64,000 bases of DNA from Acetivibrionales bacterium (GTDB lineage: Bacteria; Bacillota; Clostridia; DSM-8532). The notes beneath the pieces were generated by a model that was not told the origin of the DNA, did not search any database, and saw only the letters and a list, made by a program, of their open reading frames with translations. This document shows positions 1 to 64,000 of the stretch, in pieces. The stretch covers positions 28,275 through 92,274 of the forward strand of contig JBMNTI010000001.1 in assembly GCA_050945655.1 (NCBI GenBank), in the 5' to 3' direction. The position numbers and the translations under genes are program-made. Positions within the stretch are counted from its first letter, which is position 1. The number at the start of each line of letters is the position of its first letter.

Positions 1-277
1 CAAGAATTTGGCTTGTATCTTCTTTCCGAAGCTTTTCTATTCTGTTTTTCAGTTCATTCTCAGACATCTTCACATATTGTTTCCATGCCATGTTGTCTAT
101 CTTAATATCTCCTTTTAAAAAATTCAGTACGGGGCTTACAATTACTACCGTCACGACAAGACCGCAAATAAGCTTTACATACTTATTGAGATTGCCCTGT
201 GGTGCGAATTTTTCTATTATCGCACATACAATTGTTATTGTTACAAGTGTAATAATCCAAGATCTCAACTCATCCAT
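1..277 (-). CDS. spoIIIAF: Stage III sporulation protein AF, N-terminal part (C-terminus lies beyond the window edge)
   Basis: Own minus-strand translation from the ATG at 277, with GGGGAG just upstream and 12 nt after the spoIIIAE stop: MDELRSWIITLVTITIVCAIIEKFAPQGNLNKYVKLICGLVVTVVIVSPVLNFL... It has an N-terminal TM segment and the operon position expected after spoIIIAE. It is absent from the ORF track because it runs off the window. Confidence 0.75.
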   Translation of the reverse strand, partial: MDELRSWIITLVTITIVCAIIEKFAPQGNLNKYVKLICGLVVTVVIVSPVLNFLKGDIKIDNMAWKQYVKMSENELKNRIEKLRKEDTSQIL

Positions 278-288
278 CCAGCTCTCCC

Positions 289-1485
289 CTAAGATATTAC
301 TCCGGCCGAATTCATCAAAGCCCCTGTCAACAATACTATTACAAACAAGGAAGCTCCCATTATGCCTAGCATTACCGAGAGGCATCCTGCCGACTCCTCC
401 AGTGCGTCACAGATGCTTTCATCACATATAGGTGCCCCGAAGGCCGCAGCCAGACGGAAAGCAATCATTATGACATAAACCTTGATGAACGGTATCACAA
501 AAATCAAACCCAGCCCTATTATGGTTAAAACCCCTGCAATATTACTTACTGCCGACGTGCATAGCAGGATGGTTTCGGCCGCATCTGTCATATATTTGCC
601 GGCTACGGGGATAAAAGTGCCGATAGCAAATCTGGTCGTTTTCAGGGTTACCGCATCTATCGACGAACTTGCTATCTTTTGTATGGAAATAAGGATAGAA
701 AACACTAACGTAATGGTTCCGGTGATCCAAACCGCACAGCTTTTAAGGAGCTTTGCCAAAGTGCCAAGCTTAAACCGCTCAGAAATTCCGTCGATTAAAA
801 AGAGGATCCCGGCCATAACTGATACCGGCAACAGAATTGTTTTAAAAATCTGGCATGCAATATTGACACCTACAAGCATTATGGGTTGTATGGCCGCAAC
901 CGATATAATTCTTCCCGATGCTGCCATAAGGGCAATAAGGGCCGGTATTACCAACGAAGCCGTATATTGCATTGTTTCAATAGTGGCCCTCGCAATGTCG
1001 GCCATGCTTCCAAAGCTCACCGACGCGACAATAATCAGTATCCCATTGGCTCCCAACTTCGCGGCTTCATTAGGAATACCGCTTCCCAAAGGCTGTAATC
1101 CGCGGATAACCGCTCCCAGCAGCATTATGGCTAATAATTGCACAATCAGCACAAGATTTACCCTTATTTCTTTGCCAAGGATCGCCAGAATTATTTTTGG
1201 GAGCCCTTCTAAACTCTCTAATGGTTTTCCTTTCAAGGCACCGCTTATGATTTCCTCCGGGCTGAATCCATATACCTTTGATATTTGGGATTTACCCAGA
1301 GCTTTGTCTACAGCTTTCTTAATTGTGTTTATTTCACTATTGTTGAGTCTTTCTTCAATAATATCCTCACCCATTTTAGACTCGGCTTCTGTTTTTCCGG
1401 ATGCTGCGACCGATGTTGTTGATAAGATCACAGTAAGAAATACCAGGATTGAAAATAGTATTTTATTTCTTAATATAAAGTTCAT
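289..1485 (-). CDS. spoIIIAE: Stage III sporulation protein AE (polytopic membrane protein)
   Basis: 398 aa with a signal peptide, a soluble N-terminal segment and multiple TM helices. Size and position fit the spoIIIAA-AF gene order. Confidence 0.88.
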   Translation of the reverse strand: MNFILRNKILFSILVFLTVILSTTSVAASGKTEAESKMGEDIIEERLNNSEINTIKKAVDKALGKSQISKVYGFSPEEIISGALKGKPLESLEGLPKIILAILGKEIRVNLVLIVQLLAIMLLGAVIRGLQPLGSGIPNEAAKLGANGILIIVASVSFGSMADIARATIETMQYTASLVIPALIALMAASGRIISVAAIQPIMLVGVNIACQIFKTILLPVSVMAGILFLIDGISERFKLGTLAKLLKSCAVWITGTITLVFSILISIQKIASSSIDAVTLKTTRFAIGTFIPVAGKYMTDAAETILLCTSAVSNIAGVLTIIGLGLIFVIPFIKVYVIMIAFRLAAAFGAPICDESICDALEESAGCLSVMLGIMGASLFVIVLLTGALMNSAGVIS

Positions 1486-1521
1486 TGCAGTATAGAACCC
1501 CTTTCTTCTGTGTATCTTTAC

Positions 1522-1917
1522 CTATATTATGCTGGAAATGATATGTATTAATGATGTTACAATAGGCACAGCCACCGCCAGCATCAGAATTTTCCCGACT
1601 GTCTCGACTTTCCCGGCTATGGCATTTTGTCCTACATCTTTACATACATCCACAGAAAACTGTGTTATGTATGCCATACCTGTGACTTTCAGCACGGGCA
1701 CCAATAATTTTGCGTCGATTCCAGCACTTTTGATTGTATCTTCCAGGGCTTTAACAATTGTGCCGGCTTTACCAAAGGCCATCATAAGAGCTATAACTCC
1801 AAAGGCAAGCCCAAGCAGCATTCCCAATTCAGGCTTCTTCTCAGATATCACCACTGTAAAAATGGCCGCTATTATCCCTAAAATCGCTATTCGAATAAGC
1901 TCTGCTTCCATAGGCAA
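1522..1917 (-). CDS. spoIIIAD: Stage III sporulation protein AD
   Basis: 131-aa, 4-TM protein in the operon slot between AC and AE. Confidence 0.85.
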   Translation of the reverse strand: MPMEAELIRIAILGIIAAIFTVVISEKKPELGMLLGLAFGVIALMMAFGKAGTIVKALEDTIKSAGIDAKLLVPVLKVTGMAYITQFSVDVCKDVGQNAIAGKVETVGKILMLAVAVPIVTSLIHIISSII

Positions 1918-1923
1918 TAATCC

Positions 1924-2118
1924 TTAAAATCCAAATAAAGCTTTAACCGTATCAAAGAGTTTGACAATTTCTTTTGCCACCATCAACAAAACCACTACTA
2001 CAGCAGCCAATGTGGTCATCATAGCCATTTCCTCCCTGCCCGACTTTGTGAGAACAACATTCAGTATGGATACCAAAATACCTATTGCCGCAATCTTAAA
2101 TATTAAATCCACATTCAT
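1924..2118 (-). CDS. spoIIIAC: Stage III sporulation protein AC
   Basis: 64-aa, 2-TM protein (MNVDLIFKIAAIGILVSILNVVL...), typical SpoIIIAC size and position. Confidence 0.85.
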   Translation of the reverse strand: MNVDLIFKIAAIGILVSILNVVLTKSGREEMAMMTTLAAVVVVLLMVAKEIVKLFDTVKALFGF

Positions 2119-2146
2119 GCCCGTATCCCCTTAAAAAAGATTTTAT

Positions 2147-2400
2147 GAGGCTTTATCCGCGTTTCAGCAGCAAACTGGGTGAATACTAATCTTAACACCA
2201 ATAGGAACCGCTGGCTATGTCATACGTGAAGCTTAGCAGGATTGCGCAGCGGCTGCGAATAATTTCCGGATGAAATTCATGAGCGGCACGCATGACATCG
2301 GCTAAAGATTCCATAGTCGTACTTGCAAATATCTGGTTATGATCCATGCATTTGCAATAATGTGTTTACCAGTTTGCGGACGCAAGGTTTTTGCTTCCGC
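2147..2400. repeat. Mosaic repeat island inside the spoIIIA operon (contains module C at 2201..2317)
   Basis: ATAGGAACCGCTGG...GCAGGATTGCGCAGCGGCTGCGAATAATTTCCGGATGAAATTCATGAGCGGCACGCATGACATCGGCTAAAGATTCCATAGT matches 24202..24317 and the reverse complement of 22455..22573. The leading AGGCTTTATCCGC also occurs at 42399. Confidence 0.85.
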
Positions 2401-2422
2401 CTATAAAGATAAACTCCTGACA

Positions 2423-2968
2423 TCATAACAATAGAATTACCGCTGCGGCTCCGCAAAGGACGCCTAAATTTCTGTATAGCTTCCCTTCTGTGTTAAGTGC
2501 TTCCTGAGCTTTTTTTTCTAAAATTTCAAGGTTTTCTTTTTCCAAATCCAATACGGATTCCTGGTTTTGTCTGTCGGATTTGCCCAGCATTTCTCCGAAG
2601 TCCGAAAGCATCTGCCAGTCCGATTCATTTAACGGAATCCTTTCCCCTTTACTTTCAATAGCCATTCTCCACGCTTCCCCCGCATCCATATACTGCTCCT
2701 TCATAATTTTTCCGCATTCAATAAATACTTCCGACCAAACCCCGCCGCTTCGCTCTTTTCCTATGTTCTCAAAAGCCATAAAAAGCGGGATCCCTAAACC
2801 GCAAATCTGATTTCTTAGATTAAGAAGGATTTCAATAAGCTTTGATAAAGCTCGCAGTCTCTCGGCAAGTCCTGTTGACAGCTTCATTCCTACTGCTGTA
2901 CATCCCGTGAAGACCATAAGGCATCCTATTGTCTTGAGCCAGACTGCTAAGTTCGTCACCATTTGCAT
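2423..2968 (-). CDS. spoIIIAB: Stage III sporulation protein AB
   Basis: 181 aa with an N-terminal TM (WLKTIGCLMVFTGCTAVG), a helical soluble domain and a C-terminal TM, the same layout as B. subtilis SpoIIIAB. Its start lies inside the 3' end of the spoIIIAA ORF. Confidence 0.8.
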   Translation of the reverse strand: MQMVTNLAVWLKTIGCLMVFTGCTAVGMKLSTGLAERLRALSKLIEILLNLRNQICGLGIPLFMAFENIGKERSGGVWSEVFIECGKIMKEQYMDAGEAWRMAIESKGERIPLNESDWQMLSDFGEMLGKSDRQNQESVLDLEKENLEILEKKAQEALNTEGKLYRNLGVLCGAAAVILLL

Positions 2969-3920
2969 CCATCACCTTTGTCCATCGTTTTCCGTTGTCC
3001 ATTCCAAGAAGAATTATCCTCTCAAAACCACCTTTATCAGCCAATTGACCAATTCCCAGTCTTCTTCTGAAATCTTCTAGACCAAAGGCATGGGCTGTCG
3101 CAATAATTCTGACACCGGCGTTCCATGCCATTCTTACTGCTCCCGCATCATCCATTGCTCCCAATTCATCCACAATAATTACCTGTGGTGCCATACCCCT
3201 CAGCATCATCTCAATTCCCTGGCTTTTTCTGCACCCGTCCAAAACATCGGTTCTTGGTCCTAAATCGTTTTGAGGCACTCCTTTGAAGCTGGCTGCAAGC
3301 TCAGAGCGTTCATCAACTACAGCAGTCCTTAATCCCTTGTAATTATCGTTTTCCAGACCCTGGCTTATCATTCGGCATAAATCTCTTAAAACGGTGGTTT
3401 TTCCGCACCGGGGCGGCGAAAGAATCAGTGTATTATAAATGTCCTGCCGGTTTCGTATAAGCTGGGGAAAGATGTTTCGGGCACAGCCTTTAACCTGCCT
3501 GGAGAACCTTATATTTACCGAAGAAATATCCTTAATAGCTTTTATTCTGTCTCCCTCATATACGACGGTGCCGCAGATGCCGGCTCTATGCCCGCCTTTC
3601 AGGGTAATAAACCCCCTGACTATATCATCCTGGTACGCATATATTGATTGTTCGCATAAAAGAAGAAACAATGTGTTTACTTCTTTCGGCGTAATATTTA
3701 GCGCGAACTTACGGTTATGAGATAAAAGTCCTTCCTCGCCTATAAAATAGTCCGCCCCGGAAAATACGCCCATCAAGGGAAGACCGCTTCTGATTCTTAT
3801 TTCTTCCAGTTCTGTTTTATATTCGTTTTTGATTCCTTTAACAGCCTTTTTGATCCTTTCCGGAAGATATGCCGAAAGCAGGTTATCCAGGCCTTCTATT
3901 CTGTCATTTTCCTGCTTCAT
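2832..3920 (-). CDS. spoIIIAA: Stage III sporulation protein AA (AAA-type ATPase)
   Basis: Walker A SPPRCGKTT and Walker B VIIVDELG. First gene of the spoIIIA operon. The ORF runs about 35 codons past the usual C-terminus and overlaps spoIIIAB by 137 nt. Confidence 0.9.
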   Translation of the reverse strand: MKQENDRIEGLDNLLSAYLPERIKKAVKGIKNEYKTELEEIRIRSGLPLMGVFSGADYFIGEEGLLSHNRKFALNITPKEVNTLFLLLCEQSIYAYQDDIVRGFITLKGGHRAGICGTVVYEGDRIKAIKDISSVNIRFSRQVKGCARNIFPQLIRNRQDIYNTLILSPPRCGKTTVLRDLCRMISQGLENDNYKGLRTAVVDERSELAASFKGVPQNDLGPRTDVLDGCRKSQGIEMMLRGMAPQVIIVDELGAMDDAGAVRMAWNAGVRIIATAHAFGLEDFRRRLGIGQLADKGGFERIILLGMDNGKRWTKVMDANGDELSSLAQDNRMPYGLHGMYSSRNEAVNRTCRETASFIKAY

Positions 3921-4068
3921 AACAAGCCTCCTCGTATAATAATTTTTGTTAAAGCATTTCTGTTTAATTTCCAGTAATATCTGGAAACATCATAGCAATC
4001 ATTTCGTTTTTATTCACTTTCAGGTCTTGACATTTAACCGCTGGACTTTTGAAATACGGACATGCTTA

Positions 4069-4097
4069 AATGTATGCCTCTGATTCTCGTGATATAC
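4069..4097 (-). promoter_or_regulatory. Candidate sigma-E-type promoter of the spoIIIA operon
   Basis: The minus strand reads GTATATC-(14 nt)-CATACATT, compared with the forespore/mother-cell sigma-E consensus (kmATAtt-N14-CATACAhT) recalled from B. subtilis. It lies directly after the upstream terminator and about 150 nt before the spoIIIAA ATG. Confidence 0.4.
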
Positions 4098-4099
4098 CA

Positions 4100-4146
4100 A
4101 AAAGGAGCCGAGTTGAAAAGTATTACCTTCAATTCGGCTCCTTTTA
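4100..4146 (-). terminator. Rho-independent terminator after the SurA-like gene
   Basis: AAAAGGAGCCGAGTTGAA / TTCAATTCGGCTCCTTTT stem (about 17 bp, one mismatch) with T/A runs on both sides. Confidence 0.7.
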
Positions 4147-4170
4147 TTAATTTCGAAGAATATAAATTAA

Positions 4171-5310
4171 TTATTTGTAGGAAATAGAATCATAGACCCT
4201 ATCATTTTTAATGATATTATACTTGGGTTCTAAGCCCCAGCTCTCTATGACATTATTGTAGAATTCTTCACCGGCCTTAAATTCCATTGTGCTTTTGACT
4301 ATATCTTTTACATCATCAAATGTTGTTCTTCCATCAATCTTTGCCACATAAATAAAATAGTTGGTTTCAATAATGTCCGTATCTCCCGGTTTATTATCAA
4401 AAGCCCATTCTATAAAGTCCCATTCCAGGTAGTACTCATACATGGAATCCTGACTGTATGTGATACTGGCTTTACCAGGGACACTTGCCCCGTCCCCTTC
4501 CTGAGAAGAATCAGCCTTATCCTCGGTATATTCGGATATGATTTCATCCATCGATCCGCCTTCCTGTATTTTCTTCAAGGCTTCCTCAGCTTTTTCTTTC
4601 TTTCCGGCTATTTCTTCCTCTGATAGTGGGGTTCCTGTTTCATTAAATTTATAAAGGGTTACATAACTGACATCTATCTTGTCGTATAGCTTTGCATCTG
4701 TGTTATATTCGGCTTTCAGTTGCTCGTCGGTATAAGCTTCCGGTTGATAGTTTTCATCTAAATACTTTCTCTTGTATTTTTCTATTACACTAAACATTTC
4801 GTAAATGCCCTGAAGCTCGGCAACAGTTGTTTTATATGCCTCCTTAAATTGTTTTTCGGTTAATTCCCCCTGTATTGAAGGCATTATTGCCGCAATCTGT
4901 TCCTTAATTTCGGAATCGATTTTCATGCCTGACTCCTGTGCCTTAATATACTGGATCATAAATTCTTTTGAATAATTCAGAGCTTCCCGCTTGGCTGCTT
5001 CATACGGATCCTGACCGTCTGCGATTGTTGTCCAAAATTTATCCTTTTCTTCCTGGGTTACAAGCCCTTCCTCGACTTCGGCAGCACTCATCTGCTTCTG
5101 TAAGAAAAACTGATATACGGTCTTTGAGATTCTGTGGCCATCGACAGTTGCCACATAACTTCCCGAATCAATCAAATAATATACTATGGCTGCAAGGAGT
5201 ATGATAACCACAGTAATAATAATCTTCGTTCTGTTTTTTTCACGCTGAGTTCTTATCAATTTCTTTTTTTTATGTGTTTTAGCCTTGTTTATAGATTCTT
5301 TCTTATGCAT
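4171..5310 (-). CDS. Membrane-anchored SurA-N-terminal/PpiD-PrsA-like chaperone protein (no clear parvulin domain seen)
   Basis: Basic N-terminus, a single TM (IIITVVIILLAAIVYYLI), then a SurA_N-like segment (VATVDGHRISKTVYQFFL). It sits directly downstream of mfd, as in many Clostridia. The start is set at the second ATG (MHKKES) because AAGGA lies 8 nt upstream; the ORF-track start at 5394 has no RBS. Confidence 0.55.
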   Translation of the reverse strand: MHKKESINKAKTHKKKKLIRTQREKNRTKIIITVVIILLAAIVYYLIDSGSYVATVDGHRISKTVYQFFLQKQMSAAEVEEGLVTQEEKDKFWTTIADGQDPYEAAKREALNYSKEFMIQYIKAQESGMKIDSEIKEQIAAIMPSIQGELTEKQFKEAYKTTVAELQGIYEMFSVIEKYKRKYLDENYQPEAYTDEQLKAEYNTDAKLYDKIDVSYVTLYKFNETGTPLSEEEIAGKKEKAEEALKKIQEGGSMDEIISEYTEDKADSSQEGDGASVPGKASITYSQDSMYEYYLEWDFIEWAFDNKPGDTDIIETNYFIYVAKIDGRTTFDDVKDIVKSTMEFKAGEEFYNNVIESWGLEPKYNIIKNDRVYDSISYK

Positions 5311-5407
5311 GTGTTCCATCCTTTTTCGTATAAAAATGCATGTCGGACGTATCTTTCCGACATTTAGCTGTCGGCTTAGTTGGACAATATACATTTATTA
5401 TAAATCT

Positions 5408-8400
5408 TCAATACTTCAACTTCAATTTTTGCAGCTCTTGTAATAGAATCTTAATATTTTCAATAACTTCGTGGGGTTTTTGGTTCTTTGCCTGAAGAGA
5501 TAAATATGGTTGTTTGCCTGCACTGAACATTAATTTACCCTTCCATTTATTCATCAGATCGCCGATTCTTTCCAAGGGCAATCCGCCTTGTTCGGCAAAA
5601 ATCAGGAGCACCATTTCTTCCTTCTGTTTAACGGCAGAGAATCCTAAATTGGACGCAAGATTCTTGATATAAGCTATCTCAATAAGATAATTAGTTTCTT
5701 CGGGTATATCGCCATACCGGTCAATAAGTTCGTCTTTAATATCCAGTATATCATCATCGGTCTCTATAGCAGATATGGTTCTGTACATATCAATTCTCTG
5801 CTCCTCATCGTTAATATAGGAAGCGTCAATATATGCACCGGCAATCAGCTCCACCGTTGTATCGGCGGCTCTGCCTGCGGGCGCCTCTCCCTTAAGTTCG
5901 GCAACAGTTTCGTCCAGCAGTTTCAAATACATATCATATCCGACAGATTCCATATGCCCGTGCTGTTCGGCGCCCAGTATGTTTCCGGCACCTCTTATCT
6001 GCAAGTCCCTCATTGCTATTTTAAAGCCTGAACCAAACTCGGTAAATTCCCTAATAGCTCTTAGCCGCTTTTCTGCAGTCTCATTTAAAACTTTGTCCCT
6101 TTTATATGTCAAATATGCGTATGCCAGACGATTTGACCTGCCTACCCTTCCACGAAGCTGATAAAGCTGGGCAAGACCTAATCTGTCCGAATCCTCCACG
6201 ATGATCGTGTTCACATTAGGCATATCGATACCTGACTCAATAATGGTTGTGCACACCAATACATCAAAATCTTTATCCAAAAAGGATTGTATTACCCGCT
6301 CCAGCTCTCTTTCCCCCATTTGTCCGTGGGCATAACCGATTCTGGCTTCAGGCACCAAAGCCTGTACTTGTGACATTTTAGCGTGTATACCTCTTACTCT
6401 GTTAAACAGATAAAACACTTGACCGCCCCTGGCCAGTTCCCTGTTAACAGCGTTTTGAATAATATCCTCCCTGTACTCGACAACATAGGTTTGAACCGGG
6501 TATCTATGCTCGGGGGGATCCTCCAGAATGCTTATATCCCTTATACCTGAAAGAGACATACTAAGAGTCCTCGGTATAGGAGTGGCCGAAAGGGTGAGTA
6601 TATCGACCTTGGGATATCGCAGCTTTATTGTTTCCTTATGGGCAACACCAAAGCGCTGCTCCTCATCTATCACCAAAAGCCCCAGATCCTTAAATCTGAC
6701 CGATGGCCCGAGTATCATGTGAGTGCCCACGATAATATCTATTCTCCCGCTTTTTAAATCTCTTACTATAGCCTTTTGTTCGGCATCCGTTTTAAATCTG
6801 CTCAACATTTCAACCTTAATCGGGAATCCTGAAAACCTTTTTTTAAATGTTTCGAAATGCTGTGCCGCCAGAACTGTCGTAGGAACCAGAAATGCAGCCT
6901 GCTTGCTGTCCATTGCCGCCTTAAAAGCCGCTCGAATAGCCACCTCGGTCTTGCCGTAACCCACATCTCCGCACAGCAGACGATCCATTATAGACTCCGA
7001 TTCCATATCTGCTTTGATTTCCGTAACACATCTTAACTGGTCGGGAGTTTCCTCATAGTCAAACATATCTTCAAATTGTTTTTGCCACACAGTATCGGGT
7101 GAAAACGCGTAACCTTTTGTATTCCGGCGTTCAGCCTGTAATCGGATTAAATCGGCTGCCAGGGTCTTTAAGGATTCTTTAACCCGTGCTTTCGCTTTTA
7201 TCCATTCGGTGCCGCCAAGTTTATTTATTCGTGGTTCCCGACCTTCGGCGCCAATATATTTTTGGATAAGATCCATGCCGGTTGTGGGGATAAAAAGAGT
7301 CCCTCCGTCCCTATAGCTTATCTTAAGATAGTCTTTTCTTATCCCTTCAACCACCAGCTGCTCTATTCCGTTATATACTCCGATACCATGAGCCTGGTGA
7401 ACCACATAATCTCCTACCTTTAAATCGGTAAAGGAGGAAATCCGCCTGCCCTTTTCTGTGGTTCTCCTTCTGGTTTGTCCGGATCTTATTCCGGATATAT
7501 CGCTTTCAGCAAGAATAACAAGTTTTTCATCTTTATAGACAAAGCCTGTCTGTAAACGACCAAAAACAACCGTTACAAAAGCGCCGTCCGGCCACAATCC
7601 ATCTTCACCGGCTTTTGTTGCCGCAACACCCTTTTCCCTTAACTCTTCAATAAACCTGTCTATCCTGTCCTCGGATGCACAGAGAAAAGCTACTCTGAAT
7701 CCATCTTTCAGCCATGCCTTTATATCATCGCCGACTAAATCCAATTTGCCGTTATAGGGGCTGACTCCGGAGCCTCTTATTTCGATTTTTTCGGCTTCTG
7801 TTCCCGTTAATAAATAATCGCCATCTAAAGATTCGAGAATAATGATGCTGTTGTTTTCAGCTTTTCCCCTGAGCGTTTCCATGTCCAAGAGCATATTAAA
7901 GGTATCTTTCAGGATCATACCTTTTCCCATGAGGGTTTCACACAAGCCGACCAAGGCCTCCTGCTCGTTTTCCATGTGTTCCCTGGTTCTTCGCGACTCT
8001 TCAAAAAAGACCAGATGTCTTCCTTTCAGATAGTCAAAAAGACTTGCTTTTTTCTCTATCAGATATGGAATAAATTTATCCACACCGGTAAAATAGTGGC
8101 TGTCCTGGAGTTTCTCTACATATCCTTCCATATTTTTAGTCAGAACCGGACGAATCTCAGTAGAAACCAGCGGCAGGGTTTCATCAATTGCTTTCCGTAT
8201 TCTGTCTGCTATTGATTCAATATCGGATCGGGCATAAACTATTTCTCTGGCAGGATATATATCAATCTCTTCACACCGATCCACCGACCGTTGACTTTCC
8301 TCAGAGAACCAACGCATTGAATCAATTTCAATATCAAAAAACTCAATACGGCAGGGCATGTGTGTATTGACAGGGTATATATCAAGAATACCGCCCCGCC

Positions 8401-8920
8401 TGGCATACTGACCTCTGCCTTCTACCTTTTCCTCCCTGTTATAGCCTAACTCCAGAAGCTTTTCTTCTAAATCGTTCCAGTCAACAATGTCGCCCGGCTT
8501 AAGGTTAATAAGGTTCTTTTTAAAGGTGTCCGGGGGCATGATAAAATGCATGAGTGCTTCGGCTGAGGTTACTATGAACATATAATCATCATCGAGAATA
8601 CGCGTAAGTGAAGAAATCCTGTCGTGAGTCTGCTCGAAGCTTCTTGCTTCCACATCGTAAAGCATTATTTCACGATTTGGTAAATAAACCGCCTTATCAT
8701 CTGTCAGATATGATAAATCAAGGTAAGCCTGTCGTGCCTGCATCTCATTCCATGCCACATACAGACCTTTTAATCCTGTCAGCTCAGACACCGTTTTAGC
8801 TAAATGCCGTTTTTGGGAATCAGAAACTCCATGAACAACGGTATTTACTCCCTTTTGCGCCGAATCTGCAAGATGTTTGATTTTTGGGGATTCTTTTATT
8901 GCATTGATAATAAGTTTCAT
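5408..8920 (-). CDS. mfd: Transcription-repair coupling factor
   Basis: 1170 aa with a UvrB-homology N-terminus, a CarD-like domain (GDYVVHQAHGIGVY), an SF2 helicase (GDVGYGKTEVA, DEEQRFG) and a TRG motif region. Confidence 0.97.
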   Translation of the reverse strand: MKLIINAIKESPKIKHLADSAQKGVNTVVHGVSDSQKRHLAKTVSELTGLKGLYVAWNEMQARQAYLDLSYLTDDKAVYLPNREIMLYDVEARSFEQTHDRISSLTRILDDDYMFIVTSAEALMHFIMPPDTFKKNLINLKPGDIVDWNDLEEKLLELGYNREEKVEGRGQYARRGGILDIYPVNTHMPCRIEFFDIEIDSMRWFSEESQRSVDRCEEIDIYPAREIVYARSDIESIADRIRKAIDETLPLVSTEIRPVLTKNMEGYVEKLQDSHYFTGVDKFIPYLIEKKASLFDYLKGRHLVFFEESRRTREHMENEQEALVGLCETLMGKGMILKDTFNMLLDMETLRGKAENNSIIILESLDGDYLLTGTEAEKIEIRGSGVSPYNGKLDLVGDDIKAWLKDGFRVAFLCASEDRIDRFIEELREKGVAATKAGEDGLWPDGAFVTVVFGRLQTGFVYKDEKLVILAESDISGIRSGQTRRRTTEKGRRISSFTDLKVGDYVVHQAHGIGVYNGIEQLVVEGIRKDYLKISYRDGGTLFIPTTGMDLIQKYIGAEGREPRINKLGGTEWIKAKARVKESLKTLAADLIRLQAERRNTKGYAFSPDTVWQKQFEDMFDYEETPDQLRCVTEIKADMESESIMDRLLCGDVGYGKTEVAIRAAFKAAMDSKQAAFLVPTTVLAAQHFETFKKRFSGFPIKVEMLSRFKTDAEQKAIVRDLKSGRIDIIVGTHMILGPSVRFKDLGLLVIDEEQRFGVAHKETIKLRYPKVDILTLSATPIPRTLSMSLSGIRDISILEDPPEHRYPVQTYVVEYREDIIQNAVNRELARGGQVFYLFNRVRGIHAKMSQVQALVPEARIGYAHGQMGERELERVIQSFLDKDFDVLVCTTIIESGIDMPNVNTIIVEDSDRLGLAQLYQLRGRVGRSNRLAYAYLTYKRDKVLNETAEKRLRAIREFTEFGSGFKIAMRDLQIRGAGNILGAEQHGHMESVGYDMYLKLLDETVAELKGEAPAGRAADTTVELIAGAYIDASYINDEEQRIDMYRTISAIETDDDILDIKDELIDRYGDIPEETNYLIEIAYIKNLASNLGFSAVKQKEEMVLLIFAEQGGLPLERIGDLMNKWKGKLMFSAGKQPYLSLQAKNQKPHEVIENIKILLQELQKLKLKY

Positions 8921-9006
8921 ATCCTTCTTCTAGCGTGCGGGAGCAGTGTTAACTGCGAACGCCTCTAAGCACCCTCGTTCAACCTCAAACCTCTTATTTC
9001 TTAGAT

Positions 9007-9062
9007 CTCACATTTCACTTCTCACATCTCACTTATCACATCTCACTTATCACATCTCACTT
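9007..9062. repeat. 4 x 14-bp tandem repeat (CTCACATCTCACTT-like)
   Basis: Four contiguous units: CTCACATTTCACTT, CTCACATCTCACTT, ATCACATCTCACTT, ATCACATCTCACTT. A single related unit (CTCACATCTCACT) occurs at about 44008. Confidence 0.9.
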
Positions 9063-9072
9063 CTATAAGTAC

Positions 9073-9243
9073 CATGGCTCCGGCTTGCGCTTTGCCATGA
9101 CCCCGCGTGCGGTCTTTGGTTCACGGTCGCTCAATCTTTTCTAATATAGTAACCGTACGGTGGTCGCCCTCTAAAGCGGCCGGCTTATCTTGTCGAGAAC
9201 CTTGCACCTGCCTCATTACGTTAACATCAATAGGAATCGCTGT
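9073..9243 (+). repeat. Module-B repeat
   Basis: CATGGCTCCGGCTTGCGC...GGTCGCTCAATCTTTTCTAATATAGTA...CGGTGGTCGCCCTCTAAAGCGGCCGGCTTATCTTGTCGAGAACCTTGCACC...AATAGGAATCGCTG aligns along its length with 24044..24213. A partial copy lies at 43972..44000. Confidence 0.85.
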
Positions 9244-9246
9244 CCA

Positions 9247-9400
9247 CAGCCTGTGCGAAAACTACAAACAGTATTAAACCGATGCAAGTCTAGCGGCTAT
9301 AGCTGACATTTGTCATCCTGAGCGTCAACGAAGGATCTTCTGCGGTTTAGCGCTCCATCTCCAACATCCGGTTTCCAGTCGCGCTCGCTACGCAATCCAT
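9247..9400 (-). mobile_element. Family-A element, truncated (one TIR, cassette and half of the core)
   Basis: CAGCCTGTGCGAAAAC..., then the cassette, then GCGCTCCATCTCCAACATCCGGTTTCCAGTCGCGCTCGCTACGCAATCCATGCTTAGC. It ends 8 nt before the stop of the M50 protease gene. Confidence 0.8.
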
Positions 9401-9407
9401 GCTTAGC

Positions 9408-10127
9408 TTAAAATGCACCCTGCATTATTATCCAGAATATGTTGTCAGCGTCTATGCCCAATATAGTTTTTACCGTTAATGCCATACTGCGCAAAACAGG
9501 CGCGGCAACCGCCCTGATAAATGAGCTTAAGAAATCGTTGGGCGCCAATAAAACAATGGCCAAAAAGGCAAGTCCTATAAATGGTTCATAGCGCGCAAAC
9601 CTGTAAAAAGCCTCCTCAGGAATATATGCCGATATAAGTCTGGATCCGTCTAACGGCGGCACAGGTATCATATTAAATATTGCCAGATTTATGTTTACAG
9701 AAACAAGTATAAAAAAGAACAGGGAAACATATTGAAGAATCTGAAACATTCTTATGTCTGCAATCACAATAATACCAACTTCAATCAGCTTGGCTATGAT
9801 ACCTCCGATAAATATACTTATAAAGCCAAGCAAAATGTTTGACATAGGACCCGCCAGCGCCACCAGAATAGTCCCCGCCCTGCGGTTTTTCAGGTTATTA
9901 AAGTTAACCGGAACCGGCTTAGCCCAGCCAAAACCCACAGTATACATCATTAATACGCCTACAAGATCCAAATGCTTAAACGGGTTCAGGGTAAGCCTTC
10001 CGCTATTCTTAGCCGTCGGGTCACCTAATCTGTACGCCACCCATCCATGGGCAAGTTCATGCACGGGTAAAGCTATAAATAAGATCGGTGTCATAAATAA
10101 TATGTCCAGAATAGAAAAAGAATCCAT
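9408..10127 (-). CDS. Site-2 protease family (M50) zinc metalloprotease
   Basis: HELAHG zinc motif, a polytopic membrane protein, and the downstream PVPPLDGS motif. The ORF-track start at 10157 is a TTG without an RBS; the ATG at 10127 (MDSFSILD) is preferred. Confidence 0.8.
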   Translation of the reverse strand: MDSFSILDILFMTPILFIALPVHELAHGWVAYRLGDPTAKNSGRLTLNPFKHLDLVGVLMMYTVGFGWAKPVPVNFNNLKNRRAGTILVALAGPMSNILLGFISIFIGGIIAKLIEVGIIVIADIRMFQILQYVSLFFFILVSVNINLAIFNMIPVPPLDGSRLISAYIPEEAFYRFARYEPFIGLAFLAIVLLAPNDFLSSFIRAVAAPVLRSMALTVKTILGIDADNIFWIIMQGAF

Positions 10128-10172
10128 ATCTAACCTATCTTTCAGAGTCCTATACAAAAAATATCTGAATGG

Positions 10173-10538
10173 TTACTTCAGCAAATTTAATATAGGATCG
10201 GTAAAAACAATTATTCCTATTATAACAGAGACAAATGCACTTACCAATACGGCAGCTGCGCTTATATCCTTTACTTTCTTTGCCTGTTCCGAGTATTCTG
10301 AAGTAACCATATCGGTAAGCATTTCAATCACGGTATTAATTAGCTCGCATATAAAAACCAATCCAATTGCCGATAATACGGCCAGCCAGCGCAGCATGTC
10401 GAGTTTTAATAGCATTCCCAAAATTATAGCCATTATTGCCGCGCCAATATGTATTTTCATATTTCGCTCTGCAACTATGGCTTGACAGAATCCGTCAAAG
10501 GCATTCTTAAAACTTTTGGCTATACTTTTATTTTTCAT
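10173..10538 (-). CDS. dgkA: Diacylglycerol/undecaprenol kinase (DgkA family)
   Basis: 121-aa, 3-TM protein (FKNAFDGF...ERNMKIH...NTVIE). It sits directly after ybeY, as in Bacillus yqfG-dgkA. Confidence 0.85.
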   Translation of the reverse strand: MKNKSIAKSFKNAFDGFCQAIVAERNMKIHIGAAIMAIILGMLLKLDMLRWLAVLSAIGLVFICELINTVIEMLTDMVTSEYSEQAKKVKDISAAAVLVSAFVSVIIGIIVFTDPILNLLK

Positions 10539-11023
10539 TTTCTGGATAGCCCCATTTCGTTTAATACTTCTTCCTGCAAAGAAAACATACGCTTTTTGTC
10601 TTCATCGGTCTCATGGTCATGTCCCATAAGATGCAAAACACCATGAACAGCCAAAAATGATAATTCCCTTTCTAATGAATGTCCGTATTCCTTAGCCTGT
10701 TCAAAGGCCTTTTCTGCCGAAATAAGTATATCCCCTAAAAATACTCTTCCCGTATCGGGCTCTAAATCGCCAGGCTGCAGTTGAGGTTCACCACTAACAT
10801 ATTCAATGGATGGAAATGAAAGTACATCTGTGGGCTTATCAATTCCGCGATGTTCCCTGTTATATTCCTGAATAGATCTATTCTCTGTTAATGTAACGGA
10901 AATTTCGCAAGGGTAAGGGAAATTCTCTTTTTTTACACATAGCTTAATTGCCTTTTCAATTAGTTTTTGTGTATCCTTTGATATTTCCTGCGTCTTCTGG
11001 TAATTGTGAAAAGTAATCTTCAT
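10535..11023 (-). CDS. ybeY: rRNA maturation endoribonuclease YbeY
   Basis: HGVLHLMGHDH metal-binding motif. The start is set at the internal ATG (MKITFHNYQ); the longer ORF-track version would overlap the upstream gene by about 100 nt. Confidence 0.92.
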   Translation of the reverse strand: MKITFHNYQKTQEISKDTQKLIEKAIKLCVKKENFPYPCEISVTLTENRSIQEYNREHRGIDKPTDVLSFPSIEYVSGEPQLQPGDLEPDTGRVFLGDILISAEKAFEQAKEYGHSLERELSFLAVHGVLHLMGHDHETDEDKKRMFSLQEEVLNEMGLSRK

Positions 11024-11045
11024 TTGCCGCTTCACTCCTGTGTCC

Positions 11046-13220
11046 TTAACTGGTTTTAGGGGCATTATATATGCTGTTGTCCAACTCCGACAGACTATTT
11101 TTCTTTTCCAACTCAGGATATTCGGGACGTTCATGATAAACACCGCTCAATACCTGCATAAAGCTGTCGGCTATAGTGCTTAGATCTTTCAGTGTCAGAT
11201 CACAACGGCTAAGCTGATTGTCATCAAGCTTGTCCTTAATTATTTTTCTCACGAGTCCCTCGGTTTTTCCCGGGGTTTTTTCCGGCAAAGAGCGAACAGC
11301 AGCTTCTACAGAATCGGCAAGCATTACTACTGCAGACTCCCTGCTATCGGGTACGGGCCCTTCATAGCGAAAACTATCTTCATCCGGTTCTTCTGTTTTA
11401 TCGGCCTGGGTTGCTTTGTGGTAAAAATAGGCCACCAGTGTATTCCCATGGTGCTGGGCTATAATATCACTTATTATTTTGGGCAGGTGATACTTGGCTG
11501 CCAATTCTTCCCCATCCTTTGTGTGGGAAGTGATAACAAGGGTGCTCAAATTAGGAGTAAGTTTGTCATGAGGGTTGTCCGACAATTGATTTTCTTTGAA
11601 AAAGTGTGGGCGCTTCAGCTTTCCAACATCGTGAAAATATGCTCCTACTCTTGCTAACAAGGCATTCCCCCCAATTTCTCGGGTTGCCACCTCGGCCAGA
11701 TTCCCCACCATAAGACTATGGTGATATGTGCCGGGAGCCTCCATGAGTAGCCGCTTCAAAAGCGGATGGTTAGGATCGGCCAATTCAAGAAGCTTCAAAG
11801 GTGTTACCACGTTAAAGGTGGTCTCCAAAAACGGCAACAGGCCTATTGCAAGAACAATAGAAAGAAGACCGTTGATAAAAGCCAATCCTCCGTCATTTAA
11901 CAAGCTCTCCAAACTTTTCTTTTCGATCAAACCTATCAGAACTATGATTAAGGCATTTAAACAACCCAACACAAAACCTGTCATTGATATTTTTCTTCTT
12001 TGAGTGGCATTCGCTGTGAAAAATGCGGCAAATATTCCTCCCAATATTGCCATGATCATAAATTCAAAATTTCCGCCTACCATAAGCGAAAAGCTGAAAG
12101 TAAGAAGTATATTTATGGTAAGAGCCGGTTCTATGCCTAAAAAAATCGCAATAAGAACCGGAGTAATAAATATTGGAATGATAAAGTAGGATAAATCAGG
12201 AATAAATTCCCGGATAGCCCAGGCAAACAGGCTTGTAATAAGTATGGACACGCAGATCAACAGCACCGAGTTTCGATCATAATACACTTTCGGGTGAAAA
12301 TTTCTCAAATATAGAAAAGCACTTATAAACAAGAGAAGATTTATTATAAAAACGGCTATATAAAGGAGATAATCCGGCTTACCCTCACTATCTATGTAGT
12401 TTATCTCTTTTAAAACCTCATATTTGTCCTCTGTGACCACATCATCCTTGCTTATTATCCGTTCATCCTTATAAATAATAACCGGATTCTCTTTAATATA
12501 GCTTTCGATATATGCTTCACGCTGGGCGTTTGTGGCCTCTTCATCAAGCCGGCTGTTTGGCTTTATTACCTTTTGCAGAACATCTATGGCTATTGGTTTC
12601 AGATGCTCGATTGGGTGCCCTTCCCCTATTATTTCAAGAGCGCCTGCTATTTCTATGGCCAGATTATCTTCCATCAGCTTCTTTTTGGTCAGCCGGGGAA
12701 TGATTTCTCTGATCACGGTACTTTTTAGTATCTGAAGACCCTCACCGTTTCTTTCCGACATCAGTTCAGCCAAGTCATGTTCTTCCAGATCGAAAAGAAC
12801 CTCATATTCTCCTTGCCCGTCATAGTTTTGGATCTTTTCATTCAGGGTTTTATACCCTGTATCTTCATAAACTTCCAGAATAAGCTTGTCCAGGCCTTCG
12901 AAATATTCGTACGCCCCGTTCAGCATATCACTATTGGCATTATCTATATCTATTACCACGGGAGTCAACTTTGACGCTTTCTCCTCGGCATTTTGTCTTG
13001 TTCTTAACTTATTCTCGATATCCCGGGGAGCTTGAATGTCATACTGGGAAATATCGCCTTTCTCCAGTTTATACTTTACAGGAGCTGCTTCGTATGCGAC
13101 TATAGCCGACAATATCAGCCAGGTAACAGAAATTACGAGGTTTCTTTGAAACAAAGTGCTTCTTAGCAGCTTAAAAAACTTCATGTCTGTATTCTTTTTA
13201 TTCTTTTTATTCTTTGCCAT
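11046..13220 (-). CDS. pgpH: 7TM-HD membrane phosphohydrolase (HDIG domain, PgpH/YqfF family; c-di-AMP phosphodiesterase family)
   Basis: 724 aa with an extracellular N-terminal domain, a 7TM block and a C-terminal HD domain (HSLMVGNLA...YFHDVGK...QHHG). Conserved phoH-pgpH-ybeY order. Confidence 0.85.
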   Translation of the reverse strand: MAKNKKNKKNTDMKFFKLLRSTLFQRNLVISVTWLILSAIVAYEAAPVKYKLEKGDISQYDIQAPRDIENKLRTRQNAEEKASKLTPVVIDIDNANSDMLNGAYEYFEGLDKLILEVYEDTGYKTLNEKIQNYDGQGEYEVLFDLEEHDLAELMSERNGEGLQILKSTVIREIIPRLTKKKLMEDNLAIEIAGALEIIGEGHPIEHLKPIAIDVLQKVIKPNSRLDEEATNAQREAYIESYIKENPVIIYKDERIISKDDVVTEDKYEVLKEINYIDSEGKPDYLLYIAVFIINLLLFISAFLYLRNFHPKVYYDRNSVLLICVSILITSLFAWAIREFIPDLSYFIIPIFITPVLIAIFLGIEPALTINILLTFSFSLMVGGNFEFMIMAILGGIFAAFFTANATQRRKISMTGFVLGCLNALIIVLIGLIEKKSLESLLNDGGLAFINGLLSIVLAIGLLPFLETTFNVVTPLKLLELADPNHPLLKRLLMEAPGTYHHSLMVGNLAEVATREIGGNALLARVGAYFHDVGKLKRPHFFKENQLSDNPHDKLTPNLSTLVITSHTKDGEELAAKYHLPKIISDIIAQHHGNTLVAYFYHKATQADKTEEPDEDSFRYEGPVPDSRESAVVMLADSVEAAVRSLPEKTPGKTEGLVRKIIKDKLDDNQLSRCDLTLKDLSTIADSFMQVLSGVYHERPEYPELEKKNSLSELDNSIYNAPKTS

Positions 13221-14186
13221 TTACGATCCCCTGCCTTTCGCGTCATATTCATATGCTTTAATAATACGCTGGACAAGCTCGTGCCTCACCACATCCCGCT
13301 CGGTTAGATAAACAAAGGACAGACCATCCACATTTTTGAGTATTTTTCTGGCTTCGTTCAGGCCGGATTTGCCACCAGGAAGATCGATCTGAGTAATGTC
13401 ACCGGTTATTACCATCCTGGATCCTATGCCCATACGCGTGAGAAACATTTTCATTTGCTCCGGTGTTGTGTTCTGAGCCTCATCCAGGATTATAAATGAA
13501 TCGTCGAGGGTTCTTCCCCTCATATAAGCAAGAGGAGCAACCTCAATGGTACCTTTTTCTAGGTTGCTCTGATAGGTTTCGGGTCCCATAATCTGATAAA
13601 GGGCATCATATAAAGGGCGTAGATACGGATCTACCTTATGCTGAAGGTCGCCAGGCAAAAATCCCAGCCGTTCGCCTGCTTCGACAGCCGGACGCGTTAA
13701 AATAATACGGCTGACCAACTTTTTTCTGAACGACATTACCGCAAGGGCAACCGCAAGAAAGGTTTTTCCTGTACCTGCAGGTCCTATCCCAAAAACTATA
13801 GGATTCTTGCGCATGGCCTCTACGTATTTTTTCTGTCCCAGGGTTTTCGACTTGATAGGCTTTCCTCTGTAGGTTACACAAATTTGATCCAATAAAACAT
13901 TTTCATTGACGATACGCTCCTCTTCGGTAAGCTCTAAAAGGTAGCGGACATTCTGCTCGGTAATGCTGTCTCCGGCTTCCGCAATAGTAATCAGTTTGTT
14001 CAGGATGTCAACGGCAATATCGGCACGGCTCTCAAAACCGGCTATATGCAATTGGTCATTTCTGGCCGTGATCTTAACATCCAATCTATCCTCAATAATC
14101 TTAATATTTTTATCGTTCGCTCCGAACAAGTTTAGTGTAAAATCCGGTTCAGGCAATTCTAATTGTCTTTCAACAACTGTATCCAA
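13221..14186 (-). CDS. phoH: PhoH-like ATPase (YbeZ/PhoH family)
   Basis: KH-like N-terminus plus a P-loop (GPAGTGKTFLAV) and ILDEAQN Walker B. Confidence 0.93.
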   Translation of the reverse strand: MDTVVERQLELPEPDFTLNLFGANDKNIKIIEDRLDVKITARNDQLHIAGFESRADIAVDILNKLITIAEAGDSITEQNVRYLLELTEEERIVNENVLLDQICVTYRGKPIKSKTLGQKKYVEAMRKNPIVFGIGPAGTGKTFLAVALAVMSFRKKLVSRIILTRPAVEAGERLGFLPGDLQHKVDPYLRPLYDALYQIMGPETYQSNLEKGTIEVAPLAYMRGRTLDDSFIILDEAQNTTPEQMKMFLTRMGIGSRMVITGDITQIDLPGGKSGLNEARKILKNVDGLSFVYLTERDVVRHELVQRIIKAYEYDAKGRGS

Positions 14187-14215
14187 AGCTTTTCTGCCTT
14201 TCTCTCAATTTGTTT

Positions 14216-15409
14216 TTACTGCATTACAGGTTCAAGGCCCGCAATATCTTCCTCGCATTCAAAAACTACCTGTATATATAATTTATCATTATCTCCATTA
14301 TATTGTTTAACTATCTCATCGACAACACGGCAATCCTTTGGGATCCTTTTCAATAAATCTTTTTTTGCAGTTTCCGCGGTCACATCAATAGCTTCTTCCA
14401 GTGTCAAATCCACTTGTTTCTCTTCTATTTCGGAACTCTCTTCAACTGTAAGTCCAATGGGTAATTCCAATCCGAAGGGGCCCACAATAGGCTTCTCAAT
14501 AGTAACTGTATCAAACATTTCATAGGGTATGCCCCCTCCGAACACCTTAAGTCTGCTGTCTAAAAATCTAAAATAAATAATTTTATGAACCTTGCCGGTC
14601 TTCAGTCTTTGATTATATACCATAGAAACAGGCAGGGAACTTTCATACCATGTCCTTGCAATCACCTTACCCAGTGCATGTATGTCTCGAGTACCAAACT
14701 CCGGATTCTTGCTTTCCAGCCTGCCCGATACAAGAACCTGCCCTTTTTTTACTGTTTCTCCTTCCTTAACCAGCGCATTACCCGCATATACTTCCATTTT
14801 TTTTATCAAGCCGTCCCTTTCGGCGACAATATTAAATGATTCGTTATTTTTTATCGGAACCGGAGCCTCTATACTATCCTTAATGGTTATAAAAAGCTTT
14901 ACTCCCTTGATCTCCACTCCTGCCCATGCTATTCCGTCAACATTAAGAGCTAATCTGGACGCAATTTTTTTCGGATTCAGCTTCATTTTAAAGCTTCCTC
15001 TTCCTATATTATCCACATTTAATACATTCATAACCTGCGGAATCATTTCCGGCTTACAACCGGTTATTTCGATGTCCCATATTATTGATACGGATAATAC
15101 TAATAAGACGACAAAAATAAGCAATCCCAGCTTAAAGCCTTTTCTTTTTTTAAAGCGATACAGAAAAAAAGGTAATCCGCATTTTTCCCTTATACGGACT
15201 TTACATCCGGATTTTTTCGCCGCCGGCCGCATCAGGCGAAATCCCCGAAGACTTGCCTTCATGGCCGCTGATTCCATATCAACTCTTACTATATCCCACA
15301 ACAGGATCTGGCGTTTTGAGCAAATATTAATAAAACGTTCTATACTTCTGCCGGTAACTATAATGATAACATATCCTCTGATATAATTCCATAAATGAAC
15401 AAGAAACAT
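14216..15409 (-). CDS. yqfD: Sporulation protein YqfD
   Basis: 397 aa with the N-terminal YqfD fold signature (IRGYVIIIVTG...ERFIN) and a central TM. Follows yqfC. Confidence 0.88.
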   Translation of the reverse strand: MFLVHLWNYIRGYVIIIVTGRSIERFINICSKRQILLWDIVRVDMESAAMKASLRGFRLMRPAAKKSGCKVRIREKCGLPFFLYRFKKRKGFKLGLLIFVVLLVLSVSIIWDIEITGCKPEMIPQVMNVLNVDNIGRGSFKMKLNPKKIASRLALNVDGIAWAGVEIKGVKLFITIKDSIEAPVPIKNNESFNIVAERDGLIKKMEVYAGNALVKEGETVKKGQVLVSGRLESKNPEFGTRDIHALGKVIARTWYESSLPVSMVYNQRLKTGKVHKIIYFRFLDSRLKVFGGGIPYEMFDTVTIEKPIVGPFGLELPIGLTVEESSEIEEKQVDLTLEEAIDVTAETAKKDLLKRIPKDCRVVDEIVKQYNGDNDKLYIQVVFECEEDIAGLEPVMQ

Positions 15410-15427
15410 GATTTAACCAACTCTCTT

Positions 15428-15748
15428 TTAGGCATCATAATCTATATTCGAAATTTTACCGCCGATAATGATTTCCTCATTGGTTATCTCCCTGATATTC
15501 AGTCCGTCTCCCGTGACCTTTATTACACCATTATTTGTATTAATTCTTATCATACCGTCCTGAAAATCCATGATTCCTTTAAAATTCTCTATTAAAACTT
15601 CTCCCCTGCCGATAGCAGTGACCTTTGGCCTATTCCCGCATACATCTCCAGGTATTTCAAACAAACGTGCAAGTTTTTCTCCCAGGCTTTCCCCTGTCTC
15701 CTTCTTATCCTCCTTAGCTCCTTTTAATCTATAAATACCTCTTTTCAT
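15428..15748 (-). CDS. yqfC: Sporulation protein YqfC
   Basis: 106 aa; the motif VTAIGRGEVLIENFKGI...I.V.G..L.I is typical of YqfC. Synteny with yqfD. Confidence 0.88.
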   Translation of the reverse strand: MKRGIYRLKGAKEDKKETGESLGEKLARLFEIPGDVCGNRPKVTAIGRGEVLIENFKGIMDFQDGMIRINTNNGVIKVTGDGLNIREITNEEIIIGGKISNIDYDA

Positions 15749-16653
15749 TAACCTTCACCTCGCGCAAGCTTTTCCAACTCAAAAACATCTCCAAATTCGT
15801 ACCCAGCGGATCTGACATATTCGATAATAGCGTTCAGTGCTTCACAGTTGTCCTTAGAGACTGCGTGAAGAAGCATTATTTCACCATTGTGCAGATTCTT
15901 CGTCACTTTTTCAAATGCATATTGCCATCCCTTTTGGCTATTTACATTCCAATCATCGTAGGCAAAGCTCCAGAAAACATTGACATATCCCAGATTTGAG
16001 GTTGTTTCAAGTGATCTTTCGCTATACTCCCCTTTTGGTGGTCTTAAGAAAACCATATTCTTTCCATACTTTTGATAAAAGCGTCTGTCCAGACCCACAA
16101 CCTCTTCTTCAATCTCCTTATTATCAAGCAGCGGAAGACTTTTGTGATTAATGGTGTGATTGCCGACCCCATGGCCTTCATCCAGCATCCGGCGAATCAG
16201 AAGATCCTCCTTTTCCAGATAAGGGCCTGTAATGAAAAATAATGCCTTTACATTGTTCTCATAAAGTGTATCAAGAATTTTTGCGGTATACCCGTTCTCA
16301 TACCCTTCATCGAATGTAAGATATACTATTTTCTTTTCAGTATCTCCCAGGTATATGGAATTATATCGTGTAAGTATTTCAGGTGCTCCGGGATCTGCTT
16401 TCGGAAGACCGCCGTCCTTACCTCTGGTAAGCCCCCAGCTTCTCAATCTATTATACCGGTCGTCGGCTCCCGCTCCATATAACCGGCTATTTCCGTCTAT
16501 ATCGGTATCTCCTTCAGATAATGCACCCGTCAGTTCCTCAGAATAGATTGATTCCACTGTGAAGGAAATTTCGGGAATAATGAGCAGGAAGACCGTTATT
16601 ACAGCTAACACGCTTAAAATAATAAAGCTAAAATATTTGTATATTCTTTCCAC
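15748..16653 (-). CDS. pdaA: Delta-lactam-biosynthetic peptidoglycan de-N-acetylase (polysaccharide deacetylase, PdaA-like)
   Basis: YLTFDEGYENGYT...FFITG...GNHT.NH...LRPP.G...LLHAVS.DN closely parallels B. subtilis PdaA. Has an N-terminal TM/signal anchor. Confidence 0.8.
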   Translation of the reverse strand: MERIYKYFSFIILSVLAVITVFLLIIPEISFTVESIYSEELTGALSEGDTDIDGNSRLYGAGADDRYNRLRSWGLTRGKDGGLPKADPGAPEILTRYNSIYLGDTEKKIVYLTFDEGYENGYTAKILDTLYENNVKALFFITGPYLEKEDLLIRRMLDEGHGVGNHTINHKSLPLLDNKEIEEEVVGLDRRFYQKYGKNMVFLRPPKGEYSERSLETTSNLGYVNVFWSFAYDDWNVNSQKGWQYAFEKVTKNLHNGEIMLLHAVSKDNCEALNAIIEYVRSAGYEFGDVFELEKLARGEG

Positions 16654-16795
16654 AGCCTATCACCATAATAAAAAAGAGCCATTGCTATTGAATGACTCTT
16701 ATCTCCTAACAACATTATATTACATACGGACAGGCTAAAATTACTGAGTATGCAAAAACGTCCGTTAAGCTGCGGCAAATATCTACTGAATAAAA

Positions 16796-17485
16796 TCACT
16801 GCACCGGGTTAAGCTTATCAATCTTTATATATTCCTCCCTGATGGCAGGGATAATAACAACATCCTCTTTTTTTAAACTGGTTTTAAACTCATAGTATTG
16901 ATATTTTTCCAGAATCCCGCCTAAAAGCTTCAGGGATCTTTCCATATTATCCGCATTTCCTATAGCCTTTATTGTGTACGGCGGAACAAGCTGGTTCCCG
17001 TTTACCATTATGTAGTCCCCGGCTTTTCGTATCTCGCTCATTGCTACGATTCTTTCATCATTTACCGAAATAGCCTGAACATCACTGGCTTTAAGCTCAT
17101 TGATCAGTTCTTCGATATGCCGGTCTTCTACTGATTTGGTTCCACCGGCCTCTATTGTAATTATCAACCCTGATCCCTTGACCGTTTCAAGTCCGGCCTT
17201 TATGCGTGCCAACAGCACAGATCGTTCCAGAGCTTCAACATTTTCCTTTACGCCCGTTTCACCCGCTTTTAAGGTATCGACTTCCCGTTGCAGCTCCTGA
17301 AGCCTTTGCTTTAAAGTATCATTATTATTCTTTTCTATTAAAAGTTCTTCGATTATTTCACTTACGTTTTTCTTTTCATATTGGGCTAAAACCTGGTTTA
17401 ATTTGACACTTCTATATTGCCATGCCATAATGACACCTAAAATAAGACACACGGCTGCAAGGGATATTGTTCTGAAAGTCTTCAC
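16796..17485 (-). CDS. DUF881 domain-containing protein
   Basis: N-terminal TM, coiled-coil linker, then a DUF881 core (GSGLIITI...DRHIE...LINELKASDVQAISVNDERI). Tandem paralog of the upstream gene. Confidence 0.8.
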   Translation of the reverse strand: MKTFRTISLAAVCLILGVIMAWQYRSVKLNQVLAQYEKKNVSEIIEELLIEKNNNDTLKQRLQELQREVDTLKAGETGVKENVEALERSVLLARIKAGLETVKGSGLIITIEAGGTKSVEDRHIEELINELKASDVQAISVNDERIVAMSEIRKAGDYIMVNGNQLVPPYTIKAIGNADNMERSLKLLGGILEKYQYYEFKTSLKKEDVVIIPAIREEYIKIDKLNPVQ

Positions 17486-18219
17486 TACTTAACCACCTCC
17501 AAACCGTTCAGAGCGTTTTCAAGAGCGCTGTACAACCTATATCTGCTTATAATAATGTTATCCTGTTTTTCAACATCTATACGAATATTGGTCAATCTCA
17601 TAAAAGCTACCTGAGGCATGCTTTCAATTGCTTCATATAAAATTTCCGGATTTCCTATTGCCTTAATCACATAGGGAGGGGGATACCTGCTTTCATTGAC
17701 TATTATAGTAGGACCAGCACAAACCGGCTTTGTTGTAAGCACTACTCTTTCTCCGTTCACAGAGATTGCCTGGGCGCCGTTTGCCTTCAATTCATCCAGA
17801 ATATCATTAACATTATTGTCATGGATAATATACTCTTCTATGTCAAGCTCTCCCTTGGCAGGCGCATCTTCCATTGTGATTACGACTCCGCTGCCGCTAA
17901 CCTCAACCAGACCTGCCCGCAGATACTCATAATCCTTTTGCTTAAGCAATTCGTTAATTTCCTGATTGTTCAAATTATTTCCTATATTTTTCCACAACAA
18001 TTCCCGCTCGGCTTCAACGCTTGCCAGCTGCTCCATAAGTTTTTTATTCTCATTCCTTTCCTTCTCAAGCTGTGTTGCAAGCTGCTTTGCCGACGGCCCA
18101 TTTTTGGGCTCAGCCATAATGATGCCTTTGAATTGAAGATTTATTATAAGTCCAAAAATAAAAAATAATATAAATATCATGGCGCGATGGCCTTTGTTCA
18201 TCTGGATCCTGCCTTTCAA
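17485..18219 (-). CDS. DUF881 domain-containing protein
   Basis: Same architecture as 16796..17485 (GSGVVITM...ILDELKANGAQAISVNGERV). Its stop overlaps the start of the next gene. Confidence 0.8.
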   Translation of the reverse strand: MKGRIQMNKGHRAMIFILFFIFGLIINLQFKGIIMAEPKNGPSAKQLATQLEKERNENKKLMEQLASVEAERELLWKNIGNNLNNQEINELLKQKDYEYLRAGLVEVSGSGVVITMEDAPAKGELDIEEYIIHDNNVNDILDELKANGAQAISVNGERVVLTTKPVCAGPTIIVNESRYPPPYVIKAIGNPEILYEAIESMPQVAFMRLTNIRIDVEKQDNIIISRYRLYSALENALNGLEVVK

Positions 18220-18222
18220 AAA

Positions 18223-19314
18223 TCATATAAATTCCTTAATCCTCACCAATTTTGATGCCGAGGTGTCAATGAATCTATCTCCGACCTGTACAACCGGTCG
18301 GGACAGATTAGCCTTATTCATGAATATTACCACACCTTGCTCCCCTGTGTTCAGCACAACTTTGGCACCTATATAGTAGGAAGTGATATTATTTAAAAAT
18401 ACGTTCAATACTATCGGGTCTAATACGCCAAAGCTGCCATGCTGCATTAATTCAAATACCTTAAAAGGAGTGTCTTTGCTTTTATATGAACGATTTGCCG
18501 TCATTGCATCGAATATGTCCGCTACCGTGATTATTTTTGAGTAAAGATTTATTTTATTTCCCGTAATGCCCATAGGATAGCCGCTTCCGTCTTCTTTCTC
18601 GTGGTGCGTAAGAATAGCTTTTGCTACCTCAGGAGAGACTTCGGACGAGTTTTTCACTATGTTATATCCATATTCAGAATGTCTTTTCATTTCGTTAAAT
18701 TCGCTATCTGTCAGTTTGCCGGGCTTATTGAGTATTTCCAGCGGTATTTTTGTCTTTCCGATGTCATGAAGGAGACCGGCTTGGGTCAGATTTCTGATGT
18801 GGTATTCATCCAGCCTCATCCACTTACCTATAATCATACAGAGCATCGAAACATTAATGCTATGGTAGTATGTATATTCATCGATGTTTCTGACCTGTGT
18901 TATGGTATCTATGATATTGCGGTTACTCTCAGATTTCTTCACAATTGAATTTACAATTTTCTCGGTAGCCTGCACATCAATGTTTCTGCCTGATGATATG
19001 TCCTGGAACATTTGCTTAGTTGAATTCAAATCACTTTCATACTCAGCCAGAAAACGCTCAGGAGTATCCTCGTCGTAATTAAATCCACTCGTTTGCTGAG
19101 GGTCTTCCATTTGAACGTATAATTCATCAACTCCCACATTTTTAAGGCGCTGAATGGTGAGGCTGTCCAAAGCAACCCCATCCCAAAGCATGACATTCCC
19201 TTGCTTATTAAAAACAACCTCTGCTGTTTTCATACCCGGATTTACTAAATCAATGGGTAAAAGCATTTTCTTATTTACCATGCAGCACAGCCTCCAGTCC
19301 CTCAGATTTTTCAT
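18223..19314 (-). CDS. HD-GYP domain protein (putative c-di-GMP phosphodiesterase)
   Basis: HDIGK plus HHEKEDGSGYP signature in the C-terminal half; N-terminal uncharacterised sensor-like domain. Confidence 0.85.
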   Translation of the reverse strand: MKNLRDWRLCCMVNKKMLLPIDLVNPGMKTAEVVFNKQGNVMLWDGVALDSLTIQRLKNVGVDELYVQMEDPQQTSGFNYDEDTPERFLAEYESDLNSTKQMFQDISSGRNIDVQATEKIVNSIVKKSESNRNIIDTITQVRNIDEYTYYHSINVSMLCMIIGKWMRLDEYHIRNLTQAGLLHDIGKTKIPLEILNKPGKLTDSEFNEMKRHSEYGYNIVKNSSEVSPEVAKAILTHHEKEDGSGYPMGITGNKINLYSKIITVADIFDAMTANRSYKSKDTPFKVFELMQHGSFGVLDPIVLNVFLNNITSYYIGAKVVLNTGEQGVVIFMNKANLSRPVVQVGDRFIDTSASKLVRIKEFI

Positions 19315-19359
19315 TAGTCTCTCTTATAATATCGAAATTTCTGAGGTCTGCCTTAAGAG

Positions 19360-22270
<2,911 letters not shown>

Positions 22271-22356
22271 CAGCCCATCCTCCAATTAATACTGCATTTT
22301 TTATGATACACTAATTTGTGCATAAATAACAGTAGTGATCATCATATAAGACGAGG

Positions 22357-22670
22357 TATGCCAGGTGACGGTTCTGCTGTCTAATGAGAAACCTTGTCCC
22401 CTGTTTTACTACGTTATCTAGTTGTGCAAGGTTTTTCATTAGTAGCCTTAGGGTACTACGGAACCTCTTTAGCCGATATCATACGTGCCGATCAGGAATT
22501 TCATCCGGAAATTATTCGCGGCTGCTACGCAATCCTGCTCCGCTTCACGCATGACATCGGCAGCAGTTCCTATCATGTTAAACATTGTGAAGCGAGAACC
22601 TTGCACCAGCACAACCTGGTAACTAACATCATTAAGTGGGCGCAAGGTTTTTATCAGGCAGAAGAACCAT
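22357..22670. repeat. Mosaic repeat island downstream of gpr (module C in minus orientation at 22455..22573 plus GAGAACCTTGCAC/GTGCAAGGTT hairpin modules)
   Basis: It is the reverse complement of the 24202..24420 island (GACGGTTCTGCTGTCT..., module C). The hairpin arms GAGAAACCTTG/CAAGGTTTTTC and GAGAACCTTGC/GCAAGGTTTTT can be seen directly. A module-B tail fragment follows at 22845..22893. Confidence 0.85.
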
Positions 22671-22771
22671 CAGACTGTGCGAAATTTTTTATATATGCAG
22701 GTAATAATATTTGATTATGCAATCGTAAATAAGCGGCGTGGTTGCTGCGATTTAAAGCGAAGCATGGATTG
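22671..22771 (+). mobile_element. Family-A element, 5' half only
   Basis: CAGACTGTGCGAAATT...AATAAGCGGCGTGGTTGCTGCGATTTAAAGCGAAGCATGGATTG, after which similarity is lost. Confidence 0.8.
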
Positions 22772-22906
22772 TGGACGTAACCCTGTTTATGAGAGAGCAA
22801 AACAGCCAAGAAACAGAGCAATCAACATTTCGGTTTATCCCACTGAGAACCCTGCGCCCGCCTCATAACGTTAAACATTTGAAGGAACCCTGGCGCTATC
22901 TCAGAT

Positions 22907-23908
22907 CTAATGTATAAACCGATCAACGTCATTGGGACCGATATTTTCATGTAACGCCATATTAATACCGTTTGCCACAAGCCTTGACAAATAATCGACA
23001 ATATCATCAGTATCTTTAGGAGTTACAATCAAATTTCCCGAATAAGGCTCCAGCAGTTCTATTATCATACGATATTTTTCTTCCCGGTCAATTCCCGACA
23101 GCATTTTATAAAACTCACTGCCTGAGCCTGCCTGATCCATCATACTATCCATCACAAGATCAAGGACATCGCTTGCCATTGTTGCCGCATCCACAACAGT
23201 AGGTATACCAATTGCTATAACCGGCACTCCCAGAGATTCTTTGTTAAGTGCCAGTCTTTTATTTCCCACCCCTGATCCGGGGGCAATTCCCGTATTTGCC
23301 AGCTGGATTGATGAATTGACCCTTTTCATGCTTCTGGATGCCAATGCATCAATGGCAATCACCAATGCAGGTTTTACATTATCAACTATACCTTTGATTA
23401 TATGCCCTGTCTCAATCCCCGTTATACCAAGAACACCGGGGGATATTGCACATACAGGCCTCTCGGTTTCATTCACTTCTTTCGGAAGGTATTCATATAT
23501 GTGTCTTGTTACCAGTACCGACTCCGCTACTTTTGGTCCGAGAGCATCGGCCGTTACATTCCAGTTGCCCAAACCTACAACTAAGACAGTATCTTTGTTG
23601 TTCAGATGAATAAGACTTTCCAGTTCCCTTGCAAGCATCCTGCAGGATTTCTCATAAAGATCCCTGCTCTTTTCTTTTACTCTGGGAATATCCAATGTTA
23701 TATAACTTCCTGCCGGTTTTCCCACCTTCTGCTCCCCCTCCGGTGTGTCCACATGTACTCTGGTAATTGCTACATCGCTGTCTCCATCTTTCTCAACTCT
23801 TATTCCTTCTCCAAAATCTACGCCCTGGGTTCTGGTCTGTGTACCGGCGCCTACCACTCTCGATTCATCAGCCATATCAGTTCTAATGACACGTGCGTAT
23901 TTATCCAT
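22907..23908 (-). CDS. gpr: Germination protease (GPR endopeptidase)
   Basis: 333 aa with an N-terminal IRTDMA pro-region and GLGNWNVTADALGP / GIAPGSGVGN motifs characteristic of the A25 GPR family. Confidence 0.9.
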   Translation of the reverse strand: MDKYARVIRTDMADESRVVGAGTQTRTQGVDFGEGIRVEKDGDSDVAITRVHVDTPEGEQKVGKPAGSYITLDIPRVKEKSRDLYEKSCRMLARELESLIHLNNKDTVLVVGLGNWNVTADALGPKVAESVLVTRHIYEYLPKEVNETERPVCAISPGVLGITGIETGHIIKGIVDNVKPALVIAIDALASRSMKRVNSSIQLANTGIAPGSGVGNKRLALNKESLGVPVIAIGIPTVVDAATMASDVLDLVMDSMMDQAGSGSEFYKMLSGIDREEKYRMIIELLEPYSGNLIVTPKDTDDIVDYLSRLVANGINMALHENIGPNDVDRFIH

Positions 23909-23989
23909 AATAAAACCTCCGGAAATTTAATCAACTCCTATTATTGACAAAACCGGAGGTTTCATTCCAACTGAAAGTAAAAAATTAGA

Positions 23990-24420
23990 ATTAGGTGTTA
24001 GATGTTAGATTGCAGACGCAAAGAGTGCCTGGAAACGTTCGAAATGGCTCCGTCTTCGCTCCGCCATGTCCCGACGTGTGGTCTTTTGCTCACGGGTCGC
24101 TCAATCTTTTCCAATATAGTATATCATGCGGTGGTCGCTCTTTGAAGCGGCCGGCTTATCTTGTCGAGAACCTTGCACCCGCCTTAAAACGTTATACTGT
24201 GGAAGGAACCGCTGTCGAAGTCATGCGTGAATCGGAGCAGGATTGCGTAGCGGCCGCGAATAATTTCCGGATGAAATTCCTGAGCGGCACGCATGATCTC
24301 TACTAAAGGTTCCAGAGTTGTACGATGGAACAGTTCTAATGTCTTATGAGAAACTTTGCACTCGCTCTATTATGTCAACAAGTGAGCGGGCGCAAGGGTC
24401 AGACAGCAGAACCGTCCCCA
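23990..24420. repeat. Mosaic repeat island upstream of gpr (module B 24044..24200, module C 24202..24317, hairpin module to 24420)
   Basis: Direct sequence matches to 9073..9243 (B), to 2201..2317 (C), and to the reverse complement of 22357..22573. Confidence 0.88.
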
Positions 24421-24424
24421 TGTC

Positions 24425-26257
24425 TTACTCCTGGTTTAGCTGGGTTTTGATTTTTTCAGCTAATTTGGAACCTATCCCCTTAACCTTTGCAATATCATCT
24501 ATATTGGCTTCTTTTAGCTTTTTAACAGAACCAAAAGCTTTAATAAGCTCTTTTTTCCGAGCCGGCCCTACTCCCTCAAGCTCGTCCAGCACCGACTTTA
24601 CTATGCGTTTCTTTCTGAGTTTTTTATTGTATTGGAATGCATATCTGTGGGCTTCATTTTGGACTGATGCCACAAACCGCAGGATATCACTATCTTTGTT
24701 TAAATCAATGCCGGTAATTCCATTTACCAAACGATGGGATCTGTGTCTGTCATCCTTAGCCATGCCCCAGACCGGAACATCTATGCCTAAGTCGGCAAGA
24801 ACTTCTTTTGCCACACTCACATGCTGTGCCCCGCCATCTACCAATATCAGGTCGGGTAAATGGCCGAACGCCTTATCTTTCGCTCCCGACAGGTATCTGT
24901 TAAAACGTCGCAGCAAAGTCTCCTGCATGCTGCCGTAATCGTTCTGCTCGGTTATCACCTTCATCTTAAAGCGTCGGTAGCTTTGATTATCAGCCTGCCC
25001 GTCACGGAACACTACCATGGAAGCCACTATTTCTGTGCTTCCCGTATTAGAAATATCATATGCTTCTATTATCCTTGGCATATTCTTTAAATTAAGAGTA
25101 TCCTGAAGTTTTTTAATAACATTCATGGATTTAGCCTGTGCGGCTATGACACTCCTTTGGTACAGCTCCAATTCTTCCCTTGCATTCTGCTCGGCCATAT
25201 TAATAAGCTCGGCCTTGACCCCTCTTTGGGGCACAATAATTGTTACTTTATTGCCACGTTTTTTCGATAGCAGCTCAGTCAAGGCTTCTCTTGACTCAGG
25301 ATCAAATTGGAGAGCTATTTCTTTCGGAATCTCGGGATTTGCTTCATAGTACTGAATAATAAATGATACTATGGCCTCGCTTTGAGGTGCCGCCCCCATA
25401 CCTTCGAGTACATAAGCCCTCTTACCGATGAGTTTGCCGCCTCTAATGGCAAGCACACTGGCAGCGTAATGCCAGTCATCTGCATAAATGGCAATAACAT
25501 CCCTTTCATCCATTTTTGTTGAGTAGACCGCTTGCTTTTTTGATAACGCTTTAAGACCTTTTATTTTGTCTCTTAAAACAGCTGCCTTCTCAAATTTCAT
25601 TTGCTCCGATAATGTGTTCATTTCATTTTCAAGCATATTAATTACATCATCATGCCTGCCGTCTAAAAAAGCCACTGCATTTTTTACATTCTCCCCATAT
25701 TCTTCATGAGTGACATTTCCGGAGCAGGGAGCGGAACACAAGCCTATATGATAATAAAGACACGGTCTTTGCTTTTTTTCACGGGAAATATTCCTCTTAC
25801 ATGTCCTGATCGGAAATAATCTTCTTAAAACCTCTATTGAATCCTTTACGGCCGACATCTTGACAAAAGTCCCAAAATATTTCGCTCCATCTTTTTCAAT
25901 CCTTCTTGTTATCTCAATTCTGGGAAATTCATCTTGTGTCGTAATTTTTATGTGAGGATAGGTTTTATCATCCTTTAACAGAATATTATATTTCGGTTTA
26001 TGCCTCTTTATCAGAGTGTTTTCAAGGATCAATGCCTCTTCTTCGGTGTTCGTCACAATATATTCAAGGGACACAACATTAGAAACCAGCATTGAAGTCT
26101 TTGAATCCCTGTCATCCCGGTGCTGAAAATAGGATTTTACCCGATTTTTAAGAATTTTTGCCTTTCCAACATAGATTATCGTTCCGTTATGGTTGCGCAT
26201 TATATAGACTCCCGGTGATTCGGGAAGATTCTTTAATGTTTCATTAATTGAAGCCAT
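24425..26257 (-). CDS. uvrC: Excinuclease ABC subunit C
   Basis: GIY-YIG N-terminus (GVYIMRN...IIYVGKA), a UVR domain, a RNase H-like endonuclease domain and a C-terminal (HhH)2. Confidence 0.96.
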   Translation of the reverse strand: MASINETLKNLPESPGVYIMRNHNGTIIYVGKAKILKNRVKSYFQHRDDRDSKTSMLVSNVVSLEYIVTNTEEEALILENTLIKRHKPKYNILLKDDKTYPHIKITTQDEFPRIEITRRIEKDGAKYFGTFVKMSAVKDSIEVLRRLFPIRTCKRNISREKKQRPCLYYHIGLCSAPCSGNVTHEEYGENVKNAVAFLDGRHDDVINMLENEMNTLSEQMKFEKAAVLRDKIKGLKALSKKQAVYSTKMDERDVIAIYADDWHYAASVLAIRGGKLIGKRAYVLEGMGAAPQSEAIVSFIIQYYEANPEIPKEIALQFDPESREALTELLSKKRGNKVTIIVPQRGVKAELINMAEQNAREELELYQRSVIAAQAKSMNVIKKLQDTLNLKNMPRIIEAYDISNTGSTEIVASMVVFRDGQADNQSYRRFKMKVITEQNDYGSMQETLLRRFNRYLSGAKDKAFGHLPDLILVDGGAQHVSVAKEVLADLGIDVPVWGMAKDDRHRSHRLVNGITGIDLNKDSDILRFVASVQNEAHRYAFQYNKKLRKKRIVKSVLDELEGVGPARKKELIKAFGSVKKLKEANIDDIAKVKGIGSKLAEKIKTQLNQE

Positions 26258-26340
26258 CTTTTCAACTCCTTAGAGCCCCTGGGTACGTAATAAAAATATC
26301 TCCCTGTTGTTTATCTTTCAAACTAAAGCGAGTTTGGAAG

Positions 26341-26367
26341 AAGAAAATAAGCCGGCATAGCCGGCTT
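26341..26367 (-). terminator. Rho-independent terminator after the HPr-like gene
   Basis: AAGCCGGC-ATA-GCCGGCTT hairpin followed on the minus strand by ATTTTCTTCTT. Confidence 0.6.
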
Positions 26368-26382
26368 AAATATAGACAAACA

Positions 26383-26646
26383 TTAATCTACCATTCCATT
26401 GTTGGCAAAGGCCTCGAGCTCATCTAAAGCGGTCGTCTCATCCCTGCCTTCGGTAATAATCGTAATATTATCTCCTGGACTGATTCCCAAAGATAAAAGC
26501 CCAAGTAAACTCTTTGCGTTAGCCTTTCTTTCACCCTTTTGGATCCATATGTTTGCCTCATAGCTTGAAGCTTTTTGTATTAACCGTGCTGCCATTTTTG
26601 ATTCAAGTCCCGTTTTACTGAAAATCGTAACTTCTCTAGATAACAT
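26383..26646 (-). CDS. HPr-family phosphocarrier-like protein lacking the His15 site (Crh-like)
   Basis: 87 aa that aligns with HPr. The GIHARPA region reads GLESKMA (His15 to Glu), while the Ser46 region KSLLGLLSLG is retained. AGGAGGA RBS. Confidence 0.8.
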   Translation of the reverse strand: MLSREVTIFSKTGLESKMAARLIQKASSYEANIWIQKGERKANAKSLLGLLSLGISPGDNITIITEGRDETTALDELEAFANNGMVD

Positions 26647-26690
26647 AATTGTATTTCCTCCTGGCTGTTACCAAGCATAACTATATATTA

Positions 26691-26699
26691 ATTATATCA
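26691..26699 (-). promoter_or_regulatory. Extended -10 element (TGATATAAT) upstream of the HPr-like gene, contributed by the end of family-D repeat
   Basis: The minus strand reads TTATGATATAAT, 45 nt upstream of the ATG. The identical 12-mer sits 43 nt upstream of lepB. Confidence 0.4.
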
Positions 26700-26840
26700 T
26701 AAATTGAAAAGCAATTCATTGCTTTGTGCCGTCATCAGACTGCATACCGCCTGTTTACAGGCGGTAACAATTTAATGATATAACGTTTTCGGATCCCCGT
26801 TCGAAATCTTCGATGTTAACGGATGGGGTTATTCTATCAT
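26691..26840. repeat. Family-D repeat, uninterrupted copy
   Basis: ATTATATCATAA-hairpin-TGTGCCGTC-hairpin-...TTAATGATA...CCCGTTCGAAA...GGTTATTCTATCAT aligns with the two halves of 51849..52250. Confidence 0.75.
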
Positions 26841-27139
26841 GTTTGTTAAGACAGCGACTACATAATATAACATGGGTTATTTCGCACCTGTTTTAAATAA
26901 TTGATTATTTTATGGAAACCATCAAATAACAAGCACTCATATTATACAATAGGAATATTAAAATTAAAAGCTGTTTTTACCGATTCGTCAGTTTGCATTA
27001 AGTTTTGGCCTGCTATTTAGAAATAATATGAATTTTTTATAGCGATCAAGAAAATGGGTGGCATATTCCATCATGCTACTCATTTCTTCCTATTAATCTT
27101 GGTGCAAATGTCCTATTTTACTTTGTCAAAATATTAGAT

Positions 27140-27517
27140 ATGATATTATTGGGTGATTATGTGAAAAGTTCTAATATACTACATTACTTAACGCAAACAG
27201 GCAAGGATATACCTGTCCGCATAGCCAAAACCTTCAGCAGCAGGTTTTGGGGCTTAATTGGAAAGAAAGAAGCAGATTACGGGCTTTTGCTTTATCCCTG
27301 CAAATCTCTCCATACTTTCTTCATGCGCTATAATCTGGATATACTTTTTCTGGATGATGACAATAGAATTGTTGCAATTAAAAGATTCGTCAAGCCTTTT
27401 TCAGTAGTGCCGCCGGTACGGGAAGCCGTGAAAGTTCTGGAATTTCCGTCCTCACTTCACGCCTCGGCATTTATGAATGTTGGTGATAAAATAACTTTAT
27501 ACAAGAATCTTGAATAA
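27140..27517 (+). CDS. DUF192 domain-containing protein
   Basis: 125 aa; ...FWGLIGKKE...CKSLHTFFMRYNLDILFLD... is the typical DUF192 (COG1430) core. The exact start is uncertain. Confidence 0.7.
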   Translation: MILLGDYVKSSNILHYLTQTGKDIPVRIAKTFSSRFWGLIGKKEADYGLLLYPCKSLHTFFMRYNLDILFLDDDNRIVAIKRFVKPFSVVPPVREAVKVLEFPSSLHASAFMNVGDKITLYKNLE

Positions 27518-27523
27518 GACCAC

Positions 27524-27574
27524 AAAGGCACCATACAGCCAAAACAAAAAGCTAGCTGCAGGCGCCTTTTTATA
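27524..27574. terminator. Bidirectional terminator between the DUF192 gene (+) and rnfB (-)
   Basis: AAAGGCACC...GGCGCCTTT outer stem with an inner CAGC/GCTG stem, followed by TTTTT on the plus strand. Confidence 0.5.
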
Positions 27575-27583
27575 TATATAATT

Positions 27584-28384
27584 TTATAAGCGCTTAACTA
27601 TTGTATTCGTTATGCATTTCTGAGGACAGACTGCGGCACATTCTCCGCAATTTGTGCATTTTTGCGGATCAATAACAGCCACATTATCCACCATGGCAAT
27701 TGCATCAGAGGGACAAACCTTGACGCATTTCTGGCAGGAGATACAACCTACCTTGCAATTTTTTCTTGTCACAGCACCCTTATCATGGCTGTTGCATTTT
27801 ACCGTGAAGCCCGACAGTACAGGGACTAGTTTAATAATTGACTTGGGACATTCGGCAACACATTTTCCGCAGCCTGTACATTTTTCCGCTATTATTGTTG
27901 CCAATCCGTTTTCTACAACAATAGCATCGAACGGGCAAACCTTCTTACAGCTTCCCAGACCTAAACAGCCATAATGGCATGCATCCATACCCCCGGCAAG
28001 AACATTTGCCGCATGACAATCCTCTATTCCCAAATAATTATACTTCATTTTCACATTATCACAATTGCCCTGGCATAAGACCCTGGCAACGTTTACATCA
28101 ATGGAACCTTCGTCAACGCCCATAAAATCCGATATGGCATTGACTACTGCTATTCCTCCGACCGGGCAGCGGCTTGCGTGAACCCCTTCATTCACGATTG
28201 CTTCTGCCAATCCGTCACAGCCTGAATATCCGCAAGCACCGCAATTGGCGCCGGGAAGCATTTCTCTGACAGCCCCGACTCTTTCGTCAACCTTTACTTC
28301 GAAAACCTTTGAAGCATATGAAAGGCCTAACCCGAATGCGAGCCCCAGACCTGAAATTACAGCTACAGGAACTAATATACTCAA
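27584..28384 (-). CDS. rnfB: Rnf electron transport complex subunit B (polyferredoxin)
   Basis: N-terminal TM, a CGACGYSGC cluster, and several CxxCxxCxxxCP 4Fe-4S motifs. Last gene of the rnfCDGEAB order. Confidence 0.92.
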   Translation of the reverse strand: MSILVPVAVISGLGLAFGLGLSYASKVFEVKVDERVGAVREMLPGANCGACGYSGCDGLAEAIVNEGVHASRCPVGGIAVVNAISDFMGVDEGSIDVNVARVLCQGNCDNVKMKYNYLGIEDCHAANVLAGGMDACHYGCLGLGSCKKVCPFDAIVVENGLATIIAEKCTGCGKCVAECPKSIIKLVPVLSGFTVKCNSHDKGAVTRKNCKVGCISCQKCVKVCPSDAIAMVDNVAVIDPQKCTNCGECAAVCPQKCITNTIVKRL

Positions 28385-28402
28385 TTATGTCACTCCCCTT
28401 TC

Positions 28403-28984
28403 TTAAGAAATAATTAAACCGGCAAATCCCATAAAAGTTATGGACACCAGTGATGCGGCAATGAGGGTTATCGGCATTCCCTTAAATGCCTCCGGAATAT
28501 CGGCTGTTTCTAACCTTTCCCTTACACCGGAAAATAATATCAGTGCCAGGGTAAAGCCCAGACCTGCTGCAAAACCGAACACCACCGATTCAACAAATCC
28601 ATAGTCCCGTTCAACAAAAATCAAGGCTGAACCGAGAACTGCACAGTTAGTTGTTATCAGGGGAAGATAAACTCCCAAAGCTTTATAAAGCGAGGGCATC
28701 AGCTTCTTCAAAACTGTCTCGACAAATTGCACCAATGCTGCTATTACAAGAATAAATGCTATCGTTTGTAAATACTCCAAATTATTTGGTTTTAATAAAT
28801 AATGATTGGTGAGCCATGTTACGGCCTGTGAAAGGACAAGTACAAACACAACCGCTCCGCTCATGCCCAATGCGGTAGAAGTCTTTTTTGATACTCCAAG
28901 AAACGGGCAAATTCCCAGGAACTTAGTTAATACAAAATTTTCTACAAGCATTGCTCCTATCAGGATTGCAAATAATTCTTTCAT
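28403..28984 (-). CDS. rnfA: Rnf complex subunit A
   Basis: 193-aa, 6-TM protein (ENFVLTKFLGICPFLGVS...PLITTNCAVLG). Confidence 0.93.
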   Translation of the reverse strand: MKELFAILIGAMLVENFVLTKFLGICPFLGVSKKTSTALGMSGAVVFVLVLSQAVTWLTNHYLLKPNNLEYLQTIAFILVIAALVQFVETVLKKLMPSLYKALGVYLPLITTNCAVLGSALIFVERDYGFVESVVFGFAAGLGFTLALILFSGVRERLETADIPEAFKGMPITLIAASLVSITFMGFAGLIIS

Positions 28985-29679
28985 TATGCTTCACCTCCGT
29001 TTGCTGCCTCACTGCAGCCGGGACAGCCGACTCCGCACCCGATCTCACATTCCTGACTTTCGCCTTTCTTCTTTTTCCTGGTTAATTGGTTAAACAAGGC
29101 AACCAGCAGCCCCATGACCAAAAATCCTCCGGGAGGAAGAATAAACATAATAGCAGGTTCAAAAAGATTGACTGTGACGGGTATCCCCATCCAGGTTCCT
29201 GCACCCAGAATCTCCCTGACAGAACCGATAACTGTTATTGCAATAGTAAAGCCTGCGCCCATGCCAATACCATCCAATACAGAAAGCAAAGGCCCGTTTT
29301 TTTGGGCAAACATCTCGGCGCGAGCAAAGATTATGCAATTTACAACAATCAAAGGGATATAAATACCCAATTGCTTATTGATTTCAGGTAAAAATGCCGC
29401 CATAAGCATCTGCACTATTGTAGTAAAACCGGCAATAACGGTAATATACGCCGGTATTCGAACTTTATCCGGTACTATTTTTCTGATCAGTGAAATAACC
29501 AGATTTGATCCTACCAAAACAAAGGTTGCCGCAGCTCCCATTCCCAGACCGTTTTTTGCCATTGTTGTTACGGCCAGAGAAGGACACATTCCAAGAAGAA
29601 GCCTGAAAGTAGGATTTTCATTTAATAAACCATTAAGTAAAACAGATAATCCTGTCTTTTTCTCAGCCATTTTATACAC
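28984..29679 (-). CDS. rnfE: Rnf complex subunit E
   Basis: NPTFRLLLGMCPSLAVTT...PLIVVNCII motifs. Has a Cys-rich C-terminal tail. Confidence 0.93.
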   Translation of the reverse strand: MYKMAEKKTGLSVLLNGLLNENPTFRLLLGMCPSLAVTTMAKNGLGMGAAATFVLVGSNLVISLIRKIVPDKVRIPAYITVIAGFTTIVQMLMAAFLPEINKQLGIYIPLIVVNCIIFARAEMFAQKNGPLLSVLDGIGMGAGFTIAITVIGSVREILGAGTWMGIPVTVNLFEPAIMFILPPGGFLVMGLLVALFNQLTRKKKKGESQECEIGCGVGCPGCSEAANGGEA

Positions 29680-30268
29680 CCCCTGCCATTATACGTATAA
29701 GAGCCACCGCATCATCAATTCCTCTTGTTACTGCTTTTGATGTAACCGTAGCTGCAGTTATGGCTTGTATCTCGTTTTCATCATTCGGAACTCTTTTTAC
29801 CACATTGAATGTTTTTTCGGGAGCCTTCCCCAGAAACTGGTCGGTAAAATTAGGCTCGGATGCCTTGGCACCTAAACCGGGGGTTTCCTGGTGGCTGGTT
29901 AAAGATACTCCTTTAATATTAAAGTCATTATCTATACCCACAAGCATTTTTATTTTTCCGCCATATCCGCTGGAAGAAACAGCGACAACATAGCCGATAG
30001 ATTCTCCTTCCTTCTGTGCGATATACAGCTTTTCTATGGTATTACTTATATCAATTCCCTCGCTCTTGAGCAGATCAGCCGTTTGGGGATCCTGAAAACT
30101 ATCGGCATCGATATATACGTTCTTCAGGTTTTCCTGTTCGGCAATTCTTGCGTTTTCGTCAATAATAGGCTTGGTTACTCCGTTTACATAAGCAAGAGCA
30201 CCTGTAATAAAGGCGCATACCAGAAACAGGATAAAAGAAGGTTTTATTATTTCCTTAAACATGTGCAT
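29672..30268 (-). CDS. rnfG: Rnf complex subunit G (FMN-binding)
   Basis: N-terminal TM plus an FMN_bind domain (HQETPGLG...ITAATVTSKAV). The start is set at the internal ATG near the rnfD stop. Confidence 0.9.
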   Translation of the reverse strand: MHMFKEIIKPSFILFLVCAFITGALAYVNGVTKPIIDENARIAEQENLKNVYIDADSFQDPQTADLLKSEGIDISNTIEKLYIAQKEGESIGYVVAVSSSGYGGKIKMLVGIDNDFNIKGVSLTSHQETPGLGAKASEPNFTDQFLGKAPEKTFNVVKRVPNDENEIQAITAATVTSKAVTRGIDDAVALIRIMAGGV

Positions 30269-31211
30269 TACCTCCGAATCTTGCCGGTTTTGCATATCGG
30301 TCGATCATGGGCACGGCTACGTTCATAAGGAGAATGGCATACGATACTCCCTCCGGCATATTTGTGAATAACCTGAAAAGCATAGTTAAAAGGCCGCATC
30401 CGAATGCATAAATAACAGCACCTTTTTTAGTCATAGGACTAGTGGTGTAATCTGTGGCCATAAATATTGCGCCAAACATAAGCCCTCCGGCTAATATATG
30501 AAATAGCGGATTACCCGTAAAAATCCCTCCGGGTCCTATTACCCAGGCAAACAACCCCACAGTACCAACATATACCACGGGAATATGCCAGGTTATAACA
30601 CCTCTAGCCAGAAGATAAATCCCACCGATTATAAGTGCTAATGTTGATGTTTCCCCTAATGAACCTCCAATGTTTCCGATGAACATATCAATAAGCCGGG
30701 GAAGCTCTCCCCCTCCTTTCAGAGTACCTAAAGGAGTCGCATATGATAATGCATCAACATCCGAAGCTTTTAACAATGGCTGTGTCCATGTAGTCATTCT
30801 CGCTCCGTAGGAAACAATAAGAAATGCCCGGGCAGCCAGTGCCGGATTAACAAAGTTTTGTCCCAAACCGCCAAAAAGCTGCTTGACAATAATTATTGCA
30901 AATAAAGAACCAACCATCGCCATCCAGAGAGGTAATGACGGTGGGAGGTTTAATGCAAGAATCAATCCCGTAACCGCGGCGCTGAAATCTCCGATGGTAT
31001 TATTTCTTTTTAACGCTTTACGGGTGATATATTCAAAGCCTACACTAGAAACAACAGTTACAGCTATAAGTAATGCCGCTCTTAAGCCAAAGAAATAAAT
31101 CCCTGCAAAGGCTGCGGGAATAAGTGCAATTATAACATCCAGCATCAGCCTTTGTGTAGTGACCTCACTCCTTACGTGCGGCGAGGAGTTCACATATAAT
31201 GTATTCTCCAA
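30255..31211 (-). CDS. rnfD: Rnf complex subunit D
   Basis: 318-aa polytopic NqrB/RnfD family protein with the flavinylation-region motif (FMATDYTTSP). Confidence 0.93.
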   Translation of the reverse strand: MENTLYVNSSPHVRSEVTTQRLMLDVIIALIPAAFAGIYFFGLRAALLIAVTVVSSVGFEYITRKALKRNNTIGDFSAAVTGLILALNLPPSLPLWMAMVGSLFAIIIVKQLFGGLGQNFVNPALAARAFLIVSYGARMTTWTQPLLKASDVDALSYATPLGTLKGGGELPRLIDMFIGNIGGSLGETSTLALIIGGIYLLARGVITWHIPVVYVGTVGLFAWVIGPGGIFTGNPLFHILAGGLMFGAIFMATDYTTSPMTKKGAVIYAFGCGLLTMLFRLFTNMPEGVSYAILLMNVAVPMIDRYAKPARFGGNAHV

Positions 31212-31295
31212 AACGATTCCCCCTAATTGTATTTTCTGTTAAAAATATTACTGTTCCATGTAAATATTTATAATTAAATCCTGCGTTTAATTACC

Positions 31296-32603
31296 TTACT
31301 TCCTTGCCTTTCTGCGCAAGATATCCTTTCCCAATCTAATTGACTGTGTCAAGTGCCTTTTAGACGGGCATGTATAGGAACACGCACCGCATTCAATACA
31401 ATCAACAACATTATATCCTTCAAGGTCATCATACAGATTAGCCTTAACCAATCTGTCGATTTCAAAGGGCATCAGATTCACAGGACAGACATTTACGCAG
31501 CGCCCGCATCTTATACACACATTTTCTTCCGGTATCTTTCCGTCTTTTTCGTTTAAAGCCAACAGGGCATTTGTATATTTCATAACAGGTATATCGGCTG
31601 AATACAGTGCCACCCCCATCATAGGACCACCCATTATCAGCTTCACAGGTTCTGATTTAAATCCTCCGCAAAAATCAAAGACCTCACCTACAGGTGTCCC
31701 AATCAATATTTCGACATTCTGAGGTGTTTTTACCGACGAACCATCCACCGTAACGCGTTTTTTAATTAAAGGCATACCGGTTTTTAAATATTCGGCAACA
31801 AATGATACACTGGTCACATTCATTACAAGGCAACCAACTTCCGACGGAAGCTTACCTGATGGAACCTCGCGCCCTGTCAGAGTTTTAATAAGCATTTTCT
31901 CTGCACCCTGCGGATATCGTGATTTCAGACTGTGAACAGTAATACCCTCTATGGATTCCACAGCTTTTGTAAGCTTCCTTATTGCCTCCGGCTTATTATC
32001 CTCGATACCTATCAAGGCTCTTGATATTCCGGTCCATTTAAGTACATGCTTTATCCCCTCAAGTATATTTGATGAATTCTCCATACACTCCCGATAGTCG
32101 GATGTAATATATGGTTCGCATTCGGCAGCATTTATAATAAGGGTATCAATCCTTGCATCTTTAGGCGGATTCAGCTTTACATGGGCAGGGAAACCTGCTC
32201 CGCCAAGACCGGTCAGACCTGAATCCCGTATAGCTTTTAAAAAGGATTCTTTACTATCAACCACCGGGGGTTTGACATCCTCAGAAACTTCCTGAAACCC
32301 GTCGGGTTTGATTTCAACACAAACTACCGGCTTGCTGCCGGAAATAATACGTTCATCCACAGAAACAACAGTTCCGGAAACACTTGAATGAATTGGCACT
32401 GAAACATATGCTTCGGAGTTCCCAAGCACCTGTCCTGCCTTAACAGTATCACCTTTTTTTACCAGCACCTGGCATGGTGCTCCAATATGTTGTACCATGG
32501 GAATCACAATTTTTTCCGGAATGCCCATTTTCACAGTAGTACATTCCATAGTAGTTTTTTTCTGGGATGGATGCACTCCACCTTTAAAATCTTGGAATTT
32601 CAT
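31296..32603 (-). CDS. rnfC: Rnf complex subunit C (NADH-binding, 2x[4Fe-4S])
   Basis: GLGGAGFP nucleotide/FMN site and two CxxCxxCxxxCP motifs near the C-terminus. Confidence 0.94.
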   Translation of the reverse strand: MKFQDFKGGVHPSQKKTTMECTTVKMGIPEKIVIPMVQHIGAPCQVLVKKGDTVKAGQVLGNSEAYVSVPIHSSVSGTVVSVDERIISGSKPVVCVEIKPDGFQEVSEDVKPPVVDSKESFLKAIRDSGLTGLGGAGFPAHVKLNPPKDARIDTLIINAAECEPYITSDYRECMENSSNILEGIKHVLKWTGISRALIGIEDNKPEAIRKLTKAVESIEGITVHSLKSRYPQGAEKMLIKTLTGREVPSGKLPSEVGCLVMNVTSVSFVAEYLKTGMPLIKKRVTVDGSSVKTPQNVEILIGTPVGEVFDFCGGFKSEPVKLIMGGPMMGVALYSADIPVMKYTNALLALNEKDGKIPEENVCIRCGRCVNVCPVNLMPFEIDRLVKANLYDDLEGYNVVDCIECGACSYTCPSKRHLTQSIRLGKDILRRKARK

Positions 32604-33033
32604 TCAATCAACTCCATTAATCTAATAAAAAAACAATAATATTGAAAATAAAATAACTTAGTCGACCCTTAATATAATAACATAGCAATTGTGTTTTTAA
32701 AAGACTGAAAGATTGTTAAAAAACCTACAAACAGAGGGATACAGGGAATGGATAATGTATTAAGTATACACAATATGTCCAAAATATTTTTTTGTATAAA
32801 AAAGTATCTTAAAAAGGCTTGTGAATAGTGACAATTTTGTTTAGAATAAGAAACGGTTCTCTTTTTATTACTAAAGCAATAAAAAAATATATCTGGTATG
32901 AATTTATGTTTATTTCCCAGTGGCAGTATAAAATAAATCAAAAACATTGATAGCGAGAAACCCTTTATCAAATTATAAAAAACTGGATGATTTTGTGAAA
33001 TTTTTAACTATATTACTGAAAGGAGCAAGAATA

Positions 33034-34410
33034 GTGAAAGTAATCTTTACAGAAACAGTACTAAGAGATGCCAACCAATCTCTCATTGCAACAAGGATGC
33101 CTTTCGAAGATTTTGAACCTATATTGGAAAAAATCGATGAAGCAGGCTACGCCTCTATTGAATGCTGGGGAGGCGCAACTTTTGATTCGTGTCTCAGATA
33201 CTTGTCTGAAGATCCATGGGAACGGCTGCGAAAAATCAAGTCAAAGGTAAAAAAGACAAAACTTCAAATGTTATTAAGAGGCCAAAATTTATTGGGTTAT
33301 AAGCATTATCCCGACGATGTGGTGAAAAAATTTGTCGAACTTTCCATCAAAAACGGTATGGACATAATCAGGATCTTTGATGCTCTCAACGATTTCAGAA
33401 ATATTGAGGTTGCCGTTAAGGAGACACTCAAATGCGGCGGGCACGCACAGGGTGCAATTTGTTATACTTTAAGCCCAATACATAGTCTGGAGAACTATGT
33501 AAAGATGGGTAAAGTACTTGAAGAAATGGGTGTTAACTCAATCTGCATAAAGGATATGGCCGGAATTATGGGACCCCAGGAAGCCTATGATCTTTTTAAG
33601 GCTCTAAAGGAAACCGTAAAAGTCCCCCTGGTGCTTCATACACACTCTACCACGGGGCTCGGCCCCATAACCTGTGTAAAAGCTGTTGAAGCCGGCTGCG
33701 ATAGTATTGATACTGCTATTTCAATATTCTCCGGCGGTTCCGCTCAGCCTGCCACCGAAACTTTAAATTATACGTTTAGACAGATGGGCTACGAGACAGG
33801 TCTTAATGAAAAAGTTCTTAAGGAGATTAATGACTTTTTCAGGCCGGTTAAAGATAAGTTCATTCAGTCGGGTGTTCTTGACCCCTACGTAATGGGAACA
33901 GAAACAGATGCACTTGTTTATCAGATTCCGGGAGGAATGCTTTCGAACCTCATCTCCCAGCTAAAACAGCAAAATTCGCTGGATAGGCTGGAGGAAGTTC
34001 TCCAGGAAACACCCATAGTCAGAAAAGACTTGGGTTATCCTCCCCTTGTAACACCTATGAGCCAAATCGTAGGCGTTCAGGCAGCCACCAATGTATTAAT
34101 GGGCGAACGCTACAAAAATGTATCAAATGAGGTTAAGGCTTATTTTAAAGGCGAATACGGAAGGGCACCCGGCGAATTAAATCAGGATCTTGTTAATAAA
34201 GTCCTTGGGGATGAACAGCCTATTAACGGCAGATTTGCCGATACTATGGAGCCGTTGTTTGAAAAGACCAGGCAAGAACTTGGAAGCATGGCTGAATCTG
34301 ACGAAGATGTACTTTCTTATATTGCTTTCCCCCAGATTGCGGAAAAATTCTTTAAGGAAAGAGAAGAAAGAAAGGCTTCGACCGTCAGATACTCAATTAG
34401 AAAAATATAA
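33034..34410 (+). CDS. oadA: Oxaloacetate decarboxylase alpha-type carboxyltransferase subunit (5S/PycB family, no fused biotin domain)
   Basis: TxLRDANQS, HTHSTTGL and a TIM-barrel carboxyltransferase pattern. A GTG start at 33034 is preceded by AAAGGAG; the longer ATG ORF (32947) reaches into AT-rich promoter DNA. Confidence 0.85.
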   Translation: MKVIFTETVLRDANQSLIATRMPFEDFEPILEKIDEAGYASIECWGGATFDSCLRYLSEDPWERLRKIKSKVKKTKLQMLLRGQNLLGYKHYPDDVVKKFVELSIKNGMDIIRIFDALNDFRNIEVAVKETLKCGGHAQGAICYTLSPIHSLENYVKMGKVLEEMGVNSICIKDMAGIMGPQEAYDLFKALKETVKVPLVLHTHSTTGLGPITCVKAVEAGCDSIDTAISIFSGGSAQPATETLNYTFRQMGYETGLNEKVLKEINDFFRPVKDKFIQSGVLDPYVMGTETDALVYQIPGGMLSNLISQLKQQNSLDRLEEVLQETPIVRKDLGYPPLVTPMSQIVGVQAATNVLMGERYKNVSNEVKAYFKGEYGRAPGELNQDLVNKVLGDEQPINGRFADTMEPLFEKTRQELGSMAESDEDVLSYIAFPQIAEKFFKEREERKASTVRYSIRKI

Positions 34411-34418
34411 AAGGCGGT

Positions 34419-34742
34419 ATGTTTATGTCATTTTTAGATAGCTTACTTATTTCCTTTTTCGGATTAGGATTAGTATTCGTTGTATTGATTGGTTTGAGCG
34501 CGGTCATTACTCTTGAATCAAAGGTATTTCGTTTTTTTAAAGCTCATAAAAAAGAAGCCGATACAAAAAGACCCGACAATCCTGCCATAAACACTGATGA
34601 TATGGTGGATGCCGGCGCAGGAGATTTGAAATTAGTTGGGGTCGATGAAAGGACAGCGGCCATGATTATGGCTATAGTAAGTGACGAATCGGGTATCCCG
34701 CTTTCGGAGCTGCAGTTTAAAAATATAAAGGCATTGAATTAA
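34419..34742 (+). CDS. oadG: Na+-transporting decarboxylase gamma subunit (OadG family)
   Basis: 107 aa with an N-terminal TM (LLISFFGLGLVFVVLIGLS) followed by a charged tail. Lies between the alpha and biotin-carrier genes. Confidence 0.75.
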   Translation: MFMSFLDSLLISFFGLGLVFVVLIGLSAVITLESKVFRFFKAHKKEADTKRPDNPAINTDDMVDAGAGDLKLVGVDERTAAMIMAIVSDESGIPLSELQFKNIKALN

Positions 34743-34764
34743 TAGCCTTGTTAGGAGGATTACA

Positions 34765-35157
34765 ATGAAATATATCGTAACTATAAACGATAAGAATTAT
34801 GAAGTTGAAGTTGAAAAAGGACAGGCAACTATTCTTATTACCTCTCAAGCCGCAGCGCCGGTTATTCAGACCCAGCCTGTGCCGGCAGCACCGGTAGCAG
34901 CTCCCGCACCGGCGGCAGCAGCTTCTTCTCCGGGCGGTATTTCCGGCGAAGCCATAAAGGCACCTATGCCGGGAACTATTCTGAGTATAAAAGTTTCGCC
35001 GGGAACATCAGTTAAAAAGGGTGATACTCTCGTTATTTTAGAAGCCATGAAGATGGAAAACGAAATTAGTGCCCCGCGCGACGGCGTGGTGTCTGAAGTA
35101 ATAGTGACCACGGGAGCATCCGTATCAACAGGGGATGTTCTTCTGGCAATAAAATAG
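34765..35157 (+). CDS. Biotin carboxyl carrier subunit of the decarboxylase
   Basis: A/P-rich linker plus a biotinyl domain with an EAMKMENE attachment motif. Confidence 0.9.
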   Translation: MKYIVTINDKNYEVEVEKGQATILITSQAAAPVIQTQPVPAAPVAAPAPAAAASSPGGISGEAIKAPMPGTILSIKVSPGTSVKKGDTLVILEAMKMENEISAPRDGVVSEVIVTTGASVSTGDVLLAIK

Positions 35158-35172
35158 GGGGTAAAAATATTC

Positions 35173-36318
35173 ATGACATACTCGTTAGGTGAAACAATAA
35201 ATAAAATATGGAGTTTGTCGGGATTTGCCGCTATTACATGGCGGGAACTCCTGATGATAATAATTTCCTTTGTACTGATTTATCTTGCTATCGAGAAGAA
35301 GTTTGAGCCTCTTCTTCTGCTTCCCATCGCTTTTGGGATGCTTTTGGCAAATATGCCTATGACCGACCTTCTGGCCAAACCTCTTGGCGATCAGCCCGGA
35401 GGACTTCTCTATTACCTTTATCAGGGCATAGAATTAGGAATTTACCCGTCTCTCATCTTTTTAGGAATCGGAGCTATGACCGACTTTGGCCCTTTGATAG
35501 CAAGACCTTCAAGCCTGTTTCTGGGAGCCGCTGCTCAGCTTGGTATCTACATTGCATTTATGGTTGCAATAGCCTTAGGCTTCTTGCCTGAAGAGGCTGC
35601 CTCCATTGGTATTATAGGAGGTGCGGACGGCCCCACTGCAATTTGGCTTACATCGAAGCTGGCCAAGGATCTGTTGCCTGCCATAGCCATAGCAGCCTAT
35701 TCATATATGGCTTTAATACCCATGATTCAGCCTCCTATTATGAGGATGCTGACTACCAGGAAAGAAAGAGAAGTCAAAATGGAACAGCTTAGAGAGGTTT
35801 CTAAACTGGAAAAAATCGTCTTTCCTATAATCGTTACCGTTCTATGTACGCTTCTTCTGCCGTCGGTGGCACCGCTCATAGGTATGCTGATGCTTGGAAA
35901 TCTGTTCAGGGAATCCGGCGTAGTCGACAGAATTTCAAAAACCGCACAGAATGAGCTTATTAATATAGTCACCATATTCCTGGGAGTAACAGTAGGTTCA
36001 AAAGCAGTGGGGGAAAAATTCCTTCAGCCTGAAACACTTATGATTATCGGCCTTGGACTAACTGCATTCGCTTTCAGCACAGTGGGAGGCGTACTCCTTG
36101 GCAAGCTTATGTACTGGCTTTCAGGGGGTAACATCAATCCTCTCATAGGCTCAGCCGGTGTTTCGGCCGTACCTATGGCTGCCAGGGTATCTCAAATTGA
36201 AGGCCAAAAGGCTAATCCGGGCAACTACCTTCTGATGCACGCCATGGGACCGAACGTTGCAGGTGTTATCGGTTCGGCTGTTGCCGCCGGTGTATTATAT
36301 GCGCTGTTTGGAAAATAA
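35173..36318 (+). CDS. oadB: Na+-transporting decarboxylase beta subunit (OadB/GcdB/MmdB family)
   Basis: 381-aa polytopic membrane protein (GIIGGADGPT, GSAGVSAVPMAAR motifs). Confidence 0.92.
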   Translation: MTYSLGETINKIWSLSGFAAITWRELLMIIISFVLIYLAIEKKFEPLLLLPIAFGMLLANMPMTDLLAKPLGDQPGGLLYYLYQGIELGIYPSLIFLGIGAMTDFGPLIARPSSLFLGAAAQLGIYIAFMVAIALGFLPEEAASIGIIGGADGPTAIWLTSKLAKDLLPAIAIAAYSYMALIPMIQPPIMRMLTTRKEREVKMEQLREVSKLEKIVFPIIVTVLCTLLLPSVAPLIGMLMLGNLFRESGVVDRISKTAQNELINIVTIFLGVTVGSKAVGEKFLQPETLMIIGLGLTAFAFSTVGGVLLGKLMYWLSGGNINPLIGSAGVSAVPMAARVSQIEGQKANPGNYLLMHAMGPNVAGVIGSAVAAGVLYALFGK

Positions 36319-36331
36319 GATTTGTTTGTTT

Positions 36332-36424
36332 AAAGGGCTGTCTCAAAATAGGTAGGCAAATTCTTCGGCCATTTACGGCCTCAGAATGACGCGATACGTA
36401 ATTTTTGGACAGCCCTTTTCTTAT
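36332..36424. terminator. Hairpin region between convergent oadB (+) and glnN (-)
   Basis: AAAGGGCTGTC (36332..36342) pairs with GACAGCCCTTT (36408..36418), with an inner GGCC-ATTTAC-GGCC hairpin and a T-run after the 3' arm. Confidence 0.4.
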
Positions 36425-36461
36425 AATAAGGACTTTCTGTTTCAAATGATGGTAAGAATAA

Positions 36462-38567
36462 TCAAATCAGCCCGAACAGCAAATCGCCATATGTCGGAAT
36501 GGGCCATAGGTTCGCATCCATTAGATTCTCAAGCCTATCCGCATCTTTCCTGAGATCCTCCATAATCGGAATAACCATTTCCTTATAGGCTCTGGCCTTG
36601 ATAAGAGAGTCGCCGGTCATTTTATCAAGAGTTTCAATAGAGTCATTAAGGGCATCGGCGTCTATCCTGAGACTTGATGTAAGAACCACAAGCTTGTCTA
36701 AAACGCTTTTTGTCGACTTGGAATCCGCTCCAGCAGAATTCAGAGCCGAAACCGTATCGGCAACGCGCTTTACATAGTAGAGCGCTGCCGGGAGTATCTG
36801 TCGGCTGATCATCTCGGCCATGGTCAGAGCTTCTATCCTTACTGTCTTTATATAGTTCTCCAGCTGTATTTCATACCTGGAGTGAACTTCAATAGGTGTT
36901 AGCACACCGGTTCTTTTAAACAATTCTATATTTTTTTCCTTAATTAAGGCCGGGATTGCATCCACTGCTGTTTTTAAGTTAGGCAAACCTCTTTTTTCGG
37001 CTTCGGAAACCCATTCCTCCGAATAATTGTTGCCGTTGAATATTATACGCTTATGGTTTTGAATAATATCTTTAACCACACAATATACCTCAGTCTGAAA
37101 ATTAGATGCCTGTTCAAGCCTGTCGGCAATCTGGTTCAAAGAATCTGCTACTATCGTATTTATTATAAAATTGGGAGTTGCTATGGATTGAGATGCCCCC
37201 ACCATTCTGAACTCAAATTTATTTCCCGTAAAAGCAAAGGGTGACGTTCTGTTTCTGTCGGTTGTATCCTTTGGCAGTATAGGCAACGTCAAAACACCTG
37301 TTTCAAGGGTTCTGCAGCTCCCGTTATTCTTTGATACACCTGTTTCGATTTGCTCAAAGACATTTGTCAGCTCCTCACCTAAATAAACCGAAACAATTGC
37401 AGGAGGTGCTTCATTTGCACCCAATCTATGGTCATTCCCTGCCGATGCAACCGAAAAACGCAATAAGTCGGCATATTCATCAACTGCCATGATTACTGCA
37501 CACACAAATATAAGGAACTGAGCATTATCAAGTGGAGTTACGCCCGAATCCAGCAGGTTTCTTCCTTCGTCGGTAGAAAGGGACCAGTTATTGTGCTTGC
37601 CCGAGCCGTTTACCCCTGCAAAGGGTTTTTCATGCAGCAGACAAGCCAGGCCGAGTTTGTCGGCAACGCTTTTCATAACCTCCATTGTCAGCTGGTTATG
37701 ATCTGTAGCTATATTAGCCGTAGAGTATACCGGAGCCAGCTCATGCTGGGCGGGGGCTGCCTCATTATGCTTTGTCTTAGCTGTTACCCCCAGCTTCCAC
37801 AGCTCGACATCAAGCTCGTGCATAAACTGGGATACTCTGTCTTTCAGATTGCCGAAATAATGATCGTCAAGCTCCTGACCCTTGGGAGGCTTTGCGCCGA
37901 ATAGTGTTCTTCCCGTATAAATAAGATCCTTCCTTTTCATAAAGTATTCCTTGTCAACCAAAAAATACTCCTGCTCGGCGCCCATAGTTGTTATAACATT
38001 CTTTGTATTTGTATCCCCAAATAGCCGCAATATTCTCAGGGCAGCTTTTGAAATTGCCTCCATCGATCTTAAAAGAGGGGTCTTAAGATCCAATGCTTCT
38101 CCCGTATAAGAGCAAAACGCCGTAGGTATGAACAATGTTCTGTCCCTTACAAATGCAGGGGAAGTACAATCCCATGCGGTATAACCCCTGGCTTCAAAAG
38201 TTACTCTCAAGCCGCCCGACGGAAAGGATGACGCATCAGGCTCACCCTTAATAAGTTCTTTGCTTGAAAACTCCATAATGGCTCTTCCGTCGCTGGTAGG
38301 GGTAAGAAAAGAATCGTGCTTACCTGCGGTAACACCTGTCATCGGCTGAAACCAATGAGTATAGTGTGTGGCTCCCTTTTCTACCGCCCAGTCCTTCATA
38401 ACACACGCAACTACCTCGGCAACCTCCGGATCCAGCGGCAAGCCCAGATTAATGGTTTCTTTCAATTTATTATAAGTAGCTTTCGGAAGCCGTTCCCGCA
38501 TTACAAAATCATTAAAGACATTTATCCCAAATATATCAGAGCTAAATACACTCATGCCTTTTTCCAT
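36462..38567 (-). CDS. glnN: Glutamine synthetase type III
   Basis: 701 aa with the GSIII N-terminal domain and catalytic core (NGSGKHNNWS, EAPPAIVSVYLG). GAGGGGG RBS 7 nt before the ATG. Confidence 0.93.
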   Translation of the reverse strand: MEKGMSVFSSDIFGINVFNDFVMRERLPKATYNKLKETINLGLPLDPEVAEVVACVMKDWAVEKGATHYTHWFQPMTGVTAGKHDSFLTPTSDGRAIMEFSSKELIKGEPDASSFPSGGLRVTFEARGYTAWDCTSPAFVRDRTLFIPTAFCSYTGEALDLKTPLLRSMEAISKAALRILRLFGDTNTKNVITTMGAEQEYFLVDKEYFMKRKDLIYTGRTLFGAKPPKGQELDDHYFGNLKDRVSQFMHELDVELWKLGVTAKTKHNEAAPAQHELAPVYSTANIATDHNQLTMEVMKSVADKLGLACLLHEKPFAGVNGSGKHNNWSLSTDEGRNLLDSGVTPLDNAQFLIFVCAVIMAVDEYADLLRFSVASAGNDHRLGANEAPPAIVSVYLGEELTNVFEQIETGVSKNNGSCRTLETGVLTLPILPKDTTDRNRTSPFAFTGNKFEFRMVGASQSIATPNFIINTIVADSLNQIADRLEQASNFQTEVYCVVKDIIQNHKRIIFNGNNYSEEWVSEAEKRGLPNLKTAVDAIPALIKEKNIELFKRTGVLTPIEVHSRYEIQLENYIKTVRIEALTMAEMISRQILPAALYYVKRVADTVSALNSAGADSKSTKSVLDKLVVLTSSLRIDADALNDSIETLDKMTGDSLIKARAYKEMVIPIMEDLRKDADRLENLMDANLWPIPTYGDLLFGLI

Positions 38568-38647
38568 TCTTAGTCCCCCTCAATATGCAAAGGGCGTTTA
38601 TTATCCCTAAAACGCCCTAGATATTCAAACCGCAATTATTTTAGAAT

Positions 38648-38676
38648 AGTATAACAGATGCGGTTTTTAGCGTCAA
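38648..38676 (-). promoter_or_regulatory. Candidate sigma-A promoter of glnN
   Basis: The minus strand reads TTGACG-(17 nt)-TATACT, about 80 nt upstream of the glnN ATG. It is overlapped by the inverted repeat AAACCGCA-N24-TGCGGTTT (38627..38666). Confidence 0.45.
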
Positions 38677-38906
38677 TTTGCATTATTAATTAATATATCG
38701 GCTAAATTCGATATAAATTATTATATATTTGTGCTAAAAAATACTATGAGTAAAAATTAACCTTTTTATCAGCAATTTTTAATTAAATTCTTATATTATT
38801 TAAAAACCGGGTCTATATAATATTAACATATAGTAATTATGATCCGCCTCTCTTCTTTGGAAGACATTACGGATACTACGAAAATATATTAACGGAGGAA
38901 TAAAGT

Positions 38907-39119
38907 ATGTATAATTCTTTCATGTCGTTCAGGGATGCGTTTATAAACAGATTCGGCTCGGTTCTGGGATATGTGCTTATGGTTTTTTGCATGCTTGTTA
39001 CCCTTTCGCTAACCATATTCCTGATAAAATTCTTTTTCAAAATAGCAGCGGGCCTTCTGATAGCTTGTTGCGTACTATACGGAATCTACAAGCTTAGGGA
39101 GCTTATAAAAAAGAGATAA
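38907..39119 (+). CDS. Small hypothetical membrane protein (2 TM)
   Basis: 70 aa with a strong RBS (GGAGGAATAAAGT-ATG) and two hydrophobic helices. No family recognised. Confidence 0.5.
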   Translation: MYNSFMSFRDAFINRFGSVLGYVLMVFCMLVTLSLTIFLIKFFFKIAAGLLIACCVLYGIYKLRELIKKR

Positions 39120-39120
39120 A

Positions 39121-40560
39121 TCACAGGGAGTTTTTCAGCTCCCTGGCAAGTATTTCCCTTACCTGGGACGGATCTCCCCTTCCCTTTAATGCTGCCATGG
39201 CTTTACCCATCAAAAATGTTACCGCTTTTTCTTTTCCGGATTTATAGTCACCAACGGCTCTGGGATTCCTGGTGATTGCCTCCCTTACCGCTTTGACGAT
39301 AAGACCTTCATCTCTTTGAACCTTAAGGTCTAATCGTTCAATTATTTTTTCAGGACACTCCCCTGTTTCAAGCAGTACGTCAATAACCTGTATAGCCGAA
39401 GCGTGTGTTATGTCGCCCTTTTCCAGTAAGCTCAAAATTTGTCCGAGATTATCACCATTTATATATGAATTGATTATTTCCGCACCCTTTTCGTTTATCC
39501 TTCTCATAATATCAGTCATGATCCAGTTGCTTGCAAGCTTTGGTTTGCCGCATATTTGGGATGCCCTTTCAAAAATATCGGCAAGTTTTTTATTTAATGT
39601 TATCAGAGCTGCGTCATATTTCGGGATTCCAAGCCGGGTTACATATCTTTCCCTTCGCTCCCGGGGAAGCTCAGGTATACCCGACCTGATTGCATTAATA
39701 AAGTTTTCGTCAATGCATACGGGAGGCAGATCAGGTTCGGGGAAATACCGGTAATCCATTGCTTCTTCCTTGCCGCGCATTATGAAACTCTCACCCTTAT
39801 TGTCATCCCACCTTCTGGTTTCCTGAAAAACTTCCCCTCCTGAGTCCAGTATCCGTGCCTGCCGCTCAGCTTCCTTCCGGGCGGCTCTTTCAACTGCTCT
39901 CATGGAGTTTAAGTTCTTAATTTCAGTTCTTACTCCAAATTCTTGGATCCCTTTCGGCTTAAGCGACAGGTTTACATCTGCCCTCAAGGAGCCCTCCTGC
40001 ATTTTGCAATTCGAAACCCCGGTGTACTCAAGTATAGACTTTATTTCTTCAAGGAGAATCTTAGCTTCTTCCGGGGACCTTATGTCAGGTTTGGTGACAA
40101 TCTCAATAAGCGGTACTCCGCACCGGTTATAGTCAATCAAAGAATCCTCTTTGGAAGAACAATGGATGAGCTTTCCCGCATCTTCCTCAATATGAATGCG
40201 TTCTATCCCAATCTTTTTGGTTTCCTCACCAACATCTATATCCACATAGCCGTCATAGCAAATCGGTAAATTATACTGGGTAACCTGATAAGCCTTCGGC
40301 ATATCGGGATAAAAATAATTCTTGCGGTCAAACTTGCTGAACAATGCTATCTTGCATTGCATGGCCAGTCCTGCTTTAATCGTGTATTCCAATGCTTTTT
40401 TATTCAGAACGGGCAAAGCACCGGGCATTCCGAGACATATGGGACAACATCTTGTATTCGGCTCATCGCCGAACTCATTCTTGCATCCGCAGAAAAGCTT
40501 AGAGCTTGTTTTTAGCTCTGCGTGGATTTCCAGGCCGATTACAATATCGTACTCCATCAT
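39121..40560 (-). CDS. gatB: Asp/Glu-tRNA(Asn/Gln) amidotransferase subunit B
   Basis: MMEYDIVIGLEIHAEL N-terminus, cradle domain, and a YqeY-like tail. Confidence 0.96.
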   Translation of the reverse strand: MMEYDIVIGLEIHAELKTSSKLFCGCKNEFGDEPNTRCCPICLGMPGALPVLNKKALEYTIKAGLAMQCKIALFSKFDRKNYFYPDMPKAYQVTQYNLPICYDGYVDIDVGEETKKIGIERIHIEEDAGKLIHCSSKEDSLIDYNRCGVPLIEIVTKPDIRSPEEAKILLEEIKSILEYTGVSNCKMQEGSLRADVNLSLKPKGIQEFGVRTEIKNLNSMRAVERAARKEAERQARILDSGGEVFQETRRWDDNKGESFIMRGKEEAMDYRYFPEPDLPPVCIDENFINAIRSGIPELPRERRERYVTRLGIPKYDAALITLNKKLADIFERASQICGKPKLASNWIMTDIMRRINEKGAEIINSYINGDNLGQILSLLEKGDITHASAIQVIDVLLETGECPEKIIERLDLKVQRDEGLIVKAVREAITRNPRAVGDYKSGKEKAVTFLMGKAMAALKGRGDPSQVREILARELKNSL

Positions 40561-40635
40561 ATGTCCTCCTGATTCGTTATTAAGGTGCCGGGATGATCAA
40601 GAATATTGATATCGTATTCCATCATATGTCCTCCT
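40544..40635 (-). repeat. 65-bp-offset tandem duplication of the gatA-stop/gatB-start junction
   Basis: ATATCGTACTCCATCATATGTCCTCCT (40544..40570) versus ATATCGTATTCCATCATATGTCCTCCT (40609..40635), 26/27 identical. Confidence 0.9.
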
Positions 40636-42091
40636 TATCCGTCTGGATTTCAAGCCTTCCCATTTCTTTTTCAATGTGCCTGCCCACTTTAAGAAGGAGC
40701 TTTTCACTAAAGGGTTTGCCTATTAGCTGTATTCCCACCGGCAACCCATTGCTGTCTTTGCCGCAGGGTACCGAGAGGGCAGGGATTCCGGCCAGGTTTA
40801 CTCCGACTGTATAAATGTCACTCAGATACATCGTCAGGGGATTTTTTGTTTTTTCTCCTAATTTGAAGGCTGTTGTGGGATATGTCGGTGCGGCTATAAC
40901 ATCGTATTCTCCAAATATTTCATTAAACTCCCGGGCAATCAAAGTCCGAACTTTCAACGCCTTTCCGTAAAGATCGTCCTGATATCCCGAACTCAAAGCA
41001 TAGGTGCCCAAAAGGATACGTCTTTTTACCTCCCGGCCAAAACCCTCTGCCCTTGAAAGCCGATACAGTTCCGATACATCCTCTGCTTTTTCGTTCCGAC
41101 ATCCATACCGTATCCCGTCATACCTTGCCAGATTGGAACCGGCTTCTGAAGAAGAAATAAGGTAATAAGCAGGAATCGCGTTCCTTATTGACGGAAGTGA
41201 ACAATCGTGCAAAACGGCTCCGTCTGATTCCAGACGTTTTAATGTGTCGCTTATACAAGCAACGATATCTTCACTCAATCCAGAATCAAAAAATTCATCG
41301 GGCAAAGCAATTTTCAGTCCGTCAACCCTGCTTTCCAAACCTTCCAGATAATCTTCCGAAGATCTTTTTACCGATGTGGAATCCAAAGGATCGTGTCCGG
41401 TTATTATGTTCATAATAAGGGCACAGTCTGTTATGTCCTTAGATATGGGGCCAATTTGCTCCAACGATGAGGCGAAGGCAACTAAGCCAAACCTGGAGAC
41501 TAACCCATAGGTAGGTTTAAGGCCTACAACACCACAAAAGGAGGCCGGCTGCCTTATGGATCCGCCGGTATCGGAGCCCAGAGCGAATGCGGCAAGATTC
41601 GCGGCAACTGCAGCCGCAGAGCCTCCGCTTGAGCCCCCGGCCACATGCCCGGTATTCCATGGATTATGAACAGGTCCAAAAGCAGTGTATTCTGAAGAGC
41701 TCCCCATTGCGAACTCATCCATGTTCAGCTTGCCCAAAAGCACTGCCCCGTTCTCCCGGAGCTTCTTATATACCGATGCCGAATAAGGAGGAACATAATT
41801 TTCAAGCATTTTTGAAGCGCAGGTCGTCCTGATATCTTTTGTGCAGATATTGTCCTTTATCCCCATGGGAATACCGCACAGATATGAAATATCCTCCTTT
41901 TTATTCAGAAGCTTCTGTGCTTCTTCGGCAGTTTTAACAGCCTCATTTCCACAGATAGTCACATAAGCGTTAATATCGGGATTTTTCGCTTTGATTTTAT
42001 TCAGATATTCATAGACCAGCTCTACAGCCCCAATTTTCCTGGTTCTCAGCAATTGGGCTGTTTCCATTATTGTTTTCGTACATACATTCAT
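40622..42091 (-). CDS. gatA: Asp/Glu-tRNA(Asn/Gln) amidotransferase subunit A
   Basis: Amidase signature GGSSGGSAAAVA and the Ser-cisSer-Lys family. Confidence 0.96.
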   Translation of the reverse strand: MNVCTKTIMETAQLLRTRKIGAVELVYEYLNKIKAKNPDINAYVTICGNEAVKTAEEAQKLLNKKEDISYLCGIPMGIKDNICTKDIRTTCASKMLENYVPPYSASVYKKLRENGAVLLGKLNMDEFAMGSSSEYTAFGPVHNPWNTGHVAGGSSGGSAAAVAANLAAFALGSDTGGSIRQPASFCGVVGLKPTYGLVSRFGLVAFASSLEQIGPISKDITDCALIMNIITGHDPLDSTSVKRSSEDYLEGLESRVDGLKIALPDEFFDSGLSEDIVACISDTLKRLESDGAVLHDCSLPSIRNAIPAYYLISSSEAGSNLARYDGIRYGCRNEKAEDVSELYRLSRAEGFGREVKRRILLGTYALSSGYQDDLYGKALKVRTLIAREFNEIFGEYDVIAAPTYPTTAFKLGEKTKNPLTMYLSDIYTVGVNLAGIPALSVPCGKDSNGLPVGIQLIGKPFSEKLLLKVGRHIEKEMGRLEIQTDKEDI

Positions 42092-42378
42092 GACAGCTCT
42101 ACCACCGCAGGTACTTTATAATAGCCGTTTTCAGAAACGGCTGCCTTACTGATAAGCTCACTTCTAATATTTCTGTTATTCGCATTATCTTCCCTGAATA
42201 CATTGCTTATGTGCAGAATATGTTCCATCGCCTTAGCATCATTCGTATCGAGGTTTTTTATCTCCCCCATATATTTAATGACTGCATCCAGTTCGGCAGC
42301 ATAATCTTCAAGCTCATTTTCATCAATGTGGATAGCCGCAAGATCGGCAATCTTTCTGACAGTATCTATATCGACCAT
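42088..42378 (-). CDS. gatC: Asp/Glu-tRNA(Asn/Gln) amidotransferase subunit C
   Basis: 96 aa (VRKIADLAAIHIDENELE...). Overlaps the gatA start by 4 nt. Confidence 0.92.
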   Translation of the reverse strand: MVDIDTVRKIADLAAIHIDENELEDYAAELDAVIKYMGEIKNLDTNDAKAMEHILHISNVFREDNANNRNIRSELISKAAVSENGYYKVPAVVELS

Positions 42379-42410
42379 GTAAAATCCTCCTTTATTCAGG
42401 CTTTATCCGC

Positions 42411-42623
42411 CAGACTATGCAAACTGTTTTAATTTGCAGGTTATAATATTTGATTATGCAACCGTTAATAAGCGGCGTGCTTGCTGCGATTTAAAGCGAA
42501 GCATAGATTGCGTAGCGAGCGCGACTGGAAACAGGATGTTGGAGATGGAGCGCTAAATCGCAGCAATCAACAGCCGCTAAGCTTGCATAGATTTGATACT
42601 ATTGATAATTTTCACACAATCTG
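42411..42623 (+). mobile_element. Family-A MITE-like element, short form, full length
   Basis: Degenerate terminal inverted repeats, CAGACTATGCAAACTG ... ATTTTCACACAATCTG. The conserved core is AATAAGCGGCGTG(G/C)TTGCTGCGATTTAAAGCGAAGCAT(G/A)GATTGCGTAGCGAGCGCGACTGGAAACAGGATGTTGGAGATGGAGCGCTAAATCGCAG. Confidence 0.85.
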
Positions 42624-42635
42624 TTGCCTGATTGC

Positions 42636-43643
42636 TCATACTGTTTCGACCCGGTTTCTTCCTGCGTTTTTGGCAATGTAAAGGGCTGTATCGGCTCTTT
42701 TTAGTATATCATCAATCATATCGCCTTCCTGGTATGAAGTTACCCCAAAACTAATTGTTACTTTCCCAATATCCCCGAATTCATGTTTTTCTACGGTTTT
42801 ACGGGCTCTTTCGGCAGTTAAGACAGCTTCCTTTATATTTTCATCCGGGAGCAGGATAGTAAACTCCTCCCCGCCTATTCTGGAAAGCACATCGGATTTC
42901 CGCAATACTCTCCGTACGATATTGTTAAGTGTTATAAGTACTTCGTCTCCGGTACTGTGCCCGTATGTATCGTTAATATTTTTGAAATGATCTATATCGA
43001 ACATAACAAGGCTGAATGCAGTATTCTTTCGTTCTGCTCTTAGAATCTCCCTTTTCAGGAATTCAATAAAGTATCTCCGGTTATGAGCCCTGGTTAAGTG
43101 GTCATAAACCGCAAAAGATTCTAAATTATCATATACATATTTTTTAATTATAAAAATGAGTACCAGAGCAAAAACAAGTCCCAACACTAAAAAAACAATT
43201 GGGAGTATAAGATAGTCAATCTTGTTTTCCGCAATATATTGGGTTTCAAGAATCGCCTTGTCTGCCATTTCCCAGCATTCTTCGCTGGCTTCTATCAAAA
43301 GCTTCCGGTTGTTTTCACCGGGGTTGCTCCTGTACTTTGAAGAAGCTTCTTTTACTTCTTCCCACTTTTCCCTGGTTTCATTGAGAAATGGTGTGTTTAG
43401 ATTTTTATAGATTTCAAAAAGATTTTCTATTTTATCAGATATATGCTCATTCTCACCACTAACAAGCTCCAGCTTTGTATATCTCTGAACTGAGCCTCTT
43501 ATGGTCCCCAGATTGTTTATTATTTCGGCATCCCCTGCTACCATACCTTTATATCTTTGAAACAGGAAAATATTTGTGCCATTAAACAATATCAATATAA
43601 TAATTATTACAAAGATAAACCCGGATCGTCGTTTCATATCCAC
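42636..43643 (-). CDS. Diguanylate cyclase (GGDEF domain) with two TM segments flanking a helical sensor region
   Basis: RIGGEEF active site, an RxxD-type region, and TM-helical sensor-TM N-terminal to the GGDEF domain. Confidence 0.88.
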   Translation of the reverse strand: MDMKRRSGFIFVIIIILILFNGTNIFLFQRYKGMVAGDAEIINNLGTIRGSVQRYTKLELVSGENEHISDKIENLFEIYKNLNTPFLNETREKWEEVKEASSKYRSNPGENNRKLLIEASEECWEMADKAILETQYIAENKIDYLILPIVFLVLGLVFALVLIFIIKKYVYDNLESFAVYDHLTRAHNRRYFIEFLKREILRAERKNTAFSLVMFDIDHFKNINDTYGHSTGDEVLITLNNIVRRVLRKSDVLSRIGGEEFTILLPDENIKEAVLTAERARKTVEKHEFGDIGKVTISFGVTSYQEGDMIDDILKRADTALYIAKNAGRNRVETV

Positions 43644-43708
43644 CTCAATATTGCAAAATATATCATATACTCTTTATACCACAAATAGCTGTCTATACAA
43701 GGGGACGG

Positions 43709-43954
43709 CAGGCTGTGCGAAAACTATTTTAATATGTAGGTTATAATAATTGATTATGAAATCATAAATAAGCGGCGTGGTTGCTGCGATTTAAAGCGAA
43801 GCATGGATTGCGTAGCGAGCGCGACTGGAAACAGGATGTTGGAACGGAGTGCTAAATCGCAGAAGATCCTTCGCTGACGCTCAGGATGACAAATGTCAGA
43901 TACAGCCGCTAAACTTTCATAGATTTAATCGATGGATGGTTTTCGCACAGCCTG
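43709..43954 (+). mobile_element. Family-A MITE-like element, long form (with 40-nt cassette), full length
   Basis: TIRs CAGGCTGTGCGAAAAC ... GTTTTCGCACAGCCTG (perfect 16/16). Cassette AAGATCCTTCGCTGACGCTCAGGATGACAAATGTCAGATA at 43863..43902. Confidence 0.9.
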
Positions 43955-44070
43955 AAGGTTCAGATGTCTTAACAGCTTATCTTGTCGAGAACCTTGCACC
44001 TATAAACTCTCACATCTCACTCGTATCTAACCCGTGCGGCACGCATGATATCGGCTAAAGGTTCCATAAA
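43955..44070. repeat. Fragments of modules B, tandem unit and C adjoining the 43709 MITE
   Basis: CAGCTTATCTTGTCGAGAACCTTGCACC (B), CTCACATCTCACT (tandem unit) and GTGCGGCACGCATGATATCGGCTAAAGGTTCCAT (C 3' end). Confidence 0.75.
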
Positions 44071-44074
44071 TTAA

Positions 44075-45055
44075 TCAATTTCTCTGTTTTGATATTTCGA
44101 ACATAATCAGTGCTGCCGCGACTCCTGCATTAAGTGATGAAGTTTTACCCTTCATAGGTATTCTCACTATCATATCACATTCGTCTTTTACCAGCCGGCC
44201 TAAACCTTCTCCCTCACTTCCGATAACAAGGGCAATTGGCCCTGTAAGGTCGGCATCGTAGTAATTTGATTCCCCATCCATATCGGCGGCAATAATCCAT
44301 AAGCCTTCAGCCTTTAGATTTCTTAATGTCTGGACAAGGTTTGTAACCCGGGCTACCGGAACATATTCCAAAGCCCCTTCGGCTACTTTTGCCACCGTGG
44401 CATTCAAAGTTGCCGAACGCCGCTTAGGCAGAATTATGCCATGGACTCCCGCACATTCGGCACTTCTGATTATTGAACCCAAATTGTTGGTATCGGTAAT
44501 ACCGTCAAGAACAAGCACGAATGGCCTTTCTCCCTTTTCACCTGCTATCTTTAGAATATCATCGACTTCTGCGTAATTCTTTGCGGCGACCTCAAGAATT
44601 ACTCCCTGATGAATTCTGGTTCGGGATATGGAGTTGAGCTTATTTTTTTCAAAATATTGGATTGGAATATCTCTTTCTCTGGCAATTGCTATGATTCTTA
44701 AAATAAACGTGTCCGTACTGTCCTTCTCGACAAATAGTTTATTAACGGGACGGCCTGAACGCAATGCTTCAAAAACAGAGTTTCTGCCTTCTATTCTGTC
44801 TTCTCTTTCAAAGTTATCTTTTGTGTCGGATAGGTCAAAACTTCTTTTTATTTCTATTTCCTCTCTTTTACTCCGGAATTCATCCCTTTTATTTGCAGAC
44901 GAACGTTGGGTTCCTTTTACACCCGAACTCTTTCCGGCGTTTTTTTTTCCTGATCCATATTTGCCGGTGCTCCGCTCGGCGCTCTTTCTTTGTCCTCCCT
45001 TGCCGCCTTCCTTAGTCCTTAATACTTTTTTTGATCCTGATTCACTCTTTCTCAT
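44075..45055 (-). CDS. rlmB: 23S rRNA (guanosine-2'-O)-methyltransferase RlmB (SpoU/TrmH family) with a ~90-aa basic low-complexity N-terminal extension
   Basis: SpoU_sub_bind plus a SPOUT core (NLGSIIRSA...LVIGSEGEGL...IPM.G...SLNAGVAAA). Follows mrnC, as in Bacillus. Confidence 0.9.
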   Translation of the reverse strand: MRKSESGSKKVLRTKEGGKGGQRKSAERSTGKYGSGKKNAGKSSGVKGTQRSSANKRDEFRSKREEIEIKRSFDLSDTKDNFEREDRIEGRNSVFEALRSGRPVNKLFVEKDSTDTFILRIIAIARERDIPIQYFEKNKLNSISRTRIHQGVILEVAAKNYAEVDDILKIAGEKGERPFVLVLDGITDTNNLGSIIRSAECAGVHGIILPKRRSATLNATVAKVAEGALEYVPVARVTNLVQTLRNLKAEGLWIIAADMDGESNYYDADLTGPIALVIGSEGEGLGRLVKDECDMIVRIPMKGKTSSLNAGVAAALIMFEISKQRN

Positions 45056-45467
45056 TCTTTATCTCCATTCCGGGAGCCTCAATAATATTGGCCGCCTGCT
45101 CCATCAAGTAATACAGTCTATCTCTCTGGCGCGTTAAATACAGGTAACCTAATAACGCCTCTAATGCCGTAGCATATTTGTAGTCCTGAACATCGGCATT
45201 CTTAGGTATAGTTGTAGATTTTGTGTTTCTACCCCGCCTGAAAATATATGCTTCTTCCTCTGTAAACTCATTCATTAAAGCCTTTGATATTTTTGCCTGA
45301 GAAGAAGCTTTAACATATTCGGTAGATAAAATATGCAATTTGTGAGAAGTACCTTTATTTTTCATTATTAATCTTTCCCTGATGAAAAGATTAAATACCG
45401 CATCGCCAATAAAAGCAAGAACCGCAGGCTGCATAAGCCTTGCTTCATCCGGCATTTCTAAATACAA
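45042..45467 (-). CDS. mrnC: Mini-ribonuclease 3
   Basis: LAFIGDAV...RRGRN...YKYATALEALLGYLYL RNase III-like motifs; 141 aa. Confidence 0.9.
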   Translation of the reverse strand: MYLEMPDEARLMQPAVLAFIGDAVFNLFIRERLIMKNKGTSHKLHILSTEYVKASSQAKISKALMNEFTEEEAYIFRRGRNTKSTTIPKNADVQDYKYATALEALLGYLYLTRQRDRLYYLMEQAANIIEAPGMEIKNEKE

Positions 45468-45596
45468 ACAGATCGCCTCCGGATTTCTTCATTATATTGA
45501 AATCAATTATACCCAATTATACCCTATAGAATTAAAGGGTGTAAACGGATTATTCCTAAACATAAGGCCAATAGACACAGTGAAAAATTAATATGG

Positions 45597-45983
45597 TTAC
45601 AGAAGCTCCCAAAGAGACGGTATTTGAATGAAAGGCAAATAGTCTCTCCAGCCCAGCAATAATGAAAATATGAGATGAAGCAACGGAACTGCCACAATAC
45701 CGAAAGCGAAATATTTCAGAGTTTGCTCACTTTTCATCTTCAATGAAAGGGGAGGTAAGAATATGGTTAAAAGAATGAGCAGTGTATACTGCAGAATTAC
45801 GGGAAGCTTTAATATCCCGTTGTAACGGCTGATAATAAAGCTCCCGTACACAGTTAACATGCCGATTATATTGATCAGGAAGGATTTAGACTTAAACTGG
45901 CTTCCCATAGCAAATCTAACAACGCATAAAAATGCCATATATGTAACGCCCGCCATTATAAGAAACCGAAATGCCTGATCCAT
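45597..45983 (-). CDS. Hypothetical 4-TM membrane protein
   Basis: 128 aa, entirely hydrophobic helices, positioned just after leuS. No family recognised. Confidence 0.5.
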   Translation of the reverse strand: MDQAFRFLIMAGVTYMAFLCVVRFAMGSQFKSKSFLINIIGMLTVYGSFIISRYNGILKLPVILQYTLLILLTIFLPPLSLKMKSEQTLKYFAFGIVAVPLLHLIFSLLLGWRDYLPFIQIPSLWELL

Positions 45984-45997
45984 TATCCTTCACTCCT

Positions 45998-48442
45998 CTA
46001 TTTTACGACAATATTGACCAGACAGCCCTTGACAACGATTACTTTTATAATATGTTTCCCTTCCAGATATTGTGCCGAACGGGGATCATTCTTGGCAATT
46101 TCTTCGATTTCTTTACTGTCGGAATTGGCAGGCACATTTATTCTAAATTTAATTTGTCCGTTAAACTGAACTGCAAGCTCCACCTCATCTCTCTCAAGAG
46201 CTTTTTCGTCGTATTCAGGCCAACATTGGTTAAAGATTGACTCTTTTTCTCCGATTTTCTGCCACATCTCTTCGGCAAAATGAGGCGCAAATGGAGATAG
46301 CAGTTTCAATAGATCCTTTAGTGTTTCCTCAATCAAAGATCTATTCTTAACGGTAAGTAAATCGTATTTATAAATTGCGTTAACCAACTCCATGAGCCTT
46401 GCTATTGCCGTATTGAACTGGAACTGATCGGTATCCTGGGTAACACTTTTTATAGTGTTATGCCGAACAAAATTAAGCTCTTTCTCATCGGCTCCCATAG
46501 TGTTTGTCGATGATTGTCCTCTTTCTGAAATCTGCTTTTCAATAATTCTATCAATACGGCCGATAAAGCGATCTATTGCTTTGATTCCGTCATCGCTCCA
46601 TGGTCCTCCCTCTATATAGGCAAAGCCAAATGCCAGGTACATCCTGAAAACATCCGAACCGTATTTCCCGATATACTCGTCGGGAGTTACCGTGTTACCT
46701 CTGGACTTGGACATTTTTTGCCCGTCTGCTCCCAGAATAGTGCCTTGATGTATTAATGAAAGGAATGGTTCATCAAAATTCAGATATCCCATATCCCTTA
46801 ACGCCTTTGTTACAAATCGTGCGTAAAGTAGATGCATAGCCGCATGCTCCGCACCACCGACATATTTGTCAACAGGAAGTATTTTATTTATCCATTCCGG
46901 GTCAAACGCCTGTTTATCGTTCTTATTATCCGGATATCTTAAATAATACCAGCTTGAGCAGACAAAGGTGTCCAACGTATCCGAATCCCTCCTGGCATGG
47001 CCGCCGCAGGCGGGACAAGCTGTATTTATAAACTCCTCGCACTTGGCAAGAGGAGACTCTCCGTCGGGAGTAAATACCACGTTGTACGGAAGCTCTACCG
47101 GCAGTTGGTCTTCGGGAACCGGAACAATACCGCATTTATCGCAATGAATGATTGGAATGGGCGCACCCCAATAGCGTTGCCTTGAAACAAGCCAGTCCCT
47201 GATGCGATAGGTAACCTTCAGCTCCCCCTTATTCTCTTTTGCGAGCTTATTAACAATGGCCAACCGGCCTTCCTCCGACGAAAATCCGTCGAACTCGTCG
47301 CTTCCGGTTAAAATGCCATCCTCTGTAAAAGGAAGGTTGTCATCAATACCTTCTTTTCCCTTAATAACGCGAACTATATCAAGTCCGTATTTCGTGGCAA
47401 ATTCATAATCCCGCTCGTCGTGGGCAGGCACAGCCATAACGCAGCCTGTACCGTAACCTGCAAGAACATAATCGGCTACCCATATCTGAACTCTTTTGCC
47501 GGTAAGGGGATGAATAGCATACGCTCCGGTAAACACACCGGTTTTTTCCCGGGTCGTTGAAAGCCTATCTATTTCCGAAATCTTATTAACCTGTTTGCGA
47601 TATTCATCTACGGCATTTTTATACCCGGGAGTTGTTATTATATCCACTAGCTCATGCTCAGGAGCCAGAACCACATAAGTAACACCATAAAGCGTATCGG
47701 CACGAGTTGTAAACACGTCGAAAGCCATATCGTCCCTGCCCTCGACTTTAAACCTTATTTGCGCGCCTTCGGAGCGACCTATCCAGTTAACCTGTATTTT
47801 CTTTGTTTTTTCCGGCCAATCCAGGTCGGGCAAACAATCCAAAAGTTCTTGGGCATATTCGGTGATTTTAAAGAACCATTGGGTAAGATTCTTTTTGGTT
47901 ACTTCACTGTTACAACGCTCACAGGCTCCATCCACAACTTGTTCGTTGGCTAGAACAGTCTTACAGCTTGGGCACCAATTAACCGGAGCATTTTTTCTGT
48001 ATGCCAAACCCTTTTTATACAGCTGCAGGAAAAGCCACTGGGTCCATTTGTAATATCCGGGAGCACAGGTCACCACTTCATAATCCCAATCGAAGGTAGC
48101 ACCCATTTCTTTTAGCTGCCGTTTCATAGTTTCGATATTTTGCATAGTCGAGTCCTTTGGATGAATACCGGTCTTAATTGCATAGTTTTCGGCAGGAAGC
48201 CCGAAAGCATCAAACCCCTGAGGGTGAAATACATTATAACCCTGCATCCTCTTCATTCTTGCCCAGGAATCGGTAAGCCCGAAATTATACCAATGGCCTA
48301 CATGAAGCTTTGCGCCTGACGGATAAGAAAACATTTCAAGACAATATAGCTTTTTATCAAGCTTATTGCGGCCAAATCTATATAATTCGTTTTCTTCCCA
48401 TATCTTCTGCCATTTAATATCGATTTCCCTTGAATAACTCAT
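45998..48442 (-). CDS. leuS: Leucine--tRNA ligase
   Basis: HVGH (HIGH) and KMSKS motifs, a CP1 editing domain, and a Zn-binding CxxC pair. Confidence 0.97.
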
Positions 48443-48484
48443 TTCTATAACCTCCGATAATTTGAATCCCGAATTCAGCGGCGC

Positions 48485-48832
48485 TTAGAGAGCAACAAGT
48501 CTTCCATCCTGCCAAAGTCTCTCCAGACCATAGTATTCTCTGTCTTCTTCATGGAAAATGTGAGCTACTATATCACCGTAATCCAAAAGTATCCACCTTG
48601 CATGACTATATCCTTCTATTCGTAAAGGCTTTAATCCGTTTTCCGACAGCTTTTTAACCAATTTATCGGTAACAGCTTTTACATGAGTATCAGACGTACC
48701 GGTTGCTATTACAAAATAGTGGGCTATAGTTGTCAGCTCATGGATATCGATTGCTTTAATATCCTTAGCTTTACTATCCTCCATTGCATCAATAAAAAGA
48801 TTCAGTTTTCCGTTCCCATTTTCCATAGGCAA
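48485..48832 (-). CDS. rsfS: Ribosome silencing factor RsfS
   Basis: 115 aa; ...FVIATGTSDTHVKAV...EGY....WILLDYGDIVAHIF is the RsfS/IojAP signature. TTG start with AAGGA 7 nt upstream. Confidence 0.9.
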   Translation of the reverse strand: MPMENGNGKLNLFIDAMEDSKAKDIKAIDIHELTTIAHYFVIATGTSDTHVKAVTDKLVKKLSENGLKPLRIEGYSHARWILLDYGDIVAHIFHEEDREYYGLERLWQDGRLVAL

Positions 48833-48997
48833 TTAATAATCCTTCCTTTCACACAGCGACCTATGAGAAATTTATACTACATAGTATAAATTACTCATAA
48901 GCCAATAACAAGCTTTTTAATAGCACAACCACTAAGCCGGCTCTTATATGCTTATGAAAACCTTGCAATTGCTTACTACAGCTCTTTGGCCGCCTTT

Positions 48998-49858
48998 CTA
49001 TTTTTCCCAGCGGGCATAATTGCCGCAAGGCAGTATTATTGCCGAATCTGCAACCGGCAACCCTACCTCTCCGCAAGAAACACGACCGCCGAATTTTCTC
49101 CTTAAACTAAGCTCAAGCATATTAGCCGAAACCCGGGGTGAAAAACCCGCAGTATAAGAATTCAAGAGGAAAAACAAGGGGGTTTGGCACATTACCTCCT
49201 TTAATGTATCTACAAGCGTGAATAACTCATCCTCAAGCTTCCATAGCTCACCATTGGGGCCTCTTCCATAGGAAGGCGGATCCATAATAACCGCATCGTA
49301 ATAACGGCTCCGCCTTATCTCTCTTTTGACAAATTTCATGCAGTCATCCACAATAAAACGTACCGGCTTATCCGAAAGTTTTGATAATGCAACATTTTTC
49401 TTTGCCCATGCCACCATACCCTTTGAAGCATCCACATGACATACCGATGCCCCTGCTGCGAGACAGGCACATGTGGCGCCTCCTGTGTAAGCAAACAGGT
49501 TGAGAACCGAAACCGGTCTTTTCGCATCGGTTATTTTTTTTGCCATCCAGTCCCAATTAGCAGCTTGCTCCGGGAAGAGGCCGGTATGCTTGAATCCTGT
49601 AGGCTCCACATTGAATGTCAAATTTTTATAATTTATGATCCAATTTTGTGGGATACTGATTTTATACTCCCACTGTCCGCCTCCGGATTTACTTCTGTGA
49701 TAATGGGCATGCACGTCTTCGCGTATCCCTGGTTTCGTCCAGGGCCATATGGCCTGAGGATCAGGCCTTCTTAATATGATGCCGTTCCAGCTTTCCACTT
49801 TTTCCCCGTCTCCTGCATCCAGAAGCTTATATTCAGTCCATTGATCAGCAATTATCAT
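48998..49858 (-). CDS. Class I SAM-dependent RNA methyltransferase (RlmI/PF10672-like, short form)
   Basis: VLNLFAYTGGAT...DPPSYGRG motifs typical of RlmI/YccW-type m5C methyltransferases. Confidence 0.75.
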   Translation of the reverse strand: MIIADQWTEYKLLDAGDGEKVESWNGIILRRPDPQAIWPWTKPGIREDVHAHYHRSKSGGGQWEYKISIPQNWIINYKNLTFNVEPTGFKHTGLFPEQAANWDWMAKKITDAKRPVSVLNLFAYTGGATCACLAAGASVCHVDASKGMVAWAKKNVALSKLSDKPVRFIVDDCMKFVKREIRRSRYYDAVIMDPPSYGRGPNGELWKLEDELFTLVDTLKEVMCQTPLFFLLNSYTAGFSPRVSANMLELSLRRKFGGRVSCGEVGLPVADSAIILPCGNYARWEK

Positions 49859-49926
49859 TTACTTATTCTAAACCTTTCAGTATGTATTTATAACTCTATA
49901 ACGTGAGCTTAGTATTTCAGCTTCGA

Positions 49927-50141
49927 CAGACTGTGCGAAAACTATTAATAGTATTAAATCTATGCAAGTTTAGCGGCTGTAGATTGCTGCGTTTTAGCGC
50001 TCCATCTCCAACATCCGGTTTCCAGTCGCGCTCGCTACGCAATCCTTGCTTCGCTTTAAATCGCAGCAACCACGCCGCTTATTTGCGATTGCATAATCAA
50101 GTATTATAACCTACATGTTAAAACAGTTTTCGCACAGTCTG
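49927..50141 (-). mobile_element. Family-A MITE-like element, short form, full length, inverted orientation
   Basis: Perfect TIRs CAGACTGTGCGAAAAC ... GTTTTCGCACAGTCTG. The core is the reverse complement of the 42411 and 43709 copies. Confidence 0.9.
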
Positions 50142-50150
50142 TCTGGTTCA

Positions 50151-51179
50151 TCAAAGCATCCCCATGAATTGGAGAATTTTTTGTCCTATATTATTATTCA
50201 GCAGCATCAATCCCAGTCCGGTATACACAATGCCGATCATTAACAGCCCGGGAAGACCGACTAACATGCCTTTTGCGCTGCCCCGAACCATTTCCGGCTT
50301 TTCAAAAGTCTTTTTTGTCATTGCCCTGAGTATGATAATCAACCCGAATATTACTATAACACTAAACAGAAGGACACCGGCGAACACTGCCGCCATTACT
50401 GCCAGAAGCTGTTCCAATGTCATATTGTATTGCTCGGCAAGTTGTAAAAACTCCGGAATGTCGAATGGGTCTGTCACTACCTGGGTGCCCTGTGCCTCCG
50501 AACCGGCCATAAAGTTTGCAAGAAGCGTCAATAAACCGTTATTACTGAAATGAAGAATCATTCCGTTAAAAATTGAGCCGGTACGATATACCACATATGC
50601 TGCCAAAAACCCGATCAAGGTTTGTGCTGCCAAACGTTGAAAGTCAAAATGAAACAATCCGAATAAAAGGCCGCTTAAAAAAATCGACCATCCTGCACCG
50701 ATCCTTTCGATTCCTCTTTGTATCATTCCCCGGAAGAGCAATTCCTCGCACACCGCTGGTAGTACTCCAACTAATAACAGCGATACAATAAGATTCTTAG
50801 ACATGAGTTCGGTTACAGCTCCTCCGATATATACTCTCCCGAAAATACCCTTAACAGACAAAAGGCCGATAAATCCGGCGCAAAATCCCGCAACGACCAT
50901 AACCGGGCTTATAACAATCATAAGAAACACTTCAGAAAGTTTCGGGGCTTTAAGACGGAATGTTTCTTTAATGTTATATTTTCTGATAACTGCTAATAAA
51001 AATGGCGGAGCAACTAAGAATAGAATTTGGGAGAGTACAAGCTTGACACCTATGGGAATGTTAAACGTTCCCATATACCGGGAGGCATATACATAGTAAA
51101 TAGCAACAAAAGTATACAGCAAGCCTGAATCAAAAGGCACCGGCAGCTTTTTTTGTTCATTGATATCAACTGTTTCCAT
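50151..51179 (-). CDS. CPBP family intramembrane glutamic endopeptidase (CAAX protease-like)
   Basis: EELLFRG, FGLFH and HFSNN motifs within a polytopic membrane protein. Confidence 0.85.
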   Translation of the reverse strand: METVDINEQKKLPVPFDSGLLYTFVAIYYVYASRYMGTFNIPIGVKLVLSQILFLVAPPFLLAVIRKYNIKETFRLKAPKLSEVFLMIVISPVMVVAGFCAGFIGLLSVKGIFGRVYIGGAVTELMSKNLIVSLLLVGVLPAVCEELLFRGMIQRGIERIGAGWSIFLSGLLFGLFHFDFQRLAAQTLIGFLAAYVVYRTGSIFNGMILHFSNNGLLTLLANFMAGSEAQGTQVVTDPFDIPEFLQLAEQYNMTLEQLLAVMAAVFAGVLLFSVIVIFGLIIILRAMTKKTFEKPEMVRGSAKGMLVGLPGLLMIGIVYTGLGLMLLNNNIGQKILQFMGML

Positions 51180-51197
51180 ATTATCCTCTCATATTTT

Positions 51198-51806
51198 TTA
51201 CTTTATCTTTTTTACTTTTGAGGGCGGCCAAATAATGAATGATGCTTTACCTTCAAAAGAATGTATGCTTACGCATCCAAAATGGCGACTGTCCTTTGAC
51301 ATTTCTCTGTTATCACCCATAACAAAGAAATGATTATCCGGCACCGTAAGAGGGTACTCCATATTGCCTTTGGATGTCTTACCTAAAACATATGCCTTAT
51401 TCTCTATTTCTCCGTTAACGTAGACTTTACCGTCGTCATCAATTTCTATGATATCCCCTGGAAGCCCGATAATACGCTTAACATAACGTTCATTGGTAAA
51501 TTTGTCTCTTCCGGTCAATGAGTCTCTTAAATCTGTAAGTTTTACGCCGATGGCATCCCATATACCGTGATATTCTTTCCCGCCGGCCAAAAACAGTACG
51601 ATATCACCTCTGGCAAATTCATGGGGCTTATTGGCAAAGCGGTTATAATATACAATGTCGCCTTCAATCAATGTATTCCTCATAGAAATCTGGTTTACAG
51701 TGGCTGTGGTGAATACCGTCAGATTAAGGCCAAACACGATAGTAAATATCACAACTATTGTGAGCAGTATACCAACTATTTCCCTAACTATTTTTCCTTT
51801 TCGCAT
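51198..51806 (-). CDS. lepB: Signal peptidase I
   Basis: S26 family motifs: N-terminal TM, SMRNTL (Ser box), KRIIGLPGD (Lys box), GDNREMSKDSR. Confidence 0.92.
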   Translation of the reverse strand: MRKGKIVREIVGILLTIVVIFTIVFGLNLTVFTTATVNQISMRNTLIEGDIVYYNRFANKPHEFARGDIVLFLAGGKEYHGIWDAIGVKLTDLRDSLTGRDKFTNERYVKRIIGLPGDIIEIDDDGKVYVNGEIENKAYVLGKTSKGNMEYPLTVPDNHFFVMGDNREMSKDSRHFGCVSIHSFEGKASFIIWPPSKVKKIK

Positions 51807-51848
51807 TCAAAAACGCTCCAATTAATTTACTTTAAAACTTATTATTAA

Positions 51849-51857
51849 ATTATATCA
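51849..51857 (-). promoter_or_regulatory. Extended -10 element (TGATATAAT) upstream of lepB, contributed by the end of family-D repeat
   Basis: Same 12-mer as at 26691, at a similar distance to the start codon. Confidence 0.4.
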
Positions 51858-51931
51858 TAAGCTCAGCCATAGCAATATCTTGCTATGTGCCGTCGCAAAC
51901 GCATCGGATGCGCGGTAGACGAGCTGCTTAA

Positions 51932-52178
51932 CAAACTGTGCGAAAACTGTTTAACATGAAGGTTATAATATTTGATTATGCAATTGTAAATAAGCGGCGT
52001 GGTTGCTGCGATATAAAGCGAAGCATGGATTTAGTAGCGAGCGCGACTAGAAACCGGATGTTGGAGATGGAGCGCTAAATCGCAGAAGATCCTTCGCTGA
52101 CGCTCAGAATGACAAATGTCAGCTACAGCCGCTAAATTTGCATACATTTAATACTATTGATAGTTTTCGCAAAGTCTG
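51932..52178 (+). mobile_element. Family-A MITE-like element, long form, inserted inside a family-D repeat and flanked by TTAA/TTAA
   Basis: TIRs CAAACTGTGCGAAAAC ... GTTTTCGCAAAGTCTG. TTAA lies at 51928..51931 and at 52179..52182. The paralogous uninterrupted site at 26772..26775 has a single TTAA. Confidence 0.9.
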
Positions 52179-52341
52179 TTAATGATACAAGGTTCTCGGG
52201 TACCCGTTCGAAACCTTGGATTTCGATAACGGGTGAGGTTATTATATCATAATAACAGATGTTGCATAATGGTCTTGCATCAAACAAAAAACAATGGTAG
52301 CATACAATTATACAGTAATATTAAAGGAGTTGAGATTTCTA

Positions 52342-52944
52342 ATGCCTGACCCTTACCCGGATAAGTCGGATATAGGTGATTATCTAGAAAACAGCGATAT
52401 AATAGATTCTGACCACCCGTTGGTGGCACAAATTGCAGAACAACTTACAAACGGTCATAAAGACAATCTTTCTAAAGCGCGAGTTATTTATAAATTTACA
52501 AGAGACCACATCTTTAATTCTTTCGATATTAACGCAACCAGTGTAACTATAACAGCTTCTGAGGTGTTGGACAAAGGTCATGGAGTATGTTTCGCCAGGG
52601 CTCATCTTCTTGCCGCCCTTATGAGAGCTTCGGGCATACCTGCCGGCTTCTGCTATCAAATCCGCTATTATAACGATTTAGAGAGGCTCGTTGCTCATGG
52701 ATTCAACGGAGTATATATACAGGAATTAGATAACTGGGTGCGCATTGATGCCAGTATGCATGTAGATGCCGATGACTGGAATTTTGATCCGTTCAAGGAT
52801 TCTACGGTAAGGAGCGTACAGGAAGATATCGGAGAATCCGACGACTATATCGTCTACCATTCCCCCAGCAAGAAGCTGCTAAAAGCCATGTATGTTTCGG
52901 ACACATTGGAAGAGTTCATAAATCTTATACCATCCGAAATATGA
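52342..52944 (+). CDS. Transglutaminase-like cysteine peptidase domain protein
   Basis: Cys-His-Asp core: GHGVCFARAHLLAALMRASGIPAG, ...HGFNGVY..., ...VRIDAS. The start is uncertain: 52294 has no RBS, and 52342 follows AAAGGAG at a long spacing. Confidence 0.75.
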   Translation: MPDPYPDKSDIGDYLENSDIIDSDHPLVAQIAEQLTNGHKDNLSKARVIYKFTRDHIFNSFDINATSVTITASEVLDKGHGVCFARAHLLAALMRASGIPAGFCYQIRYYNDLERLVAHGFNGVYIQELDNWVRIDASMHVDADDWNFDPFKDSTVRSVQEDIGESDDYIVYHSPSKKLLKAMYVSDTLEEFINLIPSEI

Positions 52945-52946
52945 TA

Positions 52947-53750
52947 CTATCCGCCTAGTCTGGCATGTGCCAGCTCAACAACATCCGGGACTATAATCTC
53001 AGTTTCTTTTACTATGTCCCCGTTTACTAAATAAAGCAAATACTCAATATTTCCTTCGGGACCGGTTATAGGAGAAAATGAGAGGCCTGCAACAGAGTAT
53101 CCAATGTGCAGCGAGGATTCCATGATTGAATCTAAAACTTCCTCATGAACCTTAGGATCCTTTACCACTCCCTTTTTCCCTACCTTGCTTCTTCCCGCCT
53201 CAAACTGAGGCTTCACAAGGCAGACCGCTTTGCCGTAAGGCTTCAGCAACGCTTTTAATGGCGGAAGAATAAGCTTCAGGGATATGAAAGAAACATCGGC
53301 TGAGCCAAAGTCTATAGGCTCGCTTATTTGTTCTTTGGTAACATAGCGGAAATTAGTACGCTCCATGCATACCACCCTGGGATCATTTCTGAGCTCCCAA
53401 GCCAGCTGTCCGTATCCTACATCCACCGAGTATACTTTTTTCGCGCCGTTCTTTAGCATCACATCGGTGAAGCCGCCGGTCGACGCCCCCACATCCACGC
53501 ATGTAAGGCCGTTCAGATCTATGTTAAACTCGCTGATTGCCTTTTCCAGTTTCAACCCGCCGCGGCTGACATAGGGAATAGGCTTTCCTTTAATCTCTAT
53601 AACACAGTTCTCGCTATATGTCATGCCCGGCTTATCTGCCCGCTCCCCGTCAACAAATACCAGGCCGGCCATGACTGCGGCTTTGGCCTTTTCCCGGCTT
53701 TCAAAAAGCCCCTTATTATATAAAATCAGATCCAGCCTATTTTTCTCCAT
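52947..53750 (-). CDS. tlyA: TlyA family rRNA (cytidine-2'-O)-methyltransferase
   Basis: S4 domain N-terminus plus an FtsJ-like core (VDVGASTGGFTD...DVSFISL). Conserved dxs-tlyA order. Confidence 0.92.
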   Translation of the reverse strand: MEKNRLDLILYNKGLFESREKAKAAVMAGLVFVDGERADKPGMTYSENCVIEIKGKPIPYVSRGGLKLEKAISEFNIDLNGLTCVDVGASTGGFTDVMLKNGAKKVYSVDVGYGQLAWELRNDPRVVCMERTNFRYVTKEQISEPIDFGSADVSFISLKLILPPLKALLKPYGKAVCLVKPQFEAGRSKVGKKGVVKDPKVHEEVLDSIMESSLHIGYSVAGLSFSPITGPEGNIEYLLYLVNGDIVKETEIIVPDVVELAHARLGG

Positions 53751-53774
53751 TTATCTCCCTTTCGTGTAACTTTT

Positions 53775-53869
53775 CAGACTGTGCGAGAACTGTTTTAAAA
53801 TGCAAGTTATAGTATTTGATCAAGCAATCGTAAATAAGCGGCGTGGTTGCTGCGATTTAAAGCGAAGCA
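53775..53869 (+). mobile_element. Family-A element, 5' part only, abutting a module-C fragment
   Basis: CAGACTGTGCGAGAAC...AATAAGCGGCGTGGTTGCTGCGATTTAAAGCGAAGCA joined directly to CTAAAGGTTCCATAGTCATACGATG, the module-C 3' end. Confidence 0.78.
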
Positions 53870-53902
53870 ACTAAAGGTTCCATAGTCATACGATGTAACT
53901 GT

Positions 53903-55786
53903 TCAGCCAAGCTCTTTCATAACGCTTGCTTTTATTCCTTCTGCGTCCAGCCCGTATTTTTTATATATCAATTCTCTCTTGCCATGTTCAATTCCTTTAT
54001 TAGGAAGACCGATAACCTTTGCACTGGCTCCTATACGCGCGTCGTTCAAGAGTCCTGTCACATAACCGCCAAAGCCTCCGTCCTTAATAACATCTTCAAT
54101 AACAACAACTTTCCTTGTTTTCCTTGCTGAATCCAGAATAAGCTTATCATCGGCGGGACGCAAAAATCTTGGATTGATGACCTCACAGGAAATCCCCTCT
54201 TTTTCCAATAGCCGGGCTGCTTTGAGGACAATTTCCAGCATATGTCCCACACCTATAAGAGTTACTGAGGTGCCTTCTTTCAAAACTATTCCTTTGCTGA
54301 ATTCAACAGGGATACCGGATCCGTCAAATTCACGGCCGGTACCCTTTGGATATCGTATCGCAATAGGTCCCTTATGTTTATAAACAGCATATTCCATCAT
54401 ATTTTTCAGTTCATTAGGAGATGCAGGCGATAAAATAGTCATGTTTGGTATGGTGTAAAGAAATGAAATATCATATATACCCTGGTGGGTTTCCCCGTCA
54501 TCTCCCACAACGCCTGCACGGTCTATGGCAAAAACAACTTTCAGGCTTTGCAGCGCCACATCATGGAGGATCTGATCATAAGCCCTCTGCAGGAAGGTCG
54601 AGTATATTGCCACTACTGGCCTGGCTCCTCCCATAGCCAGACCGGCGGCCAGGGTTACTGCGTGTTGTTCGGCTATACCCACATCAAAAAAGCGTTTGGG
54701 ATATAATTCTCTGAAATGTGTGAGACCTGTTCCGTCGGTCATTGCAGCGGTGATAGCAATAATCTTTTCGTCTTTTTTGGCAAGCTCACATATCTTTTCT
54801 CCGAATACGCCGGAATAATTCTCACTGCCTCCATTGACCACATGGCCGGTTTCTATTTCAAAAGGAGCTATACCGTGATAAATATCCGGATTTTTCTCGG
54901 CAAATTTATATCCCTTTCCTTTTATTGTGGTAACATGCACTAAAACCGGCCCTTTCATCGTTTTAGCCTGCTCCAACACTCTTACCATTTCCTTGATATT
55001 ATGGCCGTCGATAGGTCCGAAGTAGCGAAACCCCAAGTCTTCAAAAAACATTGACGGTATAAACATACTCTTTATTGCCGCTTTCATTTTATGCAAAATT
55101 TTTCTGAGCCGCTTTCCCGAGTTTGGCAATGAATCAATAAAGGCCTGCATTGATTCTCTGGTTTTATAATAGAACGGACGAAGCCGTATTTTGCTCAGAT
55201 ATCGGGATAGTCCCCCCACATTAGGGGCAATTGACATGCCGTTATCATTAAGAATTATCAGAAGATTAGTACGGGATATACCTGCATCATTCAATGCCTC
55301 TAAAGCCATCCCGCCCGATAATGCCCCGTCGCCGATAACAGCAGCCACCGTATAACTCTCGCCGTTTAAATCCCTTGCTCTGGCCATCCCCAAAGCAGCA
55401 GAAACAGAGGTGCTGCTATGTCCTGTGTTAAAGACGTCATATTCACTTTCCTGAGTTTTCGGAAAACCTGCTATTCCATCCAGTTGACGGAGTGAACCAA
55501 AGGAATCCTTGCGCCCCGTAAGAATTTTGTGTACATAGGTTTGATGGCCCACATCCCAAATTATCTTGTCTAAAGGGGTGTTTAAAACCTTGTGAAGGGC
55601 CAGAGTCAATTCTACAACACCCAGATTTGATGCAATATGCCCGCCTGTTTTTGAAACCGAATCCAACAAAAATAGCCTTATCTCTTCGGCCAGCAAGCCC
55701 ATTTCATCGTATGTCAGGCTTTTAAGATCGTCAGGAGTATTTATTCTTGAAAGAAAACCTTTACATGTTTCATTATTCTTAACCAA
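53903..55786 (-). CDS. dxs: 1-deoxy-D-xylulose-5-phosphate synthase
   Basis: TPP-binding GDGALSGGMALEALN, GHSSTS, and transketolase-like domains; 627 aa. Confidence 0.97.
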   Translation of the reverse strand: MVKNNETCKGFLSRINTPDDLKSLTYDEMGLLAEEIRLFLLDSVSKTGGHIASNLGVVELTLALHKVLNTPLDKIIWDVGHQTYVHKILTGRKDSFGSLRQLDGIAGFPKTQESEYDVFNTGHSSTSVSAALGMARARDLNGESYTVAAVIGDGALSGGMALEALNDAGISRTNLLIILNDNGMSIAPNVGGLSRYLSKIRLRPFYYKTRESMQAFIDSLPNSGKRLRKILHKMKAAIKSMFIPSMFFEDLGFRYFGPIDGHNIKEMVRVLEQAKTMKGPVLVHVTTIKGKGYKFAEKNPDIYHGIAPFEIETGHVVNGGSENYSGVFGEKICELAKKDEKIIAITAAMTDGTGLTHFRELYPKRFFDVGIAEQHAVTLAAGLAMGGARPVVAIYSTFLQRAYDQILHDVALQSLKVVFAIDRAGVVGDDGETHQGIYDISFLYTIPNMTILSPASPNELKNMMEYAVYKHKGPIAIRYPKGTGREFDGSGIPVEFSKGIVLKEGTSVTLIGVGHMLEIVLKAARLLEKEGISCEVINPRFLRPADDKLILDSARKTRKVVVIEDVIKDGGFGGYVTGLLNDARIGASAKVIGLPNKGIEHGKRELIYKKYGLDAEGIKASVMKELG

Positions 55787-55804
55787 ATCAAATTACACCT
55801 CAAA

Positions 55805-56455
55805 TCAGCCGCTTTTCTTACTTTTATTCATCATGGCCTTTTTCCCCGAAAAAACAGCAAGTATGCGGCCAACCTTATATACTATGTAGTTGGAGTTGCT
55901 TATACCGATATTTTTTGCGAAGGCTTTTCCTCCAACGGTCAGCGCGGCAATCAAAGCTCCTAATAATACTTCAAATAAAGAAGTATCCGTACTATCCGAA
56001 AAAAGCTTATATATAATGGCAGTACCTGCGGCACCGCTTACTACACTGCATATATCTCCTACAACGTCATTGCAGAAGCTTGATACCCGGGGAGCGTTGC
56101 GCAAAAGATTTATTGATTGTTTTGCCCCTTTTAGTTTCTTTGATGCCATGGAATGAAAGGGGGTTTCATCGGCAGCGGTAACAGCCGTCCCAATAGCGTC
56201 AAAAATTACCCCTATTAATATTATGCTTAATACTACTAAAAAGGCATATGGAGGAGATATTGATTTAAAAATGCTGGTGGATGCGAACAATATAAGTATG
56301 GATAATGTGAAAGAAGCCACTGAAATAAAAAGACCCCATAGTATATGTTTTTTTTCAATACCAGAGCCTTTTTTTACCGGAATGGTTTCACCGGATAATC
56401 CCCTATATTTATCAAATAGTTTAATAAATTTCTTTCCCGATTTTTCTTGTTCCAA
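55805..56455 (-). CDS. oapA: OLE-associated protein A (small 4-TM membrane protein)
   Basis: 216 aa, a basic N-terminus followed by 4 TM helices. It lies immediately downstream of the OLE-like non-coding region and upstream of dxs, the canonical oapA position. TTG start with AGGA 5 nt upstream; there is no in-frame ATG alternative. Confidence 0.75.
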   Translation of the reverse strand: MEQEKSGKKFIKLFDKYRGLSGETIPVKKGSGIEKKHILWGLFISVASFTLSILILFASTSIFKSISPPYAFLVVLSIILIGVIFDAIGTAVTAADETPFHSMASKKLKGAKQSINLLRNAPRVSSFCNDVVGDICSVVSGAAGTAIIYKLFSDSTDTSLFEVLLGALIAALTVGGKAFAKNIGISNSNYIVYKVGRILAVFSGKKAMMNKSKKSG

Positions 56456-56479
56456 GTAAAAATCCTGCTTTCCCGACTT

Positions 56480-57128
56480 CTATAAAACTTAGTAATTCAA
56501 CAGGATGGCAACAATCCGAGTAAATTTTGCGGCTTAGGTCAGGCAGGTTTTCCCCGCCGGATACCGAAACGTCGCCGTTTCGGAGGTTTCCCTTTAATTC
56601 CTGCGTTGAAAGGTTTCCCTTATCAAAGCCTGATCACCACTTAGTCCACACTGCAATCCCCGGATTGCTTCATTATCAAACAGCCTAGGGGTTTTCCCCG
56701 AGAGCCTGTGCCTACTCTAGCCTCTTTTGCACCGTTGGTTTCAAGCGACAATATTGCTTATGTACCGGCCAGTACATAAACACGTGATTCACTATCCTCC
56801 AGACGGCACTCAAGGCAGGCTACACTGTCCACAGCATCAAAAGTGATACCGCGCTACAGGTTCATTCCCTTATCGTAGTCAAGATTTTTATCGTTTACAC
56901 GGGGCAATCTGTCTTCCACAATTAAGGGTCTCCACGGTAAAGGGGTCATTTCCCGCATGCCATTGCAGGCTGCCCCTAAACCTTAACTCCCAGCACCAAC
57001 CCATCACTGGGCGTAACAAGCCGGCACAAGGAACTTCATCGATGTGCCCTTTAACGGATTTTTAGGCCCGTCTTCGAAGCAGGCAGTACTGACTAGGATA
57101 CTGCGCCATCCTGATATTTTTACTATGA
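56480..57128 (-). ncRNA. OLE: OLE (ornate, large, extremophilic) RNA; ends approximate
   Basis: 695-nt gap with no credible ORF on either strand, richer in G+C than the surrounding intergenic DNA. It is packed with hairpins when read on the minus strand (GGGGAAAACCCC, CCGAAACG-GCGA-CGTTTCGG, GCAATCCGGGGATTGC, ATGTAC-TGGCCG-GTACAT) and has repeated GGGAAACC strings. Synteny nusB-xseA-xseB-ispA-[RNA]-oapA-dxs-tlyA matches published OLE loci. A TTGCAT-17-TATAAT promoter lies at 57135..57163. Not verified against the covariance model. Confidence 0.8.
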
Positions 57129-57134
57129 GAAAAT

Positions 57135-57163
57135 ATTATACACTAAAACCTGTTTTTATGCAA
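57135..57163 (-). promoter_or_regulatory. Sigma-A-type promoter for the OLE/oapA transcript
   Basis: The minus strand reads TTGCAT-(17 nt)-TATAAT. The -35 overlaps the TAA stop of the DUF212 gene. Confidence 0.5.
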
Positions 57164-57608
57164 ACAGCAACCCTACCAAAATTCCTAATGCGGCACCGGC
57201 AAAAACTTGTATCGGTGTATGCCCCAACAATACCTTCAACTCTTTATCCACTCTTATTTCCCTTGAGTGATAAATCAGTTTGTTAAGAACCTCCGCCTGT
57301 TTTCCTGCTGCCCTTCTTACACCTGTGGCATCTGCCATTACGATGAATGAAACAATAGTGGAAATAGCGAACTCACTTGAGCTTAACCCGTTTTTCACGG
57401 CCATTACGGTTGCCAGACAAACCGAGATTGCACTGTGGGAGCTAGGCATTCCCCCCGAAGCGACAAACTTTCTGAAGTCTATTTTCTGATGCTGAATATA
57501 ATGACTGATAAATTTTATCAGTTGGGCTAAAAACCATGAAAAAATTGGAAGCGTTATAGCCGTATTATAAAAAATATTATCCACCAGAGTCAATTTTGTA
57601 TCTCCCAC
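57156..57608 (-). CDS. Divergent PAP2 family protein (DUF212; acid phosphatase/vanadium haloperoxidase-related)
   Basis: 150-aa membrane protein with SGGMPSSHSA and GHTPIQV motifs. Confidence 0.85.
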   Translation of the reverse strand: MGDTKLTLVDNIFYNTAITLPIFSWFLAQLIKFISHYIQHQKIDFRKFVASGGMPSSHSAISVCLATVMAVKNGLSSSEFAISTIVSFIVMADATGVRRAAGKQAEVLNKLIYHSREIRVDKELKVLLGHTPIQVFAGAALGILVGLLFA

Positions 57609-57622
57609 GTACTAAATCTGAT

Positions 57623-58519
57623 TTATTTTTCTCTTTCTGCAATAAAGAAAGCAATCCGAGTCAGAAAATCATTATTATCTAATTCGTCCAATGCGTTTAC
57701 CGCTTTATTAACCGAATCCTTCAGAAGCTCCTTTGCCTTTTCGATTCCAAGCTTGCTTATAAAAGTAGACTTGTTGTTTTCAGCATCTCTCCCGGTAGAT
57801 TTACCCACAATTTCAATTTCGCCTTCAAAATCAAGAATATCGTCCTTTATTTGGAATGCAAGTCCAATGTTATCGGCATAAACCTCCAGTTTGGATAATA
57901 TATAATCTTCCGTTTCTAAAAGCAGTGCCGGAGCCAAAACAGAAGCCTTTATCAATGCTCCTGTCTTTTTTTTATGCATTTGGCACAACACATCATAAGT
58001 AATATCGGTCTTTTCCGATTCAATGTCTATTACCTGTCCGCCGATCATTCCCTTTGACCCGGATGCTTTAGAAATCATATATGCGGTTTTTAAGCGCCGA
58101 AACGTCTTTGCATCATCCTTCAAAGTCTCCTCCAGCATTATTTCAAACGCAAGATTCAAAAGACCGTCTCCCGCAAGTACCGCCATTGCCTCTCCAAATA
58201 CCTTATGGCTGGTAAGTTTGCCTCTCCTGTAGTCATCGTTGTCCATACATGGAAGATCGTCATGGATCAACGAGTAGGTATGAATTAATTCAATAGCTCC
58301 GGCAAAGGGGATGACTTCTTTTTTATCACCCTTCAGCATATCACAGACAGCCAGGGACAGTACCGGCCTGATCCTCTTCCCGCCTGACATTAAGCTGTAT
58401 TCCATAGCCTCATAGATTTTCTTGTCAGGCATATCCTCGCTTAAATGCCTCGGAAAAACTTTTTTGAGCCAACTCTCCGTCAGATCTAAATATCGTTTAT
58501 ACTTGACAGCAAAATCCAT
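57623..58519 (-). CDS. ispA: (2E,6E)-farnesyl diphosphate synthase / polyprenyl synthetase
   Basis: First and second Asp-rich motifs: LIHDDLPCMDNDDYRRG and FQIKDDILD. Confidence 0.93.
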   Translation of the reverse strand: MDFAVKYKRYLDLTESWLKKVFPRHLSEDMPDKKIYEAMEYSLMSGGKRIRPVLSLAVCDMLKGDKKEVIPFAGAIELIHTYSLIHDDLPCMDNDDYRRGKLTSHKVFGEAMAVLAGDGLLNLAFEIMLEETLKDDAKTFRRLKTAYMISKASGSKGMIGGQVIDIESEKTDITYDVLCQMHKKKTGALIKASVLAPALLLETEDYILSKLEVYADNIGLAFQIKDDILDFEGEIEIVGKSTGRDAENNKSTFISKLGIEKAKELLKDSVNKAVNALDELDNNDFLTRIAFFIAEREK

Positions 58520-58524
58520 TATGT

Positions 58525-58767
58525 TTAGTCATCGAGTTTAAAATCCTTCTCGATAATCCCTTCCTTTCCCTCAATCAAGAGAGTGATTCTTTTTTCGATA
58601 TCGTCCAGCTTTTTATTACACAAGCGAACAAGACCTATTCCCTTTTCAAACATTTTTATTGATTCTTCCAAAGGCAAATCCCCGCTTTCAAGCATATTAA
58701 CTACGCTTTCCAGTTCCAAAGCGGCTTGTTCATATGTAATATCAAGATTCTCTTCCTTTTTGGACAT
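58525..58767 (-). CDS. xseB: Exodeoxyribonuclease VII small subunit
   Basis: 80 aa (YEQAALELESVVNMLESGDLPLEESIKMFEKG). Confidence 0.93.
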   Translation of the reverse strand: MSKKEENLDITYEQAALELESVVNMLESGDLPLEESIKMFEKGIGLVRLCNKKLDDIEKRITLLIEGKEGIIEKDFKLDD

Positions 58768-58785
58768 ACTTATTTCCTCCTGTCT

Positions 58786-59982
58786 TTAAAGCATTTTATC
58801 ACAGACAGCCTGAAATTTGCCGTCGGTCATAGTAACAACAAGCTTATCACCGGATTTTAATCCCTTTACCGATTTTATCAGCTTGCCGTTTTCATCCTGA
58901 ATAACCCCGTATCCTCTGGCTAAAACGGTCAGAGGACTTAGTGCGTTTAATTGGGCCACGACCGTTTTCAGTGAAATTCTTGTTCTTTCTAAGCCTGCTC
59001 TGCCCTGAAGTATAAGGCTTCTTTCATGAGCATCCAAAACAAGTCTTTTTTGATTTACGATTTCAAAAGGTTTTTGCAGACTCCTTACGCTTTGCAGCCT
59101 TGAAATTCTGTCCCTTTCCTTCTTCAGACCGTATGTCAGACAATTAAACAGTCTCTTTTCAACTGATTCCAAAGTGTCCTTTAAAGCCTTTTTTTCAGGC
59201 ATAACCAGTTCTGCTGCCGCTGATGGAGTAGGAGCCCTTAAATCTGCAGCAAAGTCTGAAATTGAAAAATCAGTTTCATGGCCTACCGCCGAGATTATTG
59301 GAATCCCGGATTTAGAAATGGCAATAGCCAGTCCTTCGTCATTAAACGGCCATAAATCTTCCAGTGAACCGCCGCCCCGCGCAAGAATTATTACCTCAAC
59401 ATTCCTTTTCTCATTAAAGTATCTGATGCCTTCAATCAATTGTGCCGGCGCTTCTATACCCTGAACAGCCGCACCGTATACAACTATTCTGGTATTGGGA
59501 TACCGTCTGTCCAGTATTTGAATCATATCCCTTATGACCGCACCGGTAGGCGATGTAATTACACCAACGGCTTTGGGGAGCAGTGGTATCTTTTTCTTTC
59601 TGGACGCATCAAATAAGCCCTGGGTCTCCAGCTTGCTTTTAAGCTGTTCAAAAGCCATATATAAAGCACCTGTGCCATCGGGCTGCATGTCATCTACATA
59701 AAGCTGGTACGCTCCTCCCTGGGGATAGACCGATACATAACCCCTGGCTATTACACTCATGCCCTCTTCAGGTCTGAATTTTAGACGGTTGTTCTGGGTT
59801 CTGAACATAACACATTTAATCAATGCTCCCTTATCCTTAAGCGAAAAATACATATGGCCCGAGGTATGGAGTTTAAAGTTTGAGATTTCTCCCGTTATCC
59901 AGACATTAGAAAGCAGCATGTCACTGTCGACAAGCTGCTTAATATACCTGGTTAATTCGGTAACGGTTAATGTTCTGTCCAT
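58786..59982 (-). CDS. xseA: Exodeoxyribonuclease VII large subunit
   Basis: OB-fold N-terminus (VWITGEISNFK.H.SGH.YFSLKD), catalytic core and coiled-coil tail. Confidence 0.95.
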   Translation of the reverse strand: MDRTLTVTELTRYIKQLVDSDMLLSNVWITGEISNFKLHTSGHMYFSLKDKGALIKCVMFRTQNNRLKFRPEEGMSVIARGYVSVYPQGGAYQLYVDDMQPDGTGALYMAFEQLKSKLETQGLFDASRKKKIPLLPKAVGVITSPTGAVIRDMIQILDRRYPNTRIVVYGAAVQGIEAPAQLIEGIRYFNEKRNVEVIILARGGGSLEDLWPFNDEGLAIAISKSGIPIISAVGHETDFSISDFAADLRAPTPSAAAELVMPEKKALKDTLESVEKRLFNCLTYGLKKERDRISRLQSVRSLQKPFEIVNQKRLVLDAHERSLILQGRAGLERTRISLKTVVAQLNALSPLTVLARGYGVIQDENGKLIKSVKGLKSGDKLVVTMTDGKFQAVCDKML

Positions 59983-59984
59983 AA

Positions 59985-60431
59985 TTATTCCTCCGGATCA
60001 GTGACGGTATTATTCTCTAACTCGGCAAATACTTTACCCAATACACCGTTAACAAATGTTCCGGATTGTTCTCCACCGTACTTTTTTGCCATTTCAACAG
60101 CTTCATTTATAGATACATTAACCGGAATATCTTGTCTGTACTTTATTTCATAGCAGGAGAGCCTCATAATGGCTAAATCAACCTTTGGCATCCTATTAGT
60201 AGCCCATCCTTTGGCATGGATTGAAATCAACTGATCCAGTTCCTTTTCATTATCCATGACACCGTTTACCACGTTCAGCAGATATTCCCTGTCCTGTGTT
60301 TCAGTAATTGCCTGTTCATCTATAAAACGGTCGATTTGCTCTTCAATATCTTCTTTTTGTATCTGAATCTGGTAAAGCAATTTCATGGCATTTTCACGTG
60401 TTTCTCTTCTTCCCAAAGGTTGTCCCTCCAT
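59985..60431 (-). CDS. nusB: Transcription antitermination factor NusB
   Basis: RRETRENAMKLLYQ...AILRLS-like...NEAVEMAKKYG...FVNGVL. The start is set at the internal ATG (MEGQPLG); the longer ORF-track version reads into a MITE copy. Confidence 0.92.
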   Translation of the reverse strand: MEGQPLGRRETRENAMKLLYQIQIQKEDIEEQIDRFIDEQAITETQDREYLLNVVNGVMDNEKELDQLISIHAKGWATNRMPKVDLAIMRLSCYEIKYRQDIPVNVSINEAVEMAKKYGGEQSGTFVNGVLGKVFAELENNTVTDPEE

Positions 60432-60485
60432 ATCAAAAGTCAAAGATCTAAAACCTAAACATGTCGACTCACTTCGTTTCTTATA

Positions 60486-60733
60486 CAAACTGCGCGGAAT
60501 TATCAATAGTATTAAATCTATACAAGTTTAGCGGCTATAGCCGACATTTGTCATCCTGAGCGTCAGCGAAGGATCTTCGGCGATTTAGCGCTCCATCTCC
60601 AACATCCGGTTTCCAGTCGCGCTCGCTACGCAATCCATGCTTCGCTTTAAATCGCAGCAAGCACGCCGCTTATTTACGGTTGCATAATCAAATATTATAA
60701 CCTGGATGTTAAAAACAATTTTCGCACAGTCTG
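60486..60733 (-). mobile_element. Family-A MITE-like element, long form, inverted orientation, flanked by TATA/TATA
   Basis: TIRs CAAACTGCGCGGAATT (degenerate) ... ATTTTCGCACAGTCTG. The cassette is present in reverse complement (GACATTTGTCATCCTGAGCGTCAGCGAAGGATCTT). Confidence 0.88.
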
Positions 60734-60781
60734 TATACATACTGTTCAGAAAGTGTGTCTGTATAATCCGATTATAACACG

Positions 60782-61522
60782 TCAAGCCTTCCGTGCAATA
60801 TAAAAAATACGTTCTTCATTGTGGGCAGGTTCATTAAAGCTCAAATTGCCAAACATCCCTAAAAGCTTCAACCCTGAGAAATCAAGGGCTTCTGTAATCT
60901 CCCCGGAGCTAAAAGCCCTTTCTTTGTGAGTTTCATCAAAACGTTCATATAAGCCGTCTTCTCTCTTAACAAAAAATGTCAGGTCGAAGGTAGCAATCCT
61001 GCTTTTGCTATTATATGTATTTTGCCAGATCCATGAAATATCTTCGTCCACTTCATAGAAAACCTGATTGCCGAGTATATTCGACAACTTATAGGGACTA
61101 TTGACATCGAAAATAAACAGCCCTCCTGGATTAAGATAATTGTTTGCCAGGCTGAAGATTTTTTTTAAATCATTTAATGATGTAATATAATTAATAGAAT
61201 CCAGAAGACATATAATAGCATCTACCGTTCCGTAAAGCTCAAAATTCCTCATATCCTGGTTTAAGAAAAGAATATCGGCCATCTCTTTTCTCGCCTTTGC
61301 ATAAGCCCTGTTCAGCATGGATGTTGAATTATCTATAGCAATCAAATCATAGCCTCTTTTAGCCAGCTCAAGGGCAAGACTTCCGGTGCCGCACCCCAGC
61401 TCCAGTATAAGCTTCGGCTCCAGACCAAATTTGCGAAAGGCTGATTGTAAATAATCAGCCCATTCAGCGTAATGAATATCATGAGTCAAACGGTCATAAA
61501 TATCCGCGAATCCTGTGTACAT
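60782..61522 (-). CDS. Class I SAM-dependent methyltransferase
   Basis: ILELGCGTGSLALELA (motif I), IAIDNS, and the FIFD post-I/II pattern. Substrate unknown. Confidence 0.8.
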   Translation of the reverse strand: MYTGFADIYDRLTHDIHYAEWADYLQSAFRKFGLEPKLILELGCGTGSLALELAKRGYDLIAIDNSTSMLNRAYAKARKEMADILFLNQDMRNFELYGTVDAIICLLDSINYITSLNDLKKIFSLANNYLNPGGLFIFDVNSPYKLSNILGNQVFYEVDEDISWIWQNTYNSKSRIATFDLTFFVKREDGLYERFDETHKERAFSSGEITEALDFSGLKLLGMFGNLSFNEPAHNEERIFYIARKA

Positions 61523-61539
61523 AATTAAGTACCCACAGC

Positions 61540-61737
61540 TTAAATCGCTTTGGATCTTTTTTTTCTGGATAAAAGACCACCGATTCGCCCGGTTTCTTTT
61601 GCACTAAGGCTTTTCCATCCTTCCTTTTGAATTCTCTCCAAAAGGCCCAGTTCTTCAGCTATCTCCAATTTAAGCTGTTCATCCTTCTTCAGCATATTTG
61701 CATCACCCCATGAATCATTATTACCAATCCTGTTCAT
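61540..61737 (-). CDS. Alpha/beta-type small acid-soluble spore protein-like
   Basis: KLEIAEELGL...LSAKETGRIGGLLSRK parallels the two conserved SASP blocks (K.EIA.E.G...G.vGG). The ATG at 61737 lacks an RBS; an internal ATG at 61695 (MLKKDEQ) has GGGGTG 8 nt upstream. Confidence 0.55.
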   Translation of the reverse strand: MNRIGNNDSWGDANMLKKDEQLKLEIAEELGLLERIQKEGWKSLSAKETGRIGGLLSRKKRSKAI

Positions 61738-61744
61738 GGGTATT

Positions 61745-61818
61745 CAGTTAAACAAGTTTAGCGGCTATAACTAAAAATCGAAGCAGCCACGCCACTTAAT
61801 TATGATTCATAATTAAAC
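61745..61818 (-). mobile_element. Family-A element, internally deleted and degenerate remnant
   Basis: CAGTTAAACAAGTTTAGCGGCTATAAC...CGAAGCAGCCACGCCACTTAATT matches the two ends of the reverse-oriented core with the middle missing. Confidence 0.55.
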
Positions 61819-61821
61819 ATC

Positions 61822-63090
61822 TCAGTTGCCCGCTGTTTCGGACAAGATTTCTTCTATGGCTATTTTAAGCTGATTATCCTTATCATGAGGTATATCCTCT
61901 ATGGATGTAGTGTTGAAATCTTCACTTAATTCAATCTCCACATCAGGCATAACTCCTTCTCCATGAATGCTTTTGCCTGATGGAGTAAAATACCTGGCTT
62001 TTGTATATTTCAGACCCCCGCCATTGGGAAAATCCATGTCTATTTCCTGTACAAGGCCCTTCCCAAAAGTTTTTGTGCCTACAATAGAGCCCTTGTCATA
62101 GTCCTGGATACAAGCTGCAAGTATTTCCGAAGCGCTTGCGCTGTATCCGTTGACAAGTACCGCTAAAGGTATTTCCAGCTCTCTTTCATCGGAGTATTGT
62201 TCATTTCTGTTTTTGTATCTATCCTCCGTATAGACTACTAATCCTTTTGGTACAATCCGGTCTGCAATTTTGGCAACCTGATAATATGATCCTCCGGGAT
62301 TATCCCGCAAATCTATCACCAAACCCTTTATGCCCCGGGATAACAGACTGTCAAGATGTGACTCAAAATCCTTGTATATATCATCGTCAAACTGCTTGAT
62401 GTGAATATATCCTATATCGTCATCCAATACCTCGCTTGATATCCAGGATATGTTAATAACTCGTCTTACCAGTTCCAAATCTCTGTATTTGCCCTCGCTT
62501 GGCCTGTAAATAGTGATCCTTACCTTAGTGTTAGGTTTTCCTTTAATTTTTTTCACTATCAGCTCGGCATCTTTTATAGGTGTTACGTCTTCATTATCAA
62601 CCTTAACAATTTTATCATTTTTTAATATGCCTACTTCTTTAGCCGGAGAATCGGCAAATACATCGGCAACGGTAAGAAGGTAATTTTCGTCCATATGGAC
62701 CGATACTCCAATACCCACATAGTTCCCCGATACACCTTCCAAATATGCTTTCATTTCCTCTGGTGTATAATAGATAGTGTAGGGATCATTCAAGCCCGCT
62801 GTGAGGCCTTTGATAGTAGCACCGAAAGTGGCACCGAAATCAACCTCTTCATAGTATTTGTTTTCCAATACATTTTTTACCCGGTTAAAAGCCTTTATAT
62901 CCTGATCATCGATTTGATCCGCATCAAAGTAAATTGCGGTTTGCGTTTTAAACCATTCTTTGATAGGTCTAGATGTAAATACATTCCACGACATTAAACG
63001 TATGACCGAAAAAAAATATCCCAAAAAAAATACCGTGACAAGGCTTATGGGTATTAAGACAGAAAGTAATATTTTTTGCTTTTTTCTCAT
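61822..63090 (-). CDS. S41 family C-terminal processing peptidase (Ctp)
   Basis: N-terminal TM, a PDZ domain, an S41 core (DLRDNPGG, GYSASASEILA, GTKTFGKG). Confidence 0.9.
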   Translation of the reverse strand: MRKKQKILLSVLIPISLVTVFFLGYFFSVIRLMSWNVFTSRPIKEWFKTQTAIYFDADQIDDQDIKAFNRVKNVLENKYYEEVDFGATFGATIKGLTAGLNDPYTIYYTPEEMKAYLEGVSGNYVGIGVSVHMDENYLLTVADVFADSPAKEVGILKNDKIVKVDNEDVTPIKDAELIVKKIKGKPNTKVRITIYRPSEGKYRDLELVRRVINISWISSEVLDDDIGYIHIKQFDDDIYKDFESHLDSLLSRGIKGLVIDLRDNPGGSYYQVAKIADRIVPKGLVVYTEDRYKNRNEQYSDERELEIPLAVLVNGYSASASEILAACIQDYDKGSIVGTKTFGKGLVQEIDMDFPNGGGLKYTKARYFTPSGKSIHGEGVMPDVEIELSEDFNTTSIEDIPHDKDNQLKIAIEEILSETAGN

Positions 63091-63258
63091 TAAAACAACC
63101 CTTCTTAAGCTTAGTTAAATCTATTCTACATCCTATGCTATCATTTTTCAAACCATGTTAGTCATTAGAATGATATCCAATGAATAAGGAAATAAACCGG
63201 GCAATTGCCCGTACCGGACTTTCACCTGCAAGTGTGGTTCAGCTCCGCCGGACACACG

Positions 63259-63293
63259 CATAACAAAAGAGCTTTTGTTATGCAAAAGCTCTT
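63259..63293 (-). terminator. Terminator-like hairpin(s) after the M23 peptidase gene
   Basis: AAGAGCTTTT-GTTATGC-AAAAGCTCTT, plus an overlapping alternative stem CATAACAAAAG/CTTTTGTTATG. Confidence 0.5.
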
Positions 63294-63310
63294 ACATATT
63301 AATAACCTTT

Positions 63311-64000
63311 TTATTTTTTCCCTTTCACGTAGTTTAGAGGATCCTGACGCACCCCATTCTTTCTTACCTCAAAGTGGAGGTGAGGCCCTGTAGACAAGCC
63401 TGTGCTTCCGACTTTTGCAATAACATCACCGGCTGCAACCTTCTGGCCTTCCTTAACCAGTATTCCGCCGTTTTTAATGTGGAAATATAACGTAGTTATT
63501 CCGCCGCCATGATCTATTATTACAGTATTACCGGATCCGCCGCTTCTCCATGCGGCGCATATTACTTTACCGCTGGCTGCCGCGTGGATCGGTGTTCCTG
63601 AAGGAGCTCCTATATCAATACCTCCATGCATCTTCATATACTTTAATATTGGATGCATCCTCATGCCGAAATAAGAAGAAATCTTGTAATACCCCGGCAA
63701 CGGCCATTGCATGACACCACCGGTGTAAGCTCCCGAGGAGGAGAGCTTTCTGATTAATTTCTCCAACTCTTTCGAATCGGCTTCCAGCTCATCTTCTGCC
63801 TTTTCAAGCTCCTTAAGGGTTTGCTGAGTCTTTTTAACCTCATTTTCAACGGCAGAACGGGATACTTCAAGCCTGGCTATTTCCCCCAGCATTGCTTCTA
63901 ATTGTTCCTGCGCGGTATCCTCTTCTTGTTGTTTGAGCATTTTGAGTTCGTTTATTTCAGCTTGTTTATCTTCCAGACTTTTTAGCAAATCCTGATCAAA
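63311..64000 (-). CDS. M23 family metallopeptidase with N-terminal coiled coil (EnvC-like); N-terminus beyond window end
   Basis: HGGIDIGAPSGTPIHAAASGKV...GSTGLSTGPHLHFEV, preceded by a coiled coil. The reading frame is still open at 64000. Confidence 0.88.
   Translation of the reverse strand, partial: FDQDLLKSLEDKQAEINELKMLKQQEEDTAQEQLEAMLGEIARLEVSRSAVENEVKKTQQTLKELEKAEDELEADSKELEKLIRKLSSSGAYTGGVMQWPLPGYYKISSYFGMRMHPILKYMKMHGGIDIGAPSGTPIHAAASGKVICAAWRSGGSGNTVIIDHGGGITTLYFHIKNGGILVKEGQKVAAGDVIAKVGSTGLSTGPHLHFEVRKNGVRQDPLNYVKGKK

Follow-up and report, generated by a model that had tools for sequence, protein, structure and literature searches.

A mosaic family of MITE-like repeats built on a conserved palindromic core in intergenic DNA of an uncultured Acetivibrionales lineage

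The window analyzed in this study, a 64-kb stretch of DNA from a MAG labeled Acetivibrionales bacterium, encodes gatC, GatB, a GGDEF protein, SpoU- and FtsJ-type methyltransferases, NusB, UvrC, Rnf subunits, sporulation proteins and Gpr (all identified by Pfam), as well as LeuRS, Dxs and an S41 peptidase, which were identified by exact protein look-up. The Pfam scan covered 30 flanking or larger ORFs, with about nine large ORFs outside it, and returned housekeeping genes throughout and no transposase. The sequence-only reading, which had described housekeeping DNA free of transposase genes, was borne out for the ORFs scanned. Nine copies or fragments of one repeat were recovered between the ORFs by blastn with positions 49927-50141 as the query, by a repeat finder, and by nhmmer using a profile built from eight full copies (Table 1). 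The number and positions of the copies reported from the letters alone essentially held up in the blastn, nhmmer and terminal-repeat scans, except that the first copy ends at 9414 and not at 9400. The copy at 49927-50141 starts with CAGACTGTGCGAAAAC and finishes with the exact reverse complement of CAGACTGTGCGAAAAC. With up to 3 mismatches allowed, CAGACTGTGCGAAAAC matched the window 12 times against 0.39 matches expected, a count reached in none of 100 shuffles.

Table 1. Positions of the repeat copies and of other non-coding features in the window (TIR, terminal inverted repeat)
Position	Strand	Form	Structure	Surroundings
9247..9414	+	truncated long form	left TIR (1 mismatch), left arm, 37-bp GTCATCCTGAGCG module, first ~75 nt of core; right side deleted	abuts stop codon of ORF 9408..10157
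10150..10180	+	possible tenth remnant, low confidence	~30 nt of left arm	
22460-22571		copy of second repeat family		next to copy at 22671
22671..22773	-	truncated	right TIR, right arm, last ~42 nt of core	next to second-repeat-family copy
42411..42623	-	full short form, 213 bp	degenerate TIRs: 3 mismatches / 2-nt deletion	fills gatC / GGDEF-gene spacer
43709..43954	-	full long form, 246 bp	1 mismatch per TIR; flanks ACGG/AAGG, 3/4 positions match	
49927..50141	+	full short form, 215 bp	perfect 16-bp TIRs; flanks TCGA/TCTG, 2/4 match	10 bp from stop codon of CAAX-protease gene
51932..52178	-	full long form, 247 bp	perfect TTAA target-site duplication	divergent intergenic region, signal peptidase / transglutaminase-like gene
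53775..53870	-	truncated	right TIR, right arm, last 36 nt of core	between tlyA-like and dxs
56489-57125		OLE RNA (Rfam)		
60486..60733	+	full long form, 248 bp	perfect TATA target-site duplication; left TIR degenerate	between nusB and methyltransferase gene
~61742..61820	+	internally deleted remnant	left-arm part (AAGTTTAGCGGCTATAAC) fused to right stem and arm (TAAAAATCGAAGCAGCCACGCCACTTAATTATGATTCATAAT)	

The repeat occurred in a short form of 215 bp and a long form of 247 bp, with full elements ranging from 213 to 248 bp, and alignment indicated that the long form is the short form plus a 32-37-bp insert, CTGACATTTGTCATCCTGAGCGTCAGCGAAGGATC(TT). The terminal inverted repeats (TIRs) are 16 bp long and were perfect in the copy at 49927, with 1-3 mismatches in the other full copies. 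No ORF was shared among the copies, and ORF positions and alignment agreed with the earlier description of intergenic elements lacking a common reading frame. A coding role for the core was considered and rejected, as indels in variants disrupt its sole short frame (17 codons, reverse strand). The whole element was predicted to fold into one long hairpin on either strand, with minimum free energies of -71 and -80 kcal/mol and a z score of about -6.3 against shuffles. The internal pairing proposed from the sequence, CTGCGATTTAGCG with CGCTTTAAATCGCAG, was recovered both when copies were folded singly and when the alignment was folded.

The same core was found well beyond the window. One 20-mer of the core matched 30 loci spread over six species-level MAGs, which carry the names Clostridiaceae, Ruminiclostridium or Bacillota, and a second 20-mer, from the apical part of the core, matched 69 metagenome loci, mostly in one JGI metagenome series; the ~105-nt core was thus represented by about 100 instances, drawn from six other MAGs and biogas metagenomes. 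The match lay at a contig or locus end in about 25 of the 69 metagenome loci (read from tables), a pattern that a repeat present in many copies would produce by breaking assemblies. In the ~100 extracted instances, the constant part was the ~105-nt core AGCGGCTGTAG-CTGCGATTTAGCGCTCC...GCTTCGCTTTAAATCGCAGCAGCCACGCCGCTTA, itself a hairpin, and the outer sequence varied. The arms of type A end in CAGACTGTGCGAAAAC (window and MAG JAAYNX), and those of type B end in (TT)AAGAATAATGCGAACTA (mainly MAG JAAYTR), where the inverted repeat reached at least 12 nt past the 17-mer used (L064). Type C has short arms (GTATACAAG... / ...TTGTACAAGC) with direct copies of a module, TGTCATCCTGAGCG...CGAAGGATCTT, on its flanks. 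Hybrids combining a left end of type B with a right end of type A occurred at two loci (L013 and L109), an apex was replaced in one internal variant (L019) and 154 bp were deleted internally in another (L021), and many cores had no recognizable A or B terminus. The 32-bp insert of the long form corresponds to a short module, GTCATCCTGAGCG...GAAGGATC, which was confined to long-form copies in the window, matched 141 times in 759 kb of related loci, and is inserted as a 32-40-bp unit at differing positions. Other palindromic repeat families nest with the core family. The family is therefore a mosaic, in which one conserved core is combined with at least three sets of ends and a separate short module, an organization that the sequence-only reading had overlooked.

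Plasmids gave negative results or noise by blastn with the element and with its left arm, viral contigs contained no match to the core 20-mer, and matches of the TIR 16-mer in viral contigs were unrelated coding sequences only. An exact-protein look-up of a neighboring gene, made for strain-level empty sites, returned only one identical Logan contig, which was 100% identical to window positions 50066-51993 and was bounded by the two repeats.

Past transposition was indicated by the flanks of the elements. Perfect 4-bp direct repeats were present in four of the seven type-A elements with both ends, namely TTAA (51932), TATA (60486), TCGA (L009) and GCGT (L019), and the flanks of the remaining three agreed at 2-3 of 4 positions. 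The probability of at least four perfect 4-bp matches by chance is about 8e-9, and the two duplications noted earlier in the window, TTAA and TATA, are real. The element at L009 interrupts a copy of the second repeat family, and removal of the element together with one TCGA restored colinearity with the unbroken copy of that family at window positions 24206-24322; this locus is a reconstructed empty site.

Presence and absence of copies in relatives, a comparison proposed together with the initial description, were examined at syntenic loci of related genomes with flanks of ~80% identity, and filled sites were paired with empty or remnant sites in both directions. The copies at 51932 and 9247 were present in the window and absent at the syntenic loci (L006 and L010, respectively). 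Conversely, the site at L010 4927-5107, in a related MAG, was filled by a full copy, and its window counterpart, the candidate remnant at 10150..10180, retained at most 30 nt. A filled site in one related locus (L115) was likewise empty in its syntenic counterpart (L097), and at the site syntenic to the 49927 copy only a decayed left-arm remnant was retained (L006). The truncated copy at 53775 was orthologous to a full copy at L006 3208-3421, with the derived CGAGAAC in the TIR common to both. Opposite orientations were observed at one intergenic site in different species in two cases (L029/L053 and L079/L112), which implies that the element either inserted more than once or was inverted across its arms.

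These observations matched the definition of bacterial MITEs given in PMC3184786. The element had TIRs around a short core, fixed-length (4-bp) target-site duplications on its flanks, a size below ~400 bp (213-248 bp) without a transposase gene, a long stem-loop, and past mobility in the form of insertion polymorphism at syntenic loci of ~80% identity; these comprise all the sequence-level features in that definition, a cognate IS aside. The earlier description of a non-autonomous, MITE-like transposon was upheld by the TIRs, the lack of an ORF, the 4-bp duplications, the reconstructed empty site and the differences in occupancy.

No parent element was found in the sequences searched. The window and 100 related loci (759 kb) contained no TIR pair at an IS-sized spacing (0.6-3 kb apart, up to 3-4 mismatches), and a tblastn search of all loci with the E. 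coli IS5 transposase yielded no hit below E = 0.7. The loci searched were MAG and metagenome contigs chosen for containing the core, and IS copies would therefore be mostly absent from them. An IS5-like parent had been suggested on the basis of the element's ends and its 4-bp targets. Target duplications in the IS5 subgroup are 4 bp long and follow YTAR, and other DDE families with 4-bp duplications include IS701, IS1380, ISH3 and some members of IS3 and IS21. The IS5 end GGAAGGTGCGAATAAG was confirmed in E. coli beside an annotated IS5-family transposase gene. The likeness of the element to this end was limited to the heptamer GTGCGAA, located 6-7 nt from the TIR tip and one base deeper in the element's TIR, and to the length of the duplication; the type-B end also contains ATGCGAAC / GTTCGCAT. 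The tips differ, with CAGACT... in the element and GGAAG... in IS5. The expected duplication length of 4 bp stood, but the YTAR pattern did not, as it was fitted by TTAA alone among the four intact duplications. An IS5-like parent, suggested by GTGCGAA and the duplication length, may serve as a lead but is not established.

The family also appeared to be older than first supposed. Identity among the window's five full paralogs was 94.5% in the core, ~87% in the arms and 78-90% in the TIRs. The core is conserved best and the TIRs least, opposite to what an actively transposing family shows, and these values indicated that the family is not young and that most copies look immobile. The density of copies had been read as a sign of recent or ongoing amplification. 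This reading was not supported, in view of the divergence of the arms, the TIRs being the most decayed part, the abundance of remnants and the 53775 copy, which predates a species split after which the flanking genes are now ~80% identical. The density, about one copy per 7 kb, is similar to that of Correia and REP elements and is thus not exceptional.

The uniformity of the core required a separate explanation. At the orthologous 53775 and L006 copies, all 36 of 36 core positions were identical, the arm was ~85% identical, and the adjacent intergenic DNA was unalignable. In a closer pair of species (L020/L066), the core (~88%) was conserved no better than its flanks. Differences between cores were recurrent alternative blocks (ATCT/ATTT/GGGC, CCAG/CTAG, CTCGC/CCCGC and ACGCAATCC/ACTTAGATCC), and a four-gamete test found all four gametes in 116 of 153 informative core site pairs, within 110 nt. 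The recurrent blocks and the four-gamete result indicated frequent exchange between copies. Judged from these sequence patterns, gene conversion appears to be the most likely cause of core uniformity and is favored over selection.

The genomic placement of the elements was strongly biased, with a long ORF overlapped by one of 94 non-redundant instances. For the 46 instances with flanking genes called on both sides, 30 were in co-directional, 14 in convergent and 2 in divergent spacers. The deficit in divergent spacers is compatible with selection against the disruption of promoters as well as with a role of the symmetric hairpin at gene 3' ends, and it resembles the placement of REP sequences, which are deficient in spacers that hold promoters only (PMC3184786). 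Among the 30 co-directional cases, the element had the same orientation as the genes in 19 and the opposite orientation in 11. No significant bias relative to flanking transcription was thus present (p = 0.2), which argues against a strand-specific RNA.

Candidate host functions were also evaluated. Membership in a known RNA family was rejected, as Rfam 15 gave no match in the window at the gathering threshold except OLE, and a full copy gave none at E <= 10. RNAalifold on 50 distinct cores kept the main stem CTGCGATTTAGCG/CGCTTTAAATCGCAG in nearly all of them, with compensatory change in 1 of 18 pairs and a covariation term of about 0; at a mean identity of 91%, the core copies are too similar for the structure to be well testable by covariation. 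Terminator or promoter function was rejected after consensus scans, in which the copies lacked any terminator-like site and had only weak, inward-pointing promoter-like hexamers.

The reading that best accommodates these findings is that the copies form a family of non-autonomous DNA transposons (MITEs) resident in an uncultured Acetivibrionales (Clostridia) lineage, to which we assign a probability of about 0.75. A transposase encoded elsewhere in the genome would bind the 16-bp TIRs, and insertion would proceed by a 4-bp staggered cut that yields the 4-bp target duplication; the TIRs combined with a duplication of fixed length point to an enzyme of the DDE class. Most window copies are old, to judge from their partly decayed TIRs and duplications, truncations and internal deletions, with at least one predating a species split. 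A palindromic core of ~105-140 nt is common to sub-families with differing termini (types A, B and C), and its uniformity is most likely maintained by gene conversion or recombination across a large pool of cores, with selection for a host function as another possible cause. Elements survive almost only in intergenic DNA, mostly by gene 3' ends, as purifying selection against the disruption of genes and promoters would leave them. Whichever way round it was inserted, a transcribed copy would be expected to add a long hairpin to the mRNA. Several observations were counted against this reading. Many cores lack an A or B terminus, so that other ends or a different mechanism may account for some of the spread; no autonomous partner was found in the loci searched; the TIRs are the least conserved part; and the 36/36 identity of the 53775/L006 core also fits functional constraint.

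The last of these points leads to a rival account, in which the ~105-nt core is a host-selected functional module, spread by, or recruiting, several kinds of transposon ends. It may act as a cis-acting structured RNA (in mRNA stability, processing or termination) or as a protein-binding DNA site. We consider this account unlikely, although it draws on the same measurements: the core is better conserved (94.5%) than the arms (~87%) and the TIRs (78-90%), its 36 positions are unchanged at an orthologous site where the arm has fallen to 85% and the neighboring DNA no longer aligns, an identical type of core sits on at least three types of ends, the main stem is retained in nearly all 50 distinct cores, and only 2 of 46 spacers are divergent, reminiscent of REP (PMC3184786). 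The remaining tests were less favorable to it. The fold brought compensatory change in one pair only (with copies too alike for a proper test of structure), no Rfam family matched at E <= 10, orientation showed no significant bias (19 to 11), no terminator-like site and only weak, inward promoter-like hexamers were present, and in the L020/L066 pair the core was conserved no better than its flanks. The allelic blocks and the 116 four-gamete pairs fit gene conversion without any function, and the many truncated or internally deleted copies showed no sign of having been replaced. A more specific version, in which the core is a functional cassette (a structured RNA or a protein-binding DNA) spread on at least three sets of transposon ends and kept uniform by selection, seems slightly less probable still. 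If it were true, the core, the GTCATCCTGAGCG module and repeat families 2 and 3 would constitute a genome-wide cis-regulatory or nucleoid-organizing system in an uncultured clade of Clostridia.

A quite different possibility is that the repeats represent a REP/BIME-like mosaic of palindromes, spread by an HUH (IS200/IS605-like) tyrosine transposase or by recombination rather than by a DDE enzyme, with the 16-bp "TIRs" being merely the outer arms of the hairpin. The modular organization lends this some appeal, as the abundant 30-40-nt palindromic module (141 matches in 759 kb) occurs in variable combinations, other palindromic families nest with the element, and type-C cores have direct copies of the short module on either side in place of A or B TIRs. 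The element occupies gene 3' ends and convergent spacers, as REP does (PMC3184786). The fixed 4-bp duplications at type-A elements, including the reconstructed empty site, weigh against it. Transposition of the IS200/IS605 type, by HUH/Y1 enzymes, is not known to make a target duplication. Elements of 215-247 bp with 16-bp terminal repeats also differ from GC-rich REPs of 20-40 nt, and no RAYT gene was seen in the DNA examined, which is less than genome-wide; we therefore regard this possibility as improbable. An artifact of MAG assembly or binning (chimeric joins or collapsed repeats) might be suspected from a MAG source and from the many related contigs that end inside the repeat, but the chance of this is very slight. 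The element recurs in independent assemblies (NCBI MAGs, JGI metagenomes and the Logan contig identical to 50066-51993), its copies sit in syntenic housekeeping contexts of related species, and they differ from one another by 5-20% and so are not collapsed.

With the non-autonomous transposon family as the preferred reading, the repeat is an undescribed MITE family of Clostridia that is otherwise ordinary in kind; the presence of one core on alternative ends is mildly unusual. No paper on this repeat or on the short module was found in the literature, the sole match of a 13-mer being an unrelated cell-biology paper, and a 2024 review of prokaryotic MITEs does not mention Clostridia (PMC10969869). 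The family fills a large share of the intergenic DNA of its lineage, and, as many contigs end inside the repeat, it explains the fragmentation of Acetivibrionales MAGs from biogas reactors. Its insertions could be used as markers for separating related populations. The placement of one core on several ends provides a natural experiment on gene conversion versus selection in the uniformity of repeats and, if the core proved to be functional, would illustrate how transposons can disseminate regulatory sequence in bacteria.

Among known systems, the behavior of the element appears closest to that of the Correia elements of Neisseria (CREE/NEMIS), whose properties are described, along with the definition of MITEs, in PMC3184786 and PMC10969869. 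Both are small, bounded by TIRs, lack an ORF and form a long hairpin; both are dense in intergenic DNA in both orientations, vary in length by internal insertion or deletion, and are polymorphic in occupancy. They differ in that Correia elements are ~104-157 bp long with 26-bp TIRs and a TA duplication, whereas the element described here measures 215/247 bp, its TIRs 16 bp and its target duplication 4 bp. The two share no sequence similarity, and the host phylum differs. The promoters, IHF site and RNase III processing of Correia elements are experimental findings, whereas the present element is known from sequence alone. The modular nesting appears closest to that of pneumococcal BOX/RUP/SPRITE and of E. 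coli BIMEs, which likewise combine modular units in varying order and apparently went through a past burst followed by dormancy. Repeat families nested within each other and crowded into shared spacers were described previously (PMC10969869, section 3.3), and similar nesting was observed here. The element has no sequence similarity to BOX, RUP, SPRITE or BIME. RUP, which is tied to IS630-Spn1, makes a TA duplication, whereas the duplication here is 4 bp. The bias to gene 3' ends and convergent spacers is shared with REP (PMC3184786), but REP and BIME are GC-rich palindromes of 20-40 nt that lack TIRs and target-site duplications and are linked to RAYT; with 16-bp TIRs and 4-bp duplications, the element does not belong to the REP/BIME class.

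Besides the MITEs, a second family of palindromic repeats (family 2) was present, about 115-120 nt in length and bounded by the termini GGAACCnnTGTCGAnGTCATGCGTG / CACGCATGACATCGGCnnnGGTTCC, with 20 BLAST matches across the loci. Family 2 and the MITE core, the better-conserved middle of the element, had the segment CGCTACGCAATCC(A)TGCTyCGCTT in common, and one family 2 copy, in the related locus L009, was interrupted by an inserted type-A MITE, the sub-family to which the window copies belong. Some family 2 copies contained a 40-45-codon frame (MEPLVEIMRAAQEFHPEIIRGRYAILL...), in which substitutions were mostly non-synonymous and which was frameshifted in one copy.

A conserved sequence of ~165 nt (family 3), the two copies of which were 85% identical, directly adjoined a MITE or family 2 copy every time. 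On the minus strand, each copy was located just upstream of a gene: in one case the 1170-aa ORF (5408..8920), in the other the germination protease gene (22907..23908). A match to family 3 was not found in Rfam. Possible identities for family 3 are a leader or ncRNA that has so far escaped recognition, and a further repeat module. Degenerate tandem repeats (CACATCTCACTTAT / CACTTCTCACAT) also formed a run within the long intergenic stretch 5' of the 1170-aa ORF, and elements in L004 were flanked by similar CTCACATC runs.

The longest nusB ORF (TTG start, 60506) extended 20 nt into a MITE copy, over positions 60486-60506. As the Pfam NusB match began only at residue 35 of this ORF, translation probably starts further downstream, which would make the overlap with the MITE an artefact of ORF calling. 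An OLE (ornate large extremophilic) RNA of full length was present in its expected isoprenoid/dxs neighbourhood, flanked on either side by MITE copies at distances of 2.6 kb and 3.4 kb. In L008, a GC-rich, structured-looking stretch (caccgggtattacccggcacctttgccctgtggagcccggactttcctcgtacgagg...) adjoined a decayed MITE arm (~1000-1066).

Locations of repeat modules and neighbouring features
Feature	Source	Positions	Strand	Score
Family 2 copy	window	2203-2322		
Family 2 copy	window	22460-22571		
Family 2 copy	window	24200-24322		
Family 2 fragment	window	44036-44066		
Family 2 fragment	window	~53870-53900		
Family 2 copy	L009	2691-2790		
Family 3 copy	window	9074-9223		
Family 3 copy	window	24030-24196		
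Family 3 fragment	window	43975-44000		
Tandem repeat run	window	~8990-9060		
OLE RNA	window	56489-57125	-	525 bits
GC-rich stretch	L008	~760-930		
Type-B, extended repeat	L064	1201-1439		
Type-B, extended repeat	L014, L017			
Short module	window	9303-9339		
Short module	window	43863-43899		
Short module	window	52086-52122		
Short module	window	60543-60577		
Short module (many loci), e.g.	L004	5938-5990		
Short module (many loci), e.g.	L115	4250-4430		

In type-B elements, which have the same core but different ends, the inverted repeat reached at least 12 nt past the 17-mer used (CAAGCTCATATT|AAGAATAATGCGAAC ... |AATATGAGCTTG), indicating either that the true terminus lies further out or that the element is nested inside another palindrome.

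The short palindromic module that separates the long from the short MITE form, TGTCATCCTGAGCG(n)GCG(TAGCGGAGT)CGAAGGATCTT, had 141 matches across 759 kb of related loci, frequently in tandem or inverted clusters, and was found also far from any MITE core. Its insertion position appears to differ among MITE sub-families. The module behaves like a REP-type unit. Similar repeats, coding 'CHPERSE/VILSEAKDL', are known in many other phyla.

Follow-up and report, generated by a model that had tools for sequence, protein, structure and literature searches.

Minus-strand positions 56489-57125 of the window, i.e., the whole 64-kb stretch of DNA that was analyzed, encode a full-length OLE RNA, and we hold with high confidence that this reading, together with the ribonucleoprotein mechanism proposed for it below, is the best explanation of the locus. 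Together with the protein OapA, OLE (ornate, large, extremophilic) RNA acts at the cell membrane and aids cells in coping with stress; its hosts are anaerobic or extremophilic Bacillota, a group of organisms in which thousands of copies have been catalogued. The RNA is among the largest and best-conserved of bacterial non-coding RNAs, and recent structures suggest that it possibly spans the membrane. The copy described here is a genuine, ordinary member of this already known, well-catalogued family, and it adds one further full-length representative, from an uncultured clostridial lineage, which standard models detect readily.

56489-57125, minus strand: OLE RNA gene, full-length type (637 nt; Rfam RF01071, 525 bits)

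The identification rests primarily on the Rfam covariance model. A scan of the whole window at gathering thresholds returned one match only, OLE (RF01071), which reached 525 bits (E 4e-151; gathering score, 50) and covered model positions 1-616 of 616, with 4 positions deleted and 25 nt inserted. At the highly conserved consensus positions, the sequence was identical in 240 of 249 cases. The preliminary description had recognized this RNA by its gene context and hairpins, and the full-length model match bears it out. The predicted fold is also far more stable than expected from composition, since folding of the single sequence gave -249.6 kcal/mol as compared to -197.7 +/- 7.8 kcal/mol for dinucleotide shuffles (z = -6.6). 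Moreover, an RNAalifold consensus built from 27 diverse OLEs contained 180 pairs, and compensatory double changes were seen at 114 of these. Across distant lineages, ~40% of OLE positions are near-invariant, including many in formally unpaired blocks.

Gene neighborhood and comparative survey

The OLE gene lies in a non-coding gap that extends from the stop codon of a DUF212 gene (57156) to the start of a gene for a 216-aa protein (56455). This gap (56456-57155) had been described as 695 nt without a credible ORF; its length is in fact 700 nt, whereas the lack of a credible frame stands, as no ORF of at least 60 aa occurs on the minus strand. The longest frames within the gap are 33-43 aa on the minus strand and 39-53 aa on the plus strand, and the sole longer frame that touches it is the 80-aa plus-strand ORF (57044-57286) which, as previously noted, runs antisense into the DUF212 gene. 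The gap had also been considered more G+C-rich than other intergenic DNA in the window. This holds against most such stretches (0.471 vs. 0.23-0.44; OLE, 0.488; window, 0.418) but not against 8921-9407 (0.489) and 23909-24424 (0.469), which are equally GC-rich, and GC content alone is therefore not diagnostic. Neither 8921-9407 nor the GC-rich intergenic stretches within 22200-27650 gave an Rfam match even at E <= 1, and 8921-9407, the sole such stretch that was folded, gave no fold signal. No tRNAs were found in the 64-kb window.

Searches with Pfam and NCBIfam profiles showed the order of the surrounding genes to be nusB-xseA-xseB-ispA-DUF212-OLE-oapA-dxs-tlyA, in agreement with the earlier statement that it matches the OLE cluster, although folD is missing from the copy in the window. 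Apart from DUF212 and oapA, which are treated separately below, the genes of the cluster are as follows:

59985-60506, minus strand: nusB, first gene of the conserved cluster in the window (Pfam NusB, 133.8 bits)
58786-59982, minus strand: xseA, exonuclease VII large subunit (Pfam Exonuc_VII_L, 298.9 bits)
58525-58767, minus strand: xseB, exonuclease VII small subunit (Pfam Exonuc_VII_S, 72.5 bits)
57623-58519, minus strand: ispA, farnesyl diphosphate synthase (Pfam polyprenyl_synt, 190 bits; NCBIfam FPPsyn, 344 bits vs. a cut-off of 275)
53903-55786, minus strand: dxs, DXP synthase, starting 18 nt past the oapA stop (Pfam DXP_synthase_N, 407.5 bits)
52947-53750, minus strand: tlyA, rRNA 2'-O-methyltransferase (Pfam FtsJ and S4; NCBIfam TIGR00478, 278.6 bits)

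The sporulation genes gpr and yabP are present elsewhere in the window. The nearest relatives of the locus come from Clostridia MAGs labeled as uncultured "Clostridiaceae/Ruminiclostridium", with OapA ~85% identical, and Thermoclostridium caenicola is the nearest cultured relative within the retrieved set. We infer that the host, known from metagenomes only, is an uncultured, sporulating clostridial bacterium which is presumably anaerobic; its source is an uncultured clostridial lineage of anaerobic digesters.

For comparison, 80 loci with a gene for a relative of the 216-aa protein were retrieved from species-representative genomes, with OLE located by nhmmer and neighboring genes by tblastn. 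OLE was found directly upstream of the oapA homologue in nearly all of the loci that extended far enough. Among the relatives of the clade, OLE DNA was 83-93% identical and the flanking proteins were 57-90% identical. One clade of five loci in the set has oapA and no adjacent OLE.

Anatomy of the RNA

The structural landmarks of the window RNA were located with the Rfam alignment, the RNAalifold consensus and an alignment of the clade, and are listed here in the 5' to 3' order of the transcript:

57114-57105 paired with 56509-56500, minus strand: terminal P1 helix (RNAalifold consensus)
57053-57072, minus strand: L4 hairpin with the A-rich loop CCUAAAAAUCC (identical to the consensus, invariant in the clade)
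57034-57043, minus strand: AUCGAUGAAG, J4a/5 strand of the predicted OapC kink-turn (every conserved Rfam consensus position matched)
56987-56981, minus strand: GUUAAGG, J5/6 partner strand of the OapC kink-turn (Rfam alignment)
56892-56901, minus strand: small clade-specific hairpin CGU-GUAA-ACG in the variable P7/P8 region (belongs to an 18-nt insertion relative to the Rfam model)
56767-56770, minus strand: self-complementary GGCC, terminal loop of the long P9 hairpin (L9.3; consensus UGGCC loop, invariant in the clade)
56606-56627, minus strand: P13 hairpin UUUGAUAAGG-GAAA-CCUUUCAA, putative primary OapB docking site (Rfam and clade alignments)
56564-56583, minus strand: P14.1 hairpin CCGAAACG-GCGA-CGUUUCGG, putative secondary (weak) OapB site (Rfam alignment, string check)

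Judged by their sequences, the landmarks known from the literature, i.e., the motifs for dimerization, OapC binding and OapB binding, are all present at the expected places. In the cryo-EM structure of the OLE homodimer of C. acetobutylicum, the A-rich L4 loop forms dimer bridge B1 and the GGCC L9.3 kissing loop forms dimer bridge B3 (PMC12286853). The OapC site has been mapped to J4a/5 and J5/6, the strands of which rearrange into a kink-turn (PMC9723947). The primary OapB site requires a GNRA loop and a one-nucleotide bulge (PMC7936274), and the P13 hairpin of the window RNA has both a GNRA tetraloop (56617-56614) and a single bulged nucleotide (56622 or 56621). For P14.1, the same GCGA loop has been described in H. 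halodurans (PMC7936274).

Since P7, P8, P9 and the P13 OapB site are present and only 4 positions are deleted, the RNA belongs to the full-length type rather than to a reduced variant. It has the conserved core blocks in common with OLE variant 1 (TANB77) and variant 2 (RF39), described by Fernando and Breaker (PMC11332333), yet retains P7, P8, P9 and the P13 OapB site. From the known full-length class it departs only by a small, clade-specific, GNRA-capped extension in a known variable region. This extension, the CGU-GUAA-ACG hairpin, is also predicted by single-sequence folding, and it covaries in relatives, in which CGC-GNNA-GCG and CUGCU/AGCAG are found instead.

Several hairpins and repeated strings had been singled out in the preliminary description, and all of them are present on the minus strand: GGGGAAAACCCC at 56699-56688, CCGAAACG-GCGA-CGTTTCGG at 56583-56564, GCAATCCGGGGATTGC at 56668-56653, ATGTAC/GTACAT at 56777-56760, GGGAAACC twice (56619 and 56592) and GGGAAAACC twice (56698 and 56554). 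The reading of GCAATCCGGGGATTGC as a hairpin did not survive: the 5' half of this string is one strand of a long-range helix whose other strand, CUCGGAUUGUU, is located close to the 3' end, and the GGAUU is a conserved unpaired block.

When compared to the experimental model, the OLE RNA of Halalkalibacterium (Bacillus) halodurans C-125, the window RNA matches the same family, RF01071, end to end, is followed by the same oapA gene, and shares the same kind of proximal promoter, the kink-turn strand sequence, the P13 GNRA-plus-bulge and P14.1 GCGA hairpins, and the neighborhood of isoprenoid and DNA-repair genes. The two differ in that the host of the window copy is a presumably anaerobic clostridial bacterium and not an alkaliphilic Bacillus, that the P13 loop reads GAAA instead of GUGA, that DUF212 lies between ispA and ole and folD is missing, and that the window RNA carries the extra GUAA-capped hairpin within the variable P7/P8 region. 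The OLE of C. acetobutylicum (577 nt; PMC12286853) is likewise clostridial and full-length. The window RNA exceeds it by ~60 nt, most of which fall in the variable P7/P8 and P9 arms; the L4 and GGCC L9.3 loops are present and clade-invariant, and the dimer motifs are recognized here by their nucleotide sequence.

The OapA protein

55805-56455, minus strand: oapA, 216-aa membrane protein (family-invariant columns, hydropathy, CNNM similarity)

The gene downstream of OLE had been proposed to be oapA on account of its position and four transmembrane segments, and the family analysis upholds this. A total of 535 relatives of the 216-aa protein were confirmed, and its place is among the OapA homologues that adjoin OLE in Clostridia and Bacilli. 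In an alignment of 30 such OLE-adjacent homologues, it keeps 18 of 18 invariant columns, and the motifs FD..G.A, PFH.MA, FCNDVVGD..SG and TVGGKA.GK are all present. A hydropathy scan showed four TM-like segments (residues 38-60, 71-89, 131-149 and 158-176). Thus, by sequence comparison, the 216-aa protein is a member of the OapA family with four predicted transmembrane segments. Both of its termini are lysine-rich; the N-terminal 40 aa contain 10 K/R, and the C-terminal 20 aa contain 6 K/R and zero acidic residues. OapA is described as binding OLE at a ratio of 2:1, and a cluster of positive residues has been proposed as its RNA contact.

The membrane core of OapA is weakly, but family-wide, similar to the transmembrane domain of the CNNM (DUF21) divalent-cation transporters, which include MpfA and CorB. 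Against the Pfam CNNM/DUF21 model (PF01595), the window protein scored 27.4 bits (E 3e-6), i.e., just short of the gathering threshold of 28.4, and 24 of the 30 homologues matched at E <= 0.01. Because the score is under the gathering threshold, OapA is a distant relative of CNNM and not a member by Pfam's rule. A distant relationship of OapA to MpfA-type Mg2+ transporters has been published (PMC11332333, PMC12265935) and is reproduced here, with the likeness drawn from the protein sequence. In contrast to those transporters, OapA is without a CBS pair and without a CorC/HlyC domain. Searches of PDB sequences with OapA and with an OapA profile gave no meaningful match.

We also looked for the other protein partners of OLE. 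No KOW/SBB or L7Ae-type protein, i.e., no OapB or OapC, was detected in the 64-kb window, in which ten small ORFs were compared to Pfam and the two without a match were compared to the PDB. Since oapB and oapC are normally unlinked to ole, their absence from the window says little.

Promoter and OLE-oapA junction

57135-57164, minus strand: OLE-proximal sigma-A-type promoter, TTGCAT-17-TATAAT (consensus scan and clade footprint)
56453-56466, minus strand: oapA ribosome-binding site AGGA (56466-56463) and TTG start codon (56455-56453) (GAAAGCAGGAT and TTG kept throughout the clade)

The OLE gene had been credited with its own promoter, TTGCAT-17-TATAAT, overlapping the upstream stop codon. The elements are indeed present, with a -35 hexamer TTGCAT at 57163-57158 (or TTTGCA from 57164) that overlaps the DUF212 stop codon and a -10 hexamer TATAAT at 57140-57135, and transcription is predicted to start at ~57128-57126. 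As a lone match, this site carries no weight, since the consensus scan gave 19 sites as compared to 19.5 expected in shuffles. It is therefore conceivable that the site is not a working promoter and that OLE arises only by processing of a long nusB-to-tlyA transcript, and two further observations would fit such a view: in H. halodurans a single polycistronic transcript also spans the cluster (PMC12265935), and the -35 hexamer is partly constrained by the Phe-Ala-stop codons of DUF212. However, in 14 loci of the clade both hexamers and their 18-nt spacing are invariant, while identity at the center of the spacer is as low as 36-57%. Both hexamers also persist in L009 and L011, two loci in which DUF212 is missing and which are thus free of its coding constraint. 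Beyond the clade, where distances were taken from the invariant GGUGGYGCAG block at the 5' end of OLE, a -10-like box ending 18-34 nt upstream of this block occurred in 32 of 57 loci as compared to 6-14 in control windows of equal width, and most of the remaining loci have one at 8-17 nt by eye. Finally, the equivalent OLE-proximal promoter of H. halodurans is active experimentally and raises OLE expression >100-fold (PMC3413148). A sigma-A-type promoter upstream of OLE is thus conserved as a phylogenetic footprint, as far as sequence comparison can tell, and production of OLE by processing alone is improbable. Because the proximal promoter of H. halodurans had already been demonstrated, that of the window is one instance of a known, family-wide feature. 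The suggestion that a promoter placed at the DUF212 stop is a special detail of this locus accordingly has to be dropped, as a -10 box precedes OLE in most of the loci compared.

The start codon of oapA lies 33 nt past the Rfam 3' end of OLE, with no terminator-like site in the OLE-oapA interval of the window, and dxs begins 18 nt past oapA; the proximal promoter should therefore also feed oapA-dxs, unless the transcript is processed. In many relatives, a hairpin is located between OLE and oapA, in some cases accompanied by a U-run. We considered whether the oapA ribosome-binding site (GCAGGAU) might pair with the 3' strand of P1 (AUCCUG) as a translational switch, and discarded this possibility, as L009 and L011 alter P1 without a matching change in the ribosome-binding site. 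ATG start codons are unusually rare in oapA and dxs, with a strong bias against ATG in oapA.

Proposed function and alternative explanations

By analogy to the systems studied experimentally, transcription from the proximal promoter, along with read-through from the upstream operon, would give rise both to a stable RNA of ~0.63 kb, present in high abundance, and to an ole-oapA(-dxs) co-transcript. Translation of oapA from its TTG start would be weak. The RNA would dimerize, would be tethered to the membrane or threaded through it by OapA dimers, and would bind OapB, OapC and bS21. The resulting particle may help the cell to adapt to alcohol, cold, excess Mg2+ and poor carbon sources. Each of these functional steps has been carried over from work on the model species H. 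halodurans and C. acetobutylicum. For the role of the RNA within such a particle, the hypothesis in the literature which we consider most likely is that OLE serves as a regulatory or sensor module of OapA, with OapA being a divalent-cation transporter core of the CNNM/MpfA kind, devoid of CBS and CorC domains.

Two other roles for the RNA should be weighed against that of an OapA scaffold or regulator. OLE could exert its effect chiefly in cis, with oapA-dxs-tlyA under the control of a structured 5' leader of great length, and the free 0.6-kb RNA would then be a by-product. The short interval of 33 nt without a terminator before the oapA start, across which proximal transcripts would read into oapA unless processed, is in keeping with a leader, and the scarcity of ATG starts in oapA and dxs hints at tuned translation. 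Yet in H. halodurans OLE is a stable, abundant and discrete RNA that binds OapA, OapB and OapC and localizes to the membrane (PMC3413148, PMC9723947, PMC7936274), many relatives have the intervening hairpin noted above, and covariation fails to preserve, in L009 and L011, the possible pairing of the oapA ribosome-binding site with the 3' strand of P1. We therefore regard a purely cis-acting leader as very unlikely and, taking this together with the footprint above, judge either a leader role of that kind or a non-functional promoter to be unlikely explanations of the locus. The other role is that of a ribozyme, in which the size and conservation of OLE would reflect a catalytic site and the proteins would serve as chaperones. 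This was the original speculation of the discoverers and is still repeated (PMC11332333, PMC12265935), and near-invariance at ~40% of positions, many of them in unpaired blocks, is a pattern typical of catalytic RNAs. Nevertheless, nearly 20 years have passed without a reaction being found, neither splicing nor self-cleavage occurs in H. halodurans (PMC3413148), and the demands placed on a membrane-spanning dimer could account for the conservation, as suggested by structures of 2025 and a review (PMC12265935, PMC12286853). The window sequence itself bears nowhere on catalysis. On balance a ribozyme is unlikely, and the OapA-associated particle remains our preferred reading.

The DUF212 gene

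57156-57608, minus strand: DUF212 / YuiD-type divergent PAP2 membrane protein (Pfam PF02681)

The gene between ispA and OLE matched PF02681 with 160.8 bits (threshold, 26.5) over profile positions 2-126 of 126. Its relatives are mostly 145 aa in length and are named divergent PAP2 family protein or YuiD in their sources, and translation probably begins at the TTG at 57593, which gives a protein of 145 aa. The best-scoring promoter match of the region, TTGACT-18-TATAAT at 57593-57564, was set aside for this reason, as its TTG is probably the DUF212 start codon and the match is thus intragenic.

PAP2 phosphatases (PF01569) carry a three-part signature, KxxxxxxRP / PSGH / SRxxxxxHxxxD. In the DUF212 protein, histidine motifs PSSH and GHTP are visible, the first motif is unrecognizable, and the PAP2 model scored 21.6 against a threshold of 27.2. 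The protein thus resembles PAP2 lipid-phosphate phosphatases (PgpB, BcrC, YbjG) and B. subtilis YuiD in being small and polytopic, with a PSxH and a second histidine motif and a gene that adjoins the one for farnesyl-diphosphate synthase, but it falls on the divergent PF02681 branch. To our knowledge, no substrate has been characterized for this branch. A search of PDB sequences with the protein gave no meaningful match. Because the gene adjoins that of farnesyl-diphosphate synthase, its position suggests a lipid or polyprenyl phosphate as the substrate.

The placement of DUF212 between ispA and OLE had been put forward as a possible lineage-specific detail. This proved untenable, since DUF212 occupies the same position in 19 of the 55 loci in which both ispA and OLE are present. 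The carriers comprise the whole close clade except L009 and L011, as well as distant lineages in which DUF212 is 41-54% identical and OapA is as low as 42-50% identical. DUF212 is therefore a recurrent neighbor of OLE. In the OLE literature that could be searched, to which the neighbor list of Breaker et al. (2023) does not belong, we found no mention of DUF212, YuiD or PAP2. Given this recurrence, and given that the DUF212 stop codon lies inside the -35 of the OLE promoter, it might be asked whether the protein is functionally coupled to the OLE particle rather than a passenger, acting on a polyprenyl or lipid phosphate that OLE-OapA senses or influences. We think this quite improbable; if true, DUF212 would provide a concrete biochemical link from OLE to ispA and dxs, the isoprenoid genes that ever flank it. 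Like the promoter footprint, the bias against ATG starts and the clade with oapA and no OLE, the DUF212 neighbor is a by-product of the comparison that may be of use to curators of OLE alignments and to studies of the RNA:OapA ratio.

Start codons of oapA

The gene for the OapA membrane protein appears to avoid ATG start codons. Among 74 loci of the set L001-L080, which encode relatives of the window OapA, oapA starts with TTG in 40, GTG in 25 and ATG in 9 (12% ATG), while the same approach gave ATG shares of 58-85% for nusB, tlyA, ispA, xseA, and xseB and 29% for dxs; these calls come from a rough best-Shine-Dalgarno heuristic, and the loci counted are not independent of one another in phylogeny. 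In the window, oapA starts with TTG (56453-56455). Avoidance of ATG may act as a throttle on OapA translation from an abundant ole-oapA transcript.

oapA loci without adjacent OLE

In five related MAG loci, an OapA-like gene with the full set of family motifs is followed by dxs-tlyA, and OLE was not found at the Rfam gathering score. The regions concerned are as follows.

oapA without OLE at the locus, MAG loci (n = 5; positions within each locus)
L037, 5700-6010
L047, 2035-2345
L048, 277-587
L051, 5700-6010
L055, 5700-6010

Upstream of oapA in all five lie a conserved TTGACA-17-TATTAT promoter, a leader of 50-110 nt, a GGAGG and a TTG start, and this arrangement directly adjoins oapA in place of OLE. 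OLE is present in L052, a locus related to these five.

The OLE-oapA spacer and the promoter region

Between OLE and oapA, several clade relatives (L008, L009, and L014-L018) carry a stable hairpin, in some cases with a U-run, whereas the spacer of the window (56456-56488) and of its three closest relatives (L001, L003, and L005) is only 33-37 nt long and the hairpin is absent. In the relatives that have it, the hairpin might act as a partial terminator or mark a site of processing. Upstream of OLE, one relative (L012) has an insertion of ~60 nt at about 5225-5300, between the conserved -10 box of the OLE promoter and the OLE start, and this insertion holds a perfect hairpin (ACCCGUUAACGAAAUCGAAGAUUUCGAACGGGU).

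The top consensus promoter match of the region is TTGACT-18-TATAAT (11/12; window 57564-57593), which is most likely a chance match and sits inside the 5' end of the ORF for DUF212, the YuiD-type divergent PAP2 protein. Its TTG is probably the true DUF212 start codon, since most DUF212 relatives are 145 aa long rather than 150 aa.

Cluster ends and neighboring sequences

In the window, folD is not present between nusB and xseA. After tlyA, the usual continuation of the cluster is ppnK-argR-recN. These genes are not present after tlyA in the window (region 52294-52944); their place is taken by a transglutaminase-like gene in convergent orientation, together with genes for a signal peptidase and a CPBP/Rce1-like protease. 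The PTS phosphocarrier HPr is encoded ~30 kb away from ole (window 26383-26646), in the same orientation, and a carbon-source phenotype tied to OLE has been reported (PMC10898510); linkage of HPr and ole at ~30 kb is probably not meaningful.

One GC-rich intergenic stretch, 487 nt long (window 8921-9407; GC 0.49), is flanked by a peptidase-M50 gene and mfd. It matched no Rfam family at E <= 1, folding gave no signal (z = +1.2), and it contains a short tandem repeat of GUGAGAU/GUGAUAA units.
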